Shown here: piece by piece, positions 1 through 64,000 of the stretch
How the letters are laid out: the number at the start of each line of letters is the position of its first letter
Position numbering within the stretch: position 1 is the first letter of the stretch
DNA from: Gammaproteobacteria bacterium
Lineage (GTDB): Bacteria > Pseudomonadota > Gammaproteobacteria > Steroidobacterales > Rariloculaceae
DNA: 64,000 bases
Assembly: GCA_036381015.1 (NCBI GenBank)
Contig: DASVDR010000029.1
Coordinates: 96,676 to 160,675, forward strand
Direction: 5' to 3'
Notes under the pieces: generated by a model
The model's input: the letters and a program-made list of their open reading frames with translations, nothing else
Told to the model about the DNA's origin: nothing
Databases searched by the model: none
Position numbers and translations under genes: made by a program

Positions 1-234
1 GCCCGACGCTTCGCTTTCGCCGTCGAGCAGAGCGCCCAGCGCCTGAAAACCCTTGCGGAGCAAGTCTTCCTTGCCCGTGTAATGCGCGTAGAACGTCGAC
101 CGGCCGACATCGGCTTCGTCGATGATGTCCTGGACCGTGATCGCTTCGTAGCCCTTGCGAAGAATCAACGTAATCAGGGCTTGATGCAGCGCCTGCCGAG
201 TCCGCGCCGCGCGTCTGTCGATCGTTCGTGCCAT
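1..234 (-). CDS. TetR/AcrR-family transcriptional regulator, N-terminal part (3' end lies beyond window edge)
   Basis: Absent from ORF track because it runs off the edge. Reverse-strand translation from CAT at 232-234 gives MARTIDRRAARTRQALHQALITLILRKGYEAITVQDIIDEADVGRSTFYAHYTGKEDLL..., a canonical TetR N-terminal HTH. Confidence 0.8.
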   Translation of the reverse strand, partial: MARTIDRRAARTRQALHQALITLILRKGYEAITVQDIIDEADVGRSTFYAHYTGKEDLLRKGFQALGALLDGESEASG

Positions 235-432
235 CGGTCGCCCCTTCGTATTGCTTTTATCGAACGATCGCGGTCCCGGTGTTCGATAACGAACTTCTCG
301 GCGCGATCGTCCGTTGAGTATTCCGGACACGGTGTTCAATATCTTACACCGCGTCCGATTCCTTGAATGCCTCGGCGGCGAGCGCGCCGGGGAGGCGGGC
401 GGCGTTCTCGGATCGAATCAGGAGGCCAGTCG

Positions 433-915
433 ATGCAAGCGGCACGGATTTCGAGGTTTTCGCGCCGGCTCCTGCTCGCCGTTCATCTTGCGGCTACTGC
501 GGGCGTTTTCGGTCTCGATCTCGCGCTCGTCGCGCTCGGAATCGCCGGCCGCGCGGGCGCGACCGCGGCCGCGGTCTACCCGGCCGCGCACCTGATCGGC
601 GCATGGGTGCTTTCGCCGTTCGCGGTCGTCTCGCTCGGCTCGGGCGTGGCGCTCGGCGTGCTCACGGAATGGGGGCTGCTTCGATACTGGTGGGTCACGC
701 TCAAGCTCGCGATCACCGCGGCCCTGACGGCCGCGGTGCTTCTCGTGCTCGTGCCGCGCCTCGGCGTCCAAGCGTCCGCCGCGTTGGAGGCTTCGGCAGG
801 CGCCGTGCAGCCGCAGGAACCCCTTGCGCTCGTTCTCGCACCGATCGTCGCCGTCGCGCTGCTGACCGTCGCGATGCTGCTTGCGGTCTTCAAGCCGGCG
901 TGGCGCCTGCGCTGA
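433..915 (+). CDS. Integral membrane protein (about 4 TM helices), function unknown
   Basis: Inner ATG of ORF 367..915, with GGAGG 7 nt upstream. Hydrophobic helices (LLLAVHLAATAGVFGLDLALVALGI, WVTLKLAITAALTAAVLLVLV, etc.). Divergent from the TetR gene. Confidence 0.6.
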   Translation: MQAARISRFSRRLLLAVHLAATAGVFGLDLALVALGIAGRAGATAAAVYPAAHLIGAWVLSPFAVVSLGSGVALGVLTEWGLLRYWWVTLKLAITAALTAAVLLVLVPRLGVQASAALEASAGAVQPQEPLALVLAPIVAVALLTVAMLLAVFKPAWRLR

Positions 916-1638
916 TCAGCCGATGTGATTTCGCTTGAGAATCTCCGTCACGCCGTGGAGGTCGTCGACCTCGTAGTCGGCCGGCGTGTCGCCGGGCAAG
1001 AACGTGTCCCTCGCCATCCCGGACCGGCGAATCTGCGCCGTGACCATGTTGATGGCCATGGCGCCTTGGCAATCGAAGGTCGGCCCGGCGCAGTAGAGAC
1101 AATCCCGGACGTCGAGCCCGGTTTGTTGCAGGACCCAGTAGTACGTCTTCGGGTGCGGCTTGTGAAAGCCGGCCTGGTCCGTGGTGCCGACGAAGTCGGG
1201 CTTGAAGGTCTTGAACTTGCTCACGTACATGTCGAGGTATTTCCGCTCGACGTCCGAGTAGATCAGCACCTTGACGCCCATGTCCTGCTGCTCCTGCAGG
1301 GCGGCTTCCGTGTCGGGAAACAGCTGCACCTGGTCTTGCAGGTCCAGCATGAAGTGGACGTCATCCGCAGATCCGTCGATGTCGTGGATCTTGAAAGCCG
1401 TGACGAGCGCTTGCCCGACGAGATCCGAGACCGGCGTGTACCGATACGCCGCCGCCCGACGGTGGAAACCCTCGAAGAACCTCGCCCACGTCTCGGCGAA
1501 CGTCTCGGCGTCGACGCCGGCATCGTACTTCTGCACGATCTCTCGGGCCGCCTGCTTCCACGTCCACGGCCAGTCGAAGAGCGTTCCCTTGGAGTCGTAG
1601 AACACGGCGCGCGGCCACCGTCCCTTCTTTATTCCCAT
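916..1638 (-). CDS. HAD-superfamily hydrolase, haloacid dehalogenase type II-like
   Basis: ORF 916..1776 trimmed to MGIKKG (SD GGGGAGAA upstream). Motif I-like YDSKGTLFDW resembles FDxYGTLxD of L-2-haloacid dehalogenases. HAD-like core follows. Confidence 0.7.
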   Translation of the reverse strand: MGIKKGRWPRAVFYDSKGTLFDWPWTWKQAAREIVQKYDAGVDAETFAETWARFFEGFHRRAAAYRYTPVSDLVGQALVTAFKIHDIDGSADDVHFMLDLQDQVQLFPDTEAALQEQQDMGVKVLIYSDVERKYLDMYVSKFKTFKPDFVGTTDQAGFHKPHPKTYYWVLQQTGLDVRDCLYCAGPTFDCQGAMAINMVTAQIRRSGMARDTFLPGDTPADYEVDDLHGVTEILKRNHIG

Positions 1639-1818
1639 CTCCGATTCTCCCCGAGTCTCGAGCGACTGCTTCGCCGGTTTCGGCGTGCGCAGCGCCGTCC
1701 GGCCTCGTCTCGACTGCGCGGACGCTCGCCGCGCAGCGTTGCGGACGAGTTTGCAACGATTCCCGTACGAATCCAAATGGGGCGGAAGGCGCCCGTCGGG
1801 GGGCGCGTCGCCGGCGCG

Positions 1819-2253
1819 TTATCCGGTGGAGCGGGCCCGTTGCGGCGATGAGGGCGTGACGCGCCAGCGCTCGGGACCGTCGGGCTCGATTCGGAGCTCG
1901 CGCAAGTCGGTGAGGCGGTTGCTCGCGTCGAAGATCGCAACGCGCGGCGTCACGCTCGACAGCTCCGACGGATCGACGTCGGCTCGCGCGGCGATGATCA
2001 GCTCGTCGCCGACCTGACAGTAGCGCGCCGCTGCGCCGTTGAGCAGGCAGCAGCGGCTGCCGCGAGCACCGTAGATCACGTAGGTGCTGATCCGCGCGCC
2101 GGTCGCCTTGTTCCAGATCTCGACGAACTCGAACGGCAGCAGGCCCACCTGCTCACAGTGGTCCGGGTCTAGCGCAATCGATCCTTCGTAGTGCAGATCC
2201 GCGCCCGTGACGCGCAGGCCGTGCAGCTTCGCGATCATGATCGAGCGTCTCAA
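1819..2253 (-). CDS. panD: Aspartate 1-decarboxylase proenzyme
   Basis: KLHGLRVTGADLHYEGSIALD, NGARISTY and GSRCCLLNGAAA match PanD. A TTG start at 2253 (GGAGG 8 nt upstream) places the self-cleavage Gly24-Ser25 exactly as in E. coli PanD. About 18 aa C-terminal extension. Confidence 0.9.
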   Translation of the reverse strand: MRRSIMIAKLHGLRVTGADLHYEGSIALDPDHCEQVGLLPFEFVEIWNKATGARISTYVIYGARGSRCCLLNGAAARYCQVGDELIIAARADVDPSELSSVTPRVAIFDASNRLTDLRELRIEPDGPERWRVTPSSPQRARSTG

Positions 2254-2375
2254 GCGATGAACCTCCGTGTGTCACGCCGCTCCGATACCGTCGAAGCCCG
2301 AAGCGCCCTCGGGCCCGGCTCGTCGGGACACGCCACTCTAGCGGCGGATCGGTAGGGGGGCAAGCGAGCGGTACG

Positions 2376-2406
2376 CGCGGCGGCCGGCGCAAGGCCGGCC
2401 GCCGCG
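2376..2406 (-). terminator. GC-rich hairpin just downstream of the TonB-dependent receptor stop (putative intrinsic terminator, no U-tract)
   Basis: CGCGGCGGCCGGC-gcaag-GCCGGCCGCCGCG: perfect 13-bp stem with a 5-nt loop, 9 nt beyond the stop at 2415-2417. Confidence 0.45.
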
Positions 2407-2414
2407 GCCGAGCC

Positions 2415-5414
2415 TCAGTAGCGCAGCTGGAACCCGACGGTGTAGCGCCGGCCGAGAACGTCGTAGAGACTCTCGTTCGTGCCGATGCCCGTGCCGCCGA
2501 ACGCCGACCAGCCGGCAATGAGAGGCGGGTCCTCGTCGAACACGTTCGCGATGTGCGCGAACGCCTCCCACTCCCCGCCGCTTCCGAGCCGGCCTCGATA
2601 GCTTGCCCGCAGGTTCGTGTAGAACATGGATTCGACGGAGTTGTCATCGATGTCGACGCCCTCGACGAAATCGATGTCCGCCACGCCGCTGTCGATCCAG
2701 CGTCCCTGAAGGAACAGCGTGAACGGCCCGTTGTCGTAGGCGAGGTTGCTCGTCCATTGCAGCTCGGGCACGCCCGCGCCGCCCAGCTCCCCGACGACAT
2801 CGCGCTTCGCGGCACCTGCTTCCGTCGTTGAGTTCTCGTCGAGCCAGCTCGCGATGAACCGCCACCGCAGGCTTTCGGCGCCCTGCCGGAAGAGATTGAT
2901 GTCGCGCGAGTAGGCCACCTCGAGATCGAGCCCGCTGACGTTCCGCTTGTCGACGTTCGCGAACGTGTTCTCCACCAGGGTGATGATGTTCGTATTCGGA
3001 TCGCGCGTGATGCGGCCGCAGAACTCCGCGGCGCCCGTCTCGAAGCATTGGTCGACGATTTCCTGGACGCCGAGAAAGTCGATTGCGCCGTCCACCTCGA
3101 TGTCGTACCAGTCGAGCGACATCGAGAGGCCGTCGACGCGCGCCGGCTGGTACACCGCGCCGACCGTGAACGTGTCGGCCTCCTCCGGCGAGACGTTCGG
3201 ATTGCCGCCGCGGAGCTGGAAGGTCGTGTATCGCTCGTTGTCGAGCTCCGGGTCCTCGAGCGACGTGCCCTGGCCCTGACGGTCGAAGCGCTCCTCGAGG
3301 CTCGCGGCCCGGACGTCGCGGGAAAGCGTGCCGCGCACGCGCAGCACGTCGTTGACGCTCCAGTCGAGGCCGATCTTCGACGCCCAGATGTCGCCGCTGC
3401 CCGAGTAGTCGGCCCAGCGCGCGGCCAGGCTCGCGTTCAACTGCCGAACCAGAGGGCGGTTCGCGATCAGCGGCAGCAGCGTCTCGGCAAAGAGCTCCTT
3501 GACGTCGAAGCGCCCCTCGAAGTTGTCGAGATCCACGAACTCGAGGCGGTCGTCGGTTCCGAGAGAGGCGATCGTGATGCCGCGAATGCCGCGCGCGGGG
3601 TCGTTCGCGAGCGGCGGCTGGTTCACGAGATGCGGCGGGCCGATCCGGTGCTCGATCTGCTGCTCGCGCCAAGATGCGCCGACGGCGAGCGAAACCGGGC
3701 CTGCGCCCCAGCCCTCGGAGATCTCGCTGCTCGCCGACAGCTCGGCATTGTTCTGCTCGAGGTCGGCGCGGACGAACATGTCGTCCGCGACCCACGCGAT
3801 CGCCTCCGGCGAGGCGCGCCCGCGGCCGAAGAGATTGACCGGCACGCAGTCATCGAACTCGTCGCTCAAGAGCGTGACGTTGCAAACGATCTCTCCCGTC
3901 GCCGGATCCCGAACCGCGTCCACGGCCATCGGCAGCCGGTCGCGGCGCAGGAAGTCGGAGAAAATCAGCTCGTTGTCATTGCGTCCGCTCTGCACGTAGC
4001 CCTGGAGCTCCCAGCCGCCGGAGAGCTCCGTCTCGAAGCCGACCGTGAACGAGAGCGTGTCGTTCGACATGATGAACCGGTCCTGCGCGATATCGGCCTC
4101 CGTGTGATAGCGCTGCAGGCGGAAGGACGGGATGTTCTCGTCGATCATCGCCTGATTGATCTCGTCGGGCAGGAATGCGTTGCCCGGGAATATCGTCAGT
4201 GCCCAGATCGAGTGCCCGAGCGGCAGCGTGCCGGCGCTGTCCGTCTCGGTCGAGCCCCACATGCCCTCGAAATAGAGGCGCAATTCCTCGCTCGGGTCGT
4301 AGGTGAGCCGCGCGAAGCCGGTGCTGCGCTCGCTGTCCGGCACGAACGAGCCCGAGCGCGAGCCGTCGGGGTAGGCCGGCGTGTGGATCGAGGTATCGAA
4401 GTCCGTGGGGTTATAGCCGCTGCCGCCGACCATGTTGTTCGTCCCCGTCCCGACGGTCGCGTGCTCGCCGAACTCGAACGGTGCGAGAGAGCCGTCGGGC
4501 AGGAAGTACAGCCGGTCGATCGACGTGCCCGGCGCGTCGATCATCCCGCCGTTCGTGTACTCCGTGGAGACCACGTTCTCGCGCGTCAGAAGGCGCGGAC
4601 CTTGCCCTGTCGCGAGGAAGTCGGAGCTCGTGACGAGGCCGATGCCGCGATACCACTCGCGTCCGTCGAGGTTATCGATGCGCTCGGAGTCGAAGCGGTC
4701 GAGCGCGCCGATGAAGTGGAGGTGCTCGCCGATCGGCGTGCCGCCCGCGATCGAGACCTCGTAACTGTCGTGGTCGTTGCGGCTCGTGACGCCGCCCTGA
4801 AGATGCGTCTCGAGGCCCGTGAAGTCGGTATCGAGAATGAAGTTCACGACTCCGGCGACCGCGTCGGTGCCGTAGGCCGCAGACGCCCCGCCGGTCACGG
4901 TTTCCACGCGCTGGAGCAGGGCTTCCGGGAACAGGTTGATGTCGACGATGCCGAGGCGGTTCGACGGCACGATGCGGCGGCCGTCGAGCAGCACGAGGGT
5001 CCGCTTCGAGCCGATGCTGCGCATGTTGAGGTTGGAGGCGCCGGCCGAGTCCGCCTTGCTCGCGGCCGTGTTCGGCCGCGCGTTGTTCACAAACTGCGGC
5101 AGCTGGTCGAGAGCGTCGATCAGCTGACCGGGCGCCATGTTGCTGAGCTCGTCCACCTGCACGACGGTGACGGGCGTCGGCGTCGTCATCCCCGTCGCAG
5201 TGATTCGCGAGCCGGTGACCGTCACCTCCTCGATCGCTTGCCCCTGAGCGCCTTCGCGCGGCGCTTGCGCCGACGCGACGCCGGCGAGACCGGCGGAAAG
5301 GGCGAGGCCGACGGCCAGGGCGACTGGCGACGGCGGCTCGGGCATCCGCCCGGGGTTTGCAGTCTCGCGCTCTCGTTGCCCTCGGCTGGTTGCACGCTTC
5401 GATCCCCTGCTCAT
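2415..5414 (-). CDS. TonB-dependent receptor (paralog 1)
   Basis: C-terminal ~1000 codons of the 1477-aa ORF. Start MSRGSKR has SD GAAGGAG 7 nt upstream (alternative MPEPP at 5345). Signal ...AGLAGVASAQA. Plug motifs EEVTVTGSRI, RTLVLLDGRR, VTGGASAAYGTDAVAGVVNFILD. Terminal ...GFQLRY. Confidence 0.9.
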   Translation of the reverse strand: MSRGSKRATSRGQRERETANPGRMPEPPSPVALAVGLALSAGLAGVASAQAPREGAQGQAIEEVTVTGSRITATGMTTPTPVTVVQVDELSNMAPGQLIDALDQLPQFVNNARPNTAASKADSAGASNLNMRSIGSKRTLVLLDGRRIVPSNRLGIVDINLFPEALLQRVETVTGGASAAYGTDAVAGVVNFILDTDFTGLETHLQGGVTSRNDHDSYEVSIAGGTPIGEHLHFIGALDRFDSERIDNLDGREWYRGIGLVTSSDFLATGQGPRLLTRENVVSTEYTNGGMIDAPGTSIDRLYFLPDGSLAPFEFGEHATVGTGTNNMVGGSGYNPTDFDTSIHTPAYPDGSRSGSFVPDSERSTGFARLTYDPSEELRLYFEGMWGSTETDSAGTLPLGHSIWALTIFPGNAFLPDEINQAMIDENIPSFRLQRYHTEADIAQDRFIMSNDTLSFTVGFETELSGGWELQGYVQSGRNDNELIFSDFLRRDRLPMAVDAVRDPATGEIVCNVTLLSDEFDDCVPVNLFGRGRASPEAIAWVADDMFVRADLEQNNAELSASSEISEGWGAGPVSLAVGASWREQQIEHRIGPPHLVNQPPLANDPARGIRGITIASLGTDDRLEFVDLDNFEGRFDVKELFAETLLPLIANRPLVRQLNASLAARWADYSGSGDIWASKIGLDWSVNDVLRVRGTLSRDVRAASLEERFDRQGQGTSLEDPELDNERYTTFQLRGGNPNVSPEEADTFTVGAVYQPARVDGLSMSLDWYDIEVDGAIDFLGVQEIVDQCFETGAAEFCGRITRDPNTNIITLVENTFANVDKRNVSGLDLEVAYSRDINLFRQGAESLRWRFIASWLDENSTTEAGAAKRDVVGELGGAGVPELQWTSNLAYDNGPFTLFLQGRWIDSGVADIDFVEGVDIDDNSVESMFYTNLRASYRGRLGSGGEWEAFAHIANVFDEDPPLIAGWSAFGGTGIGTNESLYDVLGRRYTVGFQLRY

Positions 5415-5647
5415 CGCGGTGCTCCTTCTTTTTTGCGTGCCCCCGACCGGCGCTTGCGCAGTTTCCCGCCGAGTCCACCGGGATCCCGCCGTCGCGTGAC
5501 GGAGGCGCGCCTCTCGATACGGCGCGCTGCGATCACGACGCACGCACCTCCCCCGCCCGGCTTCGTGCTGCGGCAGGGCTTCTGCATGCCGCACGAGACC
5601 GGCGCGCCCCGGGCCGGCACGCCGATCTTTCCGAAAGCGGGGCGAGA

Positions 5648-6754
5648 TCACTCCTCTGGCGGTGTCTCCTCCTCGCTTTCCTGGAAGCGATCGACCGAGA
5701 GCCGGAGCCATTCCTGCACGTCGAAATTGACCCCCGCGTTCTCCTCCCCGACGAAGCGCGGGTTCGTGGTTTCGATGTAGTTTCGAACGACCGTGTTGCC
5801 CTCGTGGCAGGCGTACTCGAAGAACTTGTAGTCCTCGTTTCGGGTCCACGGGTAGGAGATCTTGAACGGGGCCGTGAGGACCTCCGGATCTTCGACCCAG
5901 GCTTCGTATTGAAGGGTATTCGGACCGGTCGGCGTGAGCCGCTCCGTGACGCGCAGCGATGGGCTCGTCGGGACGGGCTCGTTGCTCGGGCCGACGATCA
6001 CCATCGGGGAAAGGCCGTTGAAGTTCGTCGTCTCGATCACGAGCGAGTCGCCGTCCCAACGACCCCGCGAGATGCCGAGCCACTGCCGTATCTCCGCCGG
6101 CGGCGCGCGGTCGTCGAGCGGAACGATGCGCGTCTCGTGGATGAGCTCGAGCCGGATCACGACGTAGCCGGGCGTCTGGATGATCTCCACCCCGTTGTTG
6201 TACGGGAACGGAATCATCGAAGCGGGCATTCCGCGGGTGATGCAGCGGTCGAGGGCGTTGAAATCGGAGATCTCGTCGAACACATCCTCGGACCAGCTGC
6301 TCTTCATGTTCGCCGCCTCCGCACGACCGGCTTCGGTCATCGGCGGAATGCGGCCGTTCGCCGGCTCCATGATCAACGACGTCTGGCGCAGCGGCTTGCC
6401 CCACTCGAACCAATGGCCGGAACCGATCCGGTTGGCCTCGAGCTCCTCCTGGTAGTTGTCGGCCAGCTGGGCCGCCTGCTCGAGGGCCGCGGCATACTCC
6501 TCGTCGGTGAGCCAGGCGCGCTCCCCGAGCTCGGGCGGGCGTTGAAACGGCGTTTGGCCCGCGGAGTCGAGAGGCCACTTGCCCTGCAAATCGGGATCGC
6601 CCCAAGGCGTGCGCGGGGCGGTCCACGAGCTCGAATCCGTCTCGGCCGTTTGCACGTTCGACGTCTCTTGCGCAGCCGCGGAAACGGCGCCGAGGCAGAC
6701 GGCGAAGCCCAAGGACGCCGACAAAGCCTTCGTTGACGGGTGTCGCTTGTCCAC
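5648..6754 (-). CDS. Secreted protein of unknown function (recurring 'GxWxGdsLVIeTTNF...TER' domain)
   Basis: ORF 5648..6820 trimmed to a GTG with GGAGGA 7 nt upstream. Signal peptide ALSASLGFAVCLGAVSAAAQE. Lies directly upstream of TBDR paralog 1 on the same strand. Confidence 0.7.
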   Translation of the reverse strand: MDKRHPSTKALSASLGFAVCLGAVSAAAQETSNVQTAETDSSSWTAPRTPWGDPDLQGKWPLDSAGQTPFQRPPELGERAWLTDEEYAAALEQAAQLADNYQEELEANRIGSGHWFEWGKPLRQTSLIMEPANGRIPPMTEAGRAEAANMKSSWSEDVFDEISDFNALDRCITRGMPASMIPFPYNNGVEIIQTPGYVVIRLELIHETRIVPLDDRAPPAEIRQWLGISRGRWDGDSLVIETTNFNGLSPMVIVGPSNEPVPTSPSLRVTERLTPTGPNTLQYEAWVEDPEVLTAPFKISYPWTRNEDYKFFEYACHEGNTVVRNYIETTNPRFVGEENAGVNFDVQEWLRLSVDRFQESEEETPPEE

Positions 6755-6929
6755 GTGATTCGTCCTCCGTTTCGCTTGCGTCGAAGCCCCGATCTCCCCC
6801 GGGGCGCGCGATGAGATCAAGCGTAGGCAAGCGCCGCGGCGGCGTCAAAAGACGCGCCGCGGCCGGTGCGCGGCCGCGGCGGCGGGATCGGGCGGTGGAT
6901 GCCGAGCGGGCTGCGCAATCGCGGTCGGC

Positions 6930-8483
6930 TCAGCCGTGTATCCCGAGCTTCTTCAGCAATCGATGGAAATTGGCGCGATCGAGGCCGAGCGAGCGGGCCG
7001 CCGCCGCGCGGTTGCCTCCATGGGCTCGAATGCGTTGCAGGATCAGGTCGCGGCGAAAGTCGTCGACGGCGTCCCGCAAAGTCACGTCGATCTCGGGGAG
7101 CTCGATCTCGGGCACGGATGCGCCGTTCGACACTGCCGCTCGGGCGTCGCCGTCGGCGGCACCGAGGTGCCTCGGCGTCAGCTCGAGCAGCTGGTCGCGC
7201 GGCTGCCCCTCGGCCAACGCGCGGATGATCGCCCGCGACAGCGCGTGCTCCAGCTCCCGGACGTTGCCGGGCCACGAGTAGCTCTGCAGCCAGCGCCGGG
7301 CCGCCGCGCCGAGACGCACGCCGCGTAATCCGAGCCGCCGCTGGTTGCGCTCGAGGAAGTAGCCCGCGAGCAGCAGCACGTCATCGCCGCGCTCGCGGAG
7401 CGGCGGTACGCGGAGCGGGTAAACGCTGAGCCGGTGATAGAGGTCGGTCCGGAACCGGCCGGCGAGCACTTCCTCCTCGAGGTTGCGGTTCGTTGCGGCA
7501 ATCAGGCGCACGTCCACGCGCCGGGCGCGGTCGCAGCCCAGCCGCTGTATCTCGCCGCTCTGCAGCGCGCGGAGCAGCTTCGCCTGCACCGGGAGCGGCA
7601 GCTCGCCGACCTCGTCGAGAAACAGCGTGCCGTCATGGGCGAGCTCGAACTTGCCGATCCGATCCTCCGTCGCGCCGGAGAACGCGCCGCGCGCGTGTCC
7701 GAAGAGCTCGCTTTCCGCGAGCGACTCGGGCAGGGCCGCGCAGTTGATATGGACGATCGGCTCCTGCGCGCGGGCGGAGTGATGGTGAATCATTCGGGCC
7801 ACGAGCTCCTTCCCGACGCCCGTCTCGCCGAGGATCAGCACCGGCAGATCGGATGGTGCGACCGTGCGCGCCTCGCGCCGCACGCGCTGGATCGGCTCGC
7901 TCTCGCCGATCAGCTCGTCCGCCGCGCGCTCGCCGACGCCCGAGAGGTTGATCCGGTGGTGCCGCTCGAGCTGCATCTCGAGGCGCTCGATCCAGTCCGC
8001 CGCCCGCACCGTCGCCGCGGCGACCGCGGCGAACGCGCCGAACACGTCGTCGTCGATCGTCTCGAATTGCCCCGGCCGCAGCGCGTCGAGCGTCAGCACG
8101 CCCCACGGCTCGCCCTCGATGCGCAGCGCGACGCCCATGCAGTCGTGCACGTATAGGTGGCCGTTCGCGTTGTCGACGAGCCCGTCGTAAGGATCCGGGA
8201 GCGCGGAGTCTGCCGGAAAGCGTACAGCGGCACGGCTGTCGAGCAGCCGGGCGAGCCGCGGGTGCTCCGTGACGACGAAGCGGCGGCCGAGCGTATCCGG
8301 GCTGAATCCCTGCACCGCTCTCGGCACGAGCACGCTTCCGTCGAGCTCGAGCAGCGCGATCGCGTCGCAAGGGAAGCTCGCGCGAAACGTATCCAGCAAC
8401 CGCTGATAGCGGGCCTCGCACGGCATCGACTCGGTCAGGTCCGTGACGATGCCGGCGAGGCGGCTGAAGTTACGCGTCGTCAT
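6930..8483 (-). CDS. norR: NorR, NO-responsive sigma-54-dependent transcriptional activator (GAF-AAA+-HTH)
   Basis: N-terminal GAF region aligns by eye closely with E. coli NorR (RFPADSxLPDPYDGL, HPRLxxxxxxxxxVRF). AAA+ motifs GETGVGKE, GAFSGA (GAFTGA), ESELFGH. C-terminal Fis-type HTH. Confidence 0.9.
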   Translation of the reverse strand: MTTRNFSRLAGIVTDLTESMPCEARYQRLLDTFRASFPCDAIALLELDGSVLVPRAVQGFSPDTLGRRFVVTEHPRLARLLDSRAAVRFPADSALPDPYDGLVDNANGHLYVHDCMGVALRIEGEPWGVLTLDALRPGQFETIDDDVFGAFAAVAAATVRAADWIERLEMQLERHHRINLSGVGERAADELIGESEPIQRVRREARTVAPSDLPVLILGETGVGKELVARMIHHHSARAQEPIVHINCAALPESLAESELFGHARGAFSGATEDRIGKFELAHDGTLFLDEVGELPLPVQAKLLRALQSGEIQRLGCDRARRVDVRLIAATNRNLEEEVLAGRFRTDLYHRLSVYPLRVPPLRERGDDVLLLAGYFLERNQRRLGLRGVRLGAAARRWLQSYSWPGNVRELEHALSRAIIRALAEGQPRDQLLELTPRHLGAADGDARAAVSNGASVPEIELPEIDVTLRDAVDDFRRDLILQRIRAHGGNRAAAARSLGLDRANFHRLLKKLGIHG

Positions 8484-8534
8484 CGGGACACGCGGTTGTC
8501 CGAATGACTACGCCCCGGGCGTTGTCGCGAGCAC
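8479..8534. promoter_or_regulatory. Three candidate NorR boxes (GT-N7-AC) forming a putative UAS
   Basis: GTCATCGGGAC (8479-8489), GTCCGAATGAC (8498-8508), and GTCGCGAGCAC (8524-8534, inside the extended palindrome GTTGT-N7-ACAAC at 8521-8537). Located about 45-100 bp upstream of the -24 element. Confidence 0.4.
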
Positions 8535-8576
8535 AACACGCGCAGCAAATTCCCACCCAATCAACGAGATAGGAAT

Positions 8577-8592
8577 TGGCACGGAATTTGAC
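8577..8592 (+). promoter_or_regulatory. Sigma-54 (-24/-12) promoter of the nirK-like operon
   Basis: TGGCAC-GGAAT-TTGAC against consensus TGGCAC-N5-TTGCW. About 38 nt upstream of the ATG at 8629. A cognate bEBP (NorR) is encoded divergently. Confidence 0.6.
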
Positions 8593-8628
8593 TAGGGAGA
8601 AACGCTCCATCAGCGGAAGGACCTATTC

Positions 8629-9570
8629 ATGCAAAAGCTAACTTCTTCCTTGGCCGTCGCCGCCGCCGCCGCGCTCTCGCTGGGAGCCGCCGCGGCCGAA
8701 ACGGTGAAGGTCGAGATTCGCGTACGCGAAGTCGATCTCGTCGTCGACAACTCCGGCACCACGCATCCGATGTGGACGTACGGCGGCACGATCCCCGGCC
8801 CGCTCGTGCGGGTGACCGAGGGCGACATCGTCGAGTTCACGCTGATCAACGACGAGCACAACAAGCAAAGTCACTCGATGGATTTTCATGCCGCGCGCGC
8901 CGACGTGCTCGGTGAATTCGAGGCCATCAAGCCCGGCGACACGAAGCAGTTCTCGTTCGAGGCCGAGTATCCCGGCGTCTTCATTTATCACTGCGGCGCC
9001 GACTCGATGGCCGAGCACATCTCGCGCGGCATGTACGGTGTGATCATCGTCGATCCGAAGGAGGGGTACAGCTCGGAATATCCGAAGCCCGACCGCGAGT
9101 ACGTGCTCGTGCACGGCGATCTGTTCGAGGTCGGGACGTCGGCCGAGGACATCACGATGGGCCGCGGTTGGAAGGGCGTGCTGGTGAACGGCAAAGTCTT
9201 TCACTACGACCCGGTCCACGATCCGAACGCAAGCCTCGCGCTCGAGTCCGAGCCCGGCGAGCGCGTCCGCATCTACTTCGTGAACGCCATGATCAACGAA
9301 TCCGCCGCGTTCCATCCGATCGCCGGCATCTGGGATCGCGTCTGGGAAAACGGCAATCCGAAGAACGTGTCGTACGGCATGCAGACCGTCGAGGTGCCGC
9401 CGGCCCACGGCGTCGTCCTAGACCTGATCAGCCCCGAGGGCCGCGCGACGAACAATGCGCTCGTCGATCACCGCATGAGGCACGCGATGAACGGCGGCAT
9501 CACCGTGCTGATGAACTACGAGGGCGCGGACCCCGAGAAAGGCCGAGGCGACGCGCTGATCTTGCGCTGA
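8629..9570 (+). CDS. nirK: Copper-containing nitrite reductase family protein (NirK-like, compact 313 aa)
   Basis: Signal peptide. SHSMDFHAA matches HNIDFHAA (T1 His, catalytic Asp, T2 His). YHCGADSMAEHISRGMYG matches HC-x8-H-x4-M. C-terminal LVDHRMRHA matches the region of the third T2 His. Confidence 0.85.
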   Translation: MQKLTSSLAVAAAAALSLGAAAAETVKVEIRVREVDLVVDNSGTTHPMWTYGGTIPGPLVRVTEGDIVEFTLINDEHNKQSHSMDFHAARADVLGEFEAIKPGDTKQFSFEAEYPGVFIYHCGADSMAEHISRGMYGVIIVDPKEGYSSEYPKPDREYVLVHGDLFEVGTSAEDITMGRGWKGVLVNGKVFHYDPVHDPNASLALESEPGERVRIYFVNAMINESAAFHPIAGIWDRVWENGNPKNVSYGMQTVEVPPAHGVVLDLISPEGRATNNALVDHRMRHAMNGGITVLMNYEGADPEKGRGDALILR

Positions 9571-9593
9571 ATCACGCACCGGAGGAGCCGTCC

Positions 9594-10286
9594 ATGAAAG
9601 TGATACCGCTCGTCGGCATCGTGGCGGGGCTCGCCCTGTCGCTGCCGATCGCGAACGCGGCCGGCGAGGCCGAGTTCGTCCAACAGAACTGCGCAAGCTG
9701 CCACGCGTTGACGCAGCCCGACTACGAGGCACTCGGCGTCGCCGAGCGCGCGGAGCGGAAGGGACCGCCACTCTACTATGCGGGGAACAAGTTCCGCGAG
9801 GAGTGGCTGGTCGAGTGGCTGCAGGCGCCGGAGCGCATCCGCCCCGGCGGCGTCTTCGCGCCGGCCCATGCGGTCAGCACGCCGGAAGGCGACGTGATCG
9901 ATCCGGAGACGCTGATCGAGCATCCGGTTCTCTCGGCCGCGGAGGCCGAAAGCGCCGCGAAGTATCTGATGACGTTGCGTCCGTACGACGACCTCGTCGC
10001 CGCGCAGTCGTACGAGCCCGGCCCGATCAACCTGCGAATCGGGCAGATGAACTTCAGCAAGTTCAAGGGTTGCGACAGCTGTCATCGAGATGCGCCCGAC
10101 TTCGGCGGCGTGTCCGGGCCCGAGCTCTACACCGCGTGGGAGCGCCTGCAGCCGGCTTTCATCGCGTCGTATATCGCCGATCCGACGGCATGGGATCCGC
10201 ACACGATGATGCCGCGCGGATCGCTCCCGCCCGAGGAAGTGAAGAAGCTGGCCGACTACCTGAAGGCGCTATCGGAGGTCGAGTAA
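9594..10286 (+). CDS. Dihaem c-type cytochrome, secreted
   Basis: Inner ATG of ORF 9168..10286 with GGAGGAG upstream. Signal peptide MKVIPLVGIVAGLALSLPIANA. Two haem motifs, CASCH and CDSCH. Confidence 0.85.
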   Translation: MKVIPLVGIVAGLALSLPIANAAGEAEFVQQNCASCHALTQPDYEALGVAERAERKGPPLYYAGNKFREEWLVEWLQAPERIRPGGVFAPAHAVSTPEGDVIDPETLIEHPVLSAAEAESAAKYLMTLRPYDDLVAAQSYEPGPINLRIGQMNFSKFKGCDSCHRDAPDFGGVSGPELYTAWERLQPAFIASYIADPTAWDPHTMMPRGSLPPEEVKKLADYLKALSEVE

Positions 10287-10717
10287 TGAGCGAAGAAGTC
10301 ATGCACCGCTTGCATGGAAAGCGAGGCGCCGAGCGCCGCATGGGAAGCGAGATGAGGCGGCTGCTTCTGGCGCTCGGCGCCGCCGCTCTATCGAGTCTGC
10401 CGGGAGTCTCGCTCGCGGACGGCGACGCGGAGCGCGGTCAGGCGCTTTACCGGATCTACTGCACCCAGTGTCACGGACTGCAGGGTAACGGCCGCGGGGT
10501 CAACGTCCCGGACATGGCCGTAATGCCGAGAGACCACACCGATCGCGTCGAGATGTCCGCGCGCACGGATGAGGACCTGTTCAAGGCCATCCAGGGCGGC
10601 GGCAAGGCCGTCGACAAGTCGGTGCTGATGCCGGCCTGGGGCGGCAATTTCAGCGACGAGAATATCCGCGACCTCGTCGCCTATCTCCGCAAGCTCTGCT
10701 GCTCGGAAGCGCAATGA
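10286..10717 (+). CDS. Monohaem class-I c-type cytochrome, secreted
   Basis: CTQCH haem motif with distal Met region (LMPAWG). ATG overlaps the upstream TAA (TAATG) with GGAGG 7 nt upstream. Alternative starts at 10301, 10340 and 10352 lie before the signal MRRLLLALGAAALS. Confidence 0.8.
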   Translation: MSEEVMHRLHGKRGAERRMGSEMRRLLLALGAAALSSLPGVSLADGDAERGQALYRIYCTQCHGLQGNGRGVNVPDMAVMPRDHTDRVEMSARTDEDLFKAIQGGGKAVDKSVLMPAWGGNFSDENIRDLVAYLRKLCCSEAQ

Positions 10718-10734
10718 ACGCGAAGGAGGCGCTC

Positions 10735-11784
10735 ATGCTGTTACGCCACGTTTTGATCGGCCTGACCCTGCTGGGTTTCTGCGCCGCGGCCCAAGCCGAG
10801 CTTCGCAAGTTCGAGATGACGATCGAGGAGGTCGATCTCGAGGTGGCACCGGGCTTTACCGTCAAAGTCTGGGCCTTCAACGGTCAGGTTCCGGGGCCGC
10901 TGATCCACGTCAGGCAAGGCGACGAGGTCGAGGTCGTCGTCCACAACCTCACGACGCTCAACCACACCATCCATTGGCACGGCCAGTATCAGACCAATAC
11001 CTGGCAATCGGACGGCGTGCCGGGTGTCACGCAGAAGGCCATCGAGCCCGGCGAAAGCTACACGTATCATTTCGTTGCCGAGAAGCCGGGCAGCCTCTGG
11101 TACCACTGCCACGTCAACGTCGCGGAGCACGTGGGCCTGCGCGGCATGTGGGGGCCGTTCATCGTGGATCCGAAGAACCCGACGAAGCTCGAGCAGGAAG
11201 TCACGAAGGACGCGATCGCGATGTTCTCGAGCTGGAGCTCCGCGTCGGCGGATACGTACGGCACCGGCGGTCATCCGGCCGAGGTCATCGACTACTTCTC
11301 GATCAACGGCAAGTCACATCCGCTCAATCAGCCGCTGCGCGTCAAGAAGGGCGACGTGCTGCGCTTGCGGCTCTACGCCGTCACGATCCCCGTGTCGTTC
11401 CATCCTCACGGGCACGATGCCCTCGTGACGCACAAGGACGGGCTGCCCCTCGAGAACCCTTATCCCGTCGACGTGCTCGCGCTCCAGCCGGGCGAGCGAT
11501 ACGACGTGATCATGCGGATGGAGAACCCGGGCATCTGGATGACGCACGACCACGTCGAGCATCACGTGACGAACAACGGCGCCCATATGGGCGGCTCGAT
11601 GCTGGTCATCGAGTACGAGGAGATCGAGAAGCCGGATTGGTACATCTGGAAGAACATCGAGTACGAGCCGGACTTCTACATGAGCGAGTCGTTGAAGAAG
11701 CCGTACGGCATCCACGACATCGAGGCGTTCAAAGGCATCGATCCGTTCCTCCAGCGTCGTCAGCGCAGCGCAGCCTCTCACTGA
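10735..11784 (+). CDS. Two-domain multicopper oxidase (T1 site in the N-terminal cupredoxin domain)
   Basis: AAGGAGG 5 nt upstream of the ATG at 10735 (track start 10714 also possible). Signal LLGFCAAAQA. Motifs HWHG and WYHCHVNVAEHVGLRGM in domain 1. FHPHGH and THDHVEHH (no Cys) in domain 2. Confidence 0.85.
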   Translation: MLLRHVLIGLTLLGFCAAAQAELRKFEMTIEEVDLEVAPGFTVKVWAFNGQVPGPLIHVRQGDEVEVVVHNLTTLNHTIHWHGQYQTNTWQSDGVPGVTQKAIEPGESYTYHFVAEKPGSLWYHCHVNVAEHVGLRGMWGPFIVDPKNPTKLEQEVTKDAIAMFSSWSSASADTYGTGGHPAEVIDYFSINGKSHPLNQPLRVKKGDVLRLRLYAVTIPVSFHPHGHDALVTHKDGLPLENPYPVDVLALQPGERYDVIMRMENPGIWMTHDHVEHHVTNNGAHMGGSMLVIEYEEIEKPDWYIWKNIEYEPDFYMSESLKKPYGIHDIEAFKGIDPFLQRRQRSAASH

Positions 11785-11852
11785 TCGCTGCGCCGCAGCC
11801 CGGCACTGATCGGCGGCCGGATGCGTCGGGGCCGGCAGCCGAGGGTGCGGGG

Positions 11853-11894
11853 GCGGCCTTCTCGTGGTCGCTGTCGGCGACCCGAGAAGGCCGC
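11853..11894 (+). terminator. Long GC-rich hairpin downstream of the MCO gene (putative terminator)
   Basis: GCGGCCTTCTCG-t-GGTCGC-tgtcg-GCGACC-CGAGAAGGCCGC: 18 paired bases with one bulge. Lies 69 nt after the stop codon. Confidence 0.5.
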
Positions 11895-12101
11895 GGCCGT
11901 GGGTGAAGGTTCGCATCGAAGGCCGCCGTGCATTGCGCTAACGTCTGACGGGGCGGGCGCCGGTCGCGTGGGCGACCGAGCGTCGCCCGCTCGCGGAGGA
12001 GGTGAGGCCGCGCTTCGAGAGGGTCCGCGCGACGCTCGGGTACCGGGCGCCTCCTCGAGGATCGTGCGATCGCGCTCGGCATTCCCCGAAGCGAGGCGAA
12101 C

Positions 12102-12515
12102 GTGGCCAAGCAATCCAAGGTCGTTCTGACGTCCCGCGATTTCGACCGGCTCGAGAAGCTGCTCGGATCGTTGCCGGCGAATGCGTCGCCGACCAAGGCG
12201 GCATTGCTGGCGGAGCTCGAGCGGGCGGAGATCGTCGAGCCGGAAAAGGTGCCGCCCGACGTCGTGACGATGAATTCGACGGTCCGCTTCCAGATCCTCG
12301 AGTCGGGCGAGGAGTTTCTGCTGACGCTCGTCTATCCGAAGGACGTCCAGGGGCAGTCGGACCGAATCTCGGTTCTCGCGCCGGTCGGCAGCGCGTTGTT
12401 GGGCCTTTCCGTCGGCGACGAGCTCACATGGCCGCGGCCGGGCGGCGGCGTCGCGACCGTGAAGGTCGTCGAGGTGGTCTATCAACCGGAGCGTGCGGGC
12501 GACCTCCATCGCTAG
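12102..12515 (+). CDS. rnk: Regulator of nucleoside diphosphate kinase (GreA/GreB-family C-terminal domain)
   Basis: GTG start. PPDVVTMNSTVRF...LVYP...ISVLAPVGSALLGLSVGD...GGGVATVKVVEVVYQPE aligns along its full length with E. coli Rnk. Confidence 0.85.
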   Translation: MAKQSKVVLTSRDFDRLEKLLGSLPANASPTKAALLAELERAEIVEPEKVPPDVVTMNSTVRFQILESGEEFLLTLVYPKDVQGQSDRISVLAPVGSALLGLSVGDELTWPRPGGGVATVKVVEVVYQPERAGDLHR

Positions 12516-12526
12516 GCAGCGACGCT

Positions 12527-12601
12527 CGCGCCGAGCACAGCGGCCCGCGCCGAGCACGCGGCCCGCGCCGAGCACCGAGGTCCGCGCTCAGCACCGAGGC
12601 C
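12527..12601. repeat. Four tandem 18-19 bp repeats (CGCGCCGAGCAC + 6-7 nt) between convergent genes
   Basis: The 12-mer occurs at 12527, 12546 and 12564 (identical) and at 12583 (CGCGCTCAGCAC). Linkers are AGCGGCC / GCGGCC / CGAGGTC / CGAGGCC. Confidence 0.85.
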
Positions 12602-12619
12602 GCCGGGGCGCCCGCCCGC

Positions 12620-14524
12620 CTACTCGGCCAGCAACAGGTGAACGGCGACGTAGCGCGCGTCCACGGTGTTCGCCGCTTCGTCGTAGGTTCCATGGGCCGT
12701 GAGCGCCCGAGCCGCGTCGCCCGCGGCGAGCCGCCGCGCAAGCTCATCGATGAAGGTGCCGAAATCGCTGAAGAGCTCGACACGACCGGGCTCCGCGAGA
12801 CCGAAGAGCGCGCGGCCGCCGTGCGGAGCGACCGTCGGCGGAGCGGGCAAGTCGAGCAGGTCGACCACGCGGCGGCCGACGCGCAGGTGATGCCGCGCAC
12901 CGATGCTCGGGTTCGCGAGGTCGAGCACCAGCCCGGTCGGCTCGAGCGCGAGGAACGGCGCCACGGTGCCGGCGTCGCCCCAACCGATGCCGAGCGACGC
13001 CGGCAGGTTGCGATGATCGACGACCGTGCGCCCTTCGAAGTCGGGCGGCGCCGCGCCGAACGGCGTGACGAAGCCGAGCACGCTCGCCGCTTCGCCCGGC
13101 GCGAGCGCGCCGAGCGAGAGCGCGCCGGTCGCCACCTCGTAGTCGCTCGGATCCGCATCCACGGCCGGCGCCGCGCCCGTGCCGGTGAAATCGAAGAGCT
13201 CGGCCGGCAGCCGGTCGATCGCCCGAAGCTCGAGATCGAGCTGGCCGTTCGTCACCGCGGCGACGGTGCCGTGAAGCCGCGTGACGAGCATGCGGATCCG
13301 GCCTTGCGTCGCGTCGAGCGCCGGCGCGGCATCGGGCGCTTCGGGATCAGCAGGCGGCGCGAGCTCGCCGAAGGCGACGATCCGCTGTCCGACCGAAAGG
13401 GCATCGTCGCCGAGAGCCTGTGCCGGATCGCCGATCTTGAACACGCGCGTGTCCGGCCCGACGTCGACCAGCACGGTGCGGCGGAAGCGTGCGCCGCCGT
13501 CGCGATCGACGACGAACGCGCCCTTGACCGTGAGCAGATCGCCGCGGCGCGCGGCCACATGGCCGTAGACGGCATCGACGCCGGCTCCTCCCACGCTCTC
13601 TCGTGCATGAACGATCTCGGCCGTGAATTCGCGATCCTGCACGTCCAGCGTGCCGAACGCGACCGTGAGCGTGCCCGGATCGAGCTCCGCGAGCGCTTCC
13701 AAGCCTTCCTCGCCGACGTACGCGGCGTCGCCGATCTCGAACGTCGTCGCCGCGGTGGTGTGCACGGTCACTCGGCCTTGGTCGCCGTCGCGCCGGTGCC
13801 ACGGACGGATCGCAATGGTGTACTCGCCGGCATCCTCGTCGACGTCGACGAGCGCGCCGCGAACGCGCAGCTCCTTCTCGACGACCGGTGAGACCTCCGC
13901 GACGATGTAGGGCTCCGCGGTCACGACCGGCGGGCTCTGCATCGTGTCGACCTCGTGGGAGGCCGCGAGATCGAAATCGAGCGTGAGGAACGCGGCGCGA
14001 CCGCGGGTGACGACGAGCCGGTCTCGATCGGGGAGGCGGATCTCGAGCTCCGTCACGCCGAGCGGTTCGCCGTTCGTATCGACCACCGTCGCCTGCACGG
14101 TCTCGCCTCCGGCCTCGACGAAGACTTCGGCGTTCGCATAGTCGAGGCGAATCGTGCCGCCGACGAGCTCCCCCGGCGCCAGCGTGACGGCGGACAGCAG
14201 GTCGGACAGGTCGACCAGCTGCGCGAAATCGATTCTCGTCGTGCTCGGGAGCACCTCGACCGTTGCGCCGTCGCTGCGATGCAGCGTGATCGAGAGCACG
14301 TCGACCGAGTAGCTCGCGAAGTCGCCGTCCGCATCGGTCAAGGCGACGAGCAGCGTGCCGCATTCCGCGGCCGTCGCCGCGTCGGCCGGATCGCACGGTG
14401 CCGGCGGGTCGGCGGTCGCGGACGAGCCTCCCGAGCCGCTGCACCCGCCGAGCGCGAGCGCCAAAGATATCGTGCCGATTTTCGCGGCGGCGCGTAAGAC
14501 GCGCGTGAACGTCGACGACTGCAT
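12620..14524 (-). CDS. Lipoprotein, DUF4382-like N-terminal domain, function unknown
   Basis: Lipobox LALALGGC. LLVALTDADGDFASYSVDVLSITL resembles the start of DUF4382. 634 aa with protein-like composition. Confidence 0.7.
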   Translation of the reverse strand: MQSSTFTRVLRAAAKIGTISLALALGGCSGSGGSSATADPPAPCDPADAATAAECGTLLVALTDADGDFASYSVDVLSITLHRSDGATVEVLPSTTRIDFAQLVDLSDLLSAVTLAPGELVGGTIRLDYANAEVFVEAGGETVQATVVDTNGEPLGVTELEIRLPDRDRLVVTRGRAAFLTLDFDLAASHEVDTMQSPPVVTAEPYIVAEVSPVVEKELRVRGALVDVDEDAGEYTIAIRPWHRRDGDQGRVTVHTTAATTFEIGDAAYVGEEGLEALAELDPGTLTVAFGTLDVQDREFTAEIVHARESVGGAGVDAVYGHVAARRGDLLTVKGAFVVDRDGGARFRRTVLVDVGPDTRVFKIGDPAQALGDDALSVGQRIVAFGELAPPADPEAPDAAPALDATQGRIRMLVTRLHGTVAAVTNGQLDLELRAIDRLPAELFDFTGTGAAPAVDADPSDYEVATGALSLGALAPGEAASVLGFVTPFGAAPPDFEGRTVVDHRNLPASLGIGWGDAGTVAPFLALEPTGLVLDLANPSIGARHHLRVGRRVVDLLDLPAPPTVAPHGGRALFGLAEPGRVELFSDFGTFIDELARRLAAGDAARALTAHGTYDEAANTVDARYVAVHLLLAE

Positions 14525-14794
14525 GGTTTCCCTCGCAAATGGTGACTGGGGAATCAGAACGCGCGACGGGGCGATAGGTTGACGCAGGGCGATCGGCGCC
14601 GCGATGTCCGAGCGCGAGCCGAAACGCGAGCCGCTCGGACCGATCCCGGCCGTTTCCGGCGCTCTTCACGGTTGCCGCCGAGGGTAGGGCGGCGAGCAGC
14701 CCGAGCGAGTTGCTAGCGGCATGCCGCCGCTATAGGCTCTAACTTCTCTAACAATGAGACGATCGCCGGTACCGTAGGGTACGGAGGGGGAACC

Positions 14795-17752
14795 ATGAAA
14801 GTCTTCGATCGACGCGCTTGTGCCGCCGCTGTTTCGCTGGCACTCACCGGTATCGTCAGCGCGCAAGAGCCCACTGTCGACGAGGTGACCGTCACGGGCT
14901 CGCGTATCCGTGCCACCGGCTTCTCCACGCCGACACCGGTCACGGCAGTGACCTCGGCCGAGCTCGACTTCATGGCCCCGGGAAACCTCATCGAGTCGGT
15001 CACGCAGTTGCCGATCTTCTTCAACAACACGACTCAGGACAATCCGGGCAACTTTTTCAGCAGCCCGGGCTCCGGCAGCCTCAACATCCGCGGGCTCAAT
15101 ACCAACCGCACGTTGACTCTGCTGAACGGCCGGCGCATGACGCCGTCGAATCGCATCGGCGCCGTCGACATCAATTCGTTCCCGGAAGTGCTGGTCGAGC
15201 GCGTCGAGGTCATCACGGGCGGCGCGTCCGCCGCTTACGGCACCGACGCGGTCGCCGGCGTCGCGAACTTCATTCTCGACACGGATTTCGACGGCGTGAC
15301 GACGCACGCACAGGCGGGCAACAGCTCCGCGAACAGCCGCGGCACGTGGGAAGTGGGCGTCGCCGTCGGCACGCCGATCGGCGAGCACGGCCACATCATC
15401 GCGTCAGCCGAGGCGTATGCGCAGGACGGCGTACACGGCTACGACCGCCAGAGCTGGTACGAAGCTTGGGGCCAGGTGCGCGACACGTCGACGCCCGACT
15501 CGCGGTTGGATCTCGTCGTCCCGAACGTCGTCTCGACGCAAGGCTCGCAGAACGGCATCATCAGCGCGCCGGGATCGGCGCTCGACAACTGGGAGTTTCG
15601 CCCGGACGGGACGGCCGGGCCGTTCGTCTTCGGCAGCCCGGCCGGCGGGGGCGCACATTCGATCACGAACGGCGGCAGCGGAACGCCGAACGGCACCGAA
15701 TACGCGACGCTTTCCCCGAAAGCCGATCGAAACAACCTTTTCCTCTACTACGACCACGACATCGGCGAGCGCACGAACGTCTACGTGCAGCTGACCCACG
15801 GCCAGAACACGAGCGAGAGCCACAACCTCGGCGGCGTATTCACCGGCGCCTCGAACGGCTTGACGATCTACAGCGGCAACGCGTTCCTGCCCGAGAACGT
15901 GCAGGCGATCATGGATGCCGAGGACCTCGAGTCGTTTTCCTTTCAGCGATTCGGAAGCCTGGAAGATGTCGCGGCAGGCGCGGCGCAAGAAACCCGAAAC
16001 ACGAACAATGCGCTCACGCTGGGCTTCTCGAAGGACCTCACGGCCGACGGCATGCTGGACGGCTGGCAACTGCGCGGCTACGTGCAGGTCGGCAGAGCCG
16101 AGCACCGCGGCTTTCACAAGCACGGCATCCGGATCGACCGCCTCCCGGCGGCGATCGACGCGGTCGTGGATCCGGACACGGGCGAGATCGTCTGCTACGC
16201 GGCCCTGCAGGACCCGGAGAACTGGAGCGACTGCGTGCCCCTGAATCTGTTCGGCGCCGGCAACGCGTCGCAGGAAGCCATCGACTACGTGACCGGCTTG
16301 GACGCGGGAACGGTGGTCACGAACGCGCCGGTGTATTTCTCGGACTCCGGCTATGCGAAGGGCAGAACGATCAGCTACGTCTCGGGCGAGGACAAGATCA
16401 CGCAGACCGATTACGACCAGGACATCATCGAATTCTCGCTCGACGGTCAGCTCGCCGAAGGGTGGGCCGGGCCGATCTCGGCCGGCTTCGGCGTGCATTA
16501 CCGTGAAGAGAGCATTTTGCAGCTGGCGATAGATCACACGAATCCGAGCGGCGATTTCGCATCGCGGCCGGCGAAGTTCGACCCGGCCATCGTGCGCGGC
16601 GTGGGTACGGGCATGAGCGAGCGCACGACGGCCATCCAGTTCGCGTCCGTGCCGAATCTCGACGGCGGCTACGACGTGCGAGAGGCGTTTGCCGAGTTCC
16701 TGATCCCGCTCGTCGCCGAGCGCACGGCCTTCGAGAGCCTCGCTGCATCGCTCGCCTGGCGCTGGGCCGACTACAAGGGCAGCGGCTCGATCGTCGCTTG
16801 GAAGGGCGGCCTCGATTGGCAAGTCAACGACGTCTTGCGCGTGCGCACGACCGTCTCGCGCGACGTGCGGGCGGCGACGCTCGCGGAGCGGTTGGACCGC
16901 ACGGGCGGCATCGCCAACATCGAGGACAGGGCCTTCGGCCCCGGCGCACGCTTCGACACGAGCCTCGCCTCGGGCGGCAATCCGAACTTGAAGCCCGAGG
17001 AGGCGGACACGCGCACCGTGGGGCTCGTGATCGAGCCGACCGCCTTGCCCGGATTTCAGGCGTCCGTCGACTGGTACGAGATCGACATCAGCGGCGCGGT
17101 CGGTCAGCTCGGCATTCAGGCGCTCGTGGACGAGTGCTTCGATTTTCCGGGCAGCGACACGTGCAATTTGGTGCATCGCGACCCGAACACGAACGTGATC
17201 GTCCTCGTCGAGAACGTGTTCGTGAACATCAACGCGGCCCGGGCGAGCGGCATCGATCTCGAGCTCGCCTATCGAGCCAACATCGGTCCGGGGACGCTGG
17301 GATGGCGTTTCCTCGGCTCGCGGCTCAACGAGAACTCGATCACCAACTTCGGCGCGGCAAAGGTCGACTTCGCGGGGGACGTCGGCACGCAGGAGTTCCC
17401 GGAGCTCAAGTACACGACGAACTTCACGTGGAACCAGGGGCCGTTCTCGGCCTTCATACAGGCGCGCTACATCGGCTCCGGCGTCTTCGATGCGCGCGAC
17501 ATCGAGGGCGTGACCATCAGCGACAACAGCGTAGAGTCCGTCCTTTACACGGACGCCCGCGTGTCGTTCGGCAGGGAGCGGCCCAACGGCAGCCGCTGGG
17601 AGATCTTCGGCAGCGTCACGAACCTGTTCGACGAGGATCCGCCGATCGTGCCCAATTTCAGCAGCTTCACGGGCCAAGCGAGCCAGGTGAACCCGAGCAT
17701 CCACGACATCCTCGGCAGGCGGTACACGATCGGGTTCCGGTACGATTTGTAA
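14795..17752 (+). CDS. TonB-dependent receptor (paralog 2)
   Basis: GGAGGGGG SD. Signal ...LTGIVSAQE. DEVTVTGSRI, RTLTLLNGRR, ITGGASAAYGTDAVAGVANFILD. Ends ...GFRYDL. Confidence 0.9.
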   Translation: MKVFDRRACAAAVSLALTGIVSAQEPTVDEVTVTGSRIRATGFSTPTPVTAVTSAELDFMAPGNLIESVTQLPIFFNNTTQDNPGNFFSSPGSGSLNIRGLNTNRTLTLLNGRRMTPSNRIGAVDINSFPEVLVERVEVITGGASAAYGTDAVAGVANFILDTDFDGVTTHAQAGNSSANSRGTWEVGVAVGTPIGEHGHIIASAEAYAQDGVHGYDRQSWYEAWGQVRDTSTPDSRLDLVVPNVVSTQGSQNGIISAPGSALDNWEFRPDGTAGPFVFGSPAGGGAHSITNGGSGTPNGTEYATLSPKADRNNLFLYYDHDIGERTNVYVQLTHGQNTSESHNLGGVFTGASNGLTIYSGNAFLPENVQAIMDAEDLESFSFQRFGSLEDVAAGAAQETRNTNNALTLGFSKDLTADGMLDGWQLRGYVQVGRAEHRGFHKHGIRIDRLPAAIDAVVDPDTGEIVCYAALQDPENWSDCVPLNLFGAGNASQEAIDYVTGLDAGTVVTNAPVYFSDSGYAKGRTISYVSGEDKITQTDYDQDIIEFSLDGQLAEGWAGPISAGFGVHYREESILQLAIDHTNPSGDFASRPAKFDPAIVRGVGTGMSERTTAIQFASVPNLDGGYDVREAFAEFLIPLVAERTAFESLAASLAWRWADYKGSGSIVAWKGGLDWQVNDVLRVRTTVSRDVRAATLAERLDRTGGIANIEDRAFGPGARFDTSLASGGNPNLKPEEADTRTVGLVIEPTALPGFQASVDWYEIDISGAVGQLGIQALVDECFDFPGSDTCNLVHRDPNTNVIVLVENVFVNINAARASGIDLELAYRANIGPGTLGWRFLGSRLNENSITNFGAAKVDFAGDVGTQEFPELKYTTNFTWNQGPFSAFIQARYIGSGVFDARDIEGVTISDNSVESVLYTDARVSFGRERPNGSRWEIFGSVTNLFDEDPPIVPNFSSFTGQASQVNPSIHDILGRRYTIGFRYDL

Positions 17753-17796
17753 ACGCCACAATAGGCTTACGGACTGTCCGTCCGGGGAGAGCCGCC

Positions 17797-17988
17797 ATGT
17801 TCCGTACGGCATCGCTCCTCGCCCTCGTGCCGGTCATCCTCACCGGCGCCGCCCGCGCGCATCACAGCCAGGTCAGCTTGTTCGACTCGTCCCGCACGAT
17901 CGAGATCACCGGCGCGTCCTCTGGGCGGAGCTCGTCGTCGTGCCGGACCGACGGATGGGCTGCCCCAGCGGCGGAAGGCGCCTGTTAG
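17797..17988 (+). pseudogene. Possible truncated relic of a small secreted 'His-His' protein (DUF6152-like)
   Basis: MFRTASLLALVPVILTGAARA-HHSQVSLFDSSRTIEITGA parallels the N-terminus of the 45789..46190 protein (..ANA-HHSYAATYDVSRTVRLEGR). It then degenerates into Ser/Arg-rich sequence and stops at 63 aa. Confidence 0.3.
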
Positions 17989-18044
17989 CATGGAGCGTGT
18001 GAGCGCGTCGGCGCCGCGCACCCCGCCGAAAAGGAGGTCGGAAT

Positions 18045-18491
18045 ATGTACCACTCGATACTCGTGCCGATCGACGGCTCCGCACAGTCCCGCAAAGCGCT
18101 CGAGGTGGCCGTCGATCTGATCGACTCCGATCGCGGCTTGCTTTATGCGCTCAACGTCCAGGAGCCGCCGCTCGCCGAAGACACCCTCGGACGGGCGACC
18201 GGGGCGCCGGCCCGCAATGCCGATCGAGTCGTGCAATCGTCGGGGCAGGTGGTGCTCGATTCCGTCCGCGCCGAGGCAGGGCTCGACGCTGAACGCGTGC
18301 AAACGCTCGTGCGCGCGGGGCGGCCCGCCTCGGTCATCGTCTCGGAAGCAGAGCGTTTGGGCGTCGACGCGATCGTCATCGGCAGCCGTGGCACGAGCGA
18401 CATCGGCAGTCTGATCATGGGCAGCGTGTCCCATCGCGTGCTGCACTCGGCGCCGTGCAGCGTGATCGTCGTAGCGGACAGGACGCCGTAG
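18045..18491 (+). CDS. Universal stress protein (UspA family)
   Basis: MYHSILVPIDGS...VDAIVIGSRGTSDIGSLIMGSVSHRVLHSAPCSVIVV. AGGAGG SD. Confidence 0.9.
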   Translation: MYHSILVPIDGSAQSRKALEVAVDLIDSDRGLLYALNVQEPPLAEDTLGRATGAPARNADRVVQSSGQVVLDSVRAEAGLDAERVQTLVRAGRPASVIVSEAERLGVDAIVIGSRGTSDIGSLIMGSVSHRVLHSAPCSVIVVADRTP

Positions 18492-18646
18492 CTTCGGTGT
18501 TGGGCCGGCTTCCCTGTCCCGTTCTTCTCCCAAACGATCTCGGACTTCGAAACCAAGCTCGGCCCACGATGCCGAGCTCTCAAACGCTTCCAACCGCGTC
18601 TACGACGTTTTTCGCCGGCCCTATCTCGACCGCCGGTCCAAGAAGC

Positions 18647-18690
18647 TTGACTCGACACTGCGCTATGCATATATATGCGCTAGGCATATA
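18647..18690 (+). promoter_or_regulatory. Sigma-70-like promoter with overlapping palindromic operator upstream of padR
   Basis: TTGACT (18647-52), 17 nt spacer, TATATA (18670-75). The perfect 12-bp palindrome GCATATATATGC (18667-78) overlaps the -10, and an extra half-site GCATATA sits at 18684-90. Confidence 0.45.
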
Positions 18691-18707
18691 GTATCGGCCG
18701 GATTTGC

Positions 18708-19070
18708 ATGGACCGTGACCGCAGAAGGGACAGCCGGACGTCGCTACGCCCCGTGGAGTTTCACATCCTCCTGAGCCTGGCCGGCGGAGAGCGCCACGGC
18801 TACGGCATCCTGCAGGACGCGCGGGAACGTGGCGAGGAGGCGGCGATGCCCGATGTGGGAACCCTCTATCGCGCGCTGGCGCGGATGGTCGAACTGGGAT
18901 GGATCGAAGCGGCGGGCCGGCGGTCGGCGCCCGACGCGGGTGAGGAGCGCCGCAACTACTATCGCATCACGAAGGCGGGGCTCCAAGTTGCCAAAGCGGA
19001 AGCGCGGCGGCTGGAGGCCCTGACGCGGGCGGCACGGCTCGGCGGCCTGCTCGAGGGGGTGGCGAAGTGA
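18708..19070 (+). CDS. PadR-family transcriptional regulator
   Basis: EFHILLSLAGGERHGYGILQD...GTLYRALARMVELGWIE...RRNYYRITKAG. Stop overlaps the downstream GTG (GTGA). Confidence 0.9.
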   Translation: MDRDRRRDSRTSLRPVEFHILLSLAGGERHGYGILQDARERGEEAAMPDVGTLYRALARMVELGWIEAAGRRSAPDAGEERRNYYRITKAGLQVAKAEARRLEALTRAARLGGLLEGVAK

Positions 19071-21766
19071 GACGCGATCGTTTGCTGCATGTCTCCGACG
19101 CCTGGTTCCGCCTGCTGCTCCGGCTCTACCCGCCCGACTTCCGCGACGAGATGGGTGAGGCGCTGGTGGAGACCTACCGGGACCGGGCAAGCGAAGCGTT
19201 GGATCACGGCAGTGCTGCCGCCAGTCGGCTCCGGCTGGCCGGTGTGTGGCTCGCGGCGCTCTGGGATTCGCTGCGGAACGGCCCGGGCGAACGATTGCAT
19301 CCGGCCGTGTCCTGGAGACGCGGCGGCGACTGGGGCCGGGACCTGGAGCGCGTGGGCCGCCGATTCCGTCGTTCGCCGGTCTTCGTCGCGGCGACGCTGG
19401 GAACTCTGACGGTCGGGCTGGGAGCGTTCGCGGTGGTGTACACCGCCGTCGATAAGGTTCTGATCGAGCCCTTGCCCTACAGCAATCCGGATGACCTGTA
19501 CTTCGTCTGGCGCGATGACACGGCGTATTCCGACGGGGACCGGAACGGGCTCAGTGGACCCGACATCGTCGAACTGCAGCAGGCCGGTGGCGTCATTGAA
19601 GACGCGGCCGCCCTGCGGGTCGAGCTGCGAACGCTTTCCGCCAGTGGCGAGACGAACCCGCCCGACCTGACGACGATGCTCGTTTCGCCGAACCTGTTCG
19701 ACCTGCTGGGCGTAGCCCCGGCTCTCGGTCGTGGTTTTGCGCCCGAGGAAGCCGGCCCCGACCGTCCACCGGTGATCGTGTTGAATGATGCCCTGTGGAG
19801 ACGACTGGGCGGCGACCCCGCGATCATCGGCGCGGAAGTCGAATTGAGTGAAGAGCGCTATACCGTCGTCGGCGTCATGCCGCCCGACTTCCGGTTGGCC
19901 GGGCAGGCGTGGTGGGCCGCGTCGCCCCGTAGAGCGGACCTGTATGTTCCGTTCGACTTCGATCTCGCGGACGAGGATCCGGGCGACGGAGACTTCACTG
20001 GATTGATACGCGCCCGCCGGGGCAGCTCGCCCGAGGCGGTGGCCGCGGCCGTGGACGGCGTCGGCCGTCTCCTCGACGAACGCCACAATCAAAGCCGCGG
20101 TCGCCGCTATTATCCGACCGGACTCCAGGCGGACCTGGTCGCCCCCATCCGGCCAGCCCTGATCGCCTTGGGCTTCGCCGGCGTGTTCCTGCTGCTCGTG
20201 CTGGCGGTGAATCTCGCGTCGCTACTGCTGGCGCGTGCGGCCGATCGCGAGCGGGAATTTGCCGTGTCCCGCGCGCTCGGTGCGAACGGCCTCGCCGTCG
20301 TGCGTGCGATCGTGCTCGAGGGCGGCCTGCTGGGTCTCTTTGGCGGCCTGCTGGGCGCGGCGGCGGGAATCTGGGGCACACGCCTGATCGTCGCCGTGGC
20401 GCCGCTCGACCTGCCGCGCCGCGAGGAGATCGTCCTGGACTGGGGCACCGGCGCCGTTGTCGTTGCCGTGGGCGTGCTCCTGGGCCTCTCGGCGGCCGCT
20501 GCGCCTGCGGCGTGGGCATCGCGGGCGTCTCTGACGTCGTTGCTGGGGAGAAGCGCGGTGCGTGGGGGCGGCCGTTCGTCCCGCTTGCGCGGCGGCCTGA
20601 TCGTGGCGCAGGTCGCATTGTCTCTGGTGCTGCTCAGTGCCGGGGGCCTCGTGGTGCGCAACTTCGAACGGCTGCTCGCCGTGGACCCCGGCTTTCGATC
20701 CGAAGGCGTCCTCACTTTCCACCTGACCATGGCGCCCCGGCTCTTTACTGAACCTGCCGATGCGTTCGCCTTCCAGGATCGGGTCGAGGCCTCGCTTCGT
20801 GCTCTGCCGGGCGTCACGGGCGTCAGCGCTACGTCCGCGCTACCGCTCGGAAGCTCGGCATCGTTGGCCGAAATCTCGATTCCCGGCGCGCCGGGAAATA
20901 CCGGCGATGCCGAACGGGATTCAACGCTGGTCAATACGATACTCATACGCGCGGGGTACGTCGAAGCCATGGGGATGCGGCTTCTGGACGGCCGAACGTT
21001 CGGCGAGACGCGTCGAGACGATGTGCGCGAAGCACTCATCGATCGCCGTCTGGCCGAACGGTTTTTTCCGACGGGCAGCCCGCTCGGTGCGACGATCCCG
21101 TTCGGACGAGCCGGTGGATCACTGACGGTCGTCGGCGTCGTGGAGCAGGCCCGGCTGGACGATATCCATCAGGACGGCCGACCGCAGCTCTTCATCCGGT
21201 CCGAAGACTGGGGGCCATTTGGTCAACCGTATTTCGTCGTGGTCCGTACAGAGAGAGAACCGCAGTCACTGATCCCGGAAGTGAGAGCTGCGATCGGACG
21301 GATCGACTCGCGAGTCCCGTTGTCACAGATGCGGACGATGGACGAGATCGTCGCCGACGCGCGCAGCCGGGAGCGCCTCAGCGCCGTCTTGATCGCCGGG
21401 TTTGCACTCGGCGCCCTGCTTCTGGTCGCGATGGGTCTGTTCGGCGTGGTGTCGCGGTCCGTGACCCGGCGCCGCGGCGAGCTCGCCGTCCGATGCGCGC
21501 TCGGCGCCACCCCCGGCCGTGTCTTGCGGCTCGTGTTGGGCGAAGGTGCGCGGCTGATCGTCCTCGGTCTCGTGATCGGCATTCCCGGAATCTACCTGTC
21601 CGGCCGGGCGATCCGGGGCATTCTCGTCGAGGTGTCGCCGTACGACGGGCCCACGCTCGTTGCCGTCGGGATCGGTCTGGTTGCCGTAGCGCTTCTCGTC
21701 TGCTACCTGGCGGCGCGACGTGTGACGGCGATCGAGCCCTCGGCGCTGCTTAGGGAGGAAGGCTGA
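19067..21766 (+). CDS. ADOP-type duplicated FtsX/MacB-like permease with N-terminal 'permease prefix' (intact copy)
   Basis: FRLLLRLYPPDFRDEMG prefix. Two MacB-type periplasmic domains and two FtsX TM bundles. C-terminal ...YLAARRVTAIEPSALLREEG. Translationally coupled to padR. Confidence 0.85.
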   Translation: MRRDRLLHVSDAWFRLLLRLYPPDFRDEMGEALVETYRDRASEALDHGSAAASRLRLAGVWLAALWDSLRNGPGERLHPAVSWRRGGDWGRDLERVGRRFRRSPVFVAATLGTLTVGLGAFAVVYTAVDKVLIEPLPYSNPDDLYFVWRDDTAYSDGDRNGLSGPDIVELQQAGGVIEDAAALRVELRTLSASGETNPPDLTTMLVSPNLFDLLGVAPALGRGFAPEEAGPDRPPVIVLNDALWRRLGGDPAIIGAEVELSEERYTVVGVMPPDFRLAGQAWWAASPRRADLYVPFDFDLADEDPGDGDFTGLIRARRGSSPEAVAAAVDGVGRLLDERHNQSRGRRYYPTGLQADLVAPIRPALIALGFAGVFLLLVLAVNLASLLLARAADREREFAVSRALGANGLAVVRAIVLEGGLLGLFGGLLGAAAGIWGTRLIVAVAPLDLPRREEIVLDWGTGAVVVAVGVLLGLSAAAAPAAWASRASLTSLLGRSAVRGGGRSSRLRGGLIVAQVALSLVLLSAGGLVVRNFERLLAVDPGFRSEGVLTFHLTMAPRLFTEPADAFAFQDRVEASLRALPGVTGVSATSALPLGSSASLAEISIPGAPGNTGDAERDSTLVNTILIRAGYVEAMGMRLLDGRTFGETRRDDVREALIDRRLAERFFPTGSPLGATIPFGRAGGSLTVVGVVEQARLDDIHQDGRPQLFIRSEDWGPFGQPYFVVVRTEREPQSLIPEVRAAIGRIDSRVPLSQMRTMDEIVADARSRERLSAVLIAGFALGALLLVAMGLFGVVSRSVTRRRGELAVRCALGATPGRVLRLVLGEGARLIVLGLVIGIPGIYLSGRAIRGILVEVSPYDGPTLVAVGIGLVAVALLVCYLAARRVTAIEPSALLREEG

Positions 21767-21839
21767 CGGGCGCAAGGGCCCCTCTCCCAACCCACACCGA
21801 TCGGGGACGTTTCTCGGCCGGCGCTTGACGGAATGTCGG

Positions 21840-23060
21840 CTACTTCGGCGTAACGCGATACATCCCGCCCGGATTGGCGTCCTCGAGCAGCCATACCGCC
21901 CCGTCCGGCGCGACGGCGACGTCGCGAATCCGATGACCCACGTCCCAGCGCTCCGCGGGCGCGGCGCCGCCCTTTCCGTCGAACGTCACGCGGTTGAGCG
22001 TTTGACTGCCCAGTCCGCCGATGAGCGCCGAGCCGCGCCACTCGGGAAACAAGTTGCCCGTGTAGAAAGCGAGGTTGCCCGGCGCGATGACGGGCGCCCA
22101 ATAGATGACCGGCTTCGCAAGATCCGGCCGCGAATCCGGGCTCGGGATCGGCACGCCGTTGTAGTTGCGGCCGTATGAGACGAGCGGCCAGCCGTAGTTC
22201 TTGCCGGGCTTGATGAGGTTCAGCTCGTCGCCGCCGCGCGGGCCGTGCTCGACTTCCCAAAGCCGGCCGTCGGGCGCGAACGCAAGACCGTAGGGCGTGC
22301 GGTGCCCGCTGGTCCAGATTTCCGCCGGGGCGAGGTTCGGCGACGGAAACGTGTAGGTGCTGACCACGGGGGCGGTCTTTGCCGCTTCCGTATCCCTCGG
22401 GGGCTCGATCAGCGTGACGCTCGCGGCGCCCGTCTTGCCTTCGCCCGGATTGCCCGGCGCGGGCTTGCCGTCGAGCGTGAGGTGCAGGATCTTGCCGAGC
22501 GCTTGATCGGGATCCTGAGCGGGCGTCATGCGCTGGCGCTCGCCGACCGTCAAAAACAGACTTTCGCCGTCGGGCGAAAACGCGATCTGACCGCCGAATT
22601 GACCGCCCCTGCCTTTCGGCATTTGGCGCCAAAGCACCTGCAACCCTTCGAGGCTCGCGGCGTCATCGGTCAGCGAGAGCCGGGCGCGCGCGAGCGCGAG
22701 GCTCGAGCCGCCGTCTCCGGGCTCCGCGTAGGTCAAGTAGATGGAGTGATCGGTCGCATAGTGCGGCGATGTGAAGACGCCGAGCATGCCGCCCTGTCCC
22801 TGATAGAGGACGGCCGGCACGTTCGTCACCGGCGTCTTCTCGCCCTCCTGGGTGACGAGCCAGAGCGGGCCCACCTTCTCGGTAACGAGCATCCGTCCAT
22901 CGGGCAGGAACGCGATGCGCCACGGCAGATTGAACGTCGCGACCTGTGTCATCGTAAACGGCAGGCTCGGCTCGGGCTTCTGCTCGCCGGCATTGATCTG
23001 CGCGTGCGCCGAAGACCAGGCGAGCATCGAAAGAAAGGCCGCGCACGAAAGAGTCTTCAT
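21840..23060 (-). CDS. PQQ-dependent soluble sugar (aldose/sorbosone) dehydrogenase family, secreted
   Basis: Signal peptide. PWRIAFLPDGRMLVTEK, GGMLGV, GGQIAFSPDG, LGKILHLTLDG, SGHRTPYGLAF, EHGPRGGDELN, GKNYGWP. Confidence 0.85.
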   Translation of the reverse strand: MKTLSCAAFLSMLAWSSAHAQINAGEQKPEPSLPFTMTQVATFNLPWRIAFLPDGRMLVTEKVGPLWLVTQEGEKTPVTNVPAVLYQGQGGMLGVFTSPHYATDHSIYLTYAEPGDGGSSLALARARLSLTDDAASLEGLQVLWRQMPKGRGGQFGGQIAFSPDGESLFLTVGERQRMTPAQDPDQALGKILHLTLDGKPAPGNPGEGKTGAASVTLIEPPRDTEAAKTAPVVSTYTFPSPNLAPAEIWTSGHRTPYGLAFAPDGRLWEVEHGPRGGDELNLIKPGKNYGWPLVSYGRNYNGVPIPSPDSRPDLAKPVIYWAPVIAPGNLAFYTGNLFPEWRGSALIGGLGSQTLNRVTFDGKGGAAPAERWDVGHRIRDVAVAPDGAVWLLEDANPGGMYRVTPK

Positions 23061-23139
23061 TCTTGGTGTTCCTCTGCTCTTGTGCTCGAATCCGGAGTAG
23101 ACAAAGGTATTCGATCGCGGGGCGGCGCGCCACTCCGAG

Positions 23140-26127
23140 TCAAAATGAAAGGTTCACTCCGACATCGAAGAACCGGCCCAGCGTGTCGTACAGACTTTGA
23201 TTGAATTCGTTCGTCCCCGTACGCCCGACGCCGCCAGGCGTCGGCACGGGCTCCCTGTTGAACAGGTTGCTTATTTGCGCAAACGCTTGCCAATTTCCGC
23301 CGCCCGCAAAGGATCCCGAATAAGAAAAATGAAGATCGGTGTAGAAAATGGAAGGAACGCTGTTGTCGTCGATGTCGACACCTTCCACGTAGAAGCGATT
23401 CAACACGCCTCCATCGATCCAGCGCCCCTGCAAGAATACGTCGACCGGGCCGACACCATAGCCGAGATGTGCCGTGAACTTCCTTTTCGGCAAGGCCATG
23501 CCGCCGACTTCTCCCGCTCGATCGTCTCGCGGCGCGCCGGGGCTCTTGATGGAATTCTCGTCGAGCCAGCTGCCCAGGAAGCGTGTCGACAAGGTTCCGG
23601 CCGCTCCGAACCAATCGACATCCCTCCGATACGTCATCTCGACGTCGACGCCTTTGACTCGGTTGTCATCCAGATTGGTGTAGAGCTGCGCAATGCTGAC
23701 GATGCGCTGAGTGTCCGGGTCTCGCGTGATGAGCTCGCAGAGATCCCTCGCCCCTTGGAAGCACAAGTCGACGAGATCCTGAGCCGACGGCTCGGCAATG
23801 GCGCCGTGCACGTCGATGTCGTACCAGTCGACGGAGATCCCGAGCCCCGGCACGGAGGGCGGTTGAAACACCGCACCCAGCGTAAACGTATCGGCCTCTT
23901 CCGGTCTCAAGCTCGGATTACCGCCGACACGCACCTGCGTGGAGTAGCGGATGCCGCCGAGCTCGGGATCTTCCACCGAAGCTCCCCCTCCCGTTTGCTC
24001 GAAAAGCTCGTGAAGAGTCGGCGCCCGAACGTCGCGCGATCGCGTACCTCGAATCCGCAACGCGTCGGTCACTTGCCAGTTGAGCCCATACTTCCAGGCC
24101 CAGATACCGCCGCTCGCACTGTAATCCGCCCAGCGCGCGGCGACGTTCAAGCCGAGCTGTTGCGCCAGCGGCCGGCCCGACAAGAGCGGAATGTCGAGCT
24201 CACTGAACAGCTCCGAGACGTGTGAGGTGCCTTCCGCCGAGGCAGTTTCGTTTTGTATCGACGCGGTAAACAGATTCACGCTCAGGCTGTTGTTGCCCAA
24301 ATACCCGGGCGGCACGCTTCCCGGCCGCACGCCCGGCATGCCGTTGGGCTGATCTTCGGGGACGAGGCCGCGCAAGTGCGTGTTTTCACCATTGAGGTAT
24401 ACGAACTCGTCTCTGAGGTCCGGCACCCAGGACCTCATGCTGTCTTCGCGGTATGACGCGCCGGCGGCCATCGATATCGGGCCCGCTCCCCAGCCTTGCG
24501 CGATAGTCCCATCCAGAACGAGCTCCGCAACCGTCTGATCGATGAAGTTGAGGATCGACATCGGCCTCGGATTCAGAATGTACTCGGCGGCTTCCGGCGA
24601 GAGGTTTTGCACGCCGCCGAAAAGATTGATCGGCACGCAATCCCCGAACGTCTCGGGATTCACCTGTGCCGCGCGGCACTCGATGGCTCCCGTGGCGGGA
24701 TTCCTGACGGCGTCCAAGCCCAAGAACAGCGTGTCCACGCGGGTGGGGTTATGGAGGATGTTTTCCTCGTCGTTCTTCCCGTACTGGACGTACCCCCGCG
24801 CTCCCCAGTTGTCTCCAAGCTCCGCATCGAACCCGAAGGTTCCCGATCGGGATGCCTGGGTCGTCTTCACGGTGTAGGTACCGAGCGGTGTGTTCGAGTT
24901 GTTCCGGCCGAACAACCCGAAGCCGAAGGACTCCAGCCCTTCCTGGTCCATGATGGCCTGGACCTCGCTCGGCAAGAATGGATTGCCGGAGAAGATCGTG
25001 GCCTGCCACGGCCCGGAGAGCGTGATGCCGACCCACGGGGCCCGTGTGTAGCTGTCCGACGCCATCGCCTGGAAATAGACGCTGATCTTGTCGGACAAGT
25101 CGTAATCGAGATAGGTAAACAGGTTCTCTCGTTGGTTCTCGTCGAGAAGCCAATCGTCCTGGTCGACGCCATAGGTCTGACTCGGCTCCGCCTGACAATT
25201 GCAGCCTCCGTCGAGATCACCGACGCCGCTGAACTCGAGCGGCCGGACGGAAACGCCTTGATCCGTGTTGACGAACTCCATCTTGTTCAACGCCGAGCCC
25301 GGAGCGTTGATGATGCCCGTGTAGGAGAAATTCGTGGGGCGCACGAACGGCCTGATGATCAGCGAGGGTCCGTTAGGGTCCGGGTTCGTGACGCGCGCCC
25401 ATTGCTTGAAGAAGCCGCGTCGCTTCAGAGCCTCCAGGCCGCCTATGCCGTCTTGGTGGTAATAATCGCCGGCGACCTGGAAGTGCAGGCGCTCTCCGAT
25501 ATCGGTGCCGAACGCGAGCGTCGCCCCGCGGCTCTCTCCGTCCGAAAACGTCGTGCGGCCCGTTTTCACGCGGGCCTCGAGCCCGTCGAAATTCGTGTCG
25601 AGCAGGAAGTTGACCACGCCGGCCACGGCGTCCGTTCCATACGCCGCCGACGCACCTCCGGTCACCGTCTCCACGCGCTGGATGAACGGCTCCGGGAGGT
25701 CGCTCGTATTGGCGACGCCCTGACGATTCGTCGGCGCCACGCGGCGGCCGTCGAGAAGCACGAGGGTACGATTGAGACCGGCGCCTCTGAGATTGAGCGC
25801 GCCGCCGACCCCTTCTATCCACCATCTTGTCGTCTGCGGCGTCAGGTTACCGGAGAATTGCGGCAACTGGCTCAGGGCATTGATCATTTGCCCCGGCGCC
25901 ATGTTTTGCAGCTCCGTGCTCGTGACCGCCGTCACGGGCGTCGGCGTGACCATACCCGTGCGCTGGATTCGCGAACCCGTAACGAGCACTTCTTCGACCG
26001 CTTGCCCGACTGCGTCTTGTGCGTGCGCGCAGGTGAGCGCCCCGGTACCGCACGCCAACAAGGCAACGGCGGCGATTGGGCGGCGATTGCCGTGGCTCTT
26101 TCCGACATTGCTATTGCTCTGCAACAT
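23140..26127 (-). CDS. TonB-dependent receptor (paralog 3)
   Basis: Signal ...LTCAHAQDA. EEVLVTGSRI, RTLVLLDGRR, VTGGASAAYGTDAVAGVVNFLLD. Ends ...GVNLSF. Confidence 0.9.
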   Translation of the reverse strand: MLQSNSNVGKSHGNRRPIAAVALLACGTGALTCAHAQDAVGQAVEEVLVTGSRIQRTGMVTPTPVTAVTSTELQNMAPGQMINALSQLPQFSGNLTPQTTRWWIEGVGGALNLRGAGLNRTLVLLDGRRVAPTNRQGVANTSDLPEPFIQRVETVTGGASAAYGTDAVAGVVNFLLDTNFDGLEARVKTGRTTFSDGESRGATLAFGTDIGERLHFQVAGDYYHQDGIGGLEALKRRGFFKQWARVTNPDPNGPSLIIRPFVRPTNFSYTGIINAPGSALNKMEFVNTDQGVSVRPLEFSGVGDLDGGCNCQAEPSQTYGVDQDDWLLDENQRENLFTYLDYDLSDKISVYFQAMASDSYTRAPWVGITLSGPWQATIFSGNPFLPSEVQAIMDQEGLESFGFGLFGRNNSNTPLGTYTVKTTQASRSGTFGFDAELGDNWGARGYVQYGKNDEENILHNPTRVDTLFLGLDAVRNPATGAIECRAAQVNPETFGDCVPINLFGGVQNLSPEAAEYILNPRPMSILNFIDQTVAELVLDGTIAQGWGAGPISMAAGASYREDSMRSWVPDLRDEFVYLNGENTHLRGLVPEDQPNGMPGVRPGSVPPGYLGNNSLSVNLFTASIQNETASAEGTSHVSELFSELDIPLLSGRPLAQQLGLNVAARWADYSASGGIWAWKYGLNWQVTDALRIRGTRSRDVRAPTLHELFEQTGGGASVEDPELGGIRYSTQVRVGGNPSLRPEEADTFTLGAVFQPPSVPGLGISVDWYDIDVHGAIAEPSAQDLVDLCFQGARDLCELITRDPDTQRIVSIAQLYTNLDDNRVKGVDVEMTYRRDVDWFGAAGTLSTRFLGSWLDENSIKSPGAPRDDRAGEVGGMALPKRKFTAHLGYGVGPVDVFLQGRWIDGGVLNRFYVEGVDIDDNSVPSIFYTDLHFSYSGSFAGGGNWQAFAQISNLFNREPVPTPGGVGRTGTNEFNQSLYDTLGRFFDVGVNLSF

Positions 26128-26391
26128 CTTTTTTCCCCCGCTATCGACTACCCCCCCTGTCGACCCAACATACGGTCGCTTCCGTCATGAGTCCAGCCAT
26201 TCGCGGCGCGCTGAGCGACTCGCACGCGGCGCGCTCGATGGATCATGCGGCGAGCGGGCGAAGCAGAGGCGAAAGCCTCTGTCGAGCAAAGCGCGAGGAT
26301 ACGAAACCGTGCAGTTCGGAGAACGGCCCGGCGGCGGATAGCGCCGTCTCGAGCCTCGCGTAGCGTGGCGCCCTGCGCACGCTCGTGACTG

Positions 26392-26645
26392 ATGACGACC
26401 ATGACCGTCGGTGAGCTGGCGGCACTCAGCGAGCTGACGCGGACGCCGATGTTCTGGTCCTGGCCAAGGAGTGGATGGCGCTGGTCCGTCAGTTCACCGG
26501 CGGGGATCCGGAAATGGCCAGGTCGGTGGCGAGGATGTACGGCAACGAGCCATCGATGCGCGAGCGGTACGGGCTGGATCTCGACCTCATGCGCTTCGTC
26601 GGCGCCGCCATCGAGATCCTGCGTCAACAGGAAAAAGCAGGCTGA
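26392..26645 (+). pseudogene. Relic of a MerR/TipAS-type regulator (N-terminal stub joined out of frame to the C-terminal tail)
   Basis: Frame A gives MTTMTVGELAALSELTRT (MerR-like start). A different frame (26415-26645) gives ..[57 protein letters not shown], typical of a TipAS C-terminus. The middle of the gene is missing. Confidence 0.5.
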
Positions 26646-26693
26646 ATCCAAACAACCGTTGCCGTTCGGATCAAGGGGCCGCCGGGTCCGCCT

Positions 26694-28203
26694 TCACTCG
26701 TGGCGCAGCGCGTCCATCGGCGCGATCCTCGACGCCCGTCGCGCGGGAAGATATTCCGCCGTGGCCACGACCGCGGCGAGCAACGCGGCCGCGCCGGCGA
26801 GGACGAACGGATCGCGAGCCGAGAGGCCGAACAGCAGCGCCTCGGCGGCGCGCCCGGCGCCGAACGCTCCGCCGAGGCCGACGAGATGCCGACGATCGCC
26901 ATCCCTCCCACTTGCCTCAGCACCATCCCCCGAAGGTTCCTCGGCTCGGCGCCGAGCGCGAGCCGCAAGCCGAGCTCGCGCGTGCGCTGCACGACGCCGT
27001 AGGCGAGGACGCCGTAGATTCCGATCGCCGCGAGCAAGGTCGCGAGGGCAGCGAAGCCCGCGGCGAGCATCGTCACGAGGCGGTCGATGTAGACGTTGTC
27101 CCGGACCTGATGCCGCATCGTCGCGAGGCCGTCGACGGGAAGATTCGGATCGACGCCCGACACGATCCGCGGGATCGCGCGCAGCAGCCCGTCGGCGTCG
27201 CGCCCGGCGCGGACGTAGAACCGAAGCGACGTGAGCGAGAGCTGCTGGCGGAGCGGCGTGAAGAACTGCGCCGGCGCCGCCTCCTTGACGTTCCCGTACT
27301 TCGCGTCGGCGACGACGCCGACGATCTCGATGTCGGGCTCCGCTCCGGTGCCGATGCCGATCCGCGTGCCGAGCGCGTCGTTCCCGAGCCGGAACCGGCG
27401 CACGAAGGCCTCGTTGACGATCGCGACGCGAGGAGCGCCTTCATCGTCGTCGTCCGTGTAATCGCGGCCCGCGAGCAGCGGCATCGACAGCGTCTCGAAG
27501 AACCCGGGGCTTACGGCGTTCGTTGCGGCCCCGGGAGCCGGGCCGGGGAAAGCTTCGAACCCCTCCACGGTGATCGTCATCCCCAGGCGCTCGCCACTCA
27601 TCAGCGGTGCCGTCGACAGCGCGACGCTCGCGACGCCCGGCTGCGCGTCGAGCTCCTCCGCAATTCGATCGCCGAGCGCGAGGACGCGCGCCGGGTCGTA
27701 CTGGGCCGGCGGCGGCGAGACGCCGAACGCGATCAACGAATCCGCGTCGAATCCGAGATCCTCACGCGCGATGTTCGCGAGGCTCTGGGCAAAGAGCCCG
27801 GCCAGTGCCAGCAGCACCATCGAGATCGCGATCTGCGCCGTGGCGAGCACGCCGCGCGAGCGCGCGCGCGGTCGCCGAAGGCGAAGTTCGCCTCGAACGG
27901 CCCGTGGTGCGCGGCGAGGCCCGTGAACACGTCTTGCCGCGCTTCGAGCTCGCGGAACATCGGATAGCTCAATGCGTACTCGCGGTTGCACCCGAGCTCG
28001 CCGCACCACAACGTTCCGGGCTCCTGCCCTGACTCGACGACATTGACGAGCCGGTCGGGCTCGGGGACGGGCAGGGGCCGCACGAGGATCTGATGGAACA
28101 GCGAGAAGATCGCCGTCGTCCCGCCGATGCCGAGCGCGAGCATGAGGATCAGGGCGGCGGAGAGCCCCGGGCGCAGGGCGAGCTGCCGCAGCGCGTGCTT
28201 CAC
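26694..28203 (-). pseudogene. ADOP/FtsX-type permease with large internal deletion and frameshifts
   Basis: N-terminus [28 protein letters not shown].. (27733..28203) jumps frame to ..[22 protein letters not shown].. (second-half TM). Near 26880 the frame shifts again. The true tail ..[21 protein letters not shown] ends at 26694. About 300 aa of the first half are absent. Confidence 0.65.
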
Positions 28204-28219
28204 GGACGTGCCGAAGACC

Positions 28220-28948
28220 TCAAGCCGTTCGAGCGTCTCGATTGTCGACGGCGACGCCGATCACGATGAGCACGGCGTAATCCTGCTTGTCGCAGCCCTC
28301 GACAGGAGGCATCGGCGCGCCCGGGCTTACCGGGAACGCGCTCTTCACTGCATGCGCCGGCGAGCAGGACGACGCCGCGCTCGCCGGCGTGTAGCGCGCC
28401 GAGCGGCAGCGCAGATGCGTGACGTCGTAGAGCGTGGCGCCGCCGCCGAGCTCCCAGCGCTGAGCGCCGCTTGCGTCCGGCGCGTGCACGGTCAGGATGC
28501 TCTTCGCCTCGCGGTTGCCGGTGACCATGTATTGGCCCGGCGGGAGCGGGAATTCGGGCGACTCCATGATCAAGCCGTGCTCCTCGAGCCACCAGCTGGA
28601 GTCGTCGAATCTCCATCCCGCCGGGGCGACGCCCGCGACCTTGAGCCGCTCGTAGTGATCGAGTATCACTCCCCGCGGACCGGGGTCGCGACGCCACAGC
28701 CCCCATAGTTGCGCGTTGTTGCCGGACGTGGCTTCACGGTCGCCCAGCGCCGCGATGAACTGCGTCGGCACGCGCTCGAACTTCGGCCCGATGTCGCGCC
28801 CGCGGACGGATTGCGCGAGCGCAGCCGGGGAGACCGCCGCCGCGGCCGCCGTGGCGGCACCGGCCGCGAGGAACGAGCGGCGACTGAAGGCAGCGCGGCC
28901 CGAGGGGAGGGGCGGAAACGACAGGTCGCGATCGCGCTCTCGGTGCAT
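28220..28948 (-). CDS. Tat-signal secreted protein, function unknown
   Basis: ORF 28220..29272 trimmed to MHRERD (GGAGGAG SD). Twin-arginine motif [19 protein letters not shown]. Confidence 0.6.
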   Translation of the reverse strand: MHRERDRDLSFPPLPSGRAAFSRRSFLAAGAATAAAAAVSPAALAQSVRGRDIGPKFERVPTQFIAALGDREATSGNNAQLWGLWRRDPGPRGVILDHYERLKVAGVAPAGWRFDDSSWWLEEHGLIMESPEFPLPPGQYMVTGNREAKSILTVHAPDASGAQRWELGGGATLYDVTHLRCRSARYTPASAASSCSPAHAVKSAFPVSPGAPMPPVEGCDKQDYAVLIVIGVAVDNRDARTA

Positions 28949-29256
28949 CGTGCTCTCCTCCTGGGTTTCGGCGGACGAGGATTCAGAGAAATCTAGCATC
29001 TTTGAGCCTGGAAATCGTCGTACCGGGACCTTTCGATGCCGGCGGGAGGGCGTCCGCGAGTGCGCCCGTCGACTTCGGCGCCGCCCTTCCCCGCGTGGAC
29101 CGCGCTTCCGTTGCGCCGCGCCCGATGCCGCACTTCCGCCGCATCGGCCGCTGCCGTATGCTCGGCACTCGTGCCCGCCGGCCGCCGGCGGTCGGAGGTG
29201 CTCCGGGCACGGAACCCGGCGCGCATGGAGCAGCGGCGACACCGGAACCGATCGAC

Positions 29257-30480
29257 GTGAGAACGTCTCCACTCGGCCCGTCCGACGTCATCGTCGTGGG
29301 CAACTCTTCCGACGATCCCTTCGCGATCGACGTGGCTTATACCGTCGGCCAGGCGGAGGACATCGCCGACCTGATCAGCATGAAGACCTTCGCGAACTCG
29401 GAGTTCTGCCCGAGGTTCATTTCCGACGAGCACGACTTCTCGCGCATCGGCCGGAAGCTCGAAGGCAAGATCGTCGTGATCGTCAGCACGTCGAGCCGGC
29501 AACCGAGCCGGCAGACGCTCGCGATGCGCACGATGCTGATCGCCCGCGCCGCAAAGGAGAACGGTGCGCGAGAGGTCGTGCTCGTGGAGCCCGATCTTTT
29601 CTACAGCGCGCAGGATCGCGGGCCGCGGCCCGAGCTCGGCGACACCGCGTTCGAGCGGGACGCGGCCGATCTGAAGAAGTTCGACGGGCAGCCGTTCACC
29701 GCCAAGCTGTATGCGCAAATGCTGAGACTGGCCGGCGTGGACCGCGTGCTGACGGTTCACAACCATTCCGTGTCCGTCCAGCGGACGTTCACGGAGATCT
29801 TCGAGGGCGCGTTCCACAACCTGATGCCGTACGACATCTATGTCGACTATCTGAAGAACTCGGACATCGTGCGGTACGGCCCGGAAGGCGAAGGCCTCGT
29901 ATTGTGCGCGCCGGACCGCGGCGCGCGGAGCTTCGTCAAGGAGATGCACGCGCGCCTTGCGCTGCCGAAAGCGAAGCTCATCCTGCTCGACAAGGAACGT
30001 GCGGGCGAGCGGAAGGTGCAGATCAGCCTGCATCCCGAAAGCCAGTCCACGTTCGACGAGATCCGCGGTCACGACGTCGTGCTCTTCGACGACATGGTTC
30101 GCACCGGCTCCACGGTCGTCGAGACGTGCCAGTTCCTGCGCCAGGTCGCGCCGGGCAGAACGGTCTTCGCCGTCACGCACTTCTATGCGAGCGAGGAAGG
30201 GCGGCAGAAGATGGCGAGCACGGCCATCGACGAGATTCTGACGCTGAACACGCTGCCGACGATTCTCAATCGCGACCAGCAGGGCCGGCTGCGCCGAAAA
30301 ATGGTCGTGCTGAAGATCGAAGGCTGGCTGGCGCGTCAGCTCTGCCGCATCCTCGGCGTGCGGTGCAGCGAGTCCACGAGCCTTTATCAGATCGACATGT
30401 CGTCGAAGAACCCCAGGTTCATCCGCAAGATTTGGACGAACGACCAGCTTCGGGAGCTGCACGCGCAGAGGCGCGGATGA
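29257..30480 (+). CDS. Atypical ribose-phosphate pyrophosphokinase (PRPP synthetase)-like protein
   Basis: PRS-like blocks NSEFCPRF, GKIVVIVST, YSAQDR, TVHNHS, APDRGARSF, LFDDMVRTGSTV. Insertions and a ~60 aa C-terminal extension make it ~407 aa. The GTG start at 29257 is uncertain (ORF opens at 29002). Confidence 0.7.
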   Translation: MRTSPLGPSDVIVVGNSSDDPFAIDVAYTVGQAEDIADLISMKTFANSEFCPRFISDEHDFSRIGRKLEGKIVVIVSTSSRQPSRQTLAMRTMLIARAAKENGAREVVLVEPDLFYSAQDRGPRPELGDTAFERDAADLKKFDGQPFTAKLYAQMLRLAGVDRVLTVHNHSVSVQRTFTEIFEGAFHNLMPYDIYVDYLKNSDIVRYGPEGEGLVLCAPDRGARSFVKEMHARLALPKAKLILLDKERAGERKVQISLHPESQSTFDEIRGHDVVLFDDMVRTGSTVVETCQFLRQVAPGRTVFAVTHFYASEEGRQKMASTAIDEILTLNTLPTILNRDQQGRLRRKMVVLKIEGWLARQLCRILGVRCSESTSLYQIDMSSKNPRFIRKIWTNDQLRELHAQRRG

Positions 30481-30568
30481 TTCCGAGTCATACGCCCGCG
30501 CTCACTACCGCGCCGGGCTCTTCGGCAGCCGCGCCGGCCGCGAGGCGGCGGCGAAAGCGCAGGTGTCC

Positions 30569-30958
30569 TCATTCCCCCCGCGCCGCCTGGATCAGCGCTT
30601 CCATGTGCTCGAGCCGCCTCGCGAACACGCGCTTGCCCTCGGCTGTCATGCTGTACTCGGTCCGCGGCACGCGGCCGGCGAAGCGCTTCTTGCAGACGAT
30701 GTAACCCGCATCCTCGAGCTTGCGCGCATGCGCGCTCAAATTTCCGTCCGTCGTGCTCAAGAGCTCCTTGAGCTCCGCGAAGCTCATGCTGGGCATGACG
30801 CTGAGCGCGCTCATGATGCCGAGACGAACCCGCTCGTGGAGGATACGGTCCGCCTGGTCGTTCTCCGCCGTCGCGAAGTAGCCGGCGAGCGCCCGCAGCC
30901 GGCGGGCGTCCGGCGCGGCGGCCGCTGCCGCTTTCCGTTTCACCGCCTTCTCAGCCAC
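30569..30958 (-). CDS. Winged-helix transcriptional regulator (HTH_34/ArsR-like)
   Basis: HERVRLGIMSAL...MSFAELKELLSTTDGNLSAHARKLEDAGYIVCKKRF.GRVPRTEYSMTAEG. Confidence 0.75.
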   Translation of the reverse strand: MAEKAVKRKAAAAAAPDARRLRALAGYFATAENDQADRILHERVRLGIMSALSVMPSMSFAELKELLSTTDGNLSAHARKLEDAGYIVCKKRFAGRVPRTEYSMTAEGKRVFARRLEHMEALIQAARGE

Positions 30959-31568
30959 CGTGATTCCTGACGATGAAGGCGCCGAGCGCGAGGTGGATCC
31001 CGCCGAAGCCGAGCGCGAGCATCGCCGCGGCGGAGGCGGGCGGGGCCGCGAACATCACGCTTCCGAGCGCCATGAAGGCGAAGCCTGCGGCGAGCACCGC
31101 CGGAATCGAGAAGACGCCGCACGAGGCCATGCCGGCGCCGTAAAGGAGCAGCCAGATCGCCGCGATGGCGCCGCGCCCGACCGTATCGTGCAGCGCAGCG
31201 GTCAGCACGGCGCCGGCCGTGAAAGCCGGCACGAGCGTCAGAAAGAACCGAAGCGCGATCGCGCGGCGCAGGCTCGAGCCTTGGGCCTGCGCCTTGATTT
31301 CCATCGCGACGAGCGCCGACGCGCAAGCAACGACGGCGGCGGTGAGCCAGATCGCGAGCCAATGCGACGCAAGGGCGGGCACCGACTCGAGGGCGGCCGC
31401 CGCAAGGCCGACGACGCCCATCGCGATGCAGCCTTTGCCGGGCACCGCAGTGAAGGTGCGGGCGGCCTCGATCGTGCTGCGAATGTACTCGAGATTCTCC
31501 GTGGCGAGCGCGGCGAGCGATTTGGCCTGGCGGCGGGGCGCGGGTGCGCTCGAGCGAACGGAGTACAT
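30951..31568 (-). CDS. Integral membrane protein (5-6 TM), co-operonic with the winged-helix regulator
   Basis: Hydrophobic helices throughout. 8-nt overlap with the downstream regulator start. Confidence 0.6.
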   Translation of the reverse strand: MYSVRSSAPAPRRQAKSLAALATENLEYIRSTIEAARTFTAVPGKGCIAMGVVGLAAAALESVPALASHWLAIWLTAAVVACASALVAMEIKAQAQGSSLRRAIALRFFLTLVPAFTAGAVLTAALHDTVGRGAIAAIWLLLYGAGMASCGVFSIPAVLAAGFAFMALGSVMFAAPPASAAAMLALGFGGIHLALGAFIVRNHGG

Positions 31569-31683
31569 CAGCGTAAGTTGCAGGCCCCGCGCGTCACTGT
31601 CAAGTACTTTGTGATGCAGAGAGAAGCCCTGAAGAAGCGGTCCTGCAGCTCGCCGACCGGGGACACGGGAGGTTGCGCTTTCG

Positions 31684-33402
31684 TCAGAACGTGCCGCACT
31701 CCGCCTGGCGACTGCAGAGCTCCTCGAGCAGCTTCATCGTCTCCGGGAACGGATCGGCCGGCGGCACGAGGATCTCCGGCTCGTAGCGCCCGGCCGCAAG
31801 ATCCATCGGCGTTAGACCGTCGCGGCCGGCGACCTTGAGCTTCGCGCCGTGGTCGAACAGGAACTGCACGACCTTGTTCCAGCCGTTGCGGGCGGCGCCA
31901 TGGATCGCTGCGCGGCCGTCGGGCGGCACGTAACTGTAGATGTACCGCTGGTTCCCGTGGGTGATGCGGACGTGCATCAGGAAGTTGTCCTTGCCGGGCG
32001 GCGGAATGCGGCCGAACGAGACGGTGCGGCGATTCACGTCCGCGCCGGCCTCGAGCAGGACCTTCAACGTCTCGATGCGGTCCTCCTCGGTCGCGTCCTG
32101 GCCGCGGGTGGCGCGAATGCCGAACCCGACGCCCGCGGCGGCCATGAACGGCGTGACGCCGTACTGGTTCGGCAGCTCGGCGATCGCGCCGTGCTCGAGC
32201 AGCAGACGCACGACCTCGGTGTCGCCCGCCCGCGCGGCGCGGAGCAGCGGCGTGGCGCCCGTGGAGAGCATGACGTCCGTGCCGCGCTCGAAGACCGCGT
32301 CCCGAAACTGCGGCCGGTGCTTCAGCTGGATATTCGGATCCGCGCCGCGGTCGAGCAACAGACGAATCAGGTCCATTGCGTCCGTCTCGTCGCCGTGCAG
32401 CAGCGCGTTGCGCGCGTTGCTCGGCGGCGTGTGCAGATCCACGGCGTGGTAGAGCGGCGTGCGGCCGGCGAAGTCCCACTTGTTAACGTCCGCGCCGGCC
32501 TCGATCAGCGCCTTCGCGAAGTCGAAGTGGCCGTTGTAGATTGCGAGATTCAACGGCGTGGTGCGGTCCGGGTCCGTGATGTCGATGTCCGCGCCCGCGT
32601 CGAGCAGCGGTGCGATGCAAGCGACGCAGCCCTCGCGCGCGGCGTAGTGCAACGCCGCGAAGCCGCCGTCGTGCATGTCCTTCTTGCGCGGCTCGGCCGT
32701 CACGCGCCGCTGCCAGTTGCGCTCCTTGCCGCGCATGTTCGGATCGGCACCGTTCTCGAGGAGCATCGCGACCATCTCGGGGTGGCGTTGCGCGGCTGCC
32801 CACATCAGCGCGGTTTGCCCGCCCCAGCTTTCCACCGCGTTCGGGCGTGCGCCGTGCTCGAGCAGTAACGCCGCGGCATCGAGGTTCCCGGCGCGCGCGA
32901 CGACCATCAGCGGCGTTTGCCCCTCGGCGTTCGCCGCGTTCGCGTCGACGCCCGCCGCGAGCAGGATCTCGAGGATCGGCACGGAGCCGACCAGCGCCGC
33001 TTCCGCGATCGGCGTGGCGCCGAAATCGTTCACGACGTCGGCCTGCGCGCCGGCTTCGAGCAGCGCGCGCGCGAGCTCCACCTCCCCGTAGTGTGCGGCC
33101 CAATGCAGCGCCGTGGTGCCGTTCGCCGCGGCGGCGTTCACGTCCGCGCCCGACTCGATCAGCGCGAGCGCATCGGCGATCCGTTGCTCGCGCGCGGCTT
33201 CGACGAGTGGCGGCGCGGTGCCGGGGGCCGGGAGCGTGTCCGCGAACGCGCCGCCCGACGGGAGTGACGCGAGCACGAGCAGCGCGCAGAAGATCTCGCG
33301 GCGCACACGCGCTGCCGTGGCGCGTATCCGCGCGGCCCCTTGGGATGCCGCGGCGCTTCGCGTCGCGCGGAGACCGGCGGCGGCTGCGCCCCGTCGCGGC
33401 AC
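31684..33402 (-). CDS. Secreted ankyrin-repeat protein
   Basis: More than 8 ANK repeats (G.TALHWAA..G....LLL..GADVN). Hydrophobic signal ..IFCALLVLASLPSGGAFA. GTG start with GGAGA upstream. Lies 10 nt after the DUF1552 gene. Confidence 0.85.
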   Translation of the reverse strand: MPRRGAAAAGLRATRSAAASQGAARIRATAARVRREIFCALLVLASLPSGGAFADTLPAPGTAPPLVEAAREQRIADALALIESGADVNAAAANGTTALHWAAHYGEVELARALLEAGAQADVVNDFGATPIAEAALVGSVPILEILLAAGVDANAANAEGQTPLMVVARAGNLDAAALLLEHGARPNAVESWGGQTALMWAAAQRHPEMVAMLLENGADPNMRGKERNWQRRVTAEPRKKDMHDGGFAALHYAAREGCVACIAPLLDAGADIDITDPDRTTPLNLAIYNGHFDFAKALIEAGADVNKWDFAGRTPLYHAVDLHTPPSNARNALLHGDETDAMDLIRLLLDRGADPNIQLKHRPQFRDAVFERGTDVMLSTGATPLLRAARAGDTEVVRLLLEHGAIAELPNQYGVTPFMAAAGVGFGIRATRGQDATEEDRIETLKVLLEAGADVNRRTVSFGRIPPPGKDNFLMHVRITHGNQRYIYSYVPPDGRAAIHGAARNGWNKVVQFLFDHGAKLKVAGRDGLTPMDLAAGRYEPEILVPPADPFPETMKLLEELCSRQAECGTF

Positions 33403-33412
33403 GCCCGGTCTC

Positions 33413-34726
33413 CTAGACTTCCGCGAGCTCGCCCGTGCTGTCCCCGAACGACTCGATCGGCACGCCGGCGCGGAGCAGCAGCGTCAGGAGCAGGTTCGCG
33501 AGCGGTGTGTTCCGGGGATAGACGAGGTGCTGGCCCCCGCGAATCGTGCCGCCGCCGAGCCCGAGCACCGCCGACGGCAGCGGATCGTTGTTGTGCAGGT
33601 CGCTGTTCGACATGTTGCTGCCGTAGAGCAGGATGGCGTTGTCGAGCACCGAGCCTTCGGCCTCCGGCATCGCGTCGAGCTTCGCGAGGAACTCCGCGAA
33701 GATCTCGCTGTGGTAGGTCTGGATGCTCTGCAGCTTGTCGAGCTTGCCGGGATCCTCGCCGTGATGCGAGAGCGGGTGGAAGGCTTCCGAGATGCCGAGG
33801 TGCGTGTAAGCCTTCATGCTCGCTTCGGCCGCCATCATGTAGTTCCCGATGCGCGTGATGTCGCCCTGGTATGCCAGCGCGAGCAGATCGAACAGCAGCG
33901 TCTGCTGCTCACGGAAATCGGGCGGCACTCCGAGCGGCACCGGCGGCAGCTCGAGATCGGAAAGATCCTGCTCCTTGATCTTCTGCACGCGGCGCTCGAC
34001 CTCGCGCACCGAGTCGAGGTAGGTGTCGAGCCGCGCGACGTCGCTGCGTCCGAGCCGGCCGCGGAGGTCGGCGGCGCTTTCGAGCGCGAAGTCGAGGACG
34101 GAGCCCGTCTCGTCGATGATCGCCGCCCGCTCCTCGGGGCTCGCGCCTTCGCCGAACAGCTTGAAGAAGAGCTTGCGCGGGTTGAATTCCATCGGCAGCC
34201 CTTGCGTGGGCGTGCGGAAGGAGATCGTGTTGCCGAACATGTTCCCGGACGCGCCGGCCGGCCCGGCCTTGCCTTCGGCCGCGATCTCGATGGACGGGAA
34301 CGGCGTGCTCTGCCCGATATGCCGTGCGGCGATCTGGTCGCAGGTCGTGCCGCCTTCCGCGGCGCCCGGCGGTGCACAGCGCAGCCACGTGCCCGGAATG
34401 ATGCCGTGAGGGTCCGGGCTTTCGGCCGGCTTGTTGCGCAGATACGAGACGACCGTGAGACGGTCCTTGAACGGCTCGAGCGGCTTCAGAATCGGCGACA
34501 GCTCGAAGCTCTTGCCTTCGCCCTTCGGCGTCCAGCGGTCGTCGCCTTCTAGCAGGATCGCGCCATGCGGGAAGTAGAAAAAGCCCATGCGGAGCGCCGA
34601 CGCCTCGGCCGCCTCGGCGCGCGTCGCCATTGCGGGCAGCATGGCTTCGAGGAAGGGCAGTGCGATGCCGACGCCGGCGCCTCGCAGGACGGTTCGTCGA
34701 GAGAGACGCTTCTTGCTGATGAACAT
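33413..34726 (-). CDS. DUF1552-family protein (Tat-like signal)
   Basis: MFISKKRLSRRTVLRGAGVGIALPFLEAM.., FYFPHG, ..LLYGSNMSNSDLHNNDPLP..LGGG are characteristic of DUF1552. Start moved to the ATG with AAGGAG upstream (track start 34747). Confidence 0.85.
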   Translation of the reverse strand: MFISKKRLSRRTVLRGAGVGIALPFLEAMLPAMATRAEAAEASALRMGFFYFPHGAILLEGDDRWTPKGEGKSFELSPILKPLEPFKDRLTVVSYLRNKPAESPDPHGIIPGTWLRCAPPGAAEGGTTCDQIAARHIGQSTPFPSIEIAAEGKAGPAGASGNMFGNTISFRTPTQGLPMEFNPRKLFFKLFGEGASPEERAAIIDETGSVLDFALESAADLRGRLGRSDVARLDTYLDSVREVERRVQKIKEQDLSDLELPPVPLGVPPDFREQQTLLFDLLALAYQGDITRIGNYMMAAEASMKAYTHLGISEAFHPLSHHGEDPGKLDKLQSIQTYHSEIFAEFLAKLDAMPEAEGSVLDNAILLYGSNMSNSDLHNNDPLPSAVLGLGGGTIRGGQHLVYPRNTPLANLLLTLLLRAGVPIESFGDSTGELAEV

Positions 34727-34774
34727 GGCCCCCGGCTCCTTATCCATCGGCGGTCTTTCGAGCGCCCTGCGGGC

Positions 34775-35647
34775 TCAGGCCGCGGTCGCGGTCGCGTCCT
34801 CGAACGCGCGAATGATCGGGTCGCCTTCCGGGAAGATGCCGCGCTCGATGACCCACCGCTGCGTCTCCTCGTACATCTCACGGGTGTACGGCTGGAAGAC
34901 GATGCGCTCGCCGGGACCGAAGACCCGCGTGTCCATCATGTCGTGAAAGCGCTGCGGAAACTCCTTTAGATAGTGGTGCGTGTAGCGGTGCGTGTGCAGG
35001 TCGATGTCGATTTGTGCTCGGCGCAGCGCCGCGAAGTAGCGCCGCAGCGCGTCCTTGTCCGCGCGCTCGCTGACCATTGCAGCCATCATGAAGCTCGTGT
35101 CGAGAATCTTGCGGAACCCGAGCTGCTCGAGGAAGTAGTAGGGGCCCGAGAAGACGCTGACGGCCGGCACCTCGCCGTCGATGAGCTTTTCCATCCGGCG
35201 GAACAGCAAGCCGTCGGCGAAGGACAGATTGATGTCGCTCGGCGCGAGGAAGCGGTCGAGCGCCTCGAGGGTCGAGTAATGGCTCCCGGATTGATAGCCG
35301 ACCGAAATCGGCACGCCGGCGAGATCTTCCGGGCGCTCGATGCCGGAATTCGGCGCAACGAAAATGCCGCACGGCGCGACCGAGTAGGCGTCGACGTAGA
35401 TCCGGCCGTGGCCCGCGGCCGCGGCGATGTTCACGGTCCAGTGGCAGGCGCAGCTCACGTCGCTCTCGCGCCCGCGCTCGAAGGTTTGATAGGCGCCGAC
35501 TCTATCGCCGAGATCGTGCTGCTTGGCGTCGGCCGACCCCAGCGCGGCGCGAAACTCGTAATCGAGCCCTTCGGCCGCGAAATAGCCCTTCTCCTCGGCA
35601 ACCCACTCGTGCAGCCGCATGTGCGGCGAGATGATGAACTTCGGCAT
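34775..35647 (-). CDS. Cytoplasmic periplasmic-binding-protein-fold (NMT1/SsuA-like) protein
   Basis: 290-aa ORF with good coding character and no signal peptide. The family call rests on weak by-eye resemblance only. Confidence 0.45.
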   Translation of the reverse strand: MPKFIISPHMRLHEWVAEEKGYFAAEGLDYEFRAALGSADAKQHDLGDRVGAYQTFERGRESDVSCACHWTVNIAAAAGHGRIYVDAYSVAPCGIFVAPNSGIERPEDLAGVPISVGYQSGSHYSTLEALDRFLAPSDINLSFADGLLFRRMEKLIDGEVPAVSVFSGPYYFLEQLGFRKILDTSFMMAAMVSERADKDALRRYFAALRRAQIDIDLHTHRYTHHYLKEFPQRFHDMMDTRVFGPGERIVFQPYTREMYEETQRWVIERGIFPEGDPIIRAFEDATATAA

Positions 35648-35971
35648 CGCAATCCTCCGTTACCGGCTGCCACGACGTCGCTGCCGCCGCAGCGTAATCC
35701 GCGGTTCGCCCGCGGCCGACTTGCCTCGGCCCATACTACAAAAGTCCGCGCCGCATCCGAATAGCATCGGCCGACAATGATTCGGCCGTGTCCTCCCCGA
35801 AGGGCTCGTCCCGGAAAAGGGACGCAGCTGTCCGCTTTCGCGACAGAGCCACGCGAGGCCGATCGCGTTCGCACGACGGATTGAAACTATTCAATATCTT
35901 ATGCGCGCGCTCGGCGTGGCACGCTTGTTGCGATCGCACGGGCACATCGTGTACTGCGGGCGAGGGCTGCG

Positions 35972-38400
35972 ATGACTCACGGGAAGCTGCGGATGCCGTT
36001 ATCGCTCTCCGATGTCAAATACGCGGCGCGGCTCTTGTGCAAGAGCCCGTGGTTCACGATGTTGACGGTGGCGGTGCTCTCCGGCGGCCTCGGCATCGGC
36101 ATCTACACGTTCGCGGCGCTCGATATGATGATGTACCGCGACCTGCCGCTGCCGGAGGGCGACTCGATCGTGCGGGTCGGCGCGGGCGAGTGGCCGAGCT
36201 TCGAGCCGCTCGACGCCTACGAGCTCTCCCGGATTCGGGAAGAGGCCGCAAGCCTGTCGGAGCTCGGCGCCTTCCGCACGTCCCGCTCGCTCGTCGGCGA
36301 GCCGGGCTCGAGCCATACGGTCCGGTCCACGGAGGCCGATTGGGCCGTCTTCGAGTTCACTCGCACGCCGCCCTTGCTCGGGCGCGGATTCGTCGCCGAG
36401 GACAGCTCTGCCGCAGCAGAGCCCGTTGCCGTGCTGAGCTACGGCACCTGGCAATCCGTGTTCGCAGGCGATTCGGGCATCGTGGGGCAGCTCGTCAGGG
36501 TCGACGGACGGCCGACGCGTGTCGTCGGCGTGATGCCGGAAGGCTATGCCTTTCCCATCAATACGGGAATGTGGCTCCCGCTCGGTCCGCAAGACCTCGA
36601 TCCGGCCGATTACACCGGAAACGCGCTCGCCGCCTATGCGCGGCTTCGTCCCGGCGTCTCGGCGGAGTCCGCGGAGGCCGAGCTTCGATCGCTGCTCCAG
36701 CGGGTCCGGCAGCAGCGCCCGGAGGCCGACGACCGGGATCTCGGCGCCGTTTCGGTCCTGACGTTCCAGGAGGAGCAATGGGGCATCCTCGGCACGGTGA
36801 TCTTCGGCGTCCTCAATCTGCTCGCGCTGTCGATTCTGTTGCTCGCCGCGGTCAACGTCGGCAATCTGCTGCTCGCGCGCACCAATGCGCGGCTCAACGA
36901 GATCGGGCTCCGTGTCGCGCTCGGTGCGCCGCGCTTGCGGCTGATCGTTCAGACGACGCTCGAGAACGTCGTTCTCTGCGCCCTCGGCGGATTGCTCGCG
37001 GTCTCGTTCGCCGCGCGCGCTCTCGAGGCGTCGGACGGTTTCATGAAAGCGCTGCTCGGCGACGATCTGCCGTTCTGGTGGACGTGGGGCCTCGATCGCG
37101 AAGCCGTCGCGGCCGCCGTGCTGCTCCTCCTCGGGACCGTCCTCGTGGTCTCGGTGTTGCCGGCCTACAGCGTCAGCCGTGCCGATGCGAACGCGCTTCT
37201 GAAGGACGGTAGCCGCGGAGGCGGCGGGCTCGGAACCGGGCGCATCTCCCGCGCGCTCGTCACGGTCCAGATCGCGCTGATTTCCGCGGTGATGCTCGTC
37301 GGCAGCGCGGCCACCGTCATCGCTCACCGCGCCGCGCGGTTCGACATCGGCATGGACATCGCCGATCTCTACATGATGGACGTCGAGCTGCCCGCCGACC
37401 GCTACGGCACGGCCGCGGAGCGGTTGGCGTTCCAGCAGCGCCTGCTCGCGGAGCTGCGCGCGACTCCGGGGATCGGGGCGGCCGCAGTAATGCAGCAAGC
37501 GGGCATCGCGCGGTTCGCCCTCGCCGGCGCCGAGTACGCGACGCTCGAGGATCGACCGGCGGCCTGGCTCGTCGTCCTGTCCGACTCACCGGCGCCGATC
37601 GGACCGGCGCTGATCGAGGGCCGCGCGTTCGACAGCCGCGACAGCGCAACCGGCGTGAAGACCGCGATCGTCAGCGAGACGCTCGCCGAAACTCATGGCC
37701 GAATGCCTCTGCGCTCGGACGAAGCATCGAGGTCTCGTTCGGCGACGGCCCGCCCGAGCAGCGTGTCATCGTCGGCGTCGTCGGTGACGTGCGCTATGAC
37801 CCGCTCGGCATGGTGCCGGTCGGCAGCTCGGCGGTCTACGTTCCGCTGCCGCAGCTCGTTCTGCCCGTCGCCGGCATGATCGTCCGGCATGCCGGAGACG
37901 AGGCCGCGGCGCGGAGCGCGATGTACGAGGCGCTCGCGCGAGTCGATCCGGCGATTCCGCCGAGCATCACGAGCTATGCGTTCGCTCTGGACCGGATGAC
38001 GCTGTTCGCGAGAACGATCACGAAGCTCTTCGCCGCCTGCGGCGCTTTCGCGATCCTGCTCGCGATCACCGGCATCTACGGGATGAGCAGCAACGCCGTC
38101 GTGCTGCGCACCCGCGAGGTCGGGTTGCGGCGCGCGCTCGGCGCGAGCAACGGCAATGTCGTCGCGATCTTCATGCGGCAAGGCAGCAGGCAGCTCGCGG
38201 TCGGCCTCGGGGCGAGCGCACTGCTGTCGGCCGCCGTGCTGACCGTCGTCCTGCAAGGCTTCTCCATCTGCGGGGCCACGCTCGCCGCGATGGCGGCGGG
38301 CGTCGTTGTCGTCGTCTCGGCGACGGTGCTGCTTTCGATCTACGTCTCCGTGCGCGGCGTCGTTCGACGCGAGCCGAGCGCCGCGTTGCGCTACGGGTAG
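35972..38400 (+). pseudogene. ADOP/FtsX-type permease interrupted by a single 1-nt frameshift (or sequencing error)
   Basis: ORF 35972..37879 and ORF 37789..38400 are one gene. ..IVSETLAETH|WPNASALGRSIEVSFGDGPPEQRVIVGVVGDVRYDPLG.. requires a -1 shift at about 37696 (CAT-TGG collapsed to CATGG). Ends ..VRREPSAALRYG*. Confidence 0.65.
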
Positions 38401-38505
38401 GTCGATTTGCGGATCGCGTGGTGCCGCCGACCGCAATCCGACGAGCGAAACGGCCGTGACCGGCGGTCGCCGGTGGGCGAGCGAAGCCCTGTAAACTCGA
38501 GCCGA

Positions 38506-39243
38506 ATGTCCCGCTCGACGCGATCACGCACACGCGAGCAGTCGGTGGACGAGGAATACGCCCGGCTCGCGGCGACATACGACGAGCGCTGGGCGTCGTA
38601 CATCGCCGCCTCGATCGGCTTGACGCTGAGCCGGCTGCCGCCCGAGCACCGCTTCGAGCGGATCCTCGACGTCGGCTGCGGCACCGGAGCGCTGCTCGCG
38701 CGGCTCTCGGCCCGCTTCCCGTCCGCGACGCTGCTCGGGGCGGACCCGAGCCTCGCGATGCTCACGGCAGCGCGGTCCCGTGCGATCGGGCGCGCGGCGC
38801 TCGTCGCCGCGCGAGCCGAGGCGCTACCGTTCCCGGACGCTTGCTTCGATCTGCTCGTCTCGACGAGCGCGATGCATTACTTCGCCGATCTCGACGCCGC
38901 GGCCGCCGAGCTGTATCGCGTGATCGCACCGGGGGGCGCTTTGTCGATCACCGACTGGTGCCGCGACTTCCTCACGATGCGGGCGCTCGATCGCGTGATG
39001 CGAATGCGCGGAAAGGCGAATTTCACGATGCTCCGCAGCGGCGATTGCGAGCGTCTGCTGCGGAGCGTGGGCTTCGAGGAGATCGTGATCGAGCGGCGGC
39101 GGATCGGCGTGCTGTGGGGATTGATGGTCGTGAGCGCGCGCAAGCCGGCGGCCCTCGACGAGCGCGCGCGCCGGCGAGGAGCCCTTCGGGGCGCTCGACG
39201 CTCGCAGGCGCTGCCGTATCCGAATCGCTGCCCCGGGCCGTAA
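38506..39243 (+). CDS. Class I SAM-dependent methyltransferase
   Basis: ILDVGCGTGALL motif I. FDLLVSTSAMHYF. APGGALSITDW. Confidence 0.85.
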   Translation: MSRSTRSRTREQSVDEEYARLAATYDERWASYIAASIGLTLSRLPPEHRFERILDVGCGTGALLARLSARFPSATLLGADPSLAMLTAARSRAIGRAALVAARAEALPFPDACFDLLVSTSAMHYFADLDAAAAELYRVIAPGGALSITDWCRDFLTMRALDRVMRMRGKANFTMLRSGDCERLLRSVGFEEIVIERRRIGVLWGLMVVSARKPAALDERARRRGALRGARRSQALPYPNRCPGP

Positions 39244-39485
39244 GCAGGGATCGAGGTCGACGACCGGAAGCGGTCCATCCTGCGTCTCCGCGGAGAGACA
39301 CGTTGCAGGCGTCGAAGCACGCGCGTAGCTTCGGCTCGAAACTCGCGCGCCGCGCACGGGTACGAGGGTCGGCATGAAGCCCTGCGCGCGCACGAACATC
39401 GAGGCGGAATCCGATACCCCCCACTGCGCCGGCACATTGCCGTGCCGCGCGTTTGCCCCAGTCCGCTTGAAACAGGGGGTTCCTG

Positions 39486-41114
39486 ATGATCACGCGATTC
39501 GCTCGCCCAAGCATATATGCTCTTGTAGGCACGACTATCTTTCTATTGGTATTGGCCCCGCGGACAGGCAGCGCGCAGCTCGCGGAGTGCCAGCAAATCG
39601 ACCAGGGACTGCTGATCGACGCGCCCGGCGGCTGCATTTCGAGGCCGCTGCGGGACCAAATCGGCCCCGGTCAAGGCGGCGTCGTGACCCCGGGCTCGTC
39701 GATCTACCTGATCAAGCGCGATCCCGCGCGCGCTATTCGCAGAGGACGGCAAGTTTTTCAGCGCAAGTTCACTGCAAGCGAGGGCCTGGGCCCGCGCGTC
39801 AGCTTTACTTCCGAAGGCGACGTGACGGCGACGCGCGCGCTCGGCGCGGGACTGGCGGACAGTTGCGCGGCATGCCACGGACGGCCGAGGGGTGCCGCCG
39901 GAAACGGCGGCGACGTCGCCACGTTTCCGGACAGCCGTGACGCGCCGCACCTTTTCGGACTCGGGCTCATCGAGATGCTGGCCGACGAGATGACCGCGGA
40001 TTTACGCGCGATTCGCGACGACGCCCTGGCCGCGGCCGCAGGCAAACGACGTGCCCCCGTCAGGCGGGAGCTCGTCAGCAAGGGCGTCGACTTCGGTGCG
40101 ATCACCGCGTTCCCGAACGGCCGCGTCGACACATCCAAGGTGGAAGGCGTCAGCGCCGATCTGCGAGTCCGCCCCTTCTTTGCCGAAGGCCGCTCGGCGT
40201 CGATTCGGGAGTTCGTGATCGGCGCGTTCAACGACGAGATGGGGCTTCAAGTGTGGGACCCGATCCTGTGTGACGCGACCGATCCGGACGAGCCCCAAGC
40301 GCGCGAAAGCCCGGCCGGATTCGTCTTCGATCCGGCAACGGACACCTTCAACCGGCCGCCGAGCTGCGATCGTATCGAAGACCCCGATGCGGACGGCGTT
40401 TCCGGGGAAGTGGATCCCGCTCTGGTGGACTATCTCGAGTTCTACTTCTTGAACTACTTCAAACCGGCGCGCTACCGGAGCACGGCGCGAGCCGAACAAG
40501 GGCTCGAGCTCATGAAGAGCATCGGATGTACGTCCTGCCACGTCCAGAATCTGACGATCGAGCGCGACCGGCGTATCGCCGACGTGGTGACGACCTATGA
40601 TCCTTCCCGCGGCTTCTTCAACGAGCTGTTTGCGGAGGTCTATCCGCTGATGGTGGAGGAGGACGACGGGGAGCCTTACCCGCAAATGGTGCCTGCTCTG
40701 CAAGAGTTCGTCGTCGAGAACGTGTTCACCGACTTGAAGCGTCACGATCTCGGCCCGTACTTCGTCGAGAGAGACTACGACGGTTCACGCATCGAGGCCC
40801 ACGTTACCGAGCCCTTGTGGGGCGTGGGCAACACGGCTCCATACGGTCACGACGGACGCAGCGTGACTCTCGATGCCGTCATCCGCAGGCATCGGGGCGA
40901 GGCCGCGGCCGTCACCGATGCCTATCTCGCGCTCAGCGACGACGATCAGGCGAAGATCGTGGATTTCCTCGAAACCTTGATCATCTTCCCGCCCGAGGAC
41001 ACGGCTTCGAATCTGAATCCCGGAACAGGGGAAGGGGACGTGCAGCAGCCGGAGAGCCACGGCAGCCTCGATCTCGGAGTGCTGTTCCAGAACGATTCCG
41101 ATGGGCCGGAATAG
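39486..41114 (+). CDS. Dihaem oxidoreductase/peroxidase-like protein (DUF1111 family), secreted
   Basis: Signal peptide. CAACH and CTSCH haem motifs. ..PLWGVGNTAPYGHDGRS.TLD..I..H.GEA typical of DUF1111. Confidence 0.85.
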   Translation: MITRFARPSIYALVGTTIFLLVLAPRTGSAQLAECQQIDQGLLIDAPGGCISRPLRDQIGPGQGGVVTPGSSIYLIKRDPARAIRRGRQVFQRKFTASEGLGPRVSFTSEGDVTATRALGAGLADSCAACHGRPRGAAGNGGDVATFPDSRDAPHLFGLGLIEMLADEMTADLRAIRDDALAAAAGKRRAPVRRELVSKGVDFGAITAFPNGRVDTSKVEGVSADLRVRPFFAEGRSASIREFVIGAFNDEMGLQVWDPILCDATDPDEPQARESPAGFVFDPATDTFNRPPSCDRIEDPDADGVSGEVDPALVDYLEFYFLNYFKPARYRSTARAEQGLELMKSIGCTSCHVQNLTIERDRRIADVVTTYDPSRGFFNELFAEVYPLMVEEDDGEPYPQMVPALQEFVVENVFTDLKRHDLGPYFVERDYDGSRIEAHVTEPLWGVGNTAPYGHDGRSVTLDAVIRRHRGEAAAVTDAYLALSDDDQAKIVDFLETLIIFPPEDTASNLNPGTGEGDVQQPESHGSLDLGVLFQNDSDGPE

Positions 41115-41206
41115 CGACGCGGCAGGGGTATGCGTCACGTCCGTATGCTCTCGTTCGCGACGCGCCGTCGCTCGTTCGCTGGCCGATGCAGGGGCGGGCG
41201 GCCTTG

Positions 41207-41794
41207 TCAGATCTTCGTTTCTGCTCGCGGCGCGATGACCCAAGAGCAGAGCGTCGTCGGCTCGCCGGGATAGGCGGTGAGGGCGGCCTGCGACGAACGG
41301 AAGTCGTGCCCCCGCGTGCGCGGGCCGGCGACGACCGCTTCGGCGAGCACGGCCGTCCAGCCCCGCCCCGCGGCCGCGAGCTCGTGCGCGAGGTCGGGAG
41401 CCGCGGTGCGGAGGACCCGGTGCGCCGCGGCTCCGCTGCCGTTCGGCTCGTGCTCGGCTTCGAAGACCACGCGAAGACCGTGCTCCCAGGCGAGGCGCTC
41501 GAGCACGAACAGCGCGGGCCGCTCGGTGAGGCCCGCGACGGCGCGGGGACCGGCCTTCCAGCGCGCGAGCAGCTCGTGCTGCCAGAGATCCGTGACGTCG
41601 CCTTCGATCGCGCGGAGCGGCGCACCGAGGAGCGCGGCGCGCGCGCCGAACTCGCGGGCTTCCGGGTGGCGCGAGTCGTAGACGACGGCCTCGAGCGCCG
41701 CCAGCTCGCGTCCCTCGGCGAACGCCGCTCGGCCCGCAAGAGGCGTGGCGGACAATGCCGCCGCGGTGCATAGGAATTCCCGCCTGTTCGTCAC
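41207..41794 (-). CDS. Tat-signal protein, function unknown
   Basis: MTNRREFLCTAAALSATPLAGRAAFA. 195 aa. Divergent from the AraC gene. Confidence 0.55.
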   Translation of the reverse strand: MTNRREFLCTAAALSATPLAGRAAFAEGRELAALEAVVYDSRHPEAREFGARAALLGAPLRAIEGDVTDLWQHELLARWKAGPRAVAGLTERPALFVLERLAWEHGLRVVFEAEHEPNGSGAAAHRVLRTAAPDLAHELAAAGRGWTAVLAEAVVAGPRTRGHDFRSSQAALTAYPGEPTTLCSWVIAPRAETKI

Positions 41795-42138
41795 GACGCG
41801 CTCCCCTCGGCCGTGGGCCTGGCGCGCTCAGGCTCTCACGGCCGCGCCTCGAAGATCAAGTCGAACGGCGTTTCGAGCACACGCCGAAACCGCGTGAAGC
41901 CTGCGCGGATCAGACCGAGCGCAGGCACGCGTCGCCCGCCTGCGCGCCGAGCGCGAGAGCGACTTTCTGCGCGAGGGAGCGCGGGTTCCGATGGCTTGCA
42001 GCCGCACGGAGTGTCCGTGCACTATCAGCGCGTGAGCTTTGCCGTGCGGCGCGGCGTTTGCTCGGTCGGCCGCGCGGCGCGTGCCGATCGATCGGCCGCG
42101 AGACTTGGCGCATCCACCGACAGAGACGGACGCGAGCC

Positions 42139-43122
42139 ATGGACGCCCTCTCCGAGCTGCTCCGCGCCGTGAAGCTTTCCGGCGCCATGTTCTACGTCGC
42201 CGAGTGCTCGAAGCCCTGGCGGGTGCTCGCGCCGCCGGGCCACAAGCTCGGGCGATACGTGGCCCCGAACGCGAGCCATGTGATCGAGTTCCATCTCGCG
42301 ACGCTCGGCTCGGGCTACGTCCGAGTCGACGACGAGACCACGCCGTTTTCCGCGGGCGATCTGTTCATGATTCCGCACGGGGACGAGCACGAGATGGGCA
42401 ACGGCTCGGACGCCGAGCTCGTCGATGCCTCCGTCACTCTGCCGGCGCTGCTCACCGGCGACACGATCCGGTCGCGTTTCGGCGGCGGGGGAGAGGAGAC
42501 GCACCTCGTTTGCGGCTACCTCGCGTGCGAAGCCGCGCTCATTCGGCCCGTGCTCGCCGGATTGCCGCGCGTCGTGCGCGTGCATCTTCGCAACGACCGC
42601 GCGGGCGAATGGCTCGAGAACTCGATCGTGCATGCCGTCGAGCGGGCGGCGGCCGCGGCGCCGGGCAGTGACGTGATCCTCGCGCGGCTCGCGGAGGTGC
42701 TGTTCGCCGAGGCGCTTCAGCGGTACGTCGTGCAGGTTTCGCCGGGCCGCAGCGGCTGGCTCGCGGGCGCGCTCGACCCGGCCGTTGGACGGAGCCTCGC
42801 GGCGCTCCATCGCCGGCCCTCGCACGCATGGACGCTCGACGAGCTGGCCCAGGAAGCCGCCATCTCTCGGTCCGCGTTGACGGAACGGTTCGCGCGCTAT
42901 CTCGGCCAGTCGCCGATGGCGTATCTCGCGGATTGGCGGCTCGAGCTGGGCGCGGAAGCGTTGCGCACGACGAGCCGCAGCGTGCTGCAGATCGCGACCG
43001 AGGTCGGCTACGAGTCCGAGGCCGCCTTCAACCGGGCGTTCAAGCGCCGCTTCGGCAAGCCGCCTGCGCAATATCGTCGCGCCGCGAGGGAGCAGCGCAA
43101 GGCGTTGGCGCGGTCCGCGTAG
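42139..43122 (+). CDS. AraC-family transcriptional regulator with N-terminal cupin domain
   Basis: MDALSELLRAVKLSGAMFY.. (Cupin_6-type). C-terminal HTH ..WTLDELAQEAAISRSALTERF..GQSPMAYL..WRL..A...L......V..IA.EVGYESEAAFNRAFKR.FG.PP..YR. Confidence 0.9.
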   Translation: MDALSELLRAVKLSGAMFYVAECSKPWRVLAPPGHKLGRYVAPNASHVIEFHLATLGSGYVRVDDETTPFSAGDLFMIPHGDEHEMGNGSDAELVDASVTLPALLTGDTIRSRFGGGGEETHLVCGYLACEAALIRPVLAGLPRVVRVHLRNDRAGEWLENSIVHAVERAAAAAPGSDVILARLAEVLFAEALQRYVVQVSPGRSGWLAGALDPAVGRSLAALHRRPSHAWTLDELAQEAAISRSALTERFARYLGQSPMAYLADWRLELGAEALRTTSRSVLQIATEVGYESEAAFNRAFKRRFGKPPAQYRRAAREQRKALARSA

Positions 43123-43138
43123 TCGCGTGACACTGTCC

Positions 43139-43168
43139 GAGAACAACGGAGAACAACGGAGAACAACC
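43139..43168 (+). repeat. Three perfect tandem 10-bp repeats (GAGAACAACG/G/C) abutting the start codon of the VOC gene
   Basis: GAGAACAACG GAGAACAACG GAGAACAACC, then ATG at 43169. The repeat junctions form SD-like GGAG at two points within the array. Confidence 0.9.
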
Positions 43169-43651
43169 ATGCAACGAACGATGACGGCGGTCCTGGGGCT
43201 CACTGCGGCGATTTGGCTCGGTGCGGCTCACGCGGACACCACGGTGCTCGCGGTGCGGCTCGGCGCCGACGATGTCCCCGCGCTCGCGAAGTTCTACGAA
43301 ACCGCCTTCGGGTTGAAGGAGATCGACCACGTCGGGGACCCGCCGACCGAGATCATCATGCGCTACGGCGACACCGTCGCCGCGGCGAAGGCCGGCTCGT
43401 CGCCGGAATTTCTCGTCGCTCGACGCGAAGCCGGCGCGAAGCCAGGCGAGATCGCGCACGCGATCTTTCGCGTTTCGGACATCGCCGCCGCAGTGGCGGC
43501 CGCGAAGGCCGCCGGCGCCACGGTGAATGGCGACGTGGTTTCGGTCCCGATCGGCGGCACGCCGATCAAGATCGCGACGATGGTCGACCCGCAGGGCAAC
43601 GTGCTCGAGATCATGGAGCTGCCGGACGGACTCGACCACCTCCCGCACTGA
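43169..43651 (+). CDS. Secreted VOC (glyoxalase/bleomycin-resistance fold) family protein
   Basis: Inner ATG MQRTMTAVLGLTAAIWLGAAHA (signal). FYETAFGLKE ... ATMVDPQGNVLEIME. Confidence 0.7.
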   Translation: MQRTMTAVLGLTAAIWLGAAHADTTVLAVRLGADDVPALAKFYETAFGLKEIDHVGDPPTEIIMRYGDTVAAAKAGSSPEFLVARREAGAKPGEIAHAIFRVSDIAAAVAAAKAAGATVNGDVVSVPIGGTPIKIATMVDPQGNVLEIMELPDGLDHLPH

Positions 43652-43787
43652 AGGCGCGCCGCGCCGAGCGGCGGCTCGCCGCGATCGGGATCCTCCTCGC
43701 TCGCTGACGAGGCCGAAAAGCTCGTCTAAGATAGGCCGATAAGCGCCTCGGGCAACGAAACGGCGCATTTGCACGAGGGGGGATTCG

Positions 43788-45716
43788 ATGATCCATGGCG
43801 CGCGCAGCGGCGTGTGGGCCCATACGCTGCTGCTGCTTGCAGGCTCCGCAACGTCCGCGGCGCAGGCCCAGCCCCTGGTCGGCCGCACGGCAACGCCGCC
43901 CGATATCGTCGGGGAATGGCAGCTCGAGGGCAGCGAGGATCGGGGCGCGGTGGGCAGCCTCCAGCCGAACCCTCAGGATTACCTCGGGATTCCGTTCAAC
44001 GATGCAGGCCGCATGCGCTCCGACACGACGGCCGAATCGATCTGGGGCACGCCGGAATATCAGTGCCGCCCGCATTCCGCTCCGCATCAGTGGCGAGGGC
44101 TCGGCGGCGCGCGCATCTTGAGCGAGCTCGACCCGTTGACGCGCGAGGTCCGGGCCTATCACTTCCAGTTCTGGCGTTCGCTGGACCGACCGGTGTTCAT
44201 GGACGGCCGCCCCCATCCGCCGCCTTGGGCGCCGCACAGCTGGAGCGGCTTTTCGACCGGAGAGTGGGTCGGTAACACGCTCGTGATCAGGACGACGCAC
44301 CTGAAGGACGGGTTTCTGAGGCGCGGCGGCCCGCAGACCAGCGACATGCTGACGATGACCGAATACCTCACGCGGCATGACGACATGCTCACCATCGTCC
44401 AAGTAACGGACGACCCCGTCTACCTGGAAGAGCCGATGGTGCTGTCGACGATCTATCTCTACGCTCCGGACAGCCGGGTCAATCTGGAGCTCTGCAATGC
44501 CGGCACGTTCGCCGAGTCCGGCGGGACGAATCCTCATTTCGTCCCGCATCTGCTGCCGGGCCAGGACTTGCTGGTCCACGACTGGCTGCCGAACGAGCCG
44601 TGGGTGCCGTTCGATGCGGTGCGCGGCGGCGCGAAGACGATTTATCCGGAATACCGGCGCGTGCTCGACGGATCGACGACGGTCGACGCGCTCGAAGTGC
44701 CGGTGTCCGCCCCCGAGATCACGGCTCGGGCGAAGATCGATGCCCAGAGCCCTCGGGACGGTCAGGTTCACGTGATGCCCGTGCAGGGCAATATCTACAT
44801 GGTCATCGCCGACGGCAGGAATCTCGCCGTATCCGTGGGTCCGGACGGCATGATGCTTGTGAACACGGGACCGGCCGAGATGGGCGAGAAGCTCAAGAAA
44901 ACGCTGTCGGAGCTCGCGGCGCGAACCGCCGCGCCGGCGCCGAATCGGTGTTTCGGCCTGGAATGCCCGAACGTCCCGAGCGGCTTCACGAGCCCGTACA
45001 TGAATACCGTGATCAGCTCGCCGGCCCCGCCCAGACCGTTGCGGTACATCATCAACACAAACGCCGCGCCGCACAACGTCGGCGGCAACGCCTTGCTGGC
45101 GCCGGAAGGGATGGGGCGCGACGGCGGCGCAAGGATCATCGCTCACGAGAACACGCTGATCACGATGTCCGGGCCGGCAGACGATCCGTGGTCGACGAAT
45201 TTCGAGGCCTGGCCGACCGAGTCCTTTTACAGCGACATCTACAAGATGACGTCCTATTTCAACGGCGAACCCGTGATCGCCTACTCGACGCCCGCGACGA
45301 CCGACGGCGACATCATCGTCTTCTTCCGCCATTCCGAGGTCATCGCCGCCGGCGACATCTTTTCCACTGTCGAATACCCTCGCTTCGATCTGTCCCGAGG
45401 CGGCAGCATCCAGGGCGTCATCGACGGTCTCAACGCCATCCTCGACCTGGCCGTGGCGGAGTACCGCTCTCAAGGCGGCACCTGGATCATTCCCGGCAGA
45501 GGCAGGCTCTCCGACACGGCGGACGTGGCGTCGTATCGCAACATGGTGCAGATCATCCACGACCGCATAAAGGCGCTGATCGACGAGGGGATGACGCTGG
45601 AGGAAGTGCTCGCCGCGCGGCCGACGTACGACTTCGACGCACGTTACGGCACCGACAGCGGCGACTGGACCACGGCCATGTTCGTGGAAGCGGTTTACCG
45701 CAGTCTCAGCAACTGA
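43788..45716 (+). CDS. Secreted fusion protein: N-terminal recurring unknown domain plus C-terminal MBL-fold domain lacking the canonical metal ligands
   Basis: Signal ..LLLLAGSATSAAQA. N-domain ..STGEWVGNTLVIRTTHLKDG...MTEYLTRHDDMLTIVQVTDDPVYLEEP. C-domain is homologous to the 56334..57260 MBL, but HxHxDH reads NTNAAPHNVGGN and AHTDGD reads ATTDGD. Confidence 0.75.
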   Translation: MIHGARSGVWAHTLLLLAGSATSAAQAQPLVGRTATPPDIVGEWQLEGSEDRGAVGSLQPNPQDYLGIPFNDAGRMRSDTTAESIWGTPEYQCRPHSAPHQWRGLGGARILSELDPLTREVRAYHFQFWRSLDRPVFMDGRPHPPPWAPHSWSGFSTGEWVGNTLVIRTTHLKDGFLRRGGPQTSDMLTMTEYLTRHDDMLTIVQVTDDPVYLEEPMVLSTIYLYAPDSRVNLELCNAGTFAESGGTNPHFVPHLLPGQDLLVHDWLPNEPWVPFDAVRGGAKTIYPEYRRVLDGSTTVDALEVPVSAPEITARAKIDAQSPRDGQVHVMPVQGNIYMVIADGRNLAVSVGPDGMMLVNTGPAEMGEKLKKTLSELAARTAAPAPNRCFGLECPNVPSGFTSPYMNTVISSPAPPRPLRYIINTNAAPHNVGGNALLAPEGMGRDGGARIIAHENTLITMSGPADDPWSTNFEAWPTESFYSDIYKMTSYFNGEPVIAYSTPATTDGDIIVFFRHSEVIAAGDIFSTVEYPRFDLSRGGSIQGVIDGLNAILDLAVAEYRSQGGTWIIPGRGRLSDTADVASYRNMVQIIHDRIKALIDEGMTLEEVLAARPTYDFDARYGTDSGDWTTAMFVEAVYRSLSN

Positions 45717-45788
45717 CGTGAAATCAGGGACGCTTCGATCGAGGGGCCCGCGCCAGGGAGACCACATTCGATTCGTGAGGACGATGTC

Positions 45789-46190
45789 ATGCGACCGAGC
45801 ATTGCCTTGCTGACCCTGGCCGCCTCGAGCCTGCTTTCGAGCGGGCAGGCGAACGCCCACCATTCCTATGCCGCCACGTACGACGTATCCCGAACCGTGC
45901 GGCTCGAGGGCCGGCTCGTGCGCTTCGAATACCGCAGCCCGCACTCCTATCTGCACTTGGTCGTGAAGGGTGAGGACGGTGAAACGCAGCGCTGGGCCGT
46001 CGAATGGGCCGCGCCGAGCTCGCTGGTCCGACAAGGCGTCTCGCGCGATACGCTGCGCACCGGGGACGAGCTCATCGTGGTCGCCCGGCCGTCGCGCGCG
46101 CAGGGCGAGTTTCGCAGCCTGATGCTGACGCTGGAGCGCCCCGCCGACGGGCTCAAATGGGGCACGAATCCCGACGAAGTGGTGGACTGA
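45789..46190 (+). CDS. Small secreted protein, DUF6152-like (mature N-terminus His-His)
   Basis: Signal ..SSGQANA followed by HHSYAATYD. 133 aa. Family name is from memory of similar 'AHHS' proteins and is not verified. Confidence 0.6.
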   Translation: MRPSIALLTLAASSLLSSGQANAHHSYAATYDVSRTVRLEGRLVRFEYRSPHSYLHLVVKGEDGETQRWAVEWAAPSSLVRQGVSRDTLRTGDELIVVARPSRAQGEFRSLMLTLERPADGLKWGTNPDEVVD

Positions 46191-46192
46191 TC

Positions 46193-46921
46193 GTGTCGGC
46201 AGTCGTGAAGCTCGGCTTCGGCTTCGTCGCAGCGATCGGCGCGAGCACGAATCTCGCGCTGGCGCAGCCCGGCGAGACCGCGGGAACGGCCCGCGAATCG
46301 GCCCCGATCGATCTCACCGGATACTGGGTCTCGGTGGTCTTCGAAGACTGGAAATACCGCATGGTCACACCGAGTCCCGGTATCTTCGACGGCATACCGC
46401 TCAACGCCGACGGCCGAAATGTCGGCGAAGCCTGGGATCCGGAAGCCGACGAGGCGGCAGGCGATGCGTGCAAGGCGTACGGCGCGCCGGCCATCATGCG
46501 TCTGCCCGGTCGCTTCCGCATCAGCTGGGAAGACGACCAGACGCTGCGGATCGACACCGACAACGGCGAGCAGACTCGCCTGTTGCACTTCACGGAAACT
46601 TCCGCGGGCGCACCGACGCGTCAGGGCCGTTCGTTCGCGGAGTGGCAACCGGCGCCCGGCGGCACGGGCGGCAGCTTGAAAGTGACGACCGACAATCTGC
46701 TACCGGGCTACATACGCAAGAACGGCGCTCCGTACAGCGAGCTCACGACGATGACGGAGTACTACGACCTGCATACGCTCCCGAACGGCGACATTTACCT
46801 CACGATCACGACGCGGGTCACGGACCCGCGGTATTTCCGCGGCCCGGCAATGACCAGCACCGACCTGCGCAAGCTGCCGGACGACCGGGGCTGGAACCCG
46901 ACGCCCTGCACCGGGCGCTAG
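46193..46921 (+). CDS. Secreted protein of unknown function (third copy of the recurring domain)
   Basis: GTG start 2 nt after the upstream stop. Signal VKLGFGFVAAIGASTNLALAQP. ..GGSLKVTTDNLLPGYIRKNGAPYSELTTMTEYYDL....ITTRVTDPRYF. Confidence 0.6.
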   Translation: MSAVVKLGFGFVAAIGASTNLALAQPGETAGTARESAPIDLTGYWVSVVFEDWKYRMVTPSPGIFDGIPLNADGRNVGEAWDPEADEAAGDACKAYGAPAIMRLPGRFRISWEDDQTLRIDTDNGEQTRLLHFTETSAGAPTRQGRSFAEWQPAPGGTGGSLKVTTDNLLPGYIRKNGAPYSELTTMTEYYDLHTLPNGDIYLTITTRVTDPRYFRGPAMTSTDLRKLPDDRGWNPTPCTGR

Positions 46922-46943
46922 GCGCCGACGAGGTCCGCGCGCG

Positions 46944-47420
46944 CTAGCGTCGATCGAGCTTCTTCGTCTCGGCGCGGAGCCGCCGCGCGTTGCGCGTCAG
47001 GAAATCGGCGATGACGGCGAGCTCGCGGTCCGAGTAGTGCTCGAGGAGCCGGCGCAAGGAGCGCTGGGTGGAGGCGAACATGTCGCGGGCGCCGTGGAGG
47101 TGCTCCAAGACGGGCTCGACCAGCACGCGCCGGCGGTCCCGGTCGTCCTGCATTCGCCGCGCAAACCCCTTGCGCTCGAGCCGATCGATGAGGTTGGTGA
47201 CCGAAGCCGTAGCGAGACCGGACTGCCGCGCGATCTCGCCCGCGCTCATCGCGCCGAACCTCTCGAGCAGGCCGAGGACCTTGTAGTCGGTGGGGTGAAG
47301 CTCCATGAGGCTCGCGACGATCGCGTGAAACAGCACCGTCGCATCGCTGTGCTCGCGCCCGGCCTTCGCCAGCTCCGCGAGAAGATCCTCGCGTGGGCGA
47401 GGCCGTGACCTCGAAGTCAT
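46944..47420 (-). CDS. MarR-family transcriptional regulator
   Basis: ..LHPTDYKVLGLLERFGAMSAGEIARQSGLATASVTNLIDRLERKGFARRMQDDRDRRRVLVE. Confidence 0.9.
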   Translation of the reverse strand: MTSRSRPRPREDLLAELAKAGREHSDATVLFHAIVASLMELHPTDYKVLGLLERFGAMSAGEIARQSGLATASVTNLIDRLERKGFARRMQDDRDRRRVLVEPVLEHLHGARDMFASTQRSLRRLLEHYSDRELAVIADFLTRNARRLRAETKKLDRR

Positions 47421-47433
47421 CGTTTCTCCCGAG

Positions 47434-47892
47434 CTAGCCGAGCCGCGCGGCGGATACGAGCGCGGTGAGCAATGCCCCGCAGGTCAAGAGGTCCAGCGGC
47501 AGCCGGCCGATGCTCCGCCGGCTCCACCTGCGCGCCGCCGCGGGGTCGACGCTCGCCGGATCCGCGCGCTCGAAGGCGAGGGCTTTCGGGATGAAGTCGA
47601 ACGCGGACCAGATTCGCATGACCGCATGGCTCGCGAGGGCCACGAGCAGCGGCGCGCGCACATCGGGCTCACGCCACGTGACCACGAGCGAGACGATCAG
47701 CGCGAGTTCGAACACCGTGTGAGCGGGGATCCAGAAGCGCTTGCGCGAGATACCGCCGCGCTGCGGCTGAATGAGCTCCGGGCGGCGCGGCCAGAACGGA
47801 TCGACGACCAGAAACTCGTAGAGCCCGCCGCCGAGCGACGCCAGACCCAAGGCCGTCGTCAGCGCGACGACGACCAGGGAAGAGGTAGACAT
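47434..47892 (-). CDS. Small 4-TM membrane protein (DUF1772/anthrone-oxygenase-like), upstream of marR
   Basis: 152 aa with four hydrophobic helices. The family call is tentative. Confidence 0.55.
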   Translation of the reverse strand: MSTSSLVVVALTTALGLASLGGGLYEFLVVDPFWPRRPELIQPQRGGISRKRFWIPAHTVFELALIVSLVVTWREPDVRAPLLVALASHAVMRIWSAFDFIPKALAFERADPASVDPAAARRWSRRSIGRLPLDLLTCGALLTALVSAARLG

Positions 47893-48069
47893 TCCGTGCC
47901 TCCTTGTTCATCTCGAGTTCCTCTCTTGTGGAAGATATTACGGTACACCGAGAGATCGTGTAAAGAGCTGCACGAACGCCGGGCGGCGCGGATCGCGTCC
48001 GTCCTTCCTCGCTTCCGCAGCCCATCCTTCCATTTGAAACTAAAATGGAACGTGCTATTCTCTATTGGT

Positions 48070-48417
48070 ATGTCTAATAAAGAACCGGCCAGGGCACAGT
48101 TCCTCCGCGGCACGCTCGATCTCATGATCCTGCAATCGTTGGCGGCGATGGGGCCGATGCACGGCTATGCGATCGCCGCGCGGCTCGAGCAGGCATCGGG
48201 CGGCGCGCTCCTGCCCAACATGGGCACACTCTATCCCGGGCTGATGCGCCTCGAGCAGCGCGGCCTCATTCGCGCGAATTGGGGTACCACGGAGAACAAC
48301 CGGCAGGCGCGCTTTTACTCGATCACGGCGGCAGGGCGCCGGCATCTCGCAGCCGAGAAGAAGTCCTGGGAGCAAATGGTGGCGATCATGCAGACGCTGT
48401 TCGGTGAGCCGACGTGA
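48070..48417 (+). CDS. PadR-family transcriptional regulator (second copy)
   Basis: FLRGTLDLMILQSLAAMGPMHGYAIAARLEQ...GTLYPGLMRLEQRGLIRANWGTTENNRQARFYSITAAGR. Inner ATG of ORF 47626..48417. Confidence 0.9.
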   Translation: MSNKEPARAQFLRGTLDLMILQSLAAMGPMHGYAIAARLEQASGGALLPNMGTLYPGLMRLEQRGLIRANWGTTENNRQARFYSITAAGRRHLAAEKKSWEQMVAIMQTLFGEPT

Positions 48418-48475
48418 GAGGGGCCGGTGCCGGAGCGGGCGCCGGCGAACGCGCCGGCCGAGCGCGGGGCAGCCC

Positions 48476-48745
48476 ATGAAGTCTCTCGAGACGCTGCGCG
48501 AGTGGGCTCGCCGCGCGTCGGGGACCTTCCGGGCCGAATGCTCCTCTTCACGCTGCTGCTCGTTCCGCCATGGCTCACCTGCTCGGCGTCGTGATACCGA
48601 TCGAGGAGCTCGGGGGGCGAGAGGTACCCGGCGTCCTGCCGCTCGCGGCGCTCGTCATGCTGGGCGTCTGCGGATTGGCAGCTGCGGGACCGGCCGGCGG
48701 GCGCTCCGAGTGGCGCCGACGGACGCGCTGCGGGAAGGCGGCTAA
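48476..48745 (+). pseudogene. Near-complete deletion relic of the ADOP permease expected downstream of padR
   Basis: About 270 nt only. Permease-prefix-like start MKSLETLREWARR.. A last-TM-like segment ..VLPLAALVMLGVCGLAAAGPA lies in one frame and the signature tail ..RRALRVAPTDALREGG* in another (compare ..ARRVTAIEPSALLREEG* and ..[16 protein letters not shown] of the other copies). Confidence 0.4.
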
Positions 48746-48795
48746 AAAATGGTGTCAGACACCTTTTTCGGAAATGGTGTCAGACACCTTTTTCG
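48744..48795. repeat. Palindromic repeat pair, locus A (2 x AAATGGTGTCAGACACCTTTTTCGG)
   Basis: Cores GGTGTC-A-GACACC are centred at 48757 and 48782 (25 bp apart), each flanked by an A-run and a T-run. Lies between convergent genes. Confidence 0.9.
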
Positions 48796-49025
48796 GCGCG
48801 CTCCGCTGCCGGCTGTTTCGCATCCGGCTCGTACACGAGAAGATCTCCCGGCTGGCAGTCCAGAATCGCGCAAAGCCTTTCCAACGTGCTGAAGCGGATG
48901 GCTTTGGCCTTGCCGGTCTTCAGGATCGAAAGATTCTGGGGCGTGATGCCCACTTGCTCCGCGACGGTGCTGGAGCGCAATTTGCGCTTCGCGAGCATGA
49001 CGTCGAGATTGACGATGATGGCCAC
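48780..49025 (-). CDS. Small Cro/CI-type HTH regulator (YozG-like)
   Basis: GTG start giving (M)AIIVNLDVMLAKRKLRSSTVAEQVGITPQNLSILKTGKAKAIRFSTLERLCAILDCQPGDLLVYE. The last codons (EKGV*) and the stop lie inside palindromic repeat A2. Confidence 0.85.
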   Translation of the reverse strand: MAIIVNLDVMLAKRKLRSSTVAEQVGITPQNLSILKTGKAKAIRFSTLERLCAILDCQPGDLLVYEPDAKQPAAERAEKGV

Positions 49026-49038
49026 TTCGACGGCCCCG

Positions 49039-49584
49039 CTAGACGACGAGGTCCTGCTCCTCGCGGAGCTCTCGGCCGACGTCCATGATCCAGGAGACGA
49101 CGATGATGATGATTCCGACGACGAGCTCCGTGAACGGCGCCTCGTCGATCCGGATCCGGCTCGCGATGCCATGGCCGGGGACCAGCAAAACCGCGATCAG
49201 GCCCAGCGTCCAGAGGGTGGGGATGAGCATGACGGCGATGCCGATCTGACGGATCTGGTAAACGTTGTCCGCGCTGAAGATCTTGCCTTGTGCATAGAGC
49301 CCGAACAGCTTGACGAGGTGGAAAAGCACCTTCAGCAGTATCCCGGTGCTCAGGATGAAACCCACGACGGCCATCGACCGGAGCACGGCGGGAATGACGT
49401 CTCCGACGTAGATCGCGCCGCCCACGGTGACGCTCGTGTCGTACGGGTCCGTGCCCGTGGCGATCAGCAGCGTGCCCACGAGCAGCGCAATGGCCGTCGC
49501 GCCCAGCAGAAGCTGAAAGAGCTGCCGGAGCGAGCGGCTGTAGCGGGCGACCCTCTCCAGCTTGTCGGTGCGTTGCGTCGTCAC
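49039..49584 (-). CDS. DUF2975-family membrane protein
   Basis: 181 aa with 4-5 TM. Immediately upstream of the YozG-like HTH (13-nt gap), which is the usual pairing for this family. Confidence 0.75.
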   Translation of the reverse strand: MTTQRTDKLERVARYSRSLRQLFQLLLGATAIALLVGTLLIATGTDPYDTSVTVGGAIYVGDVIPAVLRSMAVVGFILSTGILLKVLFHLVKLFGLYAQGKIFSADNVYQIRQIGIAVMLIPTLWTLGLIAVLLVPGHGIASRIRIDEAPFTELVVGIIIIVVSWIMDVGRELREEQDLVV

Positions 49585-49939
49585 CGGATTGGCTCCCTGT
49601 GGCGTGGAACGACTAGCGATGGTCTATTAAACAGCCATTTTTTATCGTGCGTCAATAATTAATTTATGTTTAATATTCAGAAGGTGGTTCCTGGGAAGCG
49701 TGCGGGGCGGCGGGACGGAGGACCCTCGTGCGCGCGTCGTCGATCCGGTCGCGGATCGGCACGCGGACTCGATCTCATGCCTCCATGGCACGCAACTTGC
49801 TCCCGCTCCGTTGGACGTCAGTGTCGGCGGCGAGATTGCTCGCCCTTCGTTCGAGCGCGCTCGTCGCCGATACGACCATGATGATCGAAAGGGCGCCCCG
49901 AGTATCGGGTGACCCGAGTCAGGACGGGAGGGGACGAAG

Positions 49940-50104
49940 ATGCCCGATTACGTCTATCGCTGTGCGAAGTGCGGCGAAGCGTTCGAGCGGACGGAACGCA
50001 TGTCGGAGCACGGACAGTCGAAGCCCGAGTGCCCGAAGTGCAAGAGCCGCGACGTCCACAGCGTGCCGGCGTCGTTCTTCGCGAAGACGTCGCGGAAGAG
50101 CTGA
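49940..50104 (+). CDS. FmdB/CxxC_CxxC_SSSS-family zinc-ribbon protein (54 aa; below the ORF-track size cutoff)
   Basis: MPDYVYRCAKCGEAFERTERMSEHGQSKPECPKCKSRDVHSVPASFFAKTSRKS*. MP-Y-Y-C--CG-FE ... CP-C signature. GGGAGGGG SD upstream. Confidence 0.75.
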   Translation: MPDYVYRCAKCGEAFERTERMSEHGQSKPECPKCKSRDVHSVPASFFAKTSRKS

Positions 50105-50256
50105 GGCCTTCGAACGGCCGCCCGCGCGCACCTTACCCGCGCTCACGATCACCGTCATGCGCTCCTGACGGTCGCTTCCCGGTGCCGTCAAATGCAGCGC
50201 ACGCACGCGGCGCCGTCCCGTGATCGAGCCGGCTCGGCCGACTGCGCAGACCCTCG

Positions 50257-50541
50257 CTAGCTTTCGCCCTTCGGGCGCTCCAGAGACTTTCGCAGCGTGT
50301 CGAGCAAGTCCGGCTCCTCGGCGCCGGCAGCCGGTCCGTCGACTCGCTCGCAGCGATATTTATCCTTGATCAGCCGGTTGATGAAGCGGCCCTTCGACTT
50401 CGCGCGCGACAGCCATTCGTAGGCCGCCGGCGGAACATCCAAGTAACGGTACAGCTTCGACGAGGAAAACTCGACGTCGAGCGTACGTTCTTCCGCGTTG
50501 TACGCGATCCGGCGGATACCGCGGGACTTGACCGTATGCAT
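50257..50541 (-). CDS. KTSC-domain protein
   Basis: Inner ATG of ORF 50257..50805: MHTVKSRGIRRIAYNAEERTLDVEFSSSKLYRYLDVPPAAYEWLSRAKSKGRFINRLIKDKY. Confidence 0.8.
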   Translation of the reverse strand: MHTVKSRGIRRIAYNAEERTLDVEFSSSKLYRYLDVPPAAYEWLSRAKSKGRFINRLIKDKYRCERVDGPAAGAEEPDLLDTLRKSLERPKGES

Positions 50542-50955
50542 GCCGACAGAGCCTACCTCAGGGTGTAGGTCCGCGTCTCGTGTTCCCGCGCCTCGGCGCC
50601 GCGTGAATCGCCGTTGTGCGAACGCGCTCATGGATCCCTTCTCCCAGTCGCCTACAATGCGCAGCGAGCCGCCGCGCAATCTCGACGGCGCGAGCATGCC
50701 GCTCAGCGACGACGGCGGCGCTCGCCGCGACTTGCCGAATCGTGAGATCGCGCGCGGCGGACGAGCAAACGCTCGTTCGAGCGCGTCGTACACCATGGGG
50801 GGCAAATCGACAGATGGAACTTATTGCTTATGTGCTTGCGTTCGCGCTCGGGTGGCTGAGCGTGAAGATTGCACGCCAGCTTTATGAGCGATACAAGACG
50901 CCGGGCTGACGGGGGGCGAGGGCGCTGACGGCGGCGCGCGCCCGGCGCGCCGGCC

Positions 50956-51327
50956 TCAACCGGCGCCGCGCTCCCGCGGCCGCCCCATCCAGCGCCACGA
51001 CGAAACGTGCAGCACGATGACGACGATCGAGCCGAGCGCGACGAGCAGGAAGAGATACGCGGGCCAGTAAATGCCGTCGCGGCCCTCGAAATGACCGGCC
51101 AGGTAATCGAAGCCGTTGTCCAGATAGCGGTAAACGCCCCAGGTCGAAAACGCGAAGGTCAGCACGGTCAGCACGAATGCGATCCAGACCGCCACCGCCT
51201 TGTCCCATATCGCGGCGATCGAAGCGATCAGGTAGCACAGGCCGACGGCGCCGGTGATCAGCAGCAGGGTGCCCGGATAGATCAGCCAAAAAAGAACGAG
51301 CACGCCGACGGCAACGGCGAGCTGCAC
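50956..51327 (-). CDS. Small membrane protein (about 4 TM), start uncertain
   Basis: Hydrophobic tail of ORF 50956..52161 (..AVAVGVLVLFWLIYPGTLLLITGAVGLCYLIASIAAIW...). Candidate GTG start at 51327, just downstream of msrA. Confidence 0.45.
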   Translation of the reverse strand: MQLAVAVGVLVLFWLIYPGTLLLITGAVGLCYLIASIAAIWDKAVAVWIAFVLTVLTFAFSTWGVYRYLDNGFDYLAGHFEGRDGIYWPAYLFLLVALGSIVVIVLHVSSWRWMGRPRERGAG

Positions 51328-51359
51328 CGTCTTGAGAACGCTGATCCGCGCCGAGCCGT

Positions 51360-51971
51360 CTACTTCCCGCCCCACAGCTCTTCGAGCCGATCCGGGCGGC
51401 CGCACGTGTACTTGTAGAACCTGTATCTCAGCGCGTTGTGCTTGTAGTAATCCTGGTGATAGCCCTCGGCCGGGTAGAACTCCGTCGCGGGAACGATCTC
51501 CGTGACGATCTTGCCCGGCAGCACGCCGCTTTCCTCGAGCTCGCGCTTCGAGCGCTCGGCGAGCTCGCGCTGGCGCTCGTTGTGATAGAAGATCGCGCTG
51601 CGGTACTGGTCGCCCCGGTCGCAGAACTGCCCGCCCGCGTCGAGCGGATCGATGTTGTGCCAGAAGGCATCGAGCAGCTCCTCGTAGGTCACGACATCGG
51701 GATCGTACTCGACCCGCACCGATTCGGCGTGCCCCGTGTTGCCTGCCGAGACCTGCTCGTAGCTTGGATGCGGCACGTGGCCGCCGGTGTAGCCCGACGT
51801 GGTCGAGAGGACGCCCTCGACCTTGTCGAACGCCTCTTCCACGCACCAGAAGCAGCCGCCGGCGAACGTGGCGACCGCGGTGTCCTCCGAGCCTTCCTCG
51901 GCGGGCTGGGCCGCAAGCGGTGCAGCGACCGCCGCTGCGGCGGCGAGCAATACGCACAGTAGCTGATTCAT
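51360..51971 (-). CDS. msrA: Peptide-methionine (S)-S-oxide reductase, exported form
   Basis: GGAGGAG SD. Signal [21 protein letters not shown]. Active-site GGCFWC. GYTGG, HAE.V.V.YDP, GYHQDY. Confidence 0.9.
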
Positions 51972-52197
51972 CGCATCTCCTCCTCGTGGGGCCGAGGGCT
52001 TCCGCACGGCTGCCCGCCGGCTTCGCACGATGCGCGCTGCTGGCCGGAGGCGGCGAGCTGCCGAGAGCGCTTCGCCCGATTGTACCAAGCCTGGGCGCCT
52101 CGGCCGCCTCGTTTCCGCGCCCGGCAGCATCTCTTCGCATGGAGGGGGCAGCGTCTTGCATAATGACGGCTTCATCTCGCTTTCAAACGGACTCGTC

Positions 52198-53865
52198 ATG
52201 GCAGGCAGTTGGATTGCGGCCGCCTTGGTTCTCGGCCTCCTGGCCTGGCGCACGGGGCTGCCGCCGCTGGTCGGCTTTCTGGTGTGCGGCTTCGTGCTGG
52301 GAGCGCTCGGCATGGAGACGACGCCCGCGCTCGAGCAAGTGGCGCACGCCGGCGTGCTGCTGCTCCTTTTCGCCGTCGGCCTGAAGCTGCGTCTCAAGAC
52401 GCTGATGCGCTACGAGGTGTGGGGCACCGCGGTTGCGCATCTGGTGATCGTCTCGGCCGTCGTCGCGGTCCCGGTGGCCATCGCCGGCGGCTTGCCGGTG
52501 ATGCTCACGATCGCGCTCGCCGTAGCGCTCAACTTCTCGAGCACGGTATTCGCGGCCAAAGTGCTCGAGGACCGGGAGGAGCTGCGCGCCGTGCACGGGC
52601 GCGTGGCGATCGGCATTCTGATCGTGCAGGACATTGCGGCCGTCGCCCTGCTCGCGCTGCTGAACGGGGAGAGGCCGTCGCCTTACGCGCTGCTGTTGCT
52701 GGCTCTGCCGTTCGCGCGGCCGCTGATCGCCCGCCTGCTCACGGTCGTCGGTCACGGCGAGCTGTTCGTGCTGCTCGGCGCGGCGCTCGCGCTGGCCGTC
52801 GGCGGAGAGGGCTTCGAGCGGCTCGGGCTGAGCCCGGAGCTCGGCGCGCTCGTGCTCGGGATGATGCTCGCAAACCATCCGCGTGCGCACGAGCTGAGTG
52901 GAGCGCTGTGGAGCCTGAAGGAGCTGTTGCTGATCGGCTTCTTCCTGTCCATCGGGATGAGCGGGACGCCGACGTGGGTGGTCGCCGAGTCGGCGGCCCT
53001 GCTGCTCGTGCTGATGCCGTTGAAAGCCGGCGTGTTCTTCTTCCTGCTGCTGCTCCTCGGCCTGCGTGCGCGCACCAGCTTGTTGACCGCATTGAGTCTT
53101 TCGACGTTCAGCGAGTTCGGGCTGATCGTCACTCAGCTCGCCGTGGACAACGGCATGCTCGATCAGCGCTGGCTCACCGCCGCGGGTATCGCCGTGGCGC
53201 TCTCGTTCGCGGTCGCCGCGCCGCTGAACGCGCGCGCTCATGCGCTCTACGCCCTGACCCGCCGGTGGCTGGACTGCCTCGAGCGCGACAAGCGGCACCC
53301 GGACGACGAGCCGATCACGTTCGGCAGCGCCGAGATCCTCGTCGTCGGGATGGGCCGCGTCGGCACCGGTGCGTTCGACTATCTGCGGGCGCAGGGGAAG
53401 CACGTCGTCGGCGTCGACAGCGATACCGGCAAGCTCGAGCGTCATCGGCGCGAGGGGCGGCGGGTCGCCTACGCCGACGCCGAGGATCCGAACTTCTGGC
53501 TGCGGCTGAAAGTGGACCGCCTGCAGCTCATCATGCTCGCGATGCCCGATCTCGAAGCGAAGCTGCGCTCGATCCGGGAGCTTCGGCGGCGCGGGTTCGA
53601 AGGAATGATCAGCGCGACGCATGTGTATCCGGACGAGCTCGCGCCGCTGCTCGAGGCGGGCTGCGATGCGAGCTACAACTACTTCAGCGAGGCGGGGTAC
53701 GGCTTCGCGCGGCATACGCTCGAAGCGCTGTCGTCGCCGGACGGCACGGCCGGGACCGTGCTCTCGGAAGCGACGCCGGCCGAGGAGGGCTCGCTCGACG
53801 CGGAATCCGCCCCCGCAAGCGTGGCCCTCCCGATGGCGTTCATGCAGCAGACCGAGGAGAAGTAG
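52198..53865 (+). CDS. Kef/YbaL-type monovalent cation:proton antiporter with C-terminal TrkA-N (RCK) domain
   Basis: Na_H_exchanger-type TM core (..[15 protein letters not shown]..). [17 protein letters not shown] Rossmann motif. Inner ATG of ORF 52030..53865. Confidence 0.85.
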
Positions 53866-53923
53866 CGCGGGCCGAGGGGCGATCGCGACGCGGCCTCGGT
53901 CCTGGCCGGGAAAATCGGGCGCG

Positions 53924-56350
53924 TCAGATCGCCGAGCGTTCGGGCTCGCCGGCCTCGTCGGCGACGGTTTCGGCCGCGGGCGGCACCTCCAGCATCCTGA
54001 ACGCATCGCTCTTCACGATGCCGCGGACCAATGCCGAAAAGCGGTAGCGGTCGCGCGCCGCGTCGTCGACGATCCGGCGCACCGTCGGCATGTCGTAGTA
54101 CTCGAGCGAGCGGCCGAGCGCGTAGGTCATCAGCTCCTCGGTGATGGTCCAAACGATTCGCTCCGGATCTTCGAGGAGCGCCCGGCGCAGCTCGTCCGGC
54201 CCCACGATCTCCTTGCCGCCGATCAGCTTCCCGCTCGCGTCGATCGGCTCGCGGGCGCGCTTGTCGTAGTCCTGCCATTCGCCGATCGCGTCGAAGTTCT
54301 CGAGCGTCAAGCCGAGCGGGTCCATGACCGCATGGCAGGAAGCGCAGACCGCGTCCGCACGATGCTGCTCGAGCCGCTCGCGGACCGTGCGCGGCTCGGG
54401 GCCTGTGTCCTCGACGAGATCCGTGTCGACGCCGGGCGGCGGCGGGGACGGCGGCGAGCCGATCAGGTTCTCGAGGATCCACTTGCCCCGAATCACGGGG
54501 GCCGTGCGATTCGGATACGACGTCGCCATCAGGATCGCGCCCTTGCCGAGCAGGCCGAAACGCGCCGAGCTCTCGAGCTCGACGCGGCGGAACTGATCGC
54601 CGCGCACCGCGGGCAGCCCGTAGAGATGCGCGATCGTCTCGTTGACGAAGGTGTGATCCGCCGTCATCAGGTCGAGGACGCTCCGGTCCTCGAGCAGGAT
54701 GCTCGCGAGGAAGAGCTCGAGCTCGTGCTTGTAGGCTTCGCGGGGATCGGGCGTGGCCTGCGGGAAGATGCCGCGGTCCGGCACGACGTCGTCGAGCTTG
54801 TCCACGTCGAGCCACTGGAACGCGAAGCTCGTGACGAGCGAACGGGCGCGCTCGTCGGCGAGCATGCGCTCGATCTGCGCGTCGAGGACCTCGGGCTCGC
54901 CGAGCCGCCCTTGCTCGGCGACGCGGAGAAGCTCGTCGTCGGGGATGCTGCTCCAGAGGAAGAACGAGAGACGCGACGCGAGCTCGAGATCCGACAGCTC
55001 GTAGATCGAGCCCGGAGGCAGATCCTCGGACGGAGACGCGAAGCGGAACAGGAAATCCGGGCTCGCGAGAATCGCGGTAACGGCTTTGCGGATGCCCGTC
55101 TCGAAGCCGCCCGACGCGGCGCCGCCGCGATAGAACGCGAGCAGCTTGTCGAGGTCGTGCTTGCCGACCGGGCGGCGGTACGCGAGCCGGGCGAGCCGCC
55201 CGAGAATCTCGCGCGCACAGCTCTCCGCCGTCTCGGCGCCCGCATCGGGACCGACATGGCAGCTGAAGATCTTGCGGCGGGACGGCGTCTCGCTCACGCC
55301 GCTCGGATGGAACGGGCCCTGGAGCTCGAACGAGCTCACGCGCAGGATGCGGTCCTGGCCGCCGCCGGGCGCCGCGAGCTGAAGCCGATCGTCGGATTCC
55401 GCGAAGGTGCGCGCGAGGAACGTGACGCCGACCTGATGCGGACCCGCCGTGGCCTCGAAGCGGATGTTCTTCAGGCGTTGATTGATGCGGTCGACGGCCG
55501 ATTGGCCGTGCTGGTCGATCGCCTTCTGGTCCTCCTCGCCGCCGATCGTCGTGCGGTAGACCTCTCGCCCGTCGAGCGTGACGAGCACCGTGTTCTCGAA
55601 CTCCATGTTGTAGACCCAGAGCGCCTGGGCCATGTCCGCGACGTTGATGACGTACTCGCCGTCGGCGGGGAAGTCGTGCATTACCGCCAGCCCGCCGCGC
55701 GTGCCGAGCGGCAGCCCTTCGATGTGACGCTTGTAGGATCCCGCGTCGCCGTCGTTGACGTAAGTCGTGCTGCCGGGCGGCGCATCCGGATTGCCGACGG
55801 CTTCGATCGCGACCGTGCGAGCGGCTGCGACGTACTGCTCCATGAACGTCGGCGAGATCGTCAGGACCGAAGCGTTGTTGTCGAAGCCGCTCTTCTTGTT
55901 GTCGGGCGGAAGGAGCTCCGTGGCATCGACGTCGACGCCGAGGAGATCCCGCACGGCATTCTCGTATTCGGTGCGGTTCAAACGACGCAGGCCGACGAAG
56001 CCCGGGTGGGGCCCGGAGGCTTCGGCCTCCTCGGCGAGCCGATGCTCGAGCGCGGCGACGAAGGCGGCCTTTTGCTCGGGAGACGGCTGCGGGCGGTCCG
56101 GCGGCGGCATCAAGTTGCCGCGGAACTTGCGCAGGACTTTCTCCCAGACGGCGGCATCGGCGCCGACGTTCTCGGGGCTCATCTCCTCGAGGACGAGGCC
56201 GCCGGTGCGGTCGATCGAATTGTGGCAGTCGACGCAGTAGGTTTCGACGAGGCCCCACTGCTCGGCCACCGATCCCGGGCCCCGGGAGCAGGCGGCAAGG
56301 GCGAGAGAGCCGATGAGGACGGCGACTCCTTGTCTATACGTCCGGTGCAT
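53924..56350 (-). CDS. Haem-binding DUF1592/DUF1595/DUF1587/DUF1588/DUF1585-type lipoprotein
   Basis: Lipobox LALAAC. CVDCHN haem motif. LRRLNRTEYENAVRDLLG. C-terminal CASCHAVMDPLG, typical of this 'planctomycete cytochrome' family. Confidence 0.85.
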   Translation of the reverse strand: MHRTYRQGVAVLIGSLALAACSRGPGSVAEQWGLVETYCVDCHNSIDRTGGLVLEEMSPENVGADAAVWEKVLRKFRGNLMPPPDRPQPSPEQKAAFVAALEHRLAEEAEASGPHPGFVGLRRLNRTEYENAVRDLLGVDVDATELLPPDNKKSGFDNNASVLTISPTFMEQYVAAARTVAIEAVGNPDAPPGSTTYVNDGDAGSYKRHIEGLPLGTRGGLAVMHDFPADGEYVINVADMAQALWVYNMEFENTVLVTLDGREVYRTTIGGEEDQKAIDQHGQSAVDRINQRLKNIRFEATAGPHQVGVTFLARTFAESDDRLQLAAPGGGQDRILRVSSFELQGPFHPSGVSETPSRRKIFSCHVGPDAGAETAESCAREILGRLARLAYRRPVGKHDLDKLLAFYRGGAASGGFETGIRKAVTAILASPDFLFRFASPSEDLPPGSIYELSDLELASRLSFFLWSSIPDDELLRVAEQGRLGEPEVLDAQIERMLADERARSLVTSFAFQWLDVDKLDDVVPDRGIFPQATPDPREAYKHELELFLASILLEDRSVLDLMTADHTFVNETIAHLYGLPAVRGDQFRRVELESSARFGLLGKGAILMATSYPNRTAPVIRGKWILENLIGSPPSPPPPGVDTDLVEDTGPEPRTVRERLEQHRADAVCASCHAVMDPLGLTLENFDAIGEWQDYDKRAREPIDASGKLIGGKEIVGPDELRRALLEDPERIVWTITEELMTYALGRSLEYYDMPTVRRIVDDAARDRYRFSALVRGIVKSDAFRMLEVPPAAETVADEAGEPERSAI

Positions 56351-57260
56351 AGAAGCCCCACAGGCTCTGAAACGCGAGAGTCACGAACTCGTCCCGCTGC
56401 GGCCACTCGGGATGATAGTCACGTGTCGGCTGCGCCGCGACCGCTTCGGCCGGGCTCAGCCCCTTGAAAAGCAGCTCGTCGCGGAAGCGCACGAAGAGCT
56501 GGGCGTACATGTCGCGCTGCGCTACGAGGTCCGTGCGGCGCAACACCGGCCCTTCGGACGGCACGATGATCGTGTCGTCTTTCGCGATCTGGAGCAGCGT
56601 CTCGATGCCCTCGACGAGGCCGCCGAACCAGCCGCCGGTCCACCAGTCGATCAGGGGCCAGCGGTCGCCGGCGATCACGCCGCCGCACGCGAGAACGTTC
56701 GCGTCCGGGAAGAAGACGTAGCAGTCCCCGTCGGTATGGGCCTGAAGCATGTACCCGCATTCGAACGGCACGTCGCCGAGGTCGAGCTCGCGGCTCGATT
56801 CGTAGAAGGAGAGCTTGGGGCGTGCGTCGGGCGGAAGCGGCTCGTGCACGAAGTCTTCCCAAGGCCGCTTGATGTCGGTGCCGAGCCAGAGACGCGTGTT
56901 GGCCTGAGCGACGATCCGCGCGCCGGTGCGGGCGACGGAAGCGTTCGCGCCGGTTTGCTCCGGGTGCCAATGCGTGTTGACGAGAGTGCGGACCGGACGG
57001 CCGTCGAAGCGGGCCGCGACGGTCGCGAGCAGGGCTTCGGCATGCTCGGCGAGACCGCCGTCGACCATGACGATGCCGTCTCCGTCGGCCGCGGCGACGA
57101 TGTTCGCGCCGGCCCCGGCGATCAGCACGGTTCCTGCGCGGAGCGCCGTCACGTCGAGCTTCGCGGCGCCGGCCTGCCCGCGCGCGAGCGGAGGCAGCGC
57201 GGACGCGAGCGCGCCGTAGACTGCGCCCCGAATCAATGTTCTTCGGCTGAGGCTTTGCAT
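56334..57260 (-). CDS. Tat-exported MBL-fold protein with variant metal motif (HWHPEQ)
   Basis: MQSLSRRTLIRGAVYGALA. ..LVNTHWHPEQTGAN.. (HxHxEQ in place of HxHxDH). ..AHTDGD... 17-nt overlap with the DUF1592-type gene start. Confidence 0.8.
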   Translation of the reverse strand: MQSLSRRTLIRGAVYGALASALPPLARGQAGAAKLDVTALRAGTVLIAGAGANIVAAADGDGIVMVDGGLAEHAEALLATVAARFDGRPVRTLVNTHWHPEQTGANASVARTGARIVAQANTRLWLGTDIKRPWEDFVHEPLPPDARPKLSFYESSRELDLGDVPFECGYMLQAHTDGDCYVFFPDANVLACGGVIAGDRWPLIDWWTGGWFGGLVEGIETLLQIAKDDTIIVPSEGPVLRRTDLVAQRDMYAQLFVRFRDELLFKGLSPAEAVAAQPTRDYHPEWPQRDEFVTLAFQSLWGFYAPDV

Positions 57261-57455
57261 TTCTCGAGGCGAAACGCCGCGGCTCCCGCGCGGCGCGCTC
57301 CTTACCATCATAGGGATTCGCTCGGGCCAGGCAAACCCGCGAGAACGCAGGACTCGGGATCGCGCGCGAGCGCGCGATCCTGCGCGAAATGCTTCCAGGC
57401 CTCGACGATGCGTCATGTAACATGCTCGACGCGTTTCCGCCTGGGCTTCTTACGA

Positions 57456-58289
57456 ATGATCGTCCACCTGATCGACGGCACCTACGAGCTGTTCCGGCAC
57501 TTCTACGGTCTGCGCCGCTTCACGAAGGGCAAGGACAGACCCTACGGCGCAGTCGTCGGTGTCCTCAACATGGTGCTGAAGATGATCGAAGGCGACGCGA
57601 CGCATTTGGGCGTCGCGACCGACCACGTCATCGAGTCGTTCCGCAACGAGCTCTGGCCCGGCTACAAGACCGGCGAAGGGATCGAGCGTGCGCTTCTCGC
57701 GCAATTCCATCCGCTCGAGGAAGCCCTCGCGGCGATGGGTGTTGCGGTCTGGCCGATGGAGGAGCTCGAGGCGGACGACGCGCTCGCGAGCGCGGCGCGC
57801 ATCGCCGCAGCCGACGAGCGCGTGCGGAAGGTCTGCATTTGGACGCCCGACAAGGATCTCGCGCAATGTGTGCAGGGCGATCGCGTCGTGCAAATCGTTC
57901 GCCGCGGCAAGGAGATTCGCGATGCGACCGGCGTGCGCCGCAAGTTCGGCGTGGATCCCGAGCGGATTCCGGATTTTCTCGCGCTGGTCGGCGATCCGGC
58001 CGACGGCTATCCGGGTCTGTCCGGCATCGGGCCGGTCACGGCCGCGCAGCTCGTGCGCCGATACGGCGCCATCGAGGACTTTCCTTCGGCGGTTCTCGGG
58101 AAGCGGCGCGAGACGGCTCTGCTGTTCAAGAAGCTCGCGACCCTGCGCACGGACGCGCCGCTATTCTCGAACGTCGAGGAGCTGCGATGGCGCGGGCCGA
58201 CGGCGGGCTTCGCCGAATACGCCGAGCGTCTCGGAAGCAGCCGTCTGACCGTGCGCTGCGAGAAGGCGAGCCGCCGCGCCGCAGGCTGA
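57456..58289 (+). CDS. 5'-3' exonuclease / flap endonuclease (PIN-like 53EXO + H3TH)
   Basis: MIVHLIDGTYELFR.., ..EADDALAS.., ..TPDKDLAQC.., ..DFLALVGDPADGYPGLSGIGPVTAAQLV... Alternative upstream ATG at about 57407. Confidence 0.85.
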   Translation: MIVHLIDGTYELFRHFYGLRRFTKGKDRPYGAVVGVLNMVLKMIEGDATHLGVATDHVIESFRNELWPGYKTGEGIERALLAQFHPLEEALAAMGVAVWPMEELEADDALASAARIAAADERVRKVCIWTPDKDLAQCVQGDRVVQIVRRGKEIRDATGVRRKFGVDPERIPDFLALVGDPADGYPGLSGIGPVTAAQLVRRYGAIEDFPSAVLGKRRETALLFKKLATLRTDAPLFSNVEELRWRGPTAGFAEYAERLGSSRLTVRCEKASRRAAG

Positions 58290-58296
58290 TCGAATC

Positions 58297-58353
58297 GAAA
58301 AAAAGGTGTCAGACACCTTTTTGGGAGAAAAGAGGTGTCTGACACCATTTTCT
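58297..58353. repeat. Palindromic repeat pair, locus B
   Basis: GAAAAAAAGGTGTCAGACACCTTTTTGGG followed by GAGAAAAGAGGTGTCTGACACCATTTTC. Cores centred at 58311 and 58340. Confidence 0.9.
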
Positions 58354-58441
58354 TGCGCGCCAACATAGCCGCTTCGTTCAAGCGCCGGGCGCGGCGCCAT
58401 GGGACACTGCATGCAGGCCACCCACCCAGCCGGACGCGCAG

Positions 58442-59140
58442 ATGAACACCTGTATCCGCCCGCGACCTCCCGCCGCCCCGGACCCCCGCACGACCTACAT
58501 GCGCCCGTTGCCCGCCGATCTCGTCGCGCTCGACTCCCGAGACGGGCGAGCGCTGTTCACGCAGGCGTTGACGGCGGGAACCATGGAAGGCTACTTCAAG
58601 CTGGCCCAGCAATTTCACACTCAATCGGATCCGGCCTATTGCGGTCTCGGGTCGCTCGTCTGCGCGCTGAACGCGCTGAACATCGATCCTGCTCGCGTCT
58701 GGAAGGGGCCGTGGAGATGGTTCAGCGAGGAGCTGCTCGACTGTTGCAAGTCGCTCGACGACGTCCGGCAATTCGGGCTCACGCTGGACGAAGCGGGCTG
58801 CCTCGCCGAGTGCAGCGGCGCGGCGGTCGCCATGCACCGGCCGCCGACCGCGAACGTCGACGCGTTCCGCGCGCACGCTCAGCGGGCCGCGACGGGAGCG
58901 GAGGGGCCGGTGCTCGTCGTGAATTACTCGCGACGAGCCTTGGGCCAGACCGGGGGCGGCCACTTCTCGCCGATCGGCGGCTACCACGTGCCGACGGACA
59001 AGGTGCTCGTGCTCGACACGGCCCGTTTCAAGTATCCGCCCCACTGGGTGCCCGTCGACCTCCTCTTCGACGCGATGGAGGACGAGGATCGGGACACGGG
59101 CCGCCCGCGCGGCTGGCTCCTGATCGACAAAGGCGCTTGA
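58442..59140 (+). CDS. Bacterial phytochelatin synthase-like papain-fold enzyme (PCS domain only)
   Basis: Catalytic triad contexts all present: QSDPAYCGLGSL (Cys), GGGHFSPIGGYH (His), VLVLDTARFKYPPHWV (Asp). Alternative start MRPLP at 58499. Confidence 0.85.
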   Translation: MNTCIRPRPPAAPDPRTTYMRPLPADLVALDSRDGRALFTQALTAGTMEGYFKLAQQFHTQSDPAYCGLGSLVCALNALNIDPARVWKGPWRWFSEELLDCCKSLDDVRQFGLTLDEAGCLAECSGAAVAMHRPPTANVDAFRAHAQRAATGAEGPVLVVNYSRRALGQTGGGHFSPIGGYHVPTDKVLVLDTARFKYPPHWVPVDLLFDAMEDEDRDTGRPRGWLLIDKGA

Positions 59141-59198
59141 CCGAAAAAAGGTGTCTGACACCTTTTTCGGGAAAAAAGGTGTCTGACACCTTTTTTTC
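59141..59198. repeat. Palindromic repeat pair, locus C
   Basis: CCGAAAAAAGGTGTCTGACACCTTTTTCGG (near-perfect 30-nt palindrome) followed by GAAAAAAGGTGTCTGACACCTTTTTTTC. Cores centred at 59156 and 59184. Starts 1 nt after the PCS stop. Confidence 0.9.
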
Positions 59199-59222
59199 TG
59201 TCGAGAGTCATAATTTGCGCTC

Positions 59223-60017
59223 ATGGACGCGGCGCAATTCTTCCGTGGCGGCTGGGTTCGCTTCCCGCACGCCCCCGAGGTTGCGGACTGGGCGGCACGA
59301 GCCCGCCCGGTGGCGGAGGCTTGCGTCGCGGACCCGGAACAACGCGCGCGCTGGCTGCGATGCGGCGGCACTTGGTTCGTCGGCGTCAACGTCTTCCCGA
59401 ACGATGCCGCCGGCGCCGTGCCGGAGGCGGGCGTGCCTCCGCTCGCGGGCCCGCCGGTCGAATTCATCGCGGAGGCGTTGAAGCTTGCGGTCGGATGGGA
59501 CAGGGGGCAGATCTCGGCCTGTTTTCCCGGCTATCCCCGGCCCTCGGCCGGCGAATCCGCGGCCGCGTTCCGCTTTCGCCGCGACCGTGACGCGGCGCAT
59601 GTCGACGGTCTACAGCGCTTCGAGAGTCGGCGTCGCCGGCTCGGCGAGCTGCAAGGCTTCATCCTCGGCGTGCCGCTGACGGACGCTCCCGCCGGGGCCG
59701 CGCCGCTCGTGGTGTGGGAAGGCTCGCATGAGGTGATGCGCCGCGCGCTGCGCGCACGGCTCGCCGACGTGCCGACGGAGCGCTGGAGGGACGAGGACCT
59801 TACCGACGCTTACGTCGCGGCCCGGCGCGAGTGCTTCGAGACGTGCCGCCGCGTGCCGCTTCACGCGCGCCCCGGCGAGTCGTATCTGATTCACCGGCTC
59901 GCACTGCACGGCGTCGCGCCCTGGAGCGCCGCGCCGGCCGGCGAGCGCCTGATCGCGTATTTCCGCCCGAATCCGTTTCCGGACGCCGCTCCCGATTGGT
60001 GGCTGGACCGGCCCTAG
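59223..60017 (+). CDS. Hypothetical protein, possibly PhyH-like Fe(II)/2-oxoglutarate oxygenase superfamily
   Basis: AAHVDG (HxD), VVWEGSHE, and LIHRLALHG (distal His) resemble PhyH-type spacing. By-eye call only. Confidence 0.45.
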   Translation: MDAAQFFRGGWVRFPHAPEVADWAARARPVAEACVADPEQRARWLRCGGTWFVGVNVFPNDAAGAVPEAGVPPLAGPPVEFIAEALKLAVGWDRGQISACFPGYPRPSAGESAAAFRFRRDRDAAHVDGLQRFESRRRRLGELQGFILGVPLTDAPAGAAPLVVWEGSHEVMRRALRARLADVPTERWRDEDLTDAYVAARRECFETCRRVPLHARPGESYLIHRLALHGVAPWSAAPAGERLIAYFRPNPFPDAAPDWWLDRP

Positions 60018-60079
60018 CACGTGCCGCCGAGCCGGCATCCGCCTAGAATCGACGGCGGCCGAGCCAGAGAGATTCGCCC

Positions 60080-60346
60080 GTGCCCCACGCAGCATCCGGT
60101 CTCGACGCCGACCGCCTCGCCCACCTCGAGGCGACGATCCACGCCGACATCGAAGCGGACCGCTACTTCGGCGCGGTCGTTGCCGTCGCGCGCCGTGGCG
60201 AGCTCGGCCTTTGCGAGGCGATCGGCTTCGGCGACGAGGCGCTCGAGATGACGTTCGTCTGCCTGTCGGCCGGCGTGATGCAGCCCGCGCCGAACATCGA
60301 GCGGTTTCAGCGGCTGTCCGACATCGCCGCGTCGGCGGCGTTGTGA
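60080..60346 (+). pseudogene. N-terminal stub of a serine hydrolase (beta-lactamase/transpeptidase-like family)
   Basis: (GTG)PHAASGLDADRLAHLEATIHADIEADRYFGAVVAVARRGELGLCEAIGFGD.. matches the usual N-terminus. It then diverges before any SxxK motif and stops at 88 aa. Confidence 0.5.
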
Positions 60347-60516
60347 GGCGGCCCCCCGGTTGATCCGGCCTCCCGCGGATGGTCTACTCGCCCCCTGCGG
60401 CGGGAACCGCTCGCACCGCAAGCGGTGGCCCGGTCGCATTCGCCCGGATAGAGTGTTCCCCGGGGGGGCAGGGGGCCGGCGGCGGACCGGCCTGGTGCGG
60501 GGAAGGAGGAGCTTTG

Positions 60517-62103
60517 ATGGTAAAGCGTGGGGTCGATCGGCTGTTCGCACGGAAATCGGTCGAGCAAATGCACGCCGAGCACGAGCATGGGGAGCTCAAG
60601 AAGACGCTCGGCGCACTGAATCTCGTTCTGCTCGGGGTCGGCTGCATCATCGGCACGGGTATTTTCGTGCTGACGGGCAGGGCGGCTGCCGAGTTCGCCG
60701 GGCCCGGCATCATGATCTCGTTCATCATCACGGGAACGCTGTGCGCGCTCGTGGCGCTCTCTTACGCGGAGCTTGCGGCGGCAATACCGGTCTCGGGCTC
60801 GGCGTATTCGTACTCGTACGCCTCGATGGGCGAGATGGTCGCCTGGATCATGGGCCTGCTGCTGGTGCTCGAGTACGGCCTCGCGGCGTCGACCGTGGCG
60901 GTAGGCTGGTCGGGATACGTCGCGAGCTTCTTGCACGACATCGGCATCGATCTGCCCCCGGCGCTGCGCGCCGCGCCGGGGGTCGAGGTCACGGATTTCA
61001 CCAGCGGAGCGGTGGTTGGCACCGGCGCCGTCAACTTGCCCGCCTTGATCGCGATCATCGCCGTGAGCGGCCTCCTCGTGCTCGGTGTCTCGGAATCGGC
61101 GCTCGTCAACAACATCATCGTGTTCATCAAGACGTCGGTCATCGTCGCGTTCATCGTGATCGGCGCATTCTTCGTGAACCCCGATCTCTGGACGCCGCTG
61201 ATTCCGCCCCAGCAGCCGCCGCCGCCGGCCGGCGCGGATGCGGGCATCTGGAGCCAGATCGGCAGCGCGCTCTGGGCCGTCCTCACCGCGCAAAGCACGG
61301 GCCAGTACGGCGTGCCGGGGCTCATCACCGGCGCCGCCACGATTTTCTTCGCGTACATCGGTTTCGAGGCGGTGTCGACCGCGGGCGCGGAATCGAAGAA
61401 CCCGGCGAGGGACATGCCGATCGGCATCCTCGGCTCCCTGATCATCTGCACGATTCTTTACATCCTCACGTCGGGGGTGCTCGTCGGAATCGTCCCGTAC
61501 ACGGACCTCGACGATCCCGCGCCGATTGCGAAGGCGGTCAACCAAATCGGGCTGCCATGGTTCGCCGCGCTCGTGAAGATCGGCGCCATCGCCGGTCTCT
61601 CGTCGGTGATGCTCGTGCTGCTCTACGCGCAGACGCGCATCTTCTACACGATCGCGCGTGACGGTCTGATCCCGCCCGTCTTCGCGGTCGTGCACCCGAA
61701 GTTCAAGACGCCGTGGATCAACACGATCATCGTCGGCGTCGTCGCGTGCGGTTTCGCGGGATTCATGGGGCTCGACGCGCTCGCGAATCTGACGAACGTC
61801 GGCACGCTTGCCGCGTTCACGATCGTCTGCTTTACGGTGCTCTATCTTCGATATGCCAGGCCCGACATGCGCCGGCCGTTCAAGACGCCGCTGTTCCCGG
61901 TGACCCCGCTCCTCGGCGCCGTCATGTGCTTGTTCTTGTTGATGTCGCTGATGGCGCACGAGGCGACGCGTAACTTCTTTCTCATCTATCTCGGGTTCGG
62001 CTTCCTTCTCTACTTCGTGTACGGCGTGTGGAACTCGAAGCTCGGGAAGGGCATCGTCGTCGGGGGCCATGAGGAGGTCATGCCTCCCGGAATCGCCGAC
62101 TGA
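60517..62103 (+). CDS. APC-superfamily amino acid permease (cationic amino acid transporter-like)
   Basis: GGAAGGAGG SD. ..LKKTLGALNLVLLGVGCIIGTGIFVLTG..AGPGIMISF.. 12-14 TM. Inner ATG of ORF 60379..62103. Confidence 0.9.
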   Translation: MVKRGVDRLFARKSVEQMHAEHEHGELKKTLGALNLVLLGVGCIIGTGIFVLTGRAAAEFAGPGIMISFIITGTLCALVALSYAELAAAIPVSGSAYSYSYASMGEMVAWIMGLLLVLEYGLAASTVAVGWSGYVASFLHDIGIDLPPALRAAPGVEVTDFTSGAVVGTGAVNLPALIAIIAVSGLLVLGVSESALVNNIIVFIKTSVIVAFIVIGAFFVNPDLWTPLIPPQQPPPPAGADAGIWSQIGSALWAVLTAQSTGQYGVPGLITGAATIFFAYIGFEAVSTAGAESKNPARDMPIGILGSLIICTILYILTSGVLVGIVPYTDLDDPAPIAKAVNQIGLPWFAALVKIGAIAGLSSVMLVLLYAQTRIFYTIARDGLIPPVFAVVHPKFKTPWINTIIVGVVACGFAGFMGLDALANLTNVGTLAAFTIVCFTVLYLRYARPDMRRPFKTPLFPVTPLLGAVMCLFLLMSLMAHEATRNFFLIYLGFGFLLYFVYGVWNSKLGKGIVVGGHEEVMPPGIAD

Positions 62104-62118
62104 CGATTCGCGTCGGCG

Positions 62119-62207
62119 GTGCGCCGGGATCGCGTTGGCTTGAGCACGCACCCCGAGCCCGGTCGGGACTTCGATTACATCATCGTCGGCGCGGGCACGA
62201 GTGCGAC
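62119..62207 (+). pseudogene. N-terminal stub of a GMC-type FAD oxidoreductase
   Basis: ..GRDFDYIIVGAGTSA.. (FAD-binding GxGxxG start of GMC enzymes). The reading frame then becomes Arg/Ser-rich nonsense, and a different gene fragment starts in another frame at 62208. Confidence 0.4.
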
Positions 62208-62597
62208 GTGGGGTCGCGAGCGGCGTTCCTGCGAGTGGCGGACGATTTCGGGGACCGGACCGGTCGGATCGACGCGATCGTCAACAACGCGATGCTTCTC
62301 CACTATTGCCCCGTCGATCAGGTCGAGCCCGAACGGCTCGACGCGATGCTCGACGTCGGCATCAAAGCGCTCTTCTGGTCCGCGCAGGCGCTCGTCGCGC
62401 ATTACGACCCGGAGCGTGGGGCGAGCTTGATCAACATGGCTTCGCCGGTCGCCTTCCGCGGCTATCCGGGCACGTCCGCGCACAGCGCCGTGAAAGGCGC
62501 GGTGGTCGCCTTCACGCGAGTGATGGCCGCGGAGCTCGGACCGACATCGTCGCAAACCCAGGAGCACCTGATGATTCCGCCGAATCAGGTGGCTTAG
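62208..62597 (+). pseudogene. Internal fragment of a short-chain dehydrogenase/reductase (no N-terminal Rossmann motif, truncated C-terminus)
   Basis: ..FGDRTGRIDAIVNNA..(NNAG region)..SLINMAS..GTSAHSAVKGAVVAFTRVMAAELGP. The catalytic YxxxK reads HSAVK (Tyr to His). No TGxxxGIG segment. Confidence 0.55.
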
Positions 62598-62765
62598 GGG
62601 CCGGCTTCTCCGAAGCTCCCCGCGGGAGCTCGGTTTGCCGTTCTCTTCGGCGACCCGGCGAAGCCCGGCGAGCCGTACGCATTCCGGGCGAAATTGCCGG
62701 ACGGATATAATGTTCCGCCCCACTGGCATGAGCATGTCACCGTGATGAGCGTTGCTCGACGCTAG
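62598..62765 (+). pseudogene. Fragment of a cupin-domain protein (no start codon, truncated)
   Basis: The frame opening at 62598 gives ..PKLPAGARFAVLFGDPAKPGEPYAFRAKLPDGYNVPPHWHEHVTVMS.. then a stop. It lacks both the N-terminus and the second cupin motif. Confidence 0.45.
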
Positions 62766-62812
62766 CGTCAGGCGAGACGCGCTCTATCGAGCAGAATGCC
62801 TTCGACACACGC

Positions 62813-63777
62813 ATGAGCACACGGCACTTCGACGCGGTCATCATCGGTGCAGGCGCCGCCGGCCTGTGCGCGCTACATCGACTCCGCGAGCTCGGGCTCA
62901 CCGTGCAGGCGTACGAGCGCGCGAGCGGAGTCGGCGGCGTTTGGTACTGGAACCGCTACCCGGGCGCCCGATTCGACTCGGAAAGCTACACGTACTGCTA
63001 TTCGTTCTCGCCTCAGCTCCTCGAGGAATGGAGCTGGAGCGAGCGATTCGCCGCGCAACCCGAGGTGCTCGCGTACCTGAACTACGCGGCCGAGAAGCTC
63101 GATCTTTTGCGCGACATTCGCTTCGAGACGGAGGTCGTCTCCGCGCGGTACGACGCGCGGGACCACTCGTGGCTCATCGAGACCGACCGCGGCGAGCGCA
63201 CGCGGGCGCGTTACCTGATCGCCGCGGTCGGCCCGCTGTCCGCCTACCAGCTGCCCGACATCGACGGCGTCGACACGTTCGAGGGAGAGCACTACCACAC
63301 GGCCCGCTGGCCTCATGACGACGTCGATCTTGCCGGCAAGCGGGTCGGCGTGATCGGCACCGGCGCGACGGGTGTTCAGGTCATCCAGACGATCGCACCC
63401 GACGAAGACTGGCGCGAGATTCGCCGCAACTATCCCGCGATATTCGCGCGATGCCGCGAGACCTTCGGCGGCTTCGTGCACGGGTTCGATCTTCGCTCGG
63501 GACGCGAGGTGACGCCCGAGGAACGCGAGGCGATATTCGAGTCCCTTTGGGCCCGGCGATCGCGCCGAGCGTCGACGCCGAGCATGCGTGGACGGCGCAC
63601 GTCCGCGAGGCGGCCGACGCGACGCTCCTCGCCCGTGACACGAGCTCGTGGTTCTTCGGCGCGAACACGCCCGGTAAGGCGAGAAGCGTCTCGATCTACG
63701 CGCCCGGCGCCGCTGTGTACCGCGAACGATGCGACGACGTCGCAAGGCGCGGCTACGAAGGGTTCGAGTTCCGCTGA
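62813..63777 (+). pseudogene. Baeyer-Villiger (flavin-containing) monooxygenase with internal deletions and a frameshift
   Basis: MSTRHFDAVIIGAGAAGL..GGVWYWNRYPGARFDSESY..FEGEHYHTARWP (BVMO fingerprint)..GKRVGVIGTGATGVQVIQTIAP. The TVFQR-type segment is then missing, and the frame is lost after ..AIFESLW. The C-terminus ..SSWFFGANTPGKARSVSIYAPGAAVYRERCDDVARRGYEGFEF* is in another frame. About 320 codons against ~540 expected. Confidence 0.7.
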
Positions 63778-63794
63778 CGAACCGAGCGCCGGGG

Positions 63795-64000
63795 CTACCG
63801 GACGGTCGGCAAGATCGGCGTACACGCCCAAACCGCGTCCGGCTGCGCGTCGGTTCGGGCAAGCGCCGCCCGCACCGCGCCGTCGCTCGGCGCGCGGACG
63901 ATGCAAACGGCTCTCGGCTCGCGGATCGACACGAAGCCGCGCACGAGCGCCGCGTCTTCCTGCTCCAGCGCGGTTGCGACGCCGTCGAGGCTTCGAGCCT
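63795..64000 (-). CDS. Possible C-terminal end of an unidentified CDS entering from the right edge
   Basis: The reverse frame reads ..LDGVATALEQEDAALVRGFVSIREPRAVCIVRAPSDGAVRAALARTDAQPDAVWACTPILPTVR*. Plausible composition, but no family recognised. Confidence 0.25.
   Translation of the reverse strand, partial: ARSLDGVATALEQEDAALVRGFVSIREPRAVCIVRAPSDGAVRAALARTDAQPDAVWACTPILPTVR

What the first reader, a model, noticed from the sequence alone, without database searches (positions are those of the whole stretch)
5648..6754. Recurring uncharacterised secreted domain linked to the TonB-dependent receptors (copy 1 of 3)
Three secreted proteins (5648-6754; the N-half of 43788-45716; 46193-46921) share a collinear pattern. 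It comprises a Cys-containing segment (RCITRGMP / YQCRPHSAP / DACKAYGAP), a beta-rich stretch, then G-x-W-x-G-(D/N)-(S/T)-L-V-I-x-T-T-(N/H)-(F/L) (the third copy reads GGSLKVTTDNL), then (V/M)TE(R/Y)(L/Y)....(I/L)....V.DP......P. Copy 1 is co-oriented directly upstream of TBDR paralog 1. I cannot name a family. The repeated association with outer-membrane uptake genes and small His-His proteins suggests a periplasmic binding or processing component of an uptake pathway.
Basis: partly seen in the sequence, partly recalled or inferred. Interest (0 to 1): 0.55.

Follow-up and report, generated by a model that had tools for sequence, protein, structure and literature searches.

The report
Unannotated periplasmic beta-barrel protein family
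Three exported proteins in this window are true paralogs of a very large, unnamed family with a lipocalin/avidin-like barrel; their conserved partner across genomes is a small His-His protein (DUF6152), not the TonB-dependent receptors.

Summary
The ORFs at 5648-6754(-), 43788-45716(+, N-terminal 240 residues) and 46193-46921(+) share a collinear domain. BLASTP gives 3e-8 and 1e-13 through copy 2, and both subfamily HMMs hit copy 2.

The domain matches no Pfam, NCBIfam or PDB-sequence entry. At least 8,000 homologs per subfamily are all called "hypothetical". AlphaFold models (pLDDT 78) show eight hairpin-linked strands. Their only Foldseek matches are weak ones to FABP/CRABP and streptavidin, so I read the fold as calycin-like.

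The proposed TonB-dependent receptor link is not conserved:
- A receptor lies within 8 kb in 5 of 80 genome loci of copy-1 relatives.
- A receptor lies near 11 of 80 loci of copy-2 relatives.
- The closest copy-1 orthologs are not adjacent to one.

The conserved link is the operon copy2-DUF6152-copy3, complete in 46 of 51 loci with enough flank. PQQ dehydrogenases recur in 24 of 80 loci. An MBL-like domain, with a degenerate metal motif, is fused in copy 2.

Best reading: disulfide-stapled periplasmic ligand- or cofactor-handling barrels serving periplasmic oxidative metabolism. Function is unproven.

The parts
5648..6754 (-). Copy 1. A 368-aa exported protein of the long 'c1' subfamily: signal peptide, G-x-W strand (G58/W60), a helical insert of about 125 residues, Cys171, an eight-strand barrel (residues 188-304), then the C-terminal E313-Y-x-C316-H-E-G-N motif.
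   Evidence: (identical to P0001, MAG TPA Gammaproteobacteria VF329_11055).
2415..5414 (-). TonB-dependent receptor paralog 1. It lies directly downstream of copy 1 and is co-oriented. ATG at 5414 is preceded by AAGGAG. The gap to copy 1 is 233 bp.
   Evidence: (generic TBDR matches only, all below the equivalog cut-offs).
6855..6881 (-). Terminator-like GC hairpin (11 pairs plus a T run) between the NorR-type regulator gene and copy 1. Copy 1 therefore probably starts its own transcript.
   Evidence: This is a consensus scan only.
43788..44507 (+). Copy 2, N-terminal calycin-like domain (residues 1-240). G42/W44, Cys93 and Cys236, and eight invariant His residues in the family.
44751..45716 (+). 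Copy 2, C-terminal MBL-like domain. The boundary is approximate. The HxHxDH motif is replaced by NTNAAPHNVGGN, and this holds across the family.
   Evidence: TIGR04559, 5e-6, below cut-off; Lactamase_B, 0.009, below cut-off.
45789..46190 (+). DUF6152, the 'small His-His protein'. The predicted mature N-terminus is HHS, and there is an invariant NPH motif. It sits between copy 2 and copy 3, 2 bp before the copy 3 start.
   Evidence: (PF19649, 90.3 bits against a cut-off of 27).
46193..46921 (+). Copy 3. A 242-aa minimal form of the domain (the 'c3' subfamily).
   Evidence: (identical to P0121, VF329_11225).
43127..43651 (+). Exported VOC/glyoxalase-fold protein directly upstream of copy 2 and co-oriented. 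A VOC-containing gene also sits two genes upstream of the copy-2 homolog in L081, with a DUF6152 gene between them.

Best explanation
The three ORFs are paralogs of one large, uncatalogued superfamily of Sec-exported proteins.

Shared module:
- An N-terminal G-x-W strand.
- An insert carrying the first conserved Cys.
- An eight-strand up-and-down antiparallel barrel of calycin type (lipocalin / FABP / avidin-like).
- A second conserved Cys just after the barrel. I infer that it forms a periplasmic disulfide with the first.

Three architectures occur in the window:
- A long form with a helical insert (copy 1).
- A form fused to an MBL-like domain that has lost the HxHxDH metal motif (copy 2).
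- A minimal form (copy 3).

What is shown: homology, export signals (by eye), the predicted fold, and the conserved operon copy2-DUF6152-copy3.

What is inferred: the barrels bind and hand over a small molecule or cofactor in the periplasm. They would work with DUF6152 and an MBL-like partner, in the service of periplasmic oxidoreductases, above all PQQ-dependent dehydrogenases. In this genome copy 1 may be co-transcribed with TBDR1 and could accept that receptor's cargo. That pairing is a local arrangement, not a property of the family.
For: Homology.

No named family, and a very large membership:
- No hits.
- At least 7,991, 7,657 and 1,243 homolog clusters at 90% identity for copies 1, 3 and 2; nearly all unnamed or 'hypothetical', though JGI calls many copy-2 homologs glyoxylase-like MBL hydrolase or cyclase.
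- 3,113 clusters at 50% identity for the copy-3 profile.

Fold:
- Two independent AF2 models, pLDDT 78.6 and 78.4, pTM 0.75 and 0.76, each with eight consecutive hairpin-linked strands.
- The Foldseek PDB hit lists are almost wholly calycins: SAHS/CRBP/CRABP/FABP for copy 1 and streptavidin/avidin for copy 3. E is about 1e-3 and target-normalised TM 0.45-0.51.
- The G-x-W motif and the Cys pair are invariant in all three subfamilies.

Partners:
- Of 51 loci with at least 1.4 kb of downstream flank, DUF6152 follows a copy-2 homolog in 47, a copy-3-like gene in 50, and both in 46.
- DUF6152 is adjacent to a family member in 21 of 80 copy-1 loci.
- PQQ dehydrogenase (PF01011, E=8e-185) occurs in 24 of 80 and 15 of 80 loci, across Alpha- and Gammaproteobacteria and Acidobacteriota.
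- Carboxylesterases (the representative checked has a signal-like N-terminus), GMC, RPE65 and GSDH genes recur.
- The MBL link is seen both as a fusion and as a neighbouring gene.
- A c2N-type and a c3-type domain occur in one chain in P0363.
- Tandem arrays of two to five paralogs are common.
Against:
- Across 116 c1-like proteins (median 46% identity to copy 1), 16 polar residues stay at least 95% conserved: E203, R209, E271, Y283, D289, E313, H317, E318 and others. That pattern looks more like a fixed active site or metal site than a diversifying binding pocket.
- Gene contexts are heterogeneous: RPE65, a UppS-like gene, an FG-GAP protein, PQQ dehydrogenases. They do not point to one substrate.
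- Signal peptides were judged by eye.
Confidence: 0.5

Rival explanations
1. The family members are periplasmic enzymes built on a calycin-like barrel, as are lipocalin-type prostaglandin D synthase, violaxanthin de-epoxidase and allene oxide cyclase (examples from my own knowledge). They would catalyse a hydrolytic, lyase or isomerase step on substrates later oxidised by PQQ, GMC or GSDH enzymes.
For: - In 116 c1-like sequences, 16 polar residues are at least 95% conserved down to 37% identity.
- The Glu of the 'TE' motif and the Asp of the 'DP' motif are kept in all three subfamilies.
- Copy 2's N-domain has eight invariant His residues.
- The genes sit among catabolic enzymes: esterase, SDR, VOC, MBL.
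- Some JGI annotations call copy-2 homologs 'cyclase' or 'hydrolase'.
Against: - Copy 3's family has no invariant His and no Cys beyond the presumed disulfide pair.
- Few polar residues are shared across the whole superfamily.
- The fused MBL-like domain has itself lost its catalytic motif.
- There is no similarity to any enzyme family.
Confidence: 0.22
2. The module copy2-DUF6152-copy3, and by extension the c1 paralogs, is a periplasmic system that handles a metal or cofactor (Cu, Ca/lanthanide or PQQ) and supplies periplasmic quinoproteins and other metalloenzymes.
For: - DUF6152 has a 99% conserved A-H-H-S at the predicted signal-cleavage site. His would then be residue 1 of the mature protein. 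It also has an invariant N-P-H and E72. From my own knowledge this resembles the N-terminal His sites of CopC and YcnI.
- Copy 2's N-domain has eight invariant His residues.
- The c1 subfamily has an invariant acidic cluster.
- PQQ dehydrogenases are the commonest enzymatic neighbour, and GSDH recurs.
- The recurrent membrane neighbour DUF6644 has a weak CopD match, E=1e-3.
- The best NCBIfam match of copy 2's C-half is 'quinoprotein relay system zinc metallohydrolase' (below cut-off).
- A 2026 preprint predicts other small periplasmic lanthanide carriers next to TonB-dependent transporters (doi 10.64898/2026.07.10.737718). From my own knowledge, ZinT/YodA is a lipocalin-like periplasmic metal binder.
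Against: - No metal-binding test was possible.
- Copy 3 lacks obvious metal ligands.
- The preprint's roughly 120-aa carrier has no conserved domain, so it is not DUF6152.
- No PQQ-biosynthesis or known copper or lanthanide genes were seen next to the copies in the window.
Confidence: 0.18
3. One reading: the domain is a dedicated periplasmic partner of TonB-dependent receptors in a substrate-uptake pathway.
For: - In the window, copy 1 lies 233 bp upstream of TBDR1, co-oriented, with no terminator predicted.
- The same arrangement (family member followed by a receptor) is seen in L030 and L075.
- It also occurs on a Croceibacterium atlanticum plasmid: DUF6152-DUF6152-family member-TBDR-MarR.
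- In L081 a receptor opens a co-oriented array containing the copy2-DUF6152-copy3 module.
Against: - A receptor lies within 8 kb in only 5 of 80 loci of copy-1 relatives and near 11 of 80 loci of copy-2 relatives. Pfam checks of the other large ORFs found none.
- The closest orthologs (72-77% identity) are not adjacent to a receptor.
- Copies 2 and 3 are 17.6 kb from any receptor.
- These lineages are rich in receptors (three in this 64-kb window), so occasional adjacency is expected by chance.
Confidence: 0.08

Closest known systems
Calycin superfamily (lipocalins, FABP/CRABP, avidin/streptavidin)
   Same: The predicted barrel has eight antiparallel strands with up-and-down topology. A G-x-W motif sits on an N-terminal strand. 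A conserved basic residue follows or lies in the last strand (R305 in copy 1, K/R226-227 in copy 3, R230 in copy 2). The Foldseek PDB hit lists for both models are almost wholly calycins.
   Different: No sequence-profile match to any lipocalin or avidin Pfam family. Foldseek E is only about 1e-3, TM 0.45-0.5. The G-x-W strand is separated from the rest of the barrel by an insert of 45-125 residues that carries a conserved Cys. A conserved Cys pair and family-specific polar motifs (FPYNNG, EYACHEGN) are present.
ZinT/YodA-type lipocalin-like periplasmic metal-binding proteins (comparison from my own knowledge)
   Same: Periplasmic, calycin-like, and working with other periplasmic or uptake components. 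Copy 2's domain is His-rich.
   Different: No Pfam ZinT hit. Copy 3 has no His cluster. Metal binding was not tested.
Metallo-beta-lactamase fold proteins; the nearest named family is the 'quinoprotein relay system zinc metallohydrolase' (TIGR04558/TIGR04559)
   Same: Copy 2's C-terminal half gives weak MBL matches, and JGI names homologs as MBL-superfamily hydrolases. Separate MBL genes neighbour c1 orthologs.
   Different: Scores are far below the curated cut-offs (26 bits against 280). HxHxDH is replaced by (I/V)NT(N/S)xxxx(N/H)VGGN in all 26 aligned homologs. There is no PDB sequence match even at E=10.
CopC/YcnI-type periplasmic proteins with an N-terminal histidine metal site, as an analogue for the partner DUF6152 (from my own knowledge)
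   Same: Small, exported, with an invariant His as the first mature residue plus a distal invariant His. A weakly CopD-like membrane protein, DUF6644, recurs nearby.
   Different: There is no sequence relationship; only PF19649 is hit. The structure and metal binding of DUF6152 are unknown.

Membership tests
Calycin / lipocalin-like fold | Eight (or ten) antiparallel strands forming an up-and-down barrel. | tested here: inconclusive
Calycin / lipocalin-like fold | G-x-W motif on the first strand (SCR1). | tested here: met
   G58/W60 (copy 1), G42/W44 (copy 2) and G43/W45 (copy 3) are invariant in their family alignments and lie on a short N-terminal strand in both models. Atypically, a long insert follows.
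Calycin / lipocalin-like fold | A basic residue at the end of the last strand packing on the strand-A Trp. | not testable with these tools
   R305 is invariant in copy 1's family. K/R occurs at 226-227 of copy 3 and R230 in copy 2. Packing could not be checked without coordinates.
Pfam lipocalin/avidin/FABP/ZinT families | Profile match above the gathering threshold. | tested here: not met
   There is no such hit for the three proteins or for any of the 51 copy-3 homologs, even at E up to 1.
TonB-dependent-receptor-coupled periplasmic uptake component | Conserved genomic linkage to a TonB-dependent receptor across genomes. | tested here: not met
   Receptors occur in 5 of 80 and 11 of 80 loci. 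The closest orthologs are not adjacent to one.
Metallo-beta-lactamase superfamily (C-half of copy 2) | HxHxDH metal-binding motif. | tested here: not met
   The motif reads NTNAAPHNVGGN in the window protein. The degenerate form is conserved in 26 homologs.
Metallo-beta-lactamase superfamily (C-half of copy 2) | Profile match above the curated threshold. | tested here: inconclusive
   PF00753: E=0.009, 16.4 bits against 22.7. TIGR04559: 26.2 bits against 280. JGI names homologs as MBL hydrolases.
DUF6152 (PF19649), for the partner gene 45789-46190 | Profile match above the gathering threshold. | tested here: met
   90.3 bits against a cut-off of 27, E=9e-26.

The most novel reading that the evidence does not exclude
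The conserved three-gene module is a previously undescribed periplasmic delivery system. It comprises a His-rich calycin-like domain fused to a degenerate MBL fold, then DUF6152 with an N-terminal His-His, then a minimal calycin-like protein. It would deliver a metal or cofactor (copper, lanthanide/calcium or PQQ) to periplasmic quinoproteins. The expanded c1 paralogs would be its specialised relatives.
Probability: 0.15. Interest if true: 0.75.

Novelty: new variant of a known kind. Interest (0 to 1): 0.45.

Why it matters
At least 8,000 90%-identity clusters per subfamily are found in soil and marine Proteobacteria and Acidobacteriota. They carry no domain annotation, and nearly all no name. 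Many genomes hold several copies, often in tandem arrays.

Defining the family and its obligate partner DUF6152 gives two 'domains of unknown function' a testable context. That context is periplasmic oxidative metabolism by PQQ-dependent dehydrogenases, a field where cofactor and lanthanide supply and substrate hand-over are open questions.

The result also corrects a tempting but unsupported link to TonB-dependent uptake.

Tried and rejected
- **Family searches.** Pfam and NCBIfam scans of the three proteins, and of all 51 copy-3 homologs, gave nothing.
- **PDB sequence and profile searches.** These found no relatives.
- **Rfam.** A scan for a riboswitch in the copy1-TBDR1 gap found no hit anywhere in the window.
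- **First receptor detector.** An HMM built from the window's three paralogs missed other receptor subfamilies; it failed on the Pfam-confirmed receptor in L081. I therefore rebuilt broader HMMs, added an acidobacterial-type model, searched all six frames, and checked the remaining large ORFs in Pfam. The count rose only from 3 to 5 of 80.
- **First DUF6152 HMM.** It under-counted and was replaced by jackhmmer on six-frame ORFs.
- **Literature.** Searches for DUF6152 and DUF6644 returned no papers.
- **Plasmid search.** Only 7 distant hits.
- **Fusions.** A Pfam scan of longer family members for informative fusions found nothing. They turned out to be tandem duplications or fusions within the same system.
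- **Lipoprotein.** Rejected. The Cys in copy 1's signal region has Val at position -1 and is not conserved in alignment A1.

Full report
**What is there**

The three ORFs exist as described.
- Copy 1 (5648-6754, minus strand, 368 aa) is identical to the deposited hypothetical protein VF329_11055 of a Gammaproteobacteria MAG on a 229-kb contig.
- Copy 3 (46193-46921, plus strand, 242 aa) is identical to VF329_11225 of the same MAG.
- Copy 2 (43788-45716, plus strand) is 642 aa.

**Is the shared pattern real?**

Yes.
- BLASTP gives copy1-copy2 E=3e-8 and copy2-copy3 E=1e-13. Copy1-copy3 is only 0.024, so copy 2 bridges the other two.
- HMMs built from homologs of copy 1 (alignment A1) and copy 3 (A2) were run against every ORF of the window. 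Each finds its own copy plus copy 2 (9.5e-7 and 2.8e-13) and nothing else. There are therefore exactly three copies here.
- Profile-profile comparison of A1 and A2 is collinear but modest: E=8.8e-4, probability 23%.
- It adds two features. One is an invariant D-x-x-G-x-W near the mature N-terminus. The other is a second invariant Cys just after the barrel: C316, C236 and C239, paired with C171, C93 and C93.
- All three N-termini have a basic-hydrophobic-AxA layout typical of Sec signal peptides. This was judged by eye.

**What family is it?**

None that is named.
- Pfam, NCBIfam and PDB sequence searches find nothing for the shared domain. This holds for single sequences, for whole alignments, and when all 51 copy-3 homologs are scanned individually.
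- The family is nevertheless huge. There are at least 7,991 and 7,657 clusters at 90% identity for copies 1 and 3; both searches hit the candidate cap. Copy 2 has 1,243. Copy-1 and copy-3 homologs are unnamed or 'hypothetical'; JGI calls many copy-2 homologs glyoxylase-like MBL hydrolase or cyclase.
- An exhaustive profile search with A2 finds 3,113 clusters at 50% identity.
- Hosts are Gammaproteobacteria MAGs (including Steroidobacteraceae), Sphingomonadales, Caulobacteraceae, Vicinamibacterales and Bryobacterales.

**Fold**

- AlphaFold2 models of copy 1 and copy 3 reach pLDDT 78.6 and 78.4, and pTM 0.75 and 0.76.
- Each shows a short N-terminal strand carrying G-x-W, then an insert, then eight consecutive hairpin-connected strands. 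The insert is helical and about 125 residues in copy 1, and about 60 residues in copy 3.
- Foldseek against the PDB returns only weak matches, but the listed hits are almost wholly calycin-superfamily members. Copy 1 matches SAHS, CRBP, CRABP and FABP (best E=1.7e-3). Copy 3 matches streptavidin and avidin (best E=1.4e-3). Target-normalised TM is 0.45-0.51.
- I therefore read the domain as a calycin-like barrel stapled by one disulfide.

**Copy 2's second half**

- The ~640-680-aa architecture is conserved in all 120 listed homologs.
- The C-terminal half gives sub-threshold MBL matches: PF00753 at E=0.009 and TIGR04559 'quinoprotein relay system zinc metallohydrolase 2' at 5e-6.
- The HxHxDH motif is replaced by (I/V)NT(N/S)xxxx(N/H)VGGN in every aligned homolog.
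- The N-domain carries eight invariant His residues.

**Testing the TonB-dependent receptor link**

In the window:
- Copy 1 is followed, after 233 bp with no predicted terminator, by TBDR1. TBDR1 starts with an ATG at 5414 behind an AAGGAG.
- A strong hairpin at 6855-6881 separates copy 1 from the upstream NorR-type regulator. Co-transcription of copy 1 and TBDR1 is plausible.
- Copies 2 and 3 are 17.6 kb from the nearest of the window's three receptors.

Across genomes:
- I fetched 80 loci of copy-1 relatives from reference genomes with 8-kb flanks and 80 metagenome loci of copy-2 relatives.
- My first receptor HMM was too narrow. I rebuilt it from several subfamilies, added an acidobacterial-type model, searched all six frames, and checked the remaining large ORFs in Pfam.
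- Result: receptors occur in 5 of 80 and 11 of 80 loci. Only L030 and L075 repeat the window's arrangement.
- The closest orthologs of copy 1 (72-77% identity) share a different synteny: M3 peptidase, a 348-aa MBL, an SDR, a small ORF, the c1 gene, a small ORF, then an FG-GAP/Ig protein. A receptor lies 4.5 kb further downstream in two of the three.
- Individual counter-examples exist: L081, and a Croceibacterium atlanticum plasmid.
- These lineages are receptor-rich, so this frequency is not an enrichment. The background density comes from my own knowledge and was not measured.

**What is conserved instead**

1. **The operon copy2-DUF6152-copy3.** Among 51 loci with at least 1.4 kb downstream of a copy-2 homolog, 47 have DUF6152 and 50 have a copy-3-like gene, co-oriented within 1.5 kb. 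Forty-six have both. Among 67 loci with at least 520 bp downstream, 63 have DUF6152. In the window the DUF6152 stop and the copy-3 start are 2 bp apart.
2. **DUF6152 next to family members elsewhere.** In 21 of 80 copy-1 loci, DUF6152 sits beside a family member.
3. **The DUF6152 motifs.** A-H-H-S is 99% conserved at the predicted signal-peptide cut, and N-P-H and E72 are also conserved. His is therefore probably the first mature residue.
4. **PQQ-dependent eight-bladed dehydrogenases.** PF01011 (E=8e-185) occurs in 24 of 80 and 15 of 80 loci, across several phyla and often two or three per locus. Carboxylesterases (the representative has a signal-like N-terminus), DUF6644 membrane proteins, GMC oxidoreductases, RPE65 oxygenases and GSDH also recur.
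5. **Self-association.** Tandem arrays of two to five paralogs are common. So are two-domain chains, including one chain with a c2N-type and a c3-type domain.
6. **An MBL partner.** It is either fused or adjacent.

**How it most likely works**

Shown: homology, the predicted fold, and the conserved operon. The export signal was judged by eye.

Inferred: these are periplasmic barrels that bind and pass on a small molecule or cofactor. They would work with DUF6152 and an MBL-like scaffold, alongside periplasmic oxidoreductases.

I cannot separate a carrier role from two rivals.
- **Enzyme.** Sixteen polar residues are at least 95% conserved across 116 c1-like proteins down to 37% identity. The Glu of 'TE' and the Asp of 'DP' are kept in all subfamilies.
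- **Metal or cofactor handling.** The evidence is the His-His terminus of DUF6152, the eight invariant His in copy 2, the acidic cluster in c1, the PQQ-enzyme neighbours, and the weak CopD similarity of DUF6644. A 2026 preprint predicts unrelated small periplasmic lanthanide carriers beside TonB-dependent transporters in the same phyla. That shows the idea is current, but the protein it describes is a different one.

**Novelty and verdict**

Its fold appears to be a variant of a known kind (calycin-like) with unusual additions: the insert, the disulfide and the MBL-like fusion. The proposed receptor linkage is not a family property. The DUF6152 linkage is.

Interest is moderate. This is a solid lead for defining two unknown-function families and a conserved periplasmic module, but there is no demonstrated mechanism.

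Noticed in passing
window 45789-46190 (+) and 94 homologs in fetched loci: In DUF6152, A-H-H-S is 99% conserved exactly at the predicted signal-peptide cleavage site. N-P-H, W69 and E72 are also invariant. This suggests an N-terminal histidine metal site. No literature on this family was found.
   Followed up: partly
window 44751-45716 (+): The MBL-like half of copy 2 lacks the HxHxDH motif in all 26 aligned homologs. It has no PDB sequence relative even at E=10. It may be a non-catalytic or re-purposed MBL fold.
   Followed up: partly
window 6930-8483 (-), 8629-11784 (+): A NorR-type sigma-54 activator (NF003451, 707 bits) is divergent from an operon encoding a copper-nitrite-reductase-like two-domain cupredoxin, two c-type cytochromes and a second multicopper-oxidase-like protein.
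   Followed up: no
window 21840-26130 (-): TBDR paralog 3 overlaps a PQQ-type glucose/sorbosone dehydrogenase gene (GSDH, PF07995, E=1e-114) by 14 bp. In other genomes GSDH sits next to members of the barrel family instead (L081, L107, L111, L114, L117, L134, L135).
   Followed up: partly
window 30569-31568 (-); L009, L012, L021: A 205-aa membrane protein and a 129-aa winged-helix regulator in the window have homologs directly upstream of copy-1 relatives in three gammaproteobacterial MAG loci. In L009 a UppS-like prenyltransferase gene lies between them and the copy-1 relative.
   Followed up: no
L041, L042, L046, L049, L052, L062, L063, L067, L072, L076, L077: Sphingomonadales share a conserved gene cluster. 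Its order is PQQ dehydrogenase, two to five tandem c1 paralogs, carboxylesterase, two DUF6644 membrane proteins, a second PQQ dehydrogenase, a short family member and DUF6152.
   Followed up: partly
L011, L013, L026, L027, L029, L032, L033, L035: In Erythrobacteraceae, an RPE65-family (carotenoid/stilbene-cleaving) oxygenase lies a few kb upstream of, or directly before, the copy-1 relative. MarR and MFS genes are alongside.
   Followed up: no
window 12620-14524 (-): A 634-aa exported protein, probably a lipoprotein (signal region ends LALGGCSG), lies divergent from TBDR paralog 2. It has no NCBIfam match.
   Followed up: no
window 39486-41114 (+): A di-haem oxidoreductase/peroxidase-like protein (PF06537) lies a few kb upstream of the copy-2 operon.
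   Followed up: no

Follow-up and report, generated by a model that had tools for sequence, protein, structure and literature searches.

An exported three-gene cluster pairing DUF6152 with calycin-like barrel proteins, a possible receptor-coupled metalloprotein module of uncultured bacteria

CusF and SilF are small periplasmic OB-fold chaperones of Cu(I) and Ag(I), and CusF binds its metal through an internal His, Met, Met, Trp set. ZinT (YodA) is a periplasmic calycin-like metal-binding protein that carries a His cluster and works beside an uptake system. Among metallo-beta-lactamase (MBL) folds, CPSF-100 and IntS9 are known inactive examples without canonical ligands, and the SoxH-like 'quinoprotein relay system' hydrolases (TIGR04558, TIGR04559) belong to the same superfamily. 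Secreted metalloproteins with an N-terminal histidine, comprising DUF4198, DUF6702 and the anglerases Ang-1 and Ang-2, were found by 'signal strapping'; in DUF4198 (Ni), DUF6702 and the anglerases, metal binding involving the His exposed by leader cleavage was predicted and then proved, and DUF4198 is encoded next to TonB receptors (PMC12537917). Lanthanide TonB transporters and PQQ six-bladed dehydrogenases have also been described with small periplasmic cargo proteins encoded next to them; these cargo proteins have no conserved domain and an Asp/Glu/Thr site, and their receptors are PqqU-like (bioRxiv 10.64898/2026.07.10.737718). PqqU itself mediates TonB-dependent import of PQQ (PMC12124388), and bacterial six-bladed PQQ enzymes, likened to CcPDH, have been associated with uptake of soil carbon compounds (bioRxiv 10.64898/2026.07.10.737718). 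A literature search returned no study of the gene triad considered here or of any member of its three families, which are large, have no solved structure and in two cases lack a Pfam model.

The triad lies within the window, that is, the whole stretch of 64,000 nucleotides analysed (Table 1). Three same-strand genes had been proposed at 43788-46921, and both the open reading frames and the identical NCBI proteins confirm them; the 2 nt expected between genes 2 and 3 are positions 46191-46192, and genes 1 and 2 are 72 nt apart. The intergenic gaps of the triad contain no terminator-like site. The anticipated signal peptides are likewise present as predictions on each product, with a hydrophobic core followed by an A-x-A site of the Sec type and cleavage placed between AQA and QP in gene 1, ANA and HH in gene 2, and ALA and QP in gene 3. 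These leader calls rest on heuristics and on alignment conservation, the N-terminal 25-30 residues being the sole unconserved part of each of the three family alignments.

Table 1. Positions of the triad, its motifs and related features in the window
Feature	Positions	Strand	Description
Gene 1	43788-45716	+	ORF, 642 aa; identical NCBI protein HEX7081573.1, same length
Gene 1 domains			Leader aa 1-27; calycin-like barrel ~aa 36-245; linker; MBL-fold half ~aa 326-642
Degenerate MBL motif 2, NTNAAPHNVGGN	45054-45089	+	aa 423-434; replaces T-H-x-H-x-D-H-x-G-G-N
ATTDGD	45294-45311	+	aa 503-508; T504 at H196-equivalent; D506 and D508 invariant
Gene 2	45789-46190	+	ORF, 133 aa; identical NCBI protein HEX7081574.1, same length
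Gene 2, His24-His25	45858-45863	+	Follows leader aa 1-23; predicted mature N-terminus
Gene 2, Pro-His52-Ser	45939-45947	+	Inside S-P-H-S-Y-L-H stretch; then His56
Gene 3	46193-46921	+	ORF, 242 aa, GTG start; identical NCBI protein HEX7081575.1, same length
Gene 3 features	46193-46921	+	Leader, then single calycin-like barrel; conserved Cys pair
Third barrel copy	5648-6820	-	390 aa, exported; tblastn E=3e-5
Stand-alone MBL paralog	56334-57416	-	HWHPEQ, AHTDGD, PSEG; Pfam Lactamase_B E=1e-12, 48.9 bits
AraC-family regulator	41755-43122	+	Cupin_6 and HTH_18 (Pfam)
VOC/glyoxalase protein with leader	43127-43651	+	Pfam Glyoxalase, Glyoxalase_6, E ~2e-9; directly upstream of triad
TonB-dependent receptor #1	2415-5414	-	Preceded immediately upstream by same-strand barrel copy 5648-6820
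TonB-dependent receptor #2	14795-17752	+	Pfam Plug and barrel
Truncated DUF6152 remnant	17797-17988	+	Leader, AHHS, ~15 aa similarity to ~17913; follows receptor #2

Across 79 loci, gene 1, DUF6152 and gene 3 follow one another in this order almost without exception; loci and relatives are designated here by L numbers. All of these loci come from MAGs, mostly of Acidobacteriota with a few Gammaproteobacteria. Because this synteny spans two phyla, co-transcription of the triad as an exported three-gene unit is very likely. The unit appears self-contained, since roughly one triad in two lacks any further same-strand neighbour within 300-400 nt. It is almost confined to uncultured Acidobacteriota and a few Gammaproteobacteria, often with several copies per genome, and identity is 50-89% both across phyla and among paralogs of the same genome. 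The window does contain a rearrangement and one truncated DUF6152 copy, as might be expected if the genes adjoined by chance or were decaying and hence formed no functional unit. This is very improbable and was rejected on the grounds of synteny and conservation: the same gene order recurs in about 70 loci of two phyla, and the reading frames, which are strongly conserved, are uninterrupted and agree exactly with the NCBI calls.

Gene 2 is a member of DUF6152 (PF19649, scoring 90.3 bits where the cutoff is 27, E=9e-26), in agreement with the NCBI label 'DUF6152 family protein', and this family comprises 11,514 clusters at 50% identity. The window protein reads ANA, then HHSY and further on RSPHS, with His52 at mature position 29. 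An A-x-A site directly followed by HH, with N/S-P-His 28 residues on, is found in essentially every full-length DUF6152 member; the His-His pattern was seen in the triad subfamily, in divergent in-locus copies and in the top 150 library representatives. The combination of leader, His-His and N/S-P-His is a family hallmark derived in this analysis, and cleavage of the leader is predicted to expose an N-terminal His in DUF6152. The AF2 model of gene 2 (pLDDT 84.5, with a moderate N-terminal segment at ~64) matched OB folds such as SSB and the LysRS N-domain in Foldseek, the fold assignments for genes 2 and 3 both being weak (best E=2.8e-3).

DUF6152 resembles DUF4198, DUF6702 and the anglerases, as well as the classical histidine-brace proteins LPMO, CopC and YcnI, in being small and exported, with a leader cut directly before a His and a second conserved His. 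It differs from them in its two consecutive N-terminal His and in its OB-fold model, which departs from the beta-sandwich (Ig or FnIII-like) fold of histidine-brace families; it also has no sequence similarity to histidine-brace proteins and is always paired with a barrel protein, and its metal site is putative. Judging by the model, gene 2 could act like a histidine brace, yet it is not a member of those families, and a DUF6152 metal site, if true, could add a new fold to the histidine-brace metalloproteins. With CusF and SilF, gene 2 would share a small periplasmic OB fold that could ferry metal between partners, but its predicted site is N-terminal, the top 50 Foldseek hits do not include CusF and no CusCBA lies nearby.

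Gene 3 represents a family of more than 7657 homologs, among which no Pfam domain was found. Its AF2 model (pLDDT 82) gave weak Foldseek matches to streptavidin and avidin barrels, and the family has no invariant His, its invariant columns being rich in Arg, Lys and Trp. The third barrel protein of the window, for which a Pfam search gave no match, is 37-38% identical to the barrel proteins of L001. A same-strand barrel ORF occurs within 400 nt of nearly every triad-type DUF6152 gene (68 of 69), and among 42 non-triad DUF6152 genes, 32 likewise lie next to a barrel gene. Leader, HH-DUF6152 and barrel are also fused in a single chain (L048, L043, L054, L074, L071, L077, L065, L083), and a VOC-VOC-barrel fusion is encoded at L001 5793-7523, so that DUF6152, VOC domains and, in gene 1, the MBL fold are the natural fusion partners of the barrel. 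The barrel would be comparable to ZinT/YodA as an exported, putatively calycin-type barrel with a His cluster and an uptake system as partner. However, no sequence or Foldseek match to ZinT/YodA was obtained, the His positions are unrelated, and the barrel is fused here to MBL, VOC or DUF6152 modules.

Gene 1 has more than 1243 homologs at 61-89% identity over the full length. The original prediction that it fuses a recurring domain to an MBL fold stands, through homology to gene 3 and to the MBL paralog of the window. Residues ~19-230 align with gene 3 (tblastn E=7e-12, 29.5% over 237 aa), as does the barrel in hhalign (99.3%, E=5e-20). The MBL half scores below the Pfam cutoff of 22.7 against PF00753 (E=0.0093, 16.4 bits), a Pfam MBL match is present in 6 of 21 gene 1 orthologs (best E=3.9e-4), and BLASTP against the paralog gives E=5e-23. 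Membership of the C-terminal half in the metallo-beta-lactamase superfamily is assigned on sequence homology that is transitive but solid, because the matched paralog itself passes Pfam.

The paralog served as the reference for mapping the MBL motifs of gene 1. Its motif THWHPEQTGAN aligns with degenerate motif 2, T-H-W-H-P-E-Q facing T-N-A-A-P-H-N, and its AHTDGD faces ATTDGD; both the proposed N-x-A-x-H-N ligand reading and the Thr said to replace His are upheld. Residues N425, A427, H429 and N430 occupy the positions of H116, H118, D120 and H121, and H-x-H-x-D-H is not found. Among 194 non-redundant orthologs, no His occurs at the H116 and H118 equivalents, which read S/N and A/S/D; the D120 equivalent is E, D or H, and that of H121 is H in 64% and N in 29%. 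The H196 equivalent (T504) is N in 112, T in 64 and H in 9 orthologs, N or T thus accounting for 91%; the motif 4 Asp/Cys 221 equivalent (D523) is N in 80, D in 76 and S in 35; and the H263 equivalent (R571) is R in 156 (80%) and H in 36. Gene 1 also lacks the motif 3-5 ligand set (H196, 221, H263). By these alignments, the canonical two-zinc MBL site is absent from gene 1 and from all 194 orthologs.

Conservation within the gene 1 family is high, with a mean column value of 0.77 in the MBL half versus 0.82 in the barrel. In the MBL half 77 of 317 columns are conserved at 97% or more, and the invariant ones cluster in the motif loops that normally bear zinc ligands. Gene 1 may have an alternative complete metal-binding set, because 11 His are 90-100% conserved across the 194 orthologs; nine of these lie within the first 260 residues (barrel and linker start). 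It had been suggested that gene 1 is a pseudo-enzyme or binding module: the canonical zinc site is indeed gone, but inactivity is not established and the MBL half is conserved. A stronger version, in which gene 1 would be purely a pseudo-enzyme or scaffold and the whole cluster would serve passively for binding or structure, without metal chemistry, is improbable. It would explain why all canonical MBL ligands are lost or variable, why gene 3 has no invariant His and why the barrels look like ligand-binding avidin or lipocalin folds. It is at odds with the His-His universally found at the mature N-terminus of DUF6152, with the His cluster of gene 1 and with the conserved MBL cleft loops. The gene 1 MBL half is comparable to CPSF-100 and IntS9 as an MBL-fold homolog that has lost the canonical ligands, and unlike canonical superfamily members it has a sub-cutoff Pfam score, is probably periplasmic, is fused to a barrel and retains invariant cleft loops. 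It thereby offers a clean natural case of an MBL fold without zinc ligands whose cleft is under strong selection.

Altogether, we tentatively favour, at a little under an even chance, a reading of the triad as an operon for a receptor-coupled, probably periplasmic, metalloprotein module. Its proteins would work downstream of a TonB-dependent outer-membrane receptor, with the DUF6152 protein and the calycin-like barrel protein as core pair. His1, His2 and the invariant mature His29 of DUF6152 would most likely form a histidine-brace-like transition-metal site, and the barrels would be ligand- or partner-binding modules, that of gene 1 with its own invariant His cluster. The MBL half of gene 1 would provide a binding surface or a non-canonical site rather than a two-zinc hydrolase, because its cleft is remodelled yet strongly conserved. 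The module would probably bind or transform a receptor-imported substance in a metal-dependent manner and, in some lineages, might pass it to periplasmic PQQ dehydrogenases. The sequences and models themselves show operon conservation, the folds, loss of the canonical MBL ligands, the His-His rule, DUF6152-barrel fusions and pairing, and receptor synteny, and the quinoprotein neighbours and the N-terminal His precedents also favour this reading; that the proteins bind metal, assemble into a complex, reside in the periplasm or carry out any chemistry is inferred. Against it stand receptor adjacency in only about a tenth of loci, the 26 kb between the window triad and receptor #2, the weak fold assignments with the moderate confidence of the N-terminal segment of the gene 2 model, and the lack of recurring metal-homeostasis genes, neither metal-responsive regulators nor efflux or import pumps having been found to recur near the loci, where catabolic-type enzymes recur instead.

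Of the 79 loci, 7 have a receptor-like gene as immediate same-strand neighbour, and in about one locus in four such a gene lies no further than 10 kb away. In L083, a relative, the order is receptor, gene 1, DUF6152, gene 3, GSDH. GSDH or PQQ alcohol dehydrogenase genes immediately flank family genes in 8 of the 79 loci, as well as in L083 and L088, and fill the slot right after gene 3 or DUF6152 in L001, L005, L018, L028, L083 and L088. Genes for MacB and DUF1552 are as frequent within 10 kb as those for quinoproteins but are never adjacent. These neighbours raise the prospect of quinoprotein cofactor supply, in which the module would capture receptor-delivered PQQ or Ca/lanthanide and load apo-enzymes of the GSDH or PQQ alcohol dehydrogenase type. 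Receptor, triad and GSDH are contiguous in L083, as are triad and GSDH in L001, and in L088 the DUF6152 gene has a 4 nt overlap with that of a PQQ dehydrogenase. The Arg, Lys and Trp invariants of gene 3 would suit an aromatic polyanion, most replacements in the MBL cleft bring in O-donor residues (N, S, T, D, E), and there are precedents in PQQ import by PqqU and in the cargo proteins beside lanthanide receptors. Nevertheless, cofactor supply has a low probability: only about one locus in four has a quinoprotein gene within 10 kb and about one in ten an adjacent one, none adjoins the window triad, the hallmark histidine is a poor lanthanide or calcium ligand, and the receptors (~985 aa) match no PqqU-like or other specific subfamily. 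Like the lanthanide-receptor cargo set, the triad has a proposed receptor, small exported protein and quinoprotein logic in overlapping phyla (Acidobacteria, Gammaproteobacteria); it differs in the putative His ligands of DUF6152 and in receptors without an assignable subfamily.

Recurrent neighbours of the loci are of catabolic type (amidohydrolases, lactonase-like propellers, PQQ dehydrogenases, VOC, nitroreductase, SnoaL, SSF transporters). This invites a possible, if somewhat unlikely, interpretation as a periplasmic catabolic or oxidative set, in which the receptor would import an organic substrate, the barrels would bind it, gene 1 would be active through its barrel His cluster or remodelled MBL cleft, and DUF6152 would be a small copper redox partner or oxidase exchanging electrons with PQQ dehydrogenases, by analogy with fungal LPMO and the PQQ-dependent pyranose dehydrogenase AA12. 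The enzyme-rich surroundings, which also include peptidase M1, the quinoprotein genes right after gene 3 or DUF6152 in several lineages, and local AraC and MarR regulators typical of catabolic operons are consistent with it, as are the conserved His and cleft loops of gene 1, the fusion of the barrel to enzyme folds (VOC, MBL) and the tie of bacterial six-bladed PQQ enzymes to soil carbon uptake (bioRxiv 10.64898/2026.07.10.737718). However, the genes right next to the triads are of varied kinds, about half of the triads stand alone, no catalytic motif is recognisable, the OB fold is not known as an oxidase scaffold, and the identity across phyla and among same-genome paralogs speaks against substrate diversification.

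The receptor-coupled metalloprotein module is the preferred reading, and a bolder one goes further but is considered unlikely. DUF6152 would then be a large OB-fold metal family with an N-terminal His-His and the obligate partner of a barrel family absent from Pfam, the metal chemistry of triad gene 1 would have moved to the barrel or the remodelled cleft, and the whole would be a new periplasmic metalloenzyme or redox relay coupling TonB-dependent uptake to PQQ dehydrogenases. If true, the partnership of LPMO and PQQ dehydrogenase in fungi would have a bacterial equivalent in uncultured soil Acidobacteriota and sediment Gammaproteobacteria. The barrel fusions and the receptor and quinoprotein links could help to explain how dominant soil bacteria handle what their many TonB receptors bring in.

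In the window itself, the triad lies 26 kb from receptor #2; the nearest receptor is 17 kb away and none is adjacent. The original prediction had tied the set to the receptors through a truncated His-His copy behind receptor #2. This copy is real, with a leader, AHHS and ~15 similar residues (E=0.002 to 6e-6), its frame diverging after ~17913, and the tie proves stronger than proposed: the receptor #2 ortholog of L083 (4184-7135, 77.6% identical) lies 46 nt upstream of the triad, and blastn finds window blocks 14800-17757 and 43862-46908 contiguous in L083. Because that ortholog directly precedes its triad, the remnant is read as marking a rearrangement breakpoint after receptor #2.

The secreted VOC protein and AraC regulator said to precede the cluster are both supported by Pfam. 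A VOC neighbour is not syntenic next to the triad in L083, L001 and L084, and an AraC gene is not conserved beside triads in the loci of other genomes. Sequence comparison indicates that both neighbours are specific to this genome and that AraC control is not a conserved property of the module, because blastn similarity to the closest relatives starts at 43754-43866, either shortly before gene 1 or within it. The true start of the AraC regulator is probably the ATG at 42139 (MDALSELL).

The window has a G+C content of ~67% and is part of a 229,014-bp contig of an NCBI metagenome-assembled genome (MAG) labelled 'Gammaproteobacteria bacterium'. A secreted three-gene cluster (hereafter the triad) had been described there in the original prediction, and its factual statements were all confirmed by gene calls, NCBI matches and alignments. 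Genes 1 and 2 are separated by 72 nt and genes 2 and 3 by 2 nt, with a Shine-Dalgarno-like sequence at the start of all three. No terminator-like sites were found in the intergenic gaps by a terminator scan, which gave two intragenic matches, below the shuffled expectation; a promoter scan at the triad returned no promoter-like sites. Each product has a predicted leader, a hydrophobic stretch followed by an A-x-A site (AQA/QP in gene 1, ANA/HH in gene 2 and ALA/QP in gene 3), and this leader is the sole unconserved region in each of the three family alignments. Tentatively, we read the triad as a self-contained exported module built on a pair formed by DUF6152 (gene 2) and a recurring barrel domain (gene 3 and the N-terminus of gene 1). 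In this module, DUF6152 would carry an N-terminal-histidine metal site, the barrels would bind cargo or a partner, gene 1 would have a remodelled cleft without zinc in its MBL half, and the whole would act downstream of a TonB receptor.

Features of the window and of related loci
Feature	Locus	Position	Strand	Description
Gene 1	window	43788-45716	+	HEX7081573.1, hypothetical, 642 aa; residue-for-residue match in NCBI
Gene 2	window	45789-46190	+	HEX7081574.1, 'DUF6152 family protein', 133 aa; residue-for-residue match in NCBI
Gene 3	window	46193-46921	+	HEX7081575.1, hypothetical, 242 aa; residue-for-residue match in NCBI
Receptor #1	window	2415-5414	-	TonB-dependent
Barrel paralog	window	5648-6820	-	third barrel-domain copy in the window
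Activator	window	6930-8483	-	sigma-54 activator with GAF domain
Oxidase-like pair	window	8629-9570; 10714-11784	+	exported (predicted) multicopper-oxidase/cupredoxin-like proteins
Receptor #2	window	14795-17752	+	TonB-dependent
DUF6152 stub	window	17797-17988		truncated DUF6152
Stress protein	window	18045-18491		universal stress protein
GSDH	window	21840-23060	-	GSDH-type six-bladed PQQ dehydrogenase
Receptor #3	window	23140-26127	-	
Ankyrin protein	window	31684-33402	-	large ankyrin-repeat protein
DUF1552 protein	window	33413-34747	-	DUF1552 (HXXSHH)
Oxidoreductase	window	39486-41114	+	di-haem oxidoreductase (DHOR/DUF1111-like)
195-aa protein	window	41207-41794	-	twin-arginine-type leader, no Pfam match
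Cytochrome-type protein	window	53924-56350	-	DUF1592/DUF1588/PSD
MBL paralog	window	56334-57416	-	stand-alone MBL
HH-DUF6152-barrel fusions	L048	7818-8852
	L043	12143-13315
	L054	12715-13755
	L074	12583-13617
	L071	2490-3668
	L077	10751-12289
	L065	13794-15107
	L083	14669-15799
VOC-barrel fusion	L001	5793-7523		576 aa, exported (predicted)
Triad cluster	L088	4440-12692

Scanning a single genome for each species yielded 210 gene 1 relatives, all from uncultured organisms. The best 80 of these are all from MAGs, often in multiple copies per genome, and belong mostly to Acidobacteriota (Vicinamibacterales, Terriglobia, Bryobacterales, Solibacteraceae) with a few Gammaproteobacteria (Candidatus Rariloculaceae, Nevskiaceae). 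Two triad loci (L017 and L077) come from MAGs labelled as Gram-positive lineages, Bifidobacteriaceae and Acidimicrobiia; because their context is Sec-exported and receptor-linked, these labels most probably reflect binning errors. HMMs built for the three families place gene 1, DUF6152 and gene 3 in this order at almost all loci, and chance adjacency of the three genes is excluded. A same-strand barrel ORF lies within 400 nt of 68 of the 69 triad-type DUF6152 genes, and a barrel gene also adjoins 32 of the 42 non-triad DUF6152 genes in these loci. Natural fusions join leader, His-His DUF6152 and barrel in a single chain in at least two subfamilies, and in some loci where gene 2 does not occur on its own, the fusion stands after gene 3. 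This adjacency beyond the triad, together with the fusions, points to DUF6152 plus barrel as the core unit. In L001, two VOC/glyoxalase modules with HHVH motifs are fused to a barrel; the barrel fusions mark the barrel as a module that joins onto metal-dependent folds. In one DUF6152 cluster representative (P0383), what looks like the C-terminus of a gene 3-type barrel precedes a DUF6152 domain without His-His; this may stem from a frameshift or a gene-call artefact and not from a genuine reverse-order fusion.

Gene 2 clearly belongs to DUF6152 (90 bits). Its AF2 model (pLDDT 84.5) is a barrel of five to six strands, for which the top Foldseek matches in the PDB were OB folds (SSB, LysRS N-domain), all weak and generic (E>=2.8e-3). 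In the triad subfamily the predicted mature N-terminus HHSYAATYD and P-H52-S are invariant and H56 nearly so. The same pattern recurs in divergent copies from these loci and in the 150 best-ranked of 11,514 clusters: an A-x-A leader end, then His-His, then N/S-P-His 28 residues on. A conserved histidine exposed by leader cleavage was reported in 2025 to be a reliable flag of metal binding, which was proved for DUF4198 (Ni; its gene adjoins TonB receptors), DUF6702 and 'anglerases' (PMC12537917). DUF6152 is mentioned neither in that study nor in the histidine-brace literature found, which offers useful precedents, and the literature searched held no papers on 'DUF6152' or 'PF19649'. The component folds are already known, and precedents exist for a receptor with exported accessory proteins, for N-terminal-His metal sites and for inactive MBL folds; the triad, its component families and the obligatory pairing of those families are so far undescribed.

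More than 7,657 homologs of gene 3 exist, none of them named or carrying a Pfam domain, and a Pfam scan of 56 gene 3 and 21 gene 1 homologs with E values as high as 5 gave no consistent family for the barrel. NCBIfam gave nothing for genes 2 and 3. The AF2 model of gene 3 (pLDDT 82) is an extended series of antiparallel strands whose best Foldseek matches in the PDB, although weak, are streptavidin/avidin barrels, and this model suggests a ligand-binding barrel of the calycin type. No His is invariant in the family, but many Arg, Lys, Asp, Glu and Trp residues are. Gene 1 shows homology to gene 3 over its residues ~36-245 (tblastn E=7e-12; profile-profile 99.3%, E=5e-20), and a Cys pair of gene 1 (93/236) is common to both; this pair and a second one (388/393) are 98-100% conserved in gene 1.

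The C-terminal half of gene 1 has an MBL fold. Its Pfam match is weak (16.4 bits, under cutoff), NCBIfam gave only sub-threshold SoxH-like matches (E=5e-6, 26 bits vs a cutoff of 280), and nothing significant was found in the PDB with the gene 1 sequence or with profiles of all three families. The MBL paralog of the window, which passes Pfam, matches it clearly (BLASTP E=5e-23), aligning T-H-W-H-P-E-Q with T-N-A-A-P-H-N, AHTDGD with ATTDGD and PSEG with PGRG. The glyoxalase II motif, T-H-x-H-x-D-H-x-G-G-N, aligns with gene 1 in the same register. The paralog itself keeps a three-His site (HWH, AHTDGD), with E-Q and E at site-2 ligand positions, and overlaps the start of the cytochrome-type gene by 17 nt.

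Residues of gene 1 at canonical MBL ligand positions (194 non-redundant orthologs sharing 51-89% identity with the window protein)
Canonical ligand	Window	Orthologs
H116	N425	S or N, never His
H118	A427	A, S or D, never His
D120	H429	E 81, D 74, H 30
H121	N430	H 124, N 56
H196	T504	N 112, T 64, H 9
D221	D523	N 80, D 76, S 35
H263	R571	R 156, H 36

These residues indicate that the classical two-zinc site is gone family-wide and that the old ligand positions are drifting. Yet mean column conservation is 0.77 in the MBL half vs 0.82 in the barrel, 77 of the 317 MBL columns are >=97% conserved, and judged from these alignments the domain is under conservation, not decay. Invariant residues fall in the loops where MBL ligands normally sit (N423, T424, G432, N434; H453, E454, N455; T505, D506, D508; A521, G522; P569, G572, R573). 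Eleven His are 90-100% conserved (H96, H100, H125, H143, H150, H171, H197, H250, H254, H328, H453), nine of them within the first 260 residues. The dead canonical site proposed originally is thus borne out, but the pseudo-enzyme proposed with it is not established. The main rival to our preferred reading uses the same parts as an enzyme/redox set, with gene 1 catalytic through a non-canonical centre and DUF6152 exchanging electrons with PQQ dehydrogenases; we regard it as possible but rather unlikely. A purely passive pseudo-enzyme set, to which the ligand loss would belong and against which the conserved loops and histidines count, is improbable, less likely than either.

As for those dehydrogenases, GSDH-type six-bladed enzymes lie within 10 kb in 10 of 79 loci and PQQ eight-bladed ones in 9. 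Quinoproteins are directly adjacent in eight of the 79, plus L083 and L088, and MacB and DUF1552 genes, a rough control of similar frequency, in none. As obligatory partners the quinoproteins were rejected, being adjacent in only ~10% of loci, and about half of the triads stand alone, with no same-strand gene within 300-400 nt. The remaining neighbours are mixed (amidohydrolases, lactonase-like propellers, kinases, peptidase M1, SSF), and no metal-homeostasis genes recur in the survey of the 79 loci. Supply of a quinoprotein cofactor or of a hard metal is a further explanation, which we hold to be quite unlikely and behind both the preferred reading and the enzyme/redox rival. L088 carries genes for proteins of 260 and 345 aa, followed in order by DUF6152, a PQQ eight-bladed dehydrogenase, gene 1, another DUF6152 and gene 3, with a 4-nt overlap between the DUF6152 and dehydrogenase genes. 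DUF1552 and ankyrin families, each represented in the window, recur within 10 kb of Acidobacteriota triads, the latter directly adjacent twice.

The link to TonB receptors is clearest in L083, where a receptor, gene 1 (80% identical to that of the window), DUF6152, gene 3 and a GSDH follow one another with gaps of at most 46 nt. This receptor is 77.6% identical to receptor #2, and two DNA blocks of the window (14800-17757 and 43862-46908) that lie 26 kb apart are contiguous in L083 (4190-10265). The DUF6152 stub, followed by the universal stress protein gene, stands exactly at the receptor/triad break and resembles the 'upstream' DUF6152 preceding gene 1 in L001 and L084. Together, the contiguity in L083 and the stub indicate that the window records, between 14800-17988 and 43754-46921, a rearrangement that parted receptor from triad and left the triad behind its same-strand upstream neighbours, an AraC/Cupin_6 regulator and a predicted exported VOC/glyoxalase protein. 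The tie to the receptors that had been drawn from the truncated His-His copy therefore holds. No fragment of its C-terminal remainder was found upstream of gene 1. AraC and VOC were ruled out as conserved partners, since neither is syntenic in L083, L001 or L084. The di-haem oxidoreductase and 195-aa protein genes lie near the upstream side of the AraC gene, and a MarR gene downstream is convergent with the cluster.

Of the 79 loci, 19 have a receptor-like gene within 10 kb, and in seven it is an immediate same-strand neighbour. L001 has a same-strand cluster of nine genes: receptor, nitroreductase, barrel, VOC-barrel, DUF6152, gene 1, DUF6152, gene 3 and GSDH. In the window, the barrel paralog is directly upstream of receptor #1. 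NCBIfam assigned no substrate-specific subfamily to the receptors, which therefore do not hint at what the cargo is; on the same grounds the idea that they are PqqU-like was rejected. Receptor #3 has the window GSDH 79 nt downstream, a pair like the receptor...GSDH layout of L083 but without the triad; this GSDH shares only 34-35% identity with its counterparts in L083 and L001. The multicopper-oxidase/cupredoxin-like genes, adjoined by the sigma-54 activator gene, have the barrel-paralog/receptor #1 operon on one side and receptor #2 on the other, and a copper theme around the window receptors is possible.

Follow-up and report, generated by a model that had tools for sequence, protein, structure and literature searches.

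Introduction

In Escherichia coli and Pseudomonas, canonical REP/BIME sequences and REPINs are reportedly accompanied by RAYT/TnpAREP proteins (the work is said to be that of Nunvar in 2010, Bertels and Rainey in 2011, and Ton-Hoang in 2012), and in Neisseria inverted repeat pairs of the DUS, a sequence with a known uptake function and restricted to one lineage, are found 3' of genes, where they double as a terminator hairpin. We know of no tyrosine transposase of the TIRYT type that has been characterised biochemically. The TIRs of TIRtrons, as described by Di Nocera, De Gregorio and Rocco (2013, BMC Genomics 14:522; PMC3733652), have the common motif GGGGWSAS, some of them being self-complementary and many occurring in dimers or clusters, and both the self-complementary variants and the dimers/clusters were described there for S. 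maltophilia ORF 1152. According to Quentin et al. (2018, BMC Genomics 19:475; PMC6006769), the TIRYT system is TnpAY1 subclass 2.1, which Table 1 of that study equates with Bertels' group 1 and beside whose genes no REP-like structures were found by its authors, the defining feature of a canonical REP being the GT[AG]G tetranucleotide.

The six palindromes considered here lie in a 64-kb stretch of DNA from an uncultured soil gammaproteobacterium, the whole of which was analysed and is referred to below as the window. With a probability of roughly 80%, they are non-coding, REP-type TIR repeats of a TIRtron system, the copies of which flank TIRYT genes elsewhere. They are best read as a new representative of a class already described and not as a new kind of element, as copies flank an IS200-related TIRYT gene in many phyla.

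Palindrome copies and their gene context

With up to one mismatch allowed, GGTGTCWGACACC occurs in the window exactly six times (Table 1), against a chance mean of 0.07 and with none of 100 dinucleotide shuffles reaching six, and the 19-mer that includes the AAA/TTT flanks recovers the same six sites only, even at three mismatches. The preliminary description, which had listed six copies arranged as three doublets with core centres 25, 29 and 28 bp apart, and which had come upon no further ones by eye, thus holds on all of these points. Runs of A5-7 and T5-7 flank the cores in surroundings of ~67% GC, and the flanks vary between the copies (AATGG in pair 1; AGAGG...ACCATTTTC in unit 2b). A repeat scan returned this family as the sole short dispersed repeat family of the window. 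Over 57641-61718, doublets 2 and 3 included, the window is matched at 100% identity by a metagenome contig from an independent assembly (L121; Logan SRR25158368).

Table 1. Positions of the palindrome doublets and of their cores within the window.
Feature	Position	Strand	Description
Doublet 1	48744..48793	no strand	Unit 1a 48744-48768 (A6-T-core-T5), CGG linker, unit 1b 48772-48793; family D3 of the repeat scan
Core 1a	48751..48763	no strand	GGTGTCAGACACC, centre A, exact match
Core 1b	48776..48788	no strand	GGTGTCAGACACC, centre A, exact match
Doublet 2	58298..58352	no strand	Unit 2a 58298-58322 (A7-core-T5), GGGAG linker, unit 2b 58328-58352 (AAAAGA-core-ATTTTC)
Core 2a	58305..58317	no strand	GGTGTCAGACACC, centre A, exact match
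Core 2b	58334..58346	no strand	GGTGTCTGACACC, centre T; inverted relative to 2a by the centre base
Doublet 3	59144..59197	no strand	Unit 3a 59144-59167 (A6-core-T5), CGGG linker, unit 3b 59172-59197 (A6-core-T7)
Core 3a	59150..59162	no strand	GGTGTCTGACACC, centre T, exact match
Core 3b	59178..59190	no strand	GGTGTCTGACACC, centre T, exact match

Doublet 1 has a PadR gene region on one side and, on the other, the 3' end of an HTH_26 gene (PF13443; ORF 48780..49172, minus strand). The stop codon of the HTH_26 gene, the minus-strand TGA at 48782-48780, falls on the centre of core 1b, and the element also encodes the final residues of the protein (...EKGV*). Doublet 2 begins 8 nt past the TGA (58287-58289) of an upstream 5'-3' exonuclease-like ORF and ends 90 nt before the start of a phytochelatin-synthase gene, and doublet 3 begins 3 nt past the stop codon of the latter (59138-59140) and ends 25 nt before an ATG at 59223.

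The same palindrome in other genomes

Among the matches listed, the exact 19-mer AAAGGTGTCWGACACCTTT is found at more than 120 loci spread over many phyla, frequently with multiple copies in one genome, where ~4 matches would be expected by chance (own estimate, based on 596 Gb of random sequence). Its hosts include Planctomycetota, Thermoleophilia, Syntrophomonadaceae, Prevotellaceae, Steroidobacteraceae and other Gammaproteobacteria, Nitrospirota and Omnitrophota, and several MAGs carry at least 6 to 15 copies each, with arms common within a lineage. This cross-phylum distribution excludes local duplication as the origin of the six copies. The view that copies always come in adjacent pairs holds in the window but fails for the family, since, among the matches listed, 104 of the 184 cores from other genomes stand alone; these matches also hold 45 adjacent pairs (31 inverted vs 14 direct).

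Association with TIRYT genes

All-against-all clustering of the ORFs neighbouring the palindrome loci gave, among the loci listed, a single top cross-phylum cluster, that of a 225-360 aa protein, whose gene has the palindrome directly at both its 5' and its 3' side in L011, L015, L051, L056, L073 and L097, representing at least four phyla; the exact core stands on both sides in L011, L056, L073 and L097, and L015 and L051 have GGTACCTGACACC as their 3' copy. The palindrome-flanked protein matches PF01797 (Y1_Tnp; Y1/HUH), the HUH histidines (N-H-x-H) and the Tyr and Asn of Y-x-x-x-N-P being invariant in the alignment, and it matches the subclass 2.1 signatures in Table 1 of PMC6006769, with NH[WYV]H as the HUH motif and Y[VIL][EH]xNP as the Tyr motif. 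The L097 protein is, over its full length, 50% identical to Rhodopirellula baltica RB2408, one of the TIRYTs in Additional file 5 of PMC3733652. Three of the palindrome-flanked proteins scored 71.7, 80.7 and 59.1 bits with NF047646 (RayT equivalog), for which the cut-off is 80. TIRYTs flanked by the perfect-palindrome variant are only ~25% identical to each other.

The reverse test, starting from the enzyme, found that the 5' and 3' flanks of 33 of 54 metagenomic TIRYT loci share an exact inverted repeat 12 nt or more in length (e.g., AAAGGTGTCAGGAACCTTT, AATGGGGTCAGCCACCATT and AAAGGGGACAGGTCCATT), mostly consisting of an A-run, GGKGWSAS... and a T-run, and GGKGWSAS itself stood beside TIRYT genes in the expected orientation in 57/134 flanks vs 7/134 in the wrong one. 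The units of the window read GGTGTCAG, which agrees with GGGGWSAS at seven of its eight positions (G3 being T), and this GGTGTCAG variant also flanks TIRYT genes in L124, L128, L132, L144, L151, L153 and others. The palindrome hits, their flanking of TIRYT genes and the reverse test therefore indicate that the palindromes of the window are probably TIR/REP-like repeats, of the TIRtron type. None of the gammaproteobacterial palindrome loci listed had a TIRYT within 8 kb.

The 64-kb window itself contains no TIRYT gene or fragment, which would suit a scenario of inert relics, in which a TIRYT once spread the family, or the family was acquired by transfer, and the later disappearance of the enzyme left copies that no longer have a function. 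The same scenario would find some comfort in the ~52 kb of related gammaproteobacterial contigs (not syntenic with the window), where no copy of the palindrome was found and which thus suggest a patchy distribution, as well as in the report of Di Nocera et al. that transposase genes and repeat families show no simple correlation (PMC3733652). All six cores are, however, perfect and their flanks well preserved, which argues against long neutral decay and makes such relics very unlikely.

Folding, operators and terminators

Each of the three doublets is predicted to fold into a single hairpin of 24-27 bp, with z-scores of -5.8 to -8.2: doublet 1 at -28.3/-26.9 kcal/mol as RNA (z -5.8/-6.4) and -20.7 kcal/mol as DNA, doublet 2 at -34.0/-31.4 kcal/mol as RNA (z about -8; a stem of 18 pairs in the terminator scan), and doublet 3 at -35.4 kcal/mol as RNA on both strands (z -7 to -8) and -24.8 kcal/mol as DNA. 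A lone palindrome unit folds with a 3-nt loop. At the loci of other genomes, the dyad symmetry continues beyond the 19-mer for a mean of 3.1 bp vs 0.33 expected, the arm sequences being lineage-specific, which points to a hairpin or cruciform rather than a sequence-specific duplex operator, because the arms outside the core stay complementary across lineages while their sequence changes. The notion that a 1-nt centre favours the recognition of double-stranded DNA by a dimer finds no support, given the 3-nt loop of the single unit, the hairpins of the doublets and the covarying arms.

Alternatively, the doublets might be duplex-DNA operators, i.e., two sites bound cooperatively by a dimeric regulator such as the neighbouring HTH_26 or PadR protein. 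The perfect 13-bp dyad, the pairing of sites ~2.5 helical turns apart (25-29 bp), the regulator genes adjoining doublet 1 and the proximity of the next start codon to doublets 2 and 3 would all be in keeping with that, yet doublet 1 overlaps the 3' end of the HTH gene and not a promoter, the spacing of paired cores ranges from 16 to 68 bp in other genomes, the outer arms covary but are not conserved, and no regulator gene is common to the loci in other phyla, where the Y1 transposase is the only recurrent neighbour among the loci listed. Operators are thus extremely unlikely.

Ordinary bidirectional intrinsic terminators, evolved in place and unrelated to any transposase, with a hairpin and U-run stopping transcription from either side, deserve somewhat more attention. 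All three doublets start 0-8 nt past a stop codon, a stem followed by a T-run is found at them on both strands, in the intrinsic-terminator layout (stable stem-loop, U-run, 3' side of a gene), the RNA hairpins amount to -27 to -35 kcal/mol, and elsewhere in the 20-kb region terminator-like sites are about as numerous as expected (13 vs 11.3). The sites in other genomes are likewise mostly at gene 3' ends, at a median of ~14 nt from the nearest inward-facing stop codon (by crude gene calls). Terminators that arose independently would not, however, share an identical 13-25 nt at three loci, let alone at more than 120 loci in many phyla, nor would the same sequence be expected at the 5' as well as the 3' side of TIRYT genes; moreover, ~18 of 102 classified sites in other genomes lie between divergent genes and ~10 inside ORFs (again by crude gene calls), and the U-run is mostly paired with the A-run in the predicted RNA fold. 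As an account of what the palindromes are and where they came from, terminators evolved in place are therefore unlikely. Judging from its shape, the A-run/hairpin/T-run arrangement probably serves in addition as an intrinsic terminator in both directions, a secondary role with which the terminator option of the preliminary description is compatible, so that the terminator explanation is countered on origin and identity only, and not on function.

Proposed mechanism and comparison with described repeats

Read from its letters, each unit is two overlapping outer TIR arms, i.e., a perfect palindrome, since, the centre base aside, GGTGTCAG reads on both strands. Taking IS608 TnpA and E. coli RayT as analogues, we infer that the window copies would be mobilised in trans by a TIRYT: on single-stranded DNA, e.g., at a replication fork, each unit or doublet would extrude as a hairpin, which a TIRYT from another part of the genome might recognise and cut, and palindrome copies would be seeded into new intergenic sites, the lasting ones presumably being those just 3' of stop codons, where they would do little harm.

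The likeness to TIRtrons encompasses, besides the identity of the flanked protein to a listed TIRYT and its signature motifs, a motif in the flanking repeats (GGKGWSAS) close to the published GGGGWSAS, and a dispersed multi-copy family in which dimers are common (three loci and six units in the window). The differences are that the third base of the window motif is T (GGTG...) where the published one is G (GGGG...), that the unit is a perfect 23-25 bp palindrome instead of a plain inverted repeat, and that the perfect-palindrome core is multi-copy in many more phyla than has been reported.

With REP/BIME sequences and REPINs, the palindromes have in common that they are short, extragenic, dispersed, often paired and mostly 3' of genes, that a window pair folds into one long hairpin as a REPIN does, and that, in other genomes, they stand on both sides of a single Y1 transposase gene, which is the layout of a REPtron. 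Unlike in a canonical REP, there is no GTAG or GTGG at the foot of the hairpin, the feet in the window being A5-7/T5-7 runs, and the palindrome is perfect, not imperfect or bulged as in a canonical REP. Identity between the associated enzyme and E. coli RayT is only 18%, and the inverted arrangement of REPINs is seen, by centre base, in doublet 2 (A,T) but not in doublets 1 (A,A) and 3 (T,T). The REP/BIME-like option raised in the preliminary description was hence right as to a dispersed, multi-copy repeat that flanks Y1 transposase genes, and has to be amended as to the branch, which is that of TIR repeats and TIRYTs and not the canonical GTAG-tagged REP/BIME. DUS pairs and other repeat-derived terminators are comparable as inverted repeat pairs downstream of genes that, as the palindromes may, double as a terminator hairpin, whereas neither evidence of an uptake function nor restriction to one lineage applies to the window palindromes.

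The assignment places an otherwise unexplained repeat of an uncultured soil gammaproteobacterium among the hairpin repeats associated with Y1 transposases and, as a by-product, reveals one perfect-palindrome variant of the TIRYT repeat that is multi-copy across a very wide range of phyla. It opens no new biological question; it is useful for annotation, where these sites can be masked, or tagged as repeats and likely terminators, and it offers a simple, symmetric candidate DNA substrate for studies of the uncharacterised TnpAY1 subclass 2.1.

The phytochelatin-synthase gene

As the phytochelatin-synthase gene (58442-59140) has a doublet on each side, it could conceivably be the cargo of a TIRtron-like cassette, standing in place of the transposase gene, and a TIRYT acting in trans could then move a metal-detoxification gene; such a cassette is, however, very doubtful. 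Weaker still is the idea that the perfect palindrome may be a "double-foot" joint formed from the fused outer arms of two inverted TIRs, which, if true, would explain why the same core is found in many phyla.

The six palindromes and their arrangement

The search of the 64-kb window with GGTGTCWGACACC, at most one mismatch being allowed, returned exactly six matches (at 48751, 48776, 58305, 58334, 59150 and 59178) against a mean of 0.07 expected by chance from dinucleotide shuffles, and the longer AAAGGTGTCWGACACCTTT, with up to three mismatches, returned the same six sites of the window and no more. The preliminary description of six copies of a 13-nt perfectly dyadic core in paired units was thus of something real and far beyond chance, and its remark on the conspicuous A/T runs of the palindromes likewise holds, since the G+C content is about 67% throughout the window. 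A 4-kb metagenome contig from a separate assembly (L121) matches doublets 2 and 3 at 100% identity, evidence against an assembly artefact. Within the window no other short dispersed repeat occurs, the remaining repeats reported lying largely within long ORFs; the confinement of the three loci to 10.5 kb of the 64 kb is not significant (estimated p of about 0.07).

Positions of the doublets, of genes and repeats of the window, and of two features at loci from other genomes (composition of the doublets from sequence reading)
Feature	Position	Strand	Composition or family	Remark
Doublet 1	48744-48793		A6-T-core-T5, CGG, AAAT-core-T5	
Doublet 2	58298-58352		A7-core-T5, GGGAG, AAAAGA-core-ATTTTC	
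Doublet 3	59144-59197		A6-core-T5, CGGG, A6-core-T7	
PadR gene	about 48100-48417		PF03551	5' side of doublet 1
Stretch from PadR gene to doublet 1	48418-48743			about 330 nt
HTH_26 gene	48780-49010	minus	PF13443	3' end at doublet 1
Phytochelatin-synthase gene	58442-59140		PF05023	E = 5.5e-83
ORF with internal repeats	31684-33402	minus	repeat families D1, D5	
985-aa ORF	14795-17752			
Direct repeats	2.8-5.3 kb vs 23.5-26.0 kb			
Inverted repeats	2.5-5.0 kb vs 15.0-17.6 kb			
Tandem core array, L099	4674-4918			Gaiellaceae MAG
TIRYT frame with internal palindrome, L011	1129-2271			Bacteroidales MAG

Gene context and terminator potential

Doublet 1 is situated between the PadR gene, followed by some 330 nt, and the 3' end of the HTH_26 gene, upstream of which a DUF2975 gene is found. 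The HTH_26 frame enters unit 1b (core 48776-48788) and has as its stop the TGA at the palindrome centre, so its last four residues (EKGV) are element-encoded; eight ORFs in other genomes, by crude gene calls, end at the core TGA in the same way. The stretch between the PadR gene and the doublet is without a convincing ORF, holding only an Arg-rich 113-aa frame with no clear codon-position bias, and may be the remnant of a gene that formerly followed PadR. Doublet 2 begins 8 nt past the stop of a 5'-3' exonuclease-like ORF, while doublet 3 begins 3 nt past the phytochelatin-synthase stop and ends 25 nt short of the next ATG, so that the two (58298-59197) bracket the phytochelatin-synthase gene. 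The closest homologues of this gene (L122 and L123; 73-77% identity) occur in other neighbourhoods, beside an AraC-type regulator, and no palindrome was found near them.

A single unit is predicted to fold into a 10-bp stem with a 3-nt loop (DNA, -8.5 kcal/mol), and each doublet into one hairpin of 24-27 bp formed by pairing of unit a with unit b (RNA, -27 to -35 kcal/mol; DNA, -20 to -25 kcal/mol; z of -5.8 to -8.2). A consensus terminator scan picked units or doublets on both strands; as terminator-like sites in the 20 kb of 44001-64000 show no excess (13 vs 11.3 expected in shuffled sequence), the palindromes are the clearest terminator-like hairpins of that stretch. Sites in other genomes, classified approximately from crude longest-ORF/GC3 calls, fall between tandem genes (48), between convergent (26) or divergent (18) genes and inside ORFs (10), with a median distance of 14.5 nt to the inward-facing stop codon by the same crude calls. 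The palindromes have probably been co-opted as bidirectional terminators, a role suggested by their shape and position.

Occurrence in other genomes

The exact 19-mer (the core with AAA/TTT flanks) was present at no fewer than 120 loci in a scan of 185,579 species-representative genomes, against about 4 by our own random-sequence estimate for a database of that size. The matches listed come from Planctomycetota, Thermoleophilia and other Actinomycetota, Syntrophomonadaceae and other Bacillota, Prevotellaceae and other Bacteroidales, Nitrospirota, Omnitrophota, Patescibacteria and others, the gammaproteobacterial ones among them belonging to Steroidobacteraceae, Woeseiaceae and unclassified Gammaproteobacteria. 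Local duplication as the source of the six copies, which the preliminary description had held out as the alternative outcome, is ruled out by this distribution across phyla.

Several MAGs are multi-copy, and their copies share palindromic arms beyond the core that are specific to the lineage (caataagttaaaaa-core-tttttaacttattg in Syntrophomonadaceae, aattacacaaa-core-tttgtgtaatt in Prevotellaceae, gcgcaagaaa-core-tttcttgcgc in Solirubrobacteraceae). Dyad symmetry extends outside the 19-mer by a mean of 3.1 bp vs 0.33 expected, with varying arm sequences; the arm differences are compensatory changes that keep the pairing and not the sequence. Doublet spacing in other lineages ranges over 16-68 bp (modes at 28, 32 and 48 bp), and single cores make up 104 of the 184 among the matches listed from other genomes. 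Tandem core arrays are seen in Thermoleophilia (L099; also L043, L057 and L077), with a period of 16 nt (core + TCC) or of 35/48 nt in which "cgaaaa-core" alternates with "cgaacg-core", an organization quite unlike that of the doublets of the window.

Viral contigs yielded no match to the palindrome and one to a scrambled control palindrome, and thus no sign of a phage vector; a plasmid search with the doublet gave a single chance match only. No paper was returned by a full-text literature search with the core sequence string, and no Rfam family was assigned anywhere in the window at gathering thresholds. The closest relatives of the 264-aa gene (L204-L209; 75-80% identity) have different gene neighbourhoods and no palindrome copy; relatives are not syntenic with the window, and about 52 kb of their sequence contained no copy.

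Association with TIRYT transposases

When all ORFs lying up to 2.5 kb from a core of the 120 palindrome loci were translated and clustered all-against-all, the leading cross-phylum cluster was a protein of 225-360 aa from six loci (L011, Bacteroidales; L015, Pirellulaceae; L051, Planctomycetota; L056, Syntrophomonadaceae; L073, Phycisphaerae; L097, Nitrospiraceae), which matches PF01797, "Transposase IS200 like". The palindrome lies directly 5' of the gene in all six, and it or a close variant directly 3'; in L073 there is a doublet on either side. This layout is exactly the arrangement named TIRtron, with its enzyme named TIRYT, by Di Nocera et al. (2013, PMC3733652), whose TIRs carry a GGGGWSAS motif, are in some cases self-complementary, and form moderately abundant families often found as dimers or clusters (e.g., the S. 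maltophilia ORF 1152 family). TIRYTs were equated with TnpAY1 subclass 2.1 by Quentin et al. (2018, PMC6006769), who gave as its signatures the HUH motif NH[VYF]H and the tyrosine motifs YIELNP or Y[IV]HLNP and found no canonical REP beside subclass 2.1 genes.

The HUH histidines (N-H-x-H) and the Tyr and Asn of Y-x-x-x-N-P are invariant in the palindrome-linked proteins, which comprise two subgroups about 25% identical to each other and score near or below the cut-off of the NCBIfam RayT model. As the L097 protein shows 50% full-length identity with the Rhodopirellula baltica TIRYT RB2408 (alignment in PMC3733652) and 18% identity with E. coli RayT, these proteins are TIRYTs, and the palindrome is therefore a TIR-repeat variant. 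A TIRYT sequence search against solved structures gave nothing at E <= 0.01, and TIRYT relatives on plasmids were found in 11 of 72,556 records, all at 40% identity or less. In L011, a palindrome copy also lies inside the TIRYT frame and is translated in frame (...TQRCQTPLC..., with a degenerate ...TQWCQTLLC...), resembling the REP insertions in tnpA genes of subclass 2.4 (Quentin et al.).

In the reverse direction, a metagenome scan with the PF01797 protein alignment returned 80 loci, few of which have the exact core; many have inverted sister sequences on either side, for example aaaaGGTGTCAGGAACCtttt, aatGGGGTCAGCCACCatt, aaaGGGGACAGGTCCAtt and aaaGGTGTCAGGTACCttt. Exact inverted repeats 12 nt or longer were present in 33 of the 54 loci with both flanks, GGKGWSAS stood beside TIRYT genes in the expected orientation in 57/134 flanks vs 7/134 in the opposite one, and sister perfect palindromes (GGGGTCWGACCCC) lie upstream of the gene in loci L176 and L184.

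The window palindromes are best read as non-autonomous TIR/REP-like repeats belonging to the TIRYT system. No TIRYT gene or fragment was found within the 64 kb. The REP/BIME-like option proposed initially was right in kind, its precise family being the TIR repeats of TIRtrons. The core reads GGTGTCAG from both strands except for the centre base, and for this reason a unit looks like the fused outer arms of two inverted TIRs; the palindrome may have originated by such a fusion, an origin that Quentin et al. suggested for "double-foot" REPs. If it acts as IS608 TnpA and E. coli RayT do, a TIRYT would recognise and cut the palindrome hairpin on single-stranded DNA, thereby mobilising it.

Other repeats of the window

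The minus-strand ORF with internal direct repeats of 33 and 68 nt, spaced by about 100-450 nt, presumably encodes a protein with tandem repeat domains. The direct and inverted long repeats involve one set of three stretches, 72-77% similar to each other (2.5-5.3, 15.0-17.6 and 23.5-26.0 kb), which are probably paralogous genes; one of them overlaps the 985-aa ORF.
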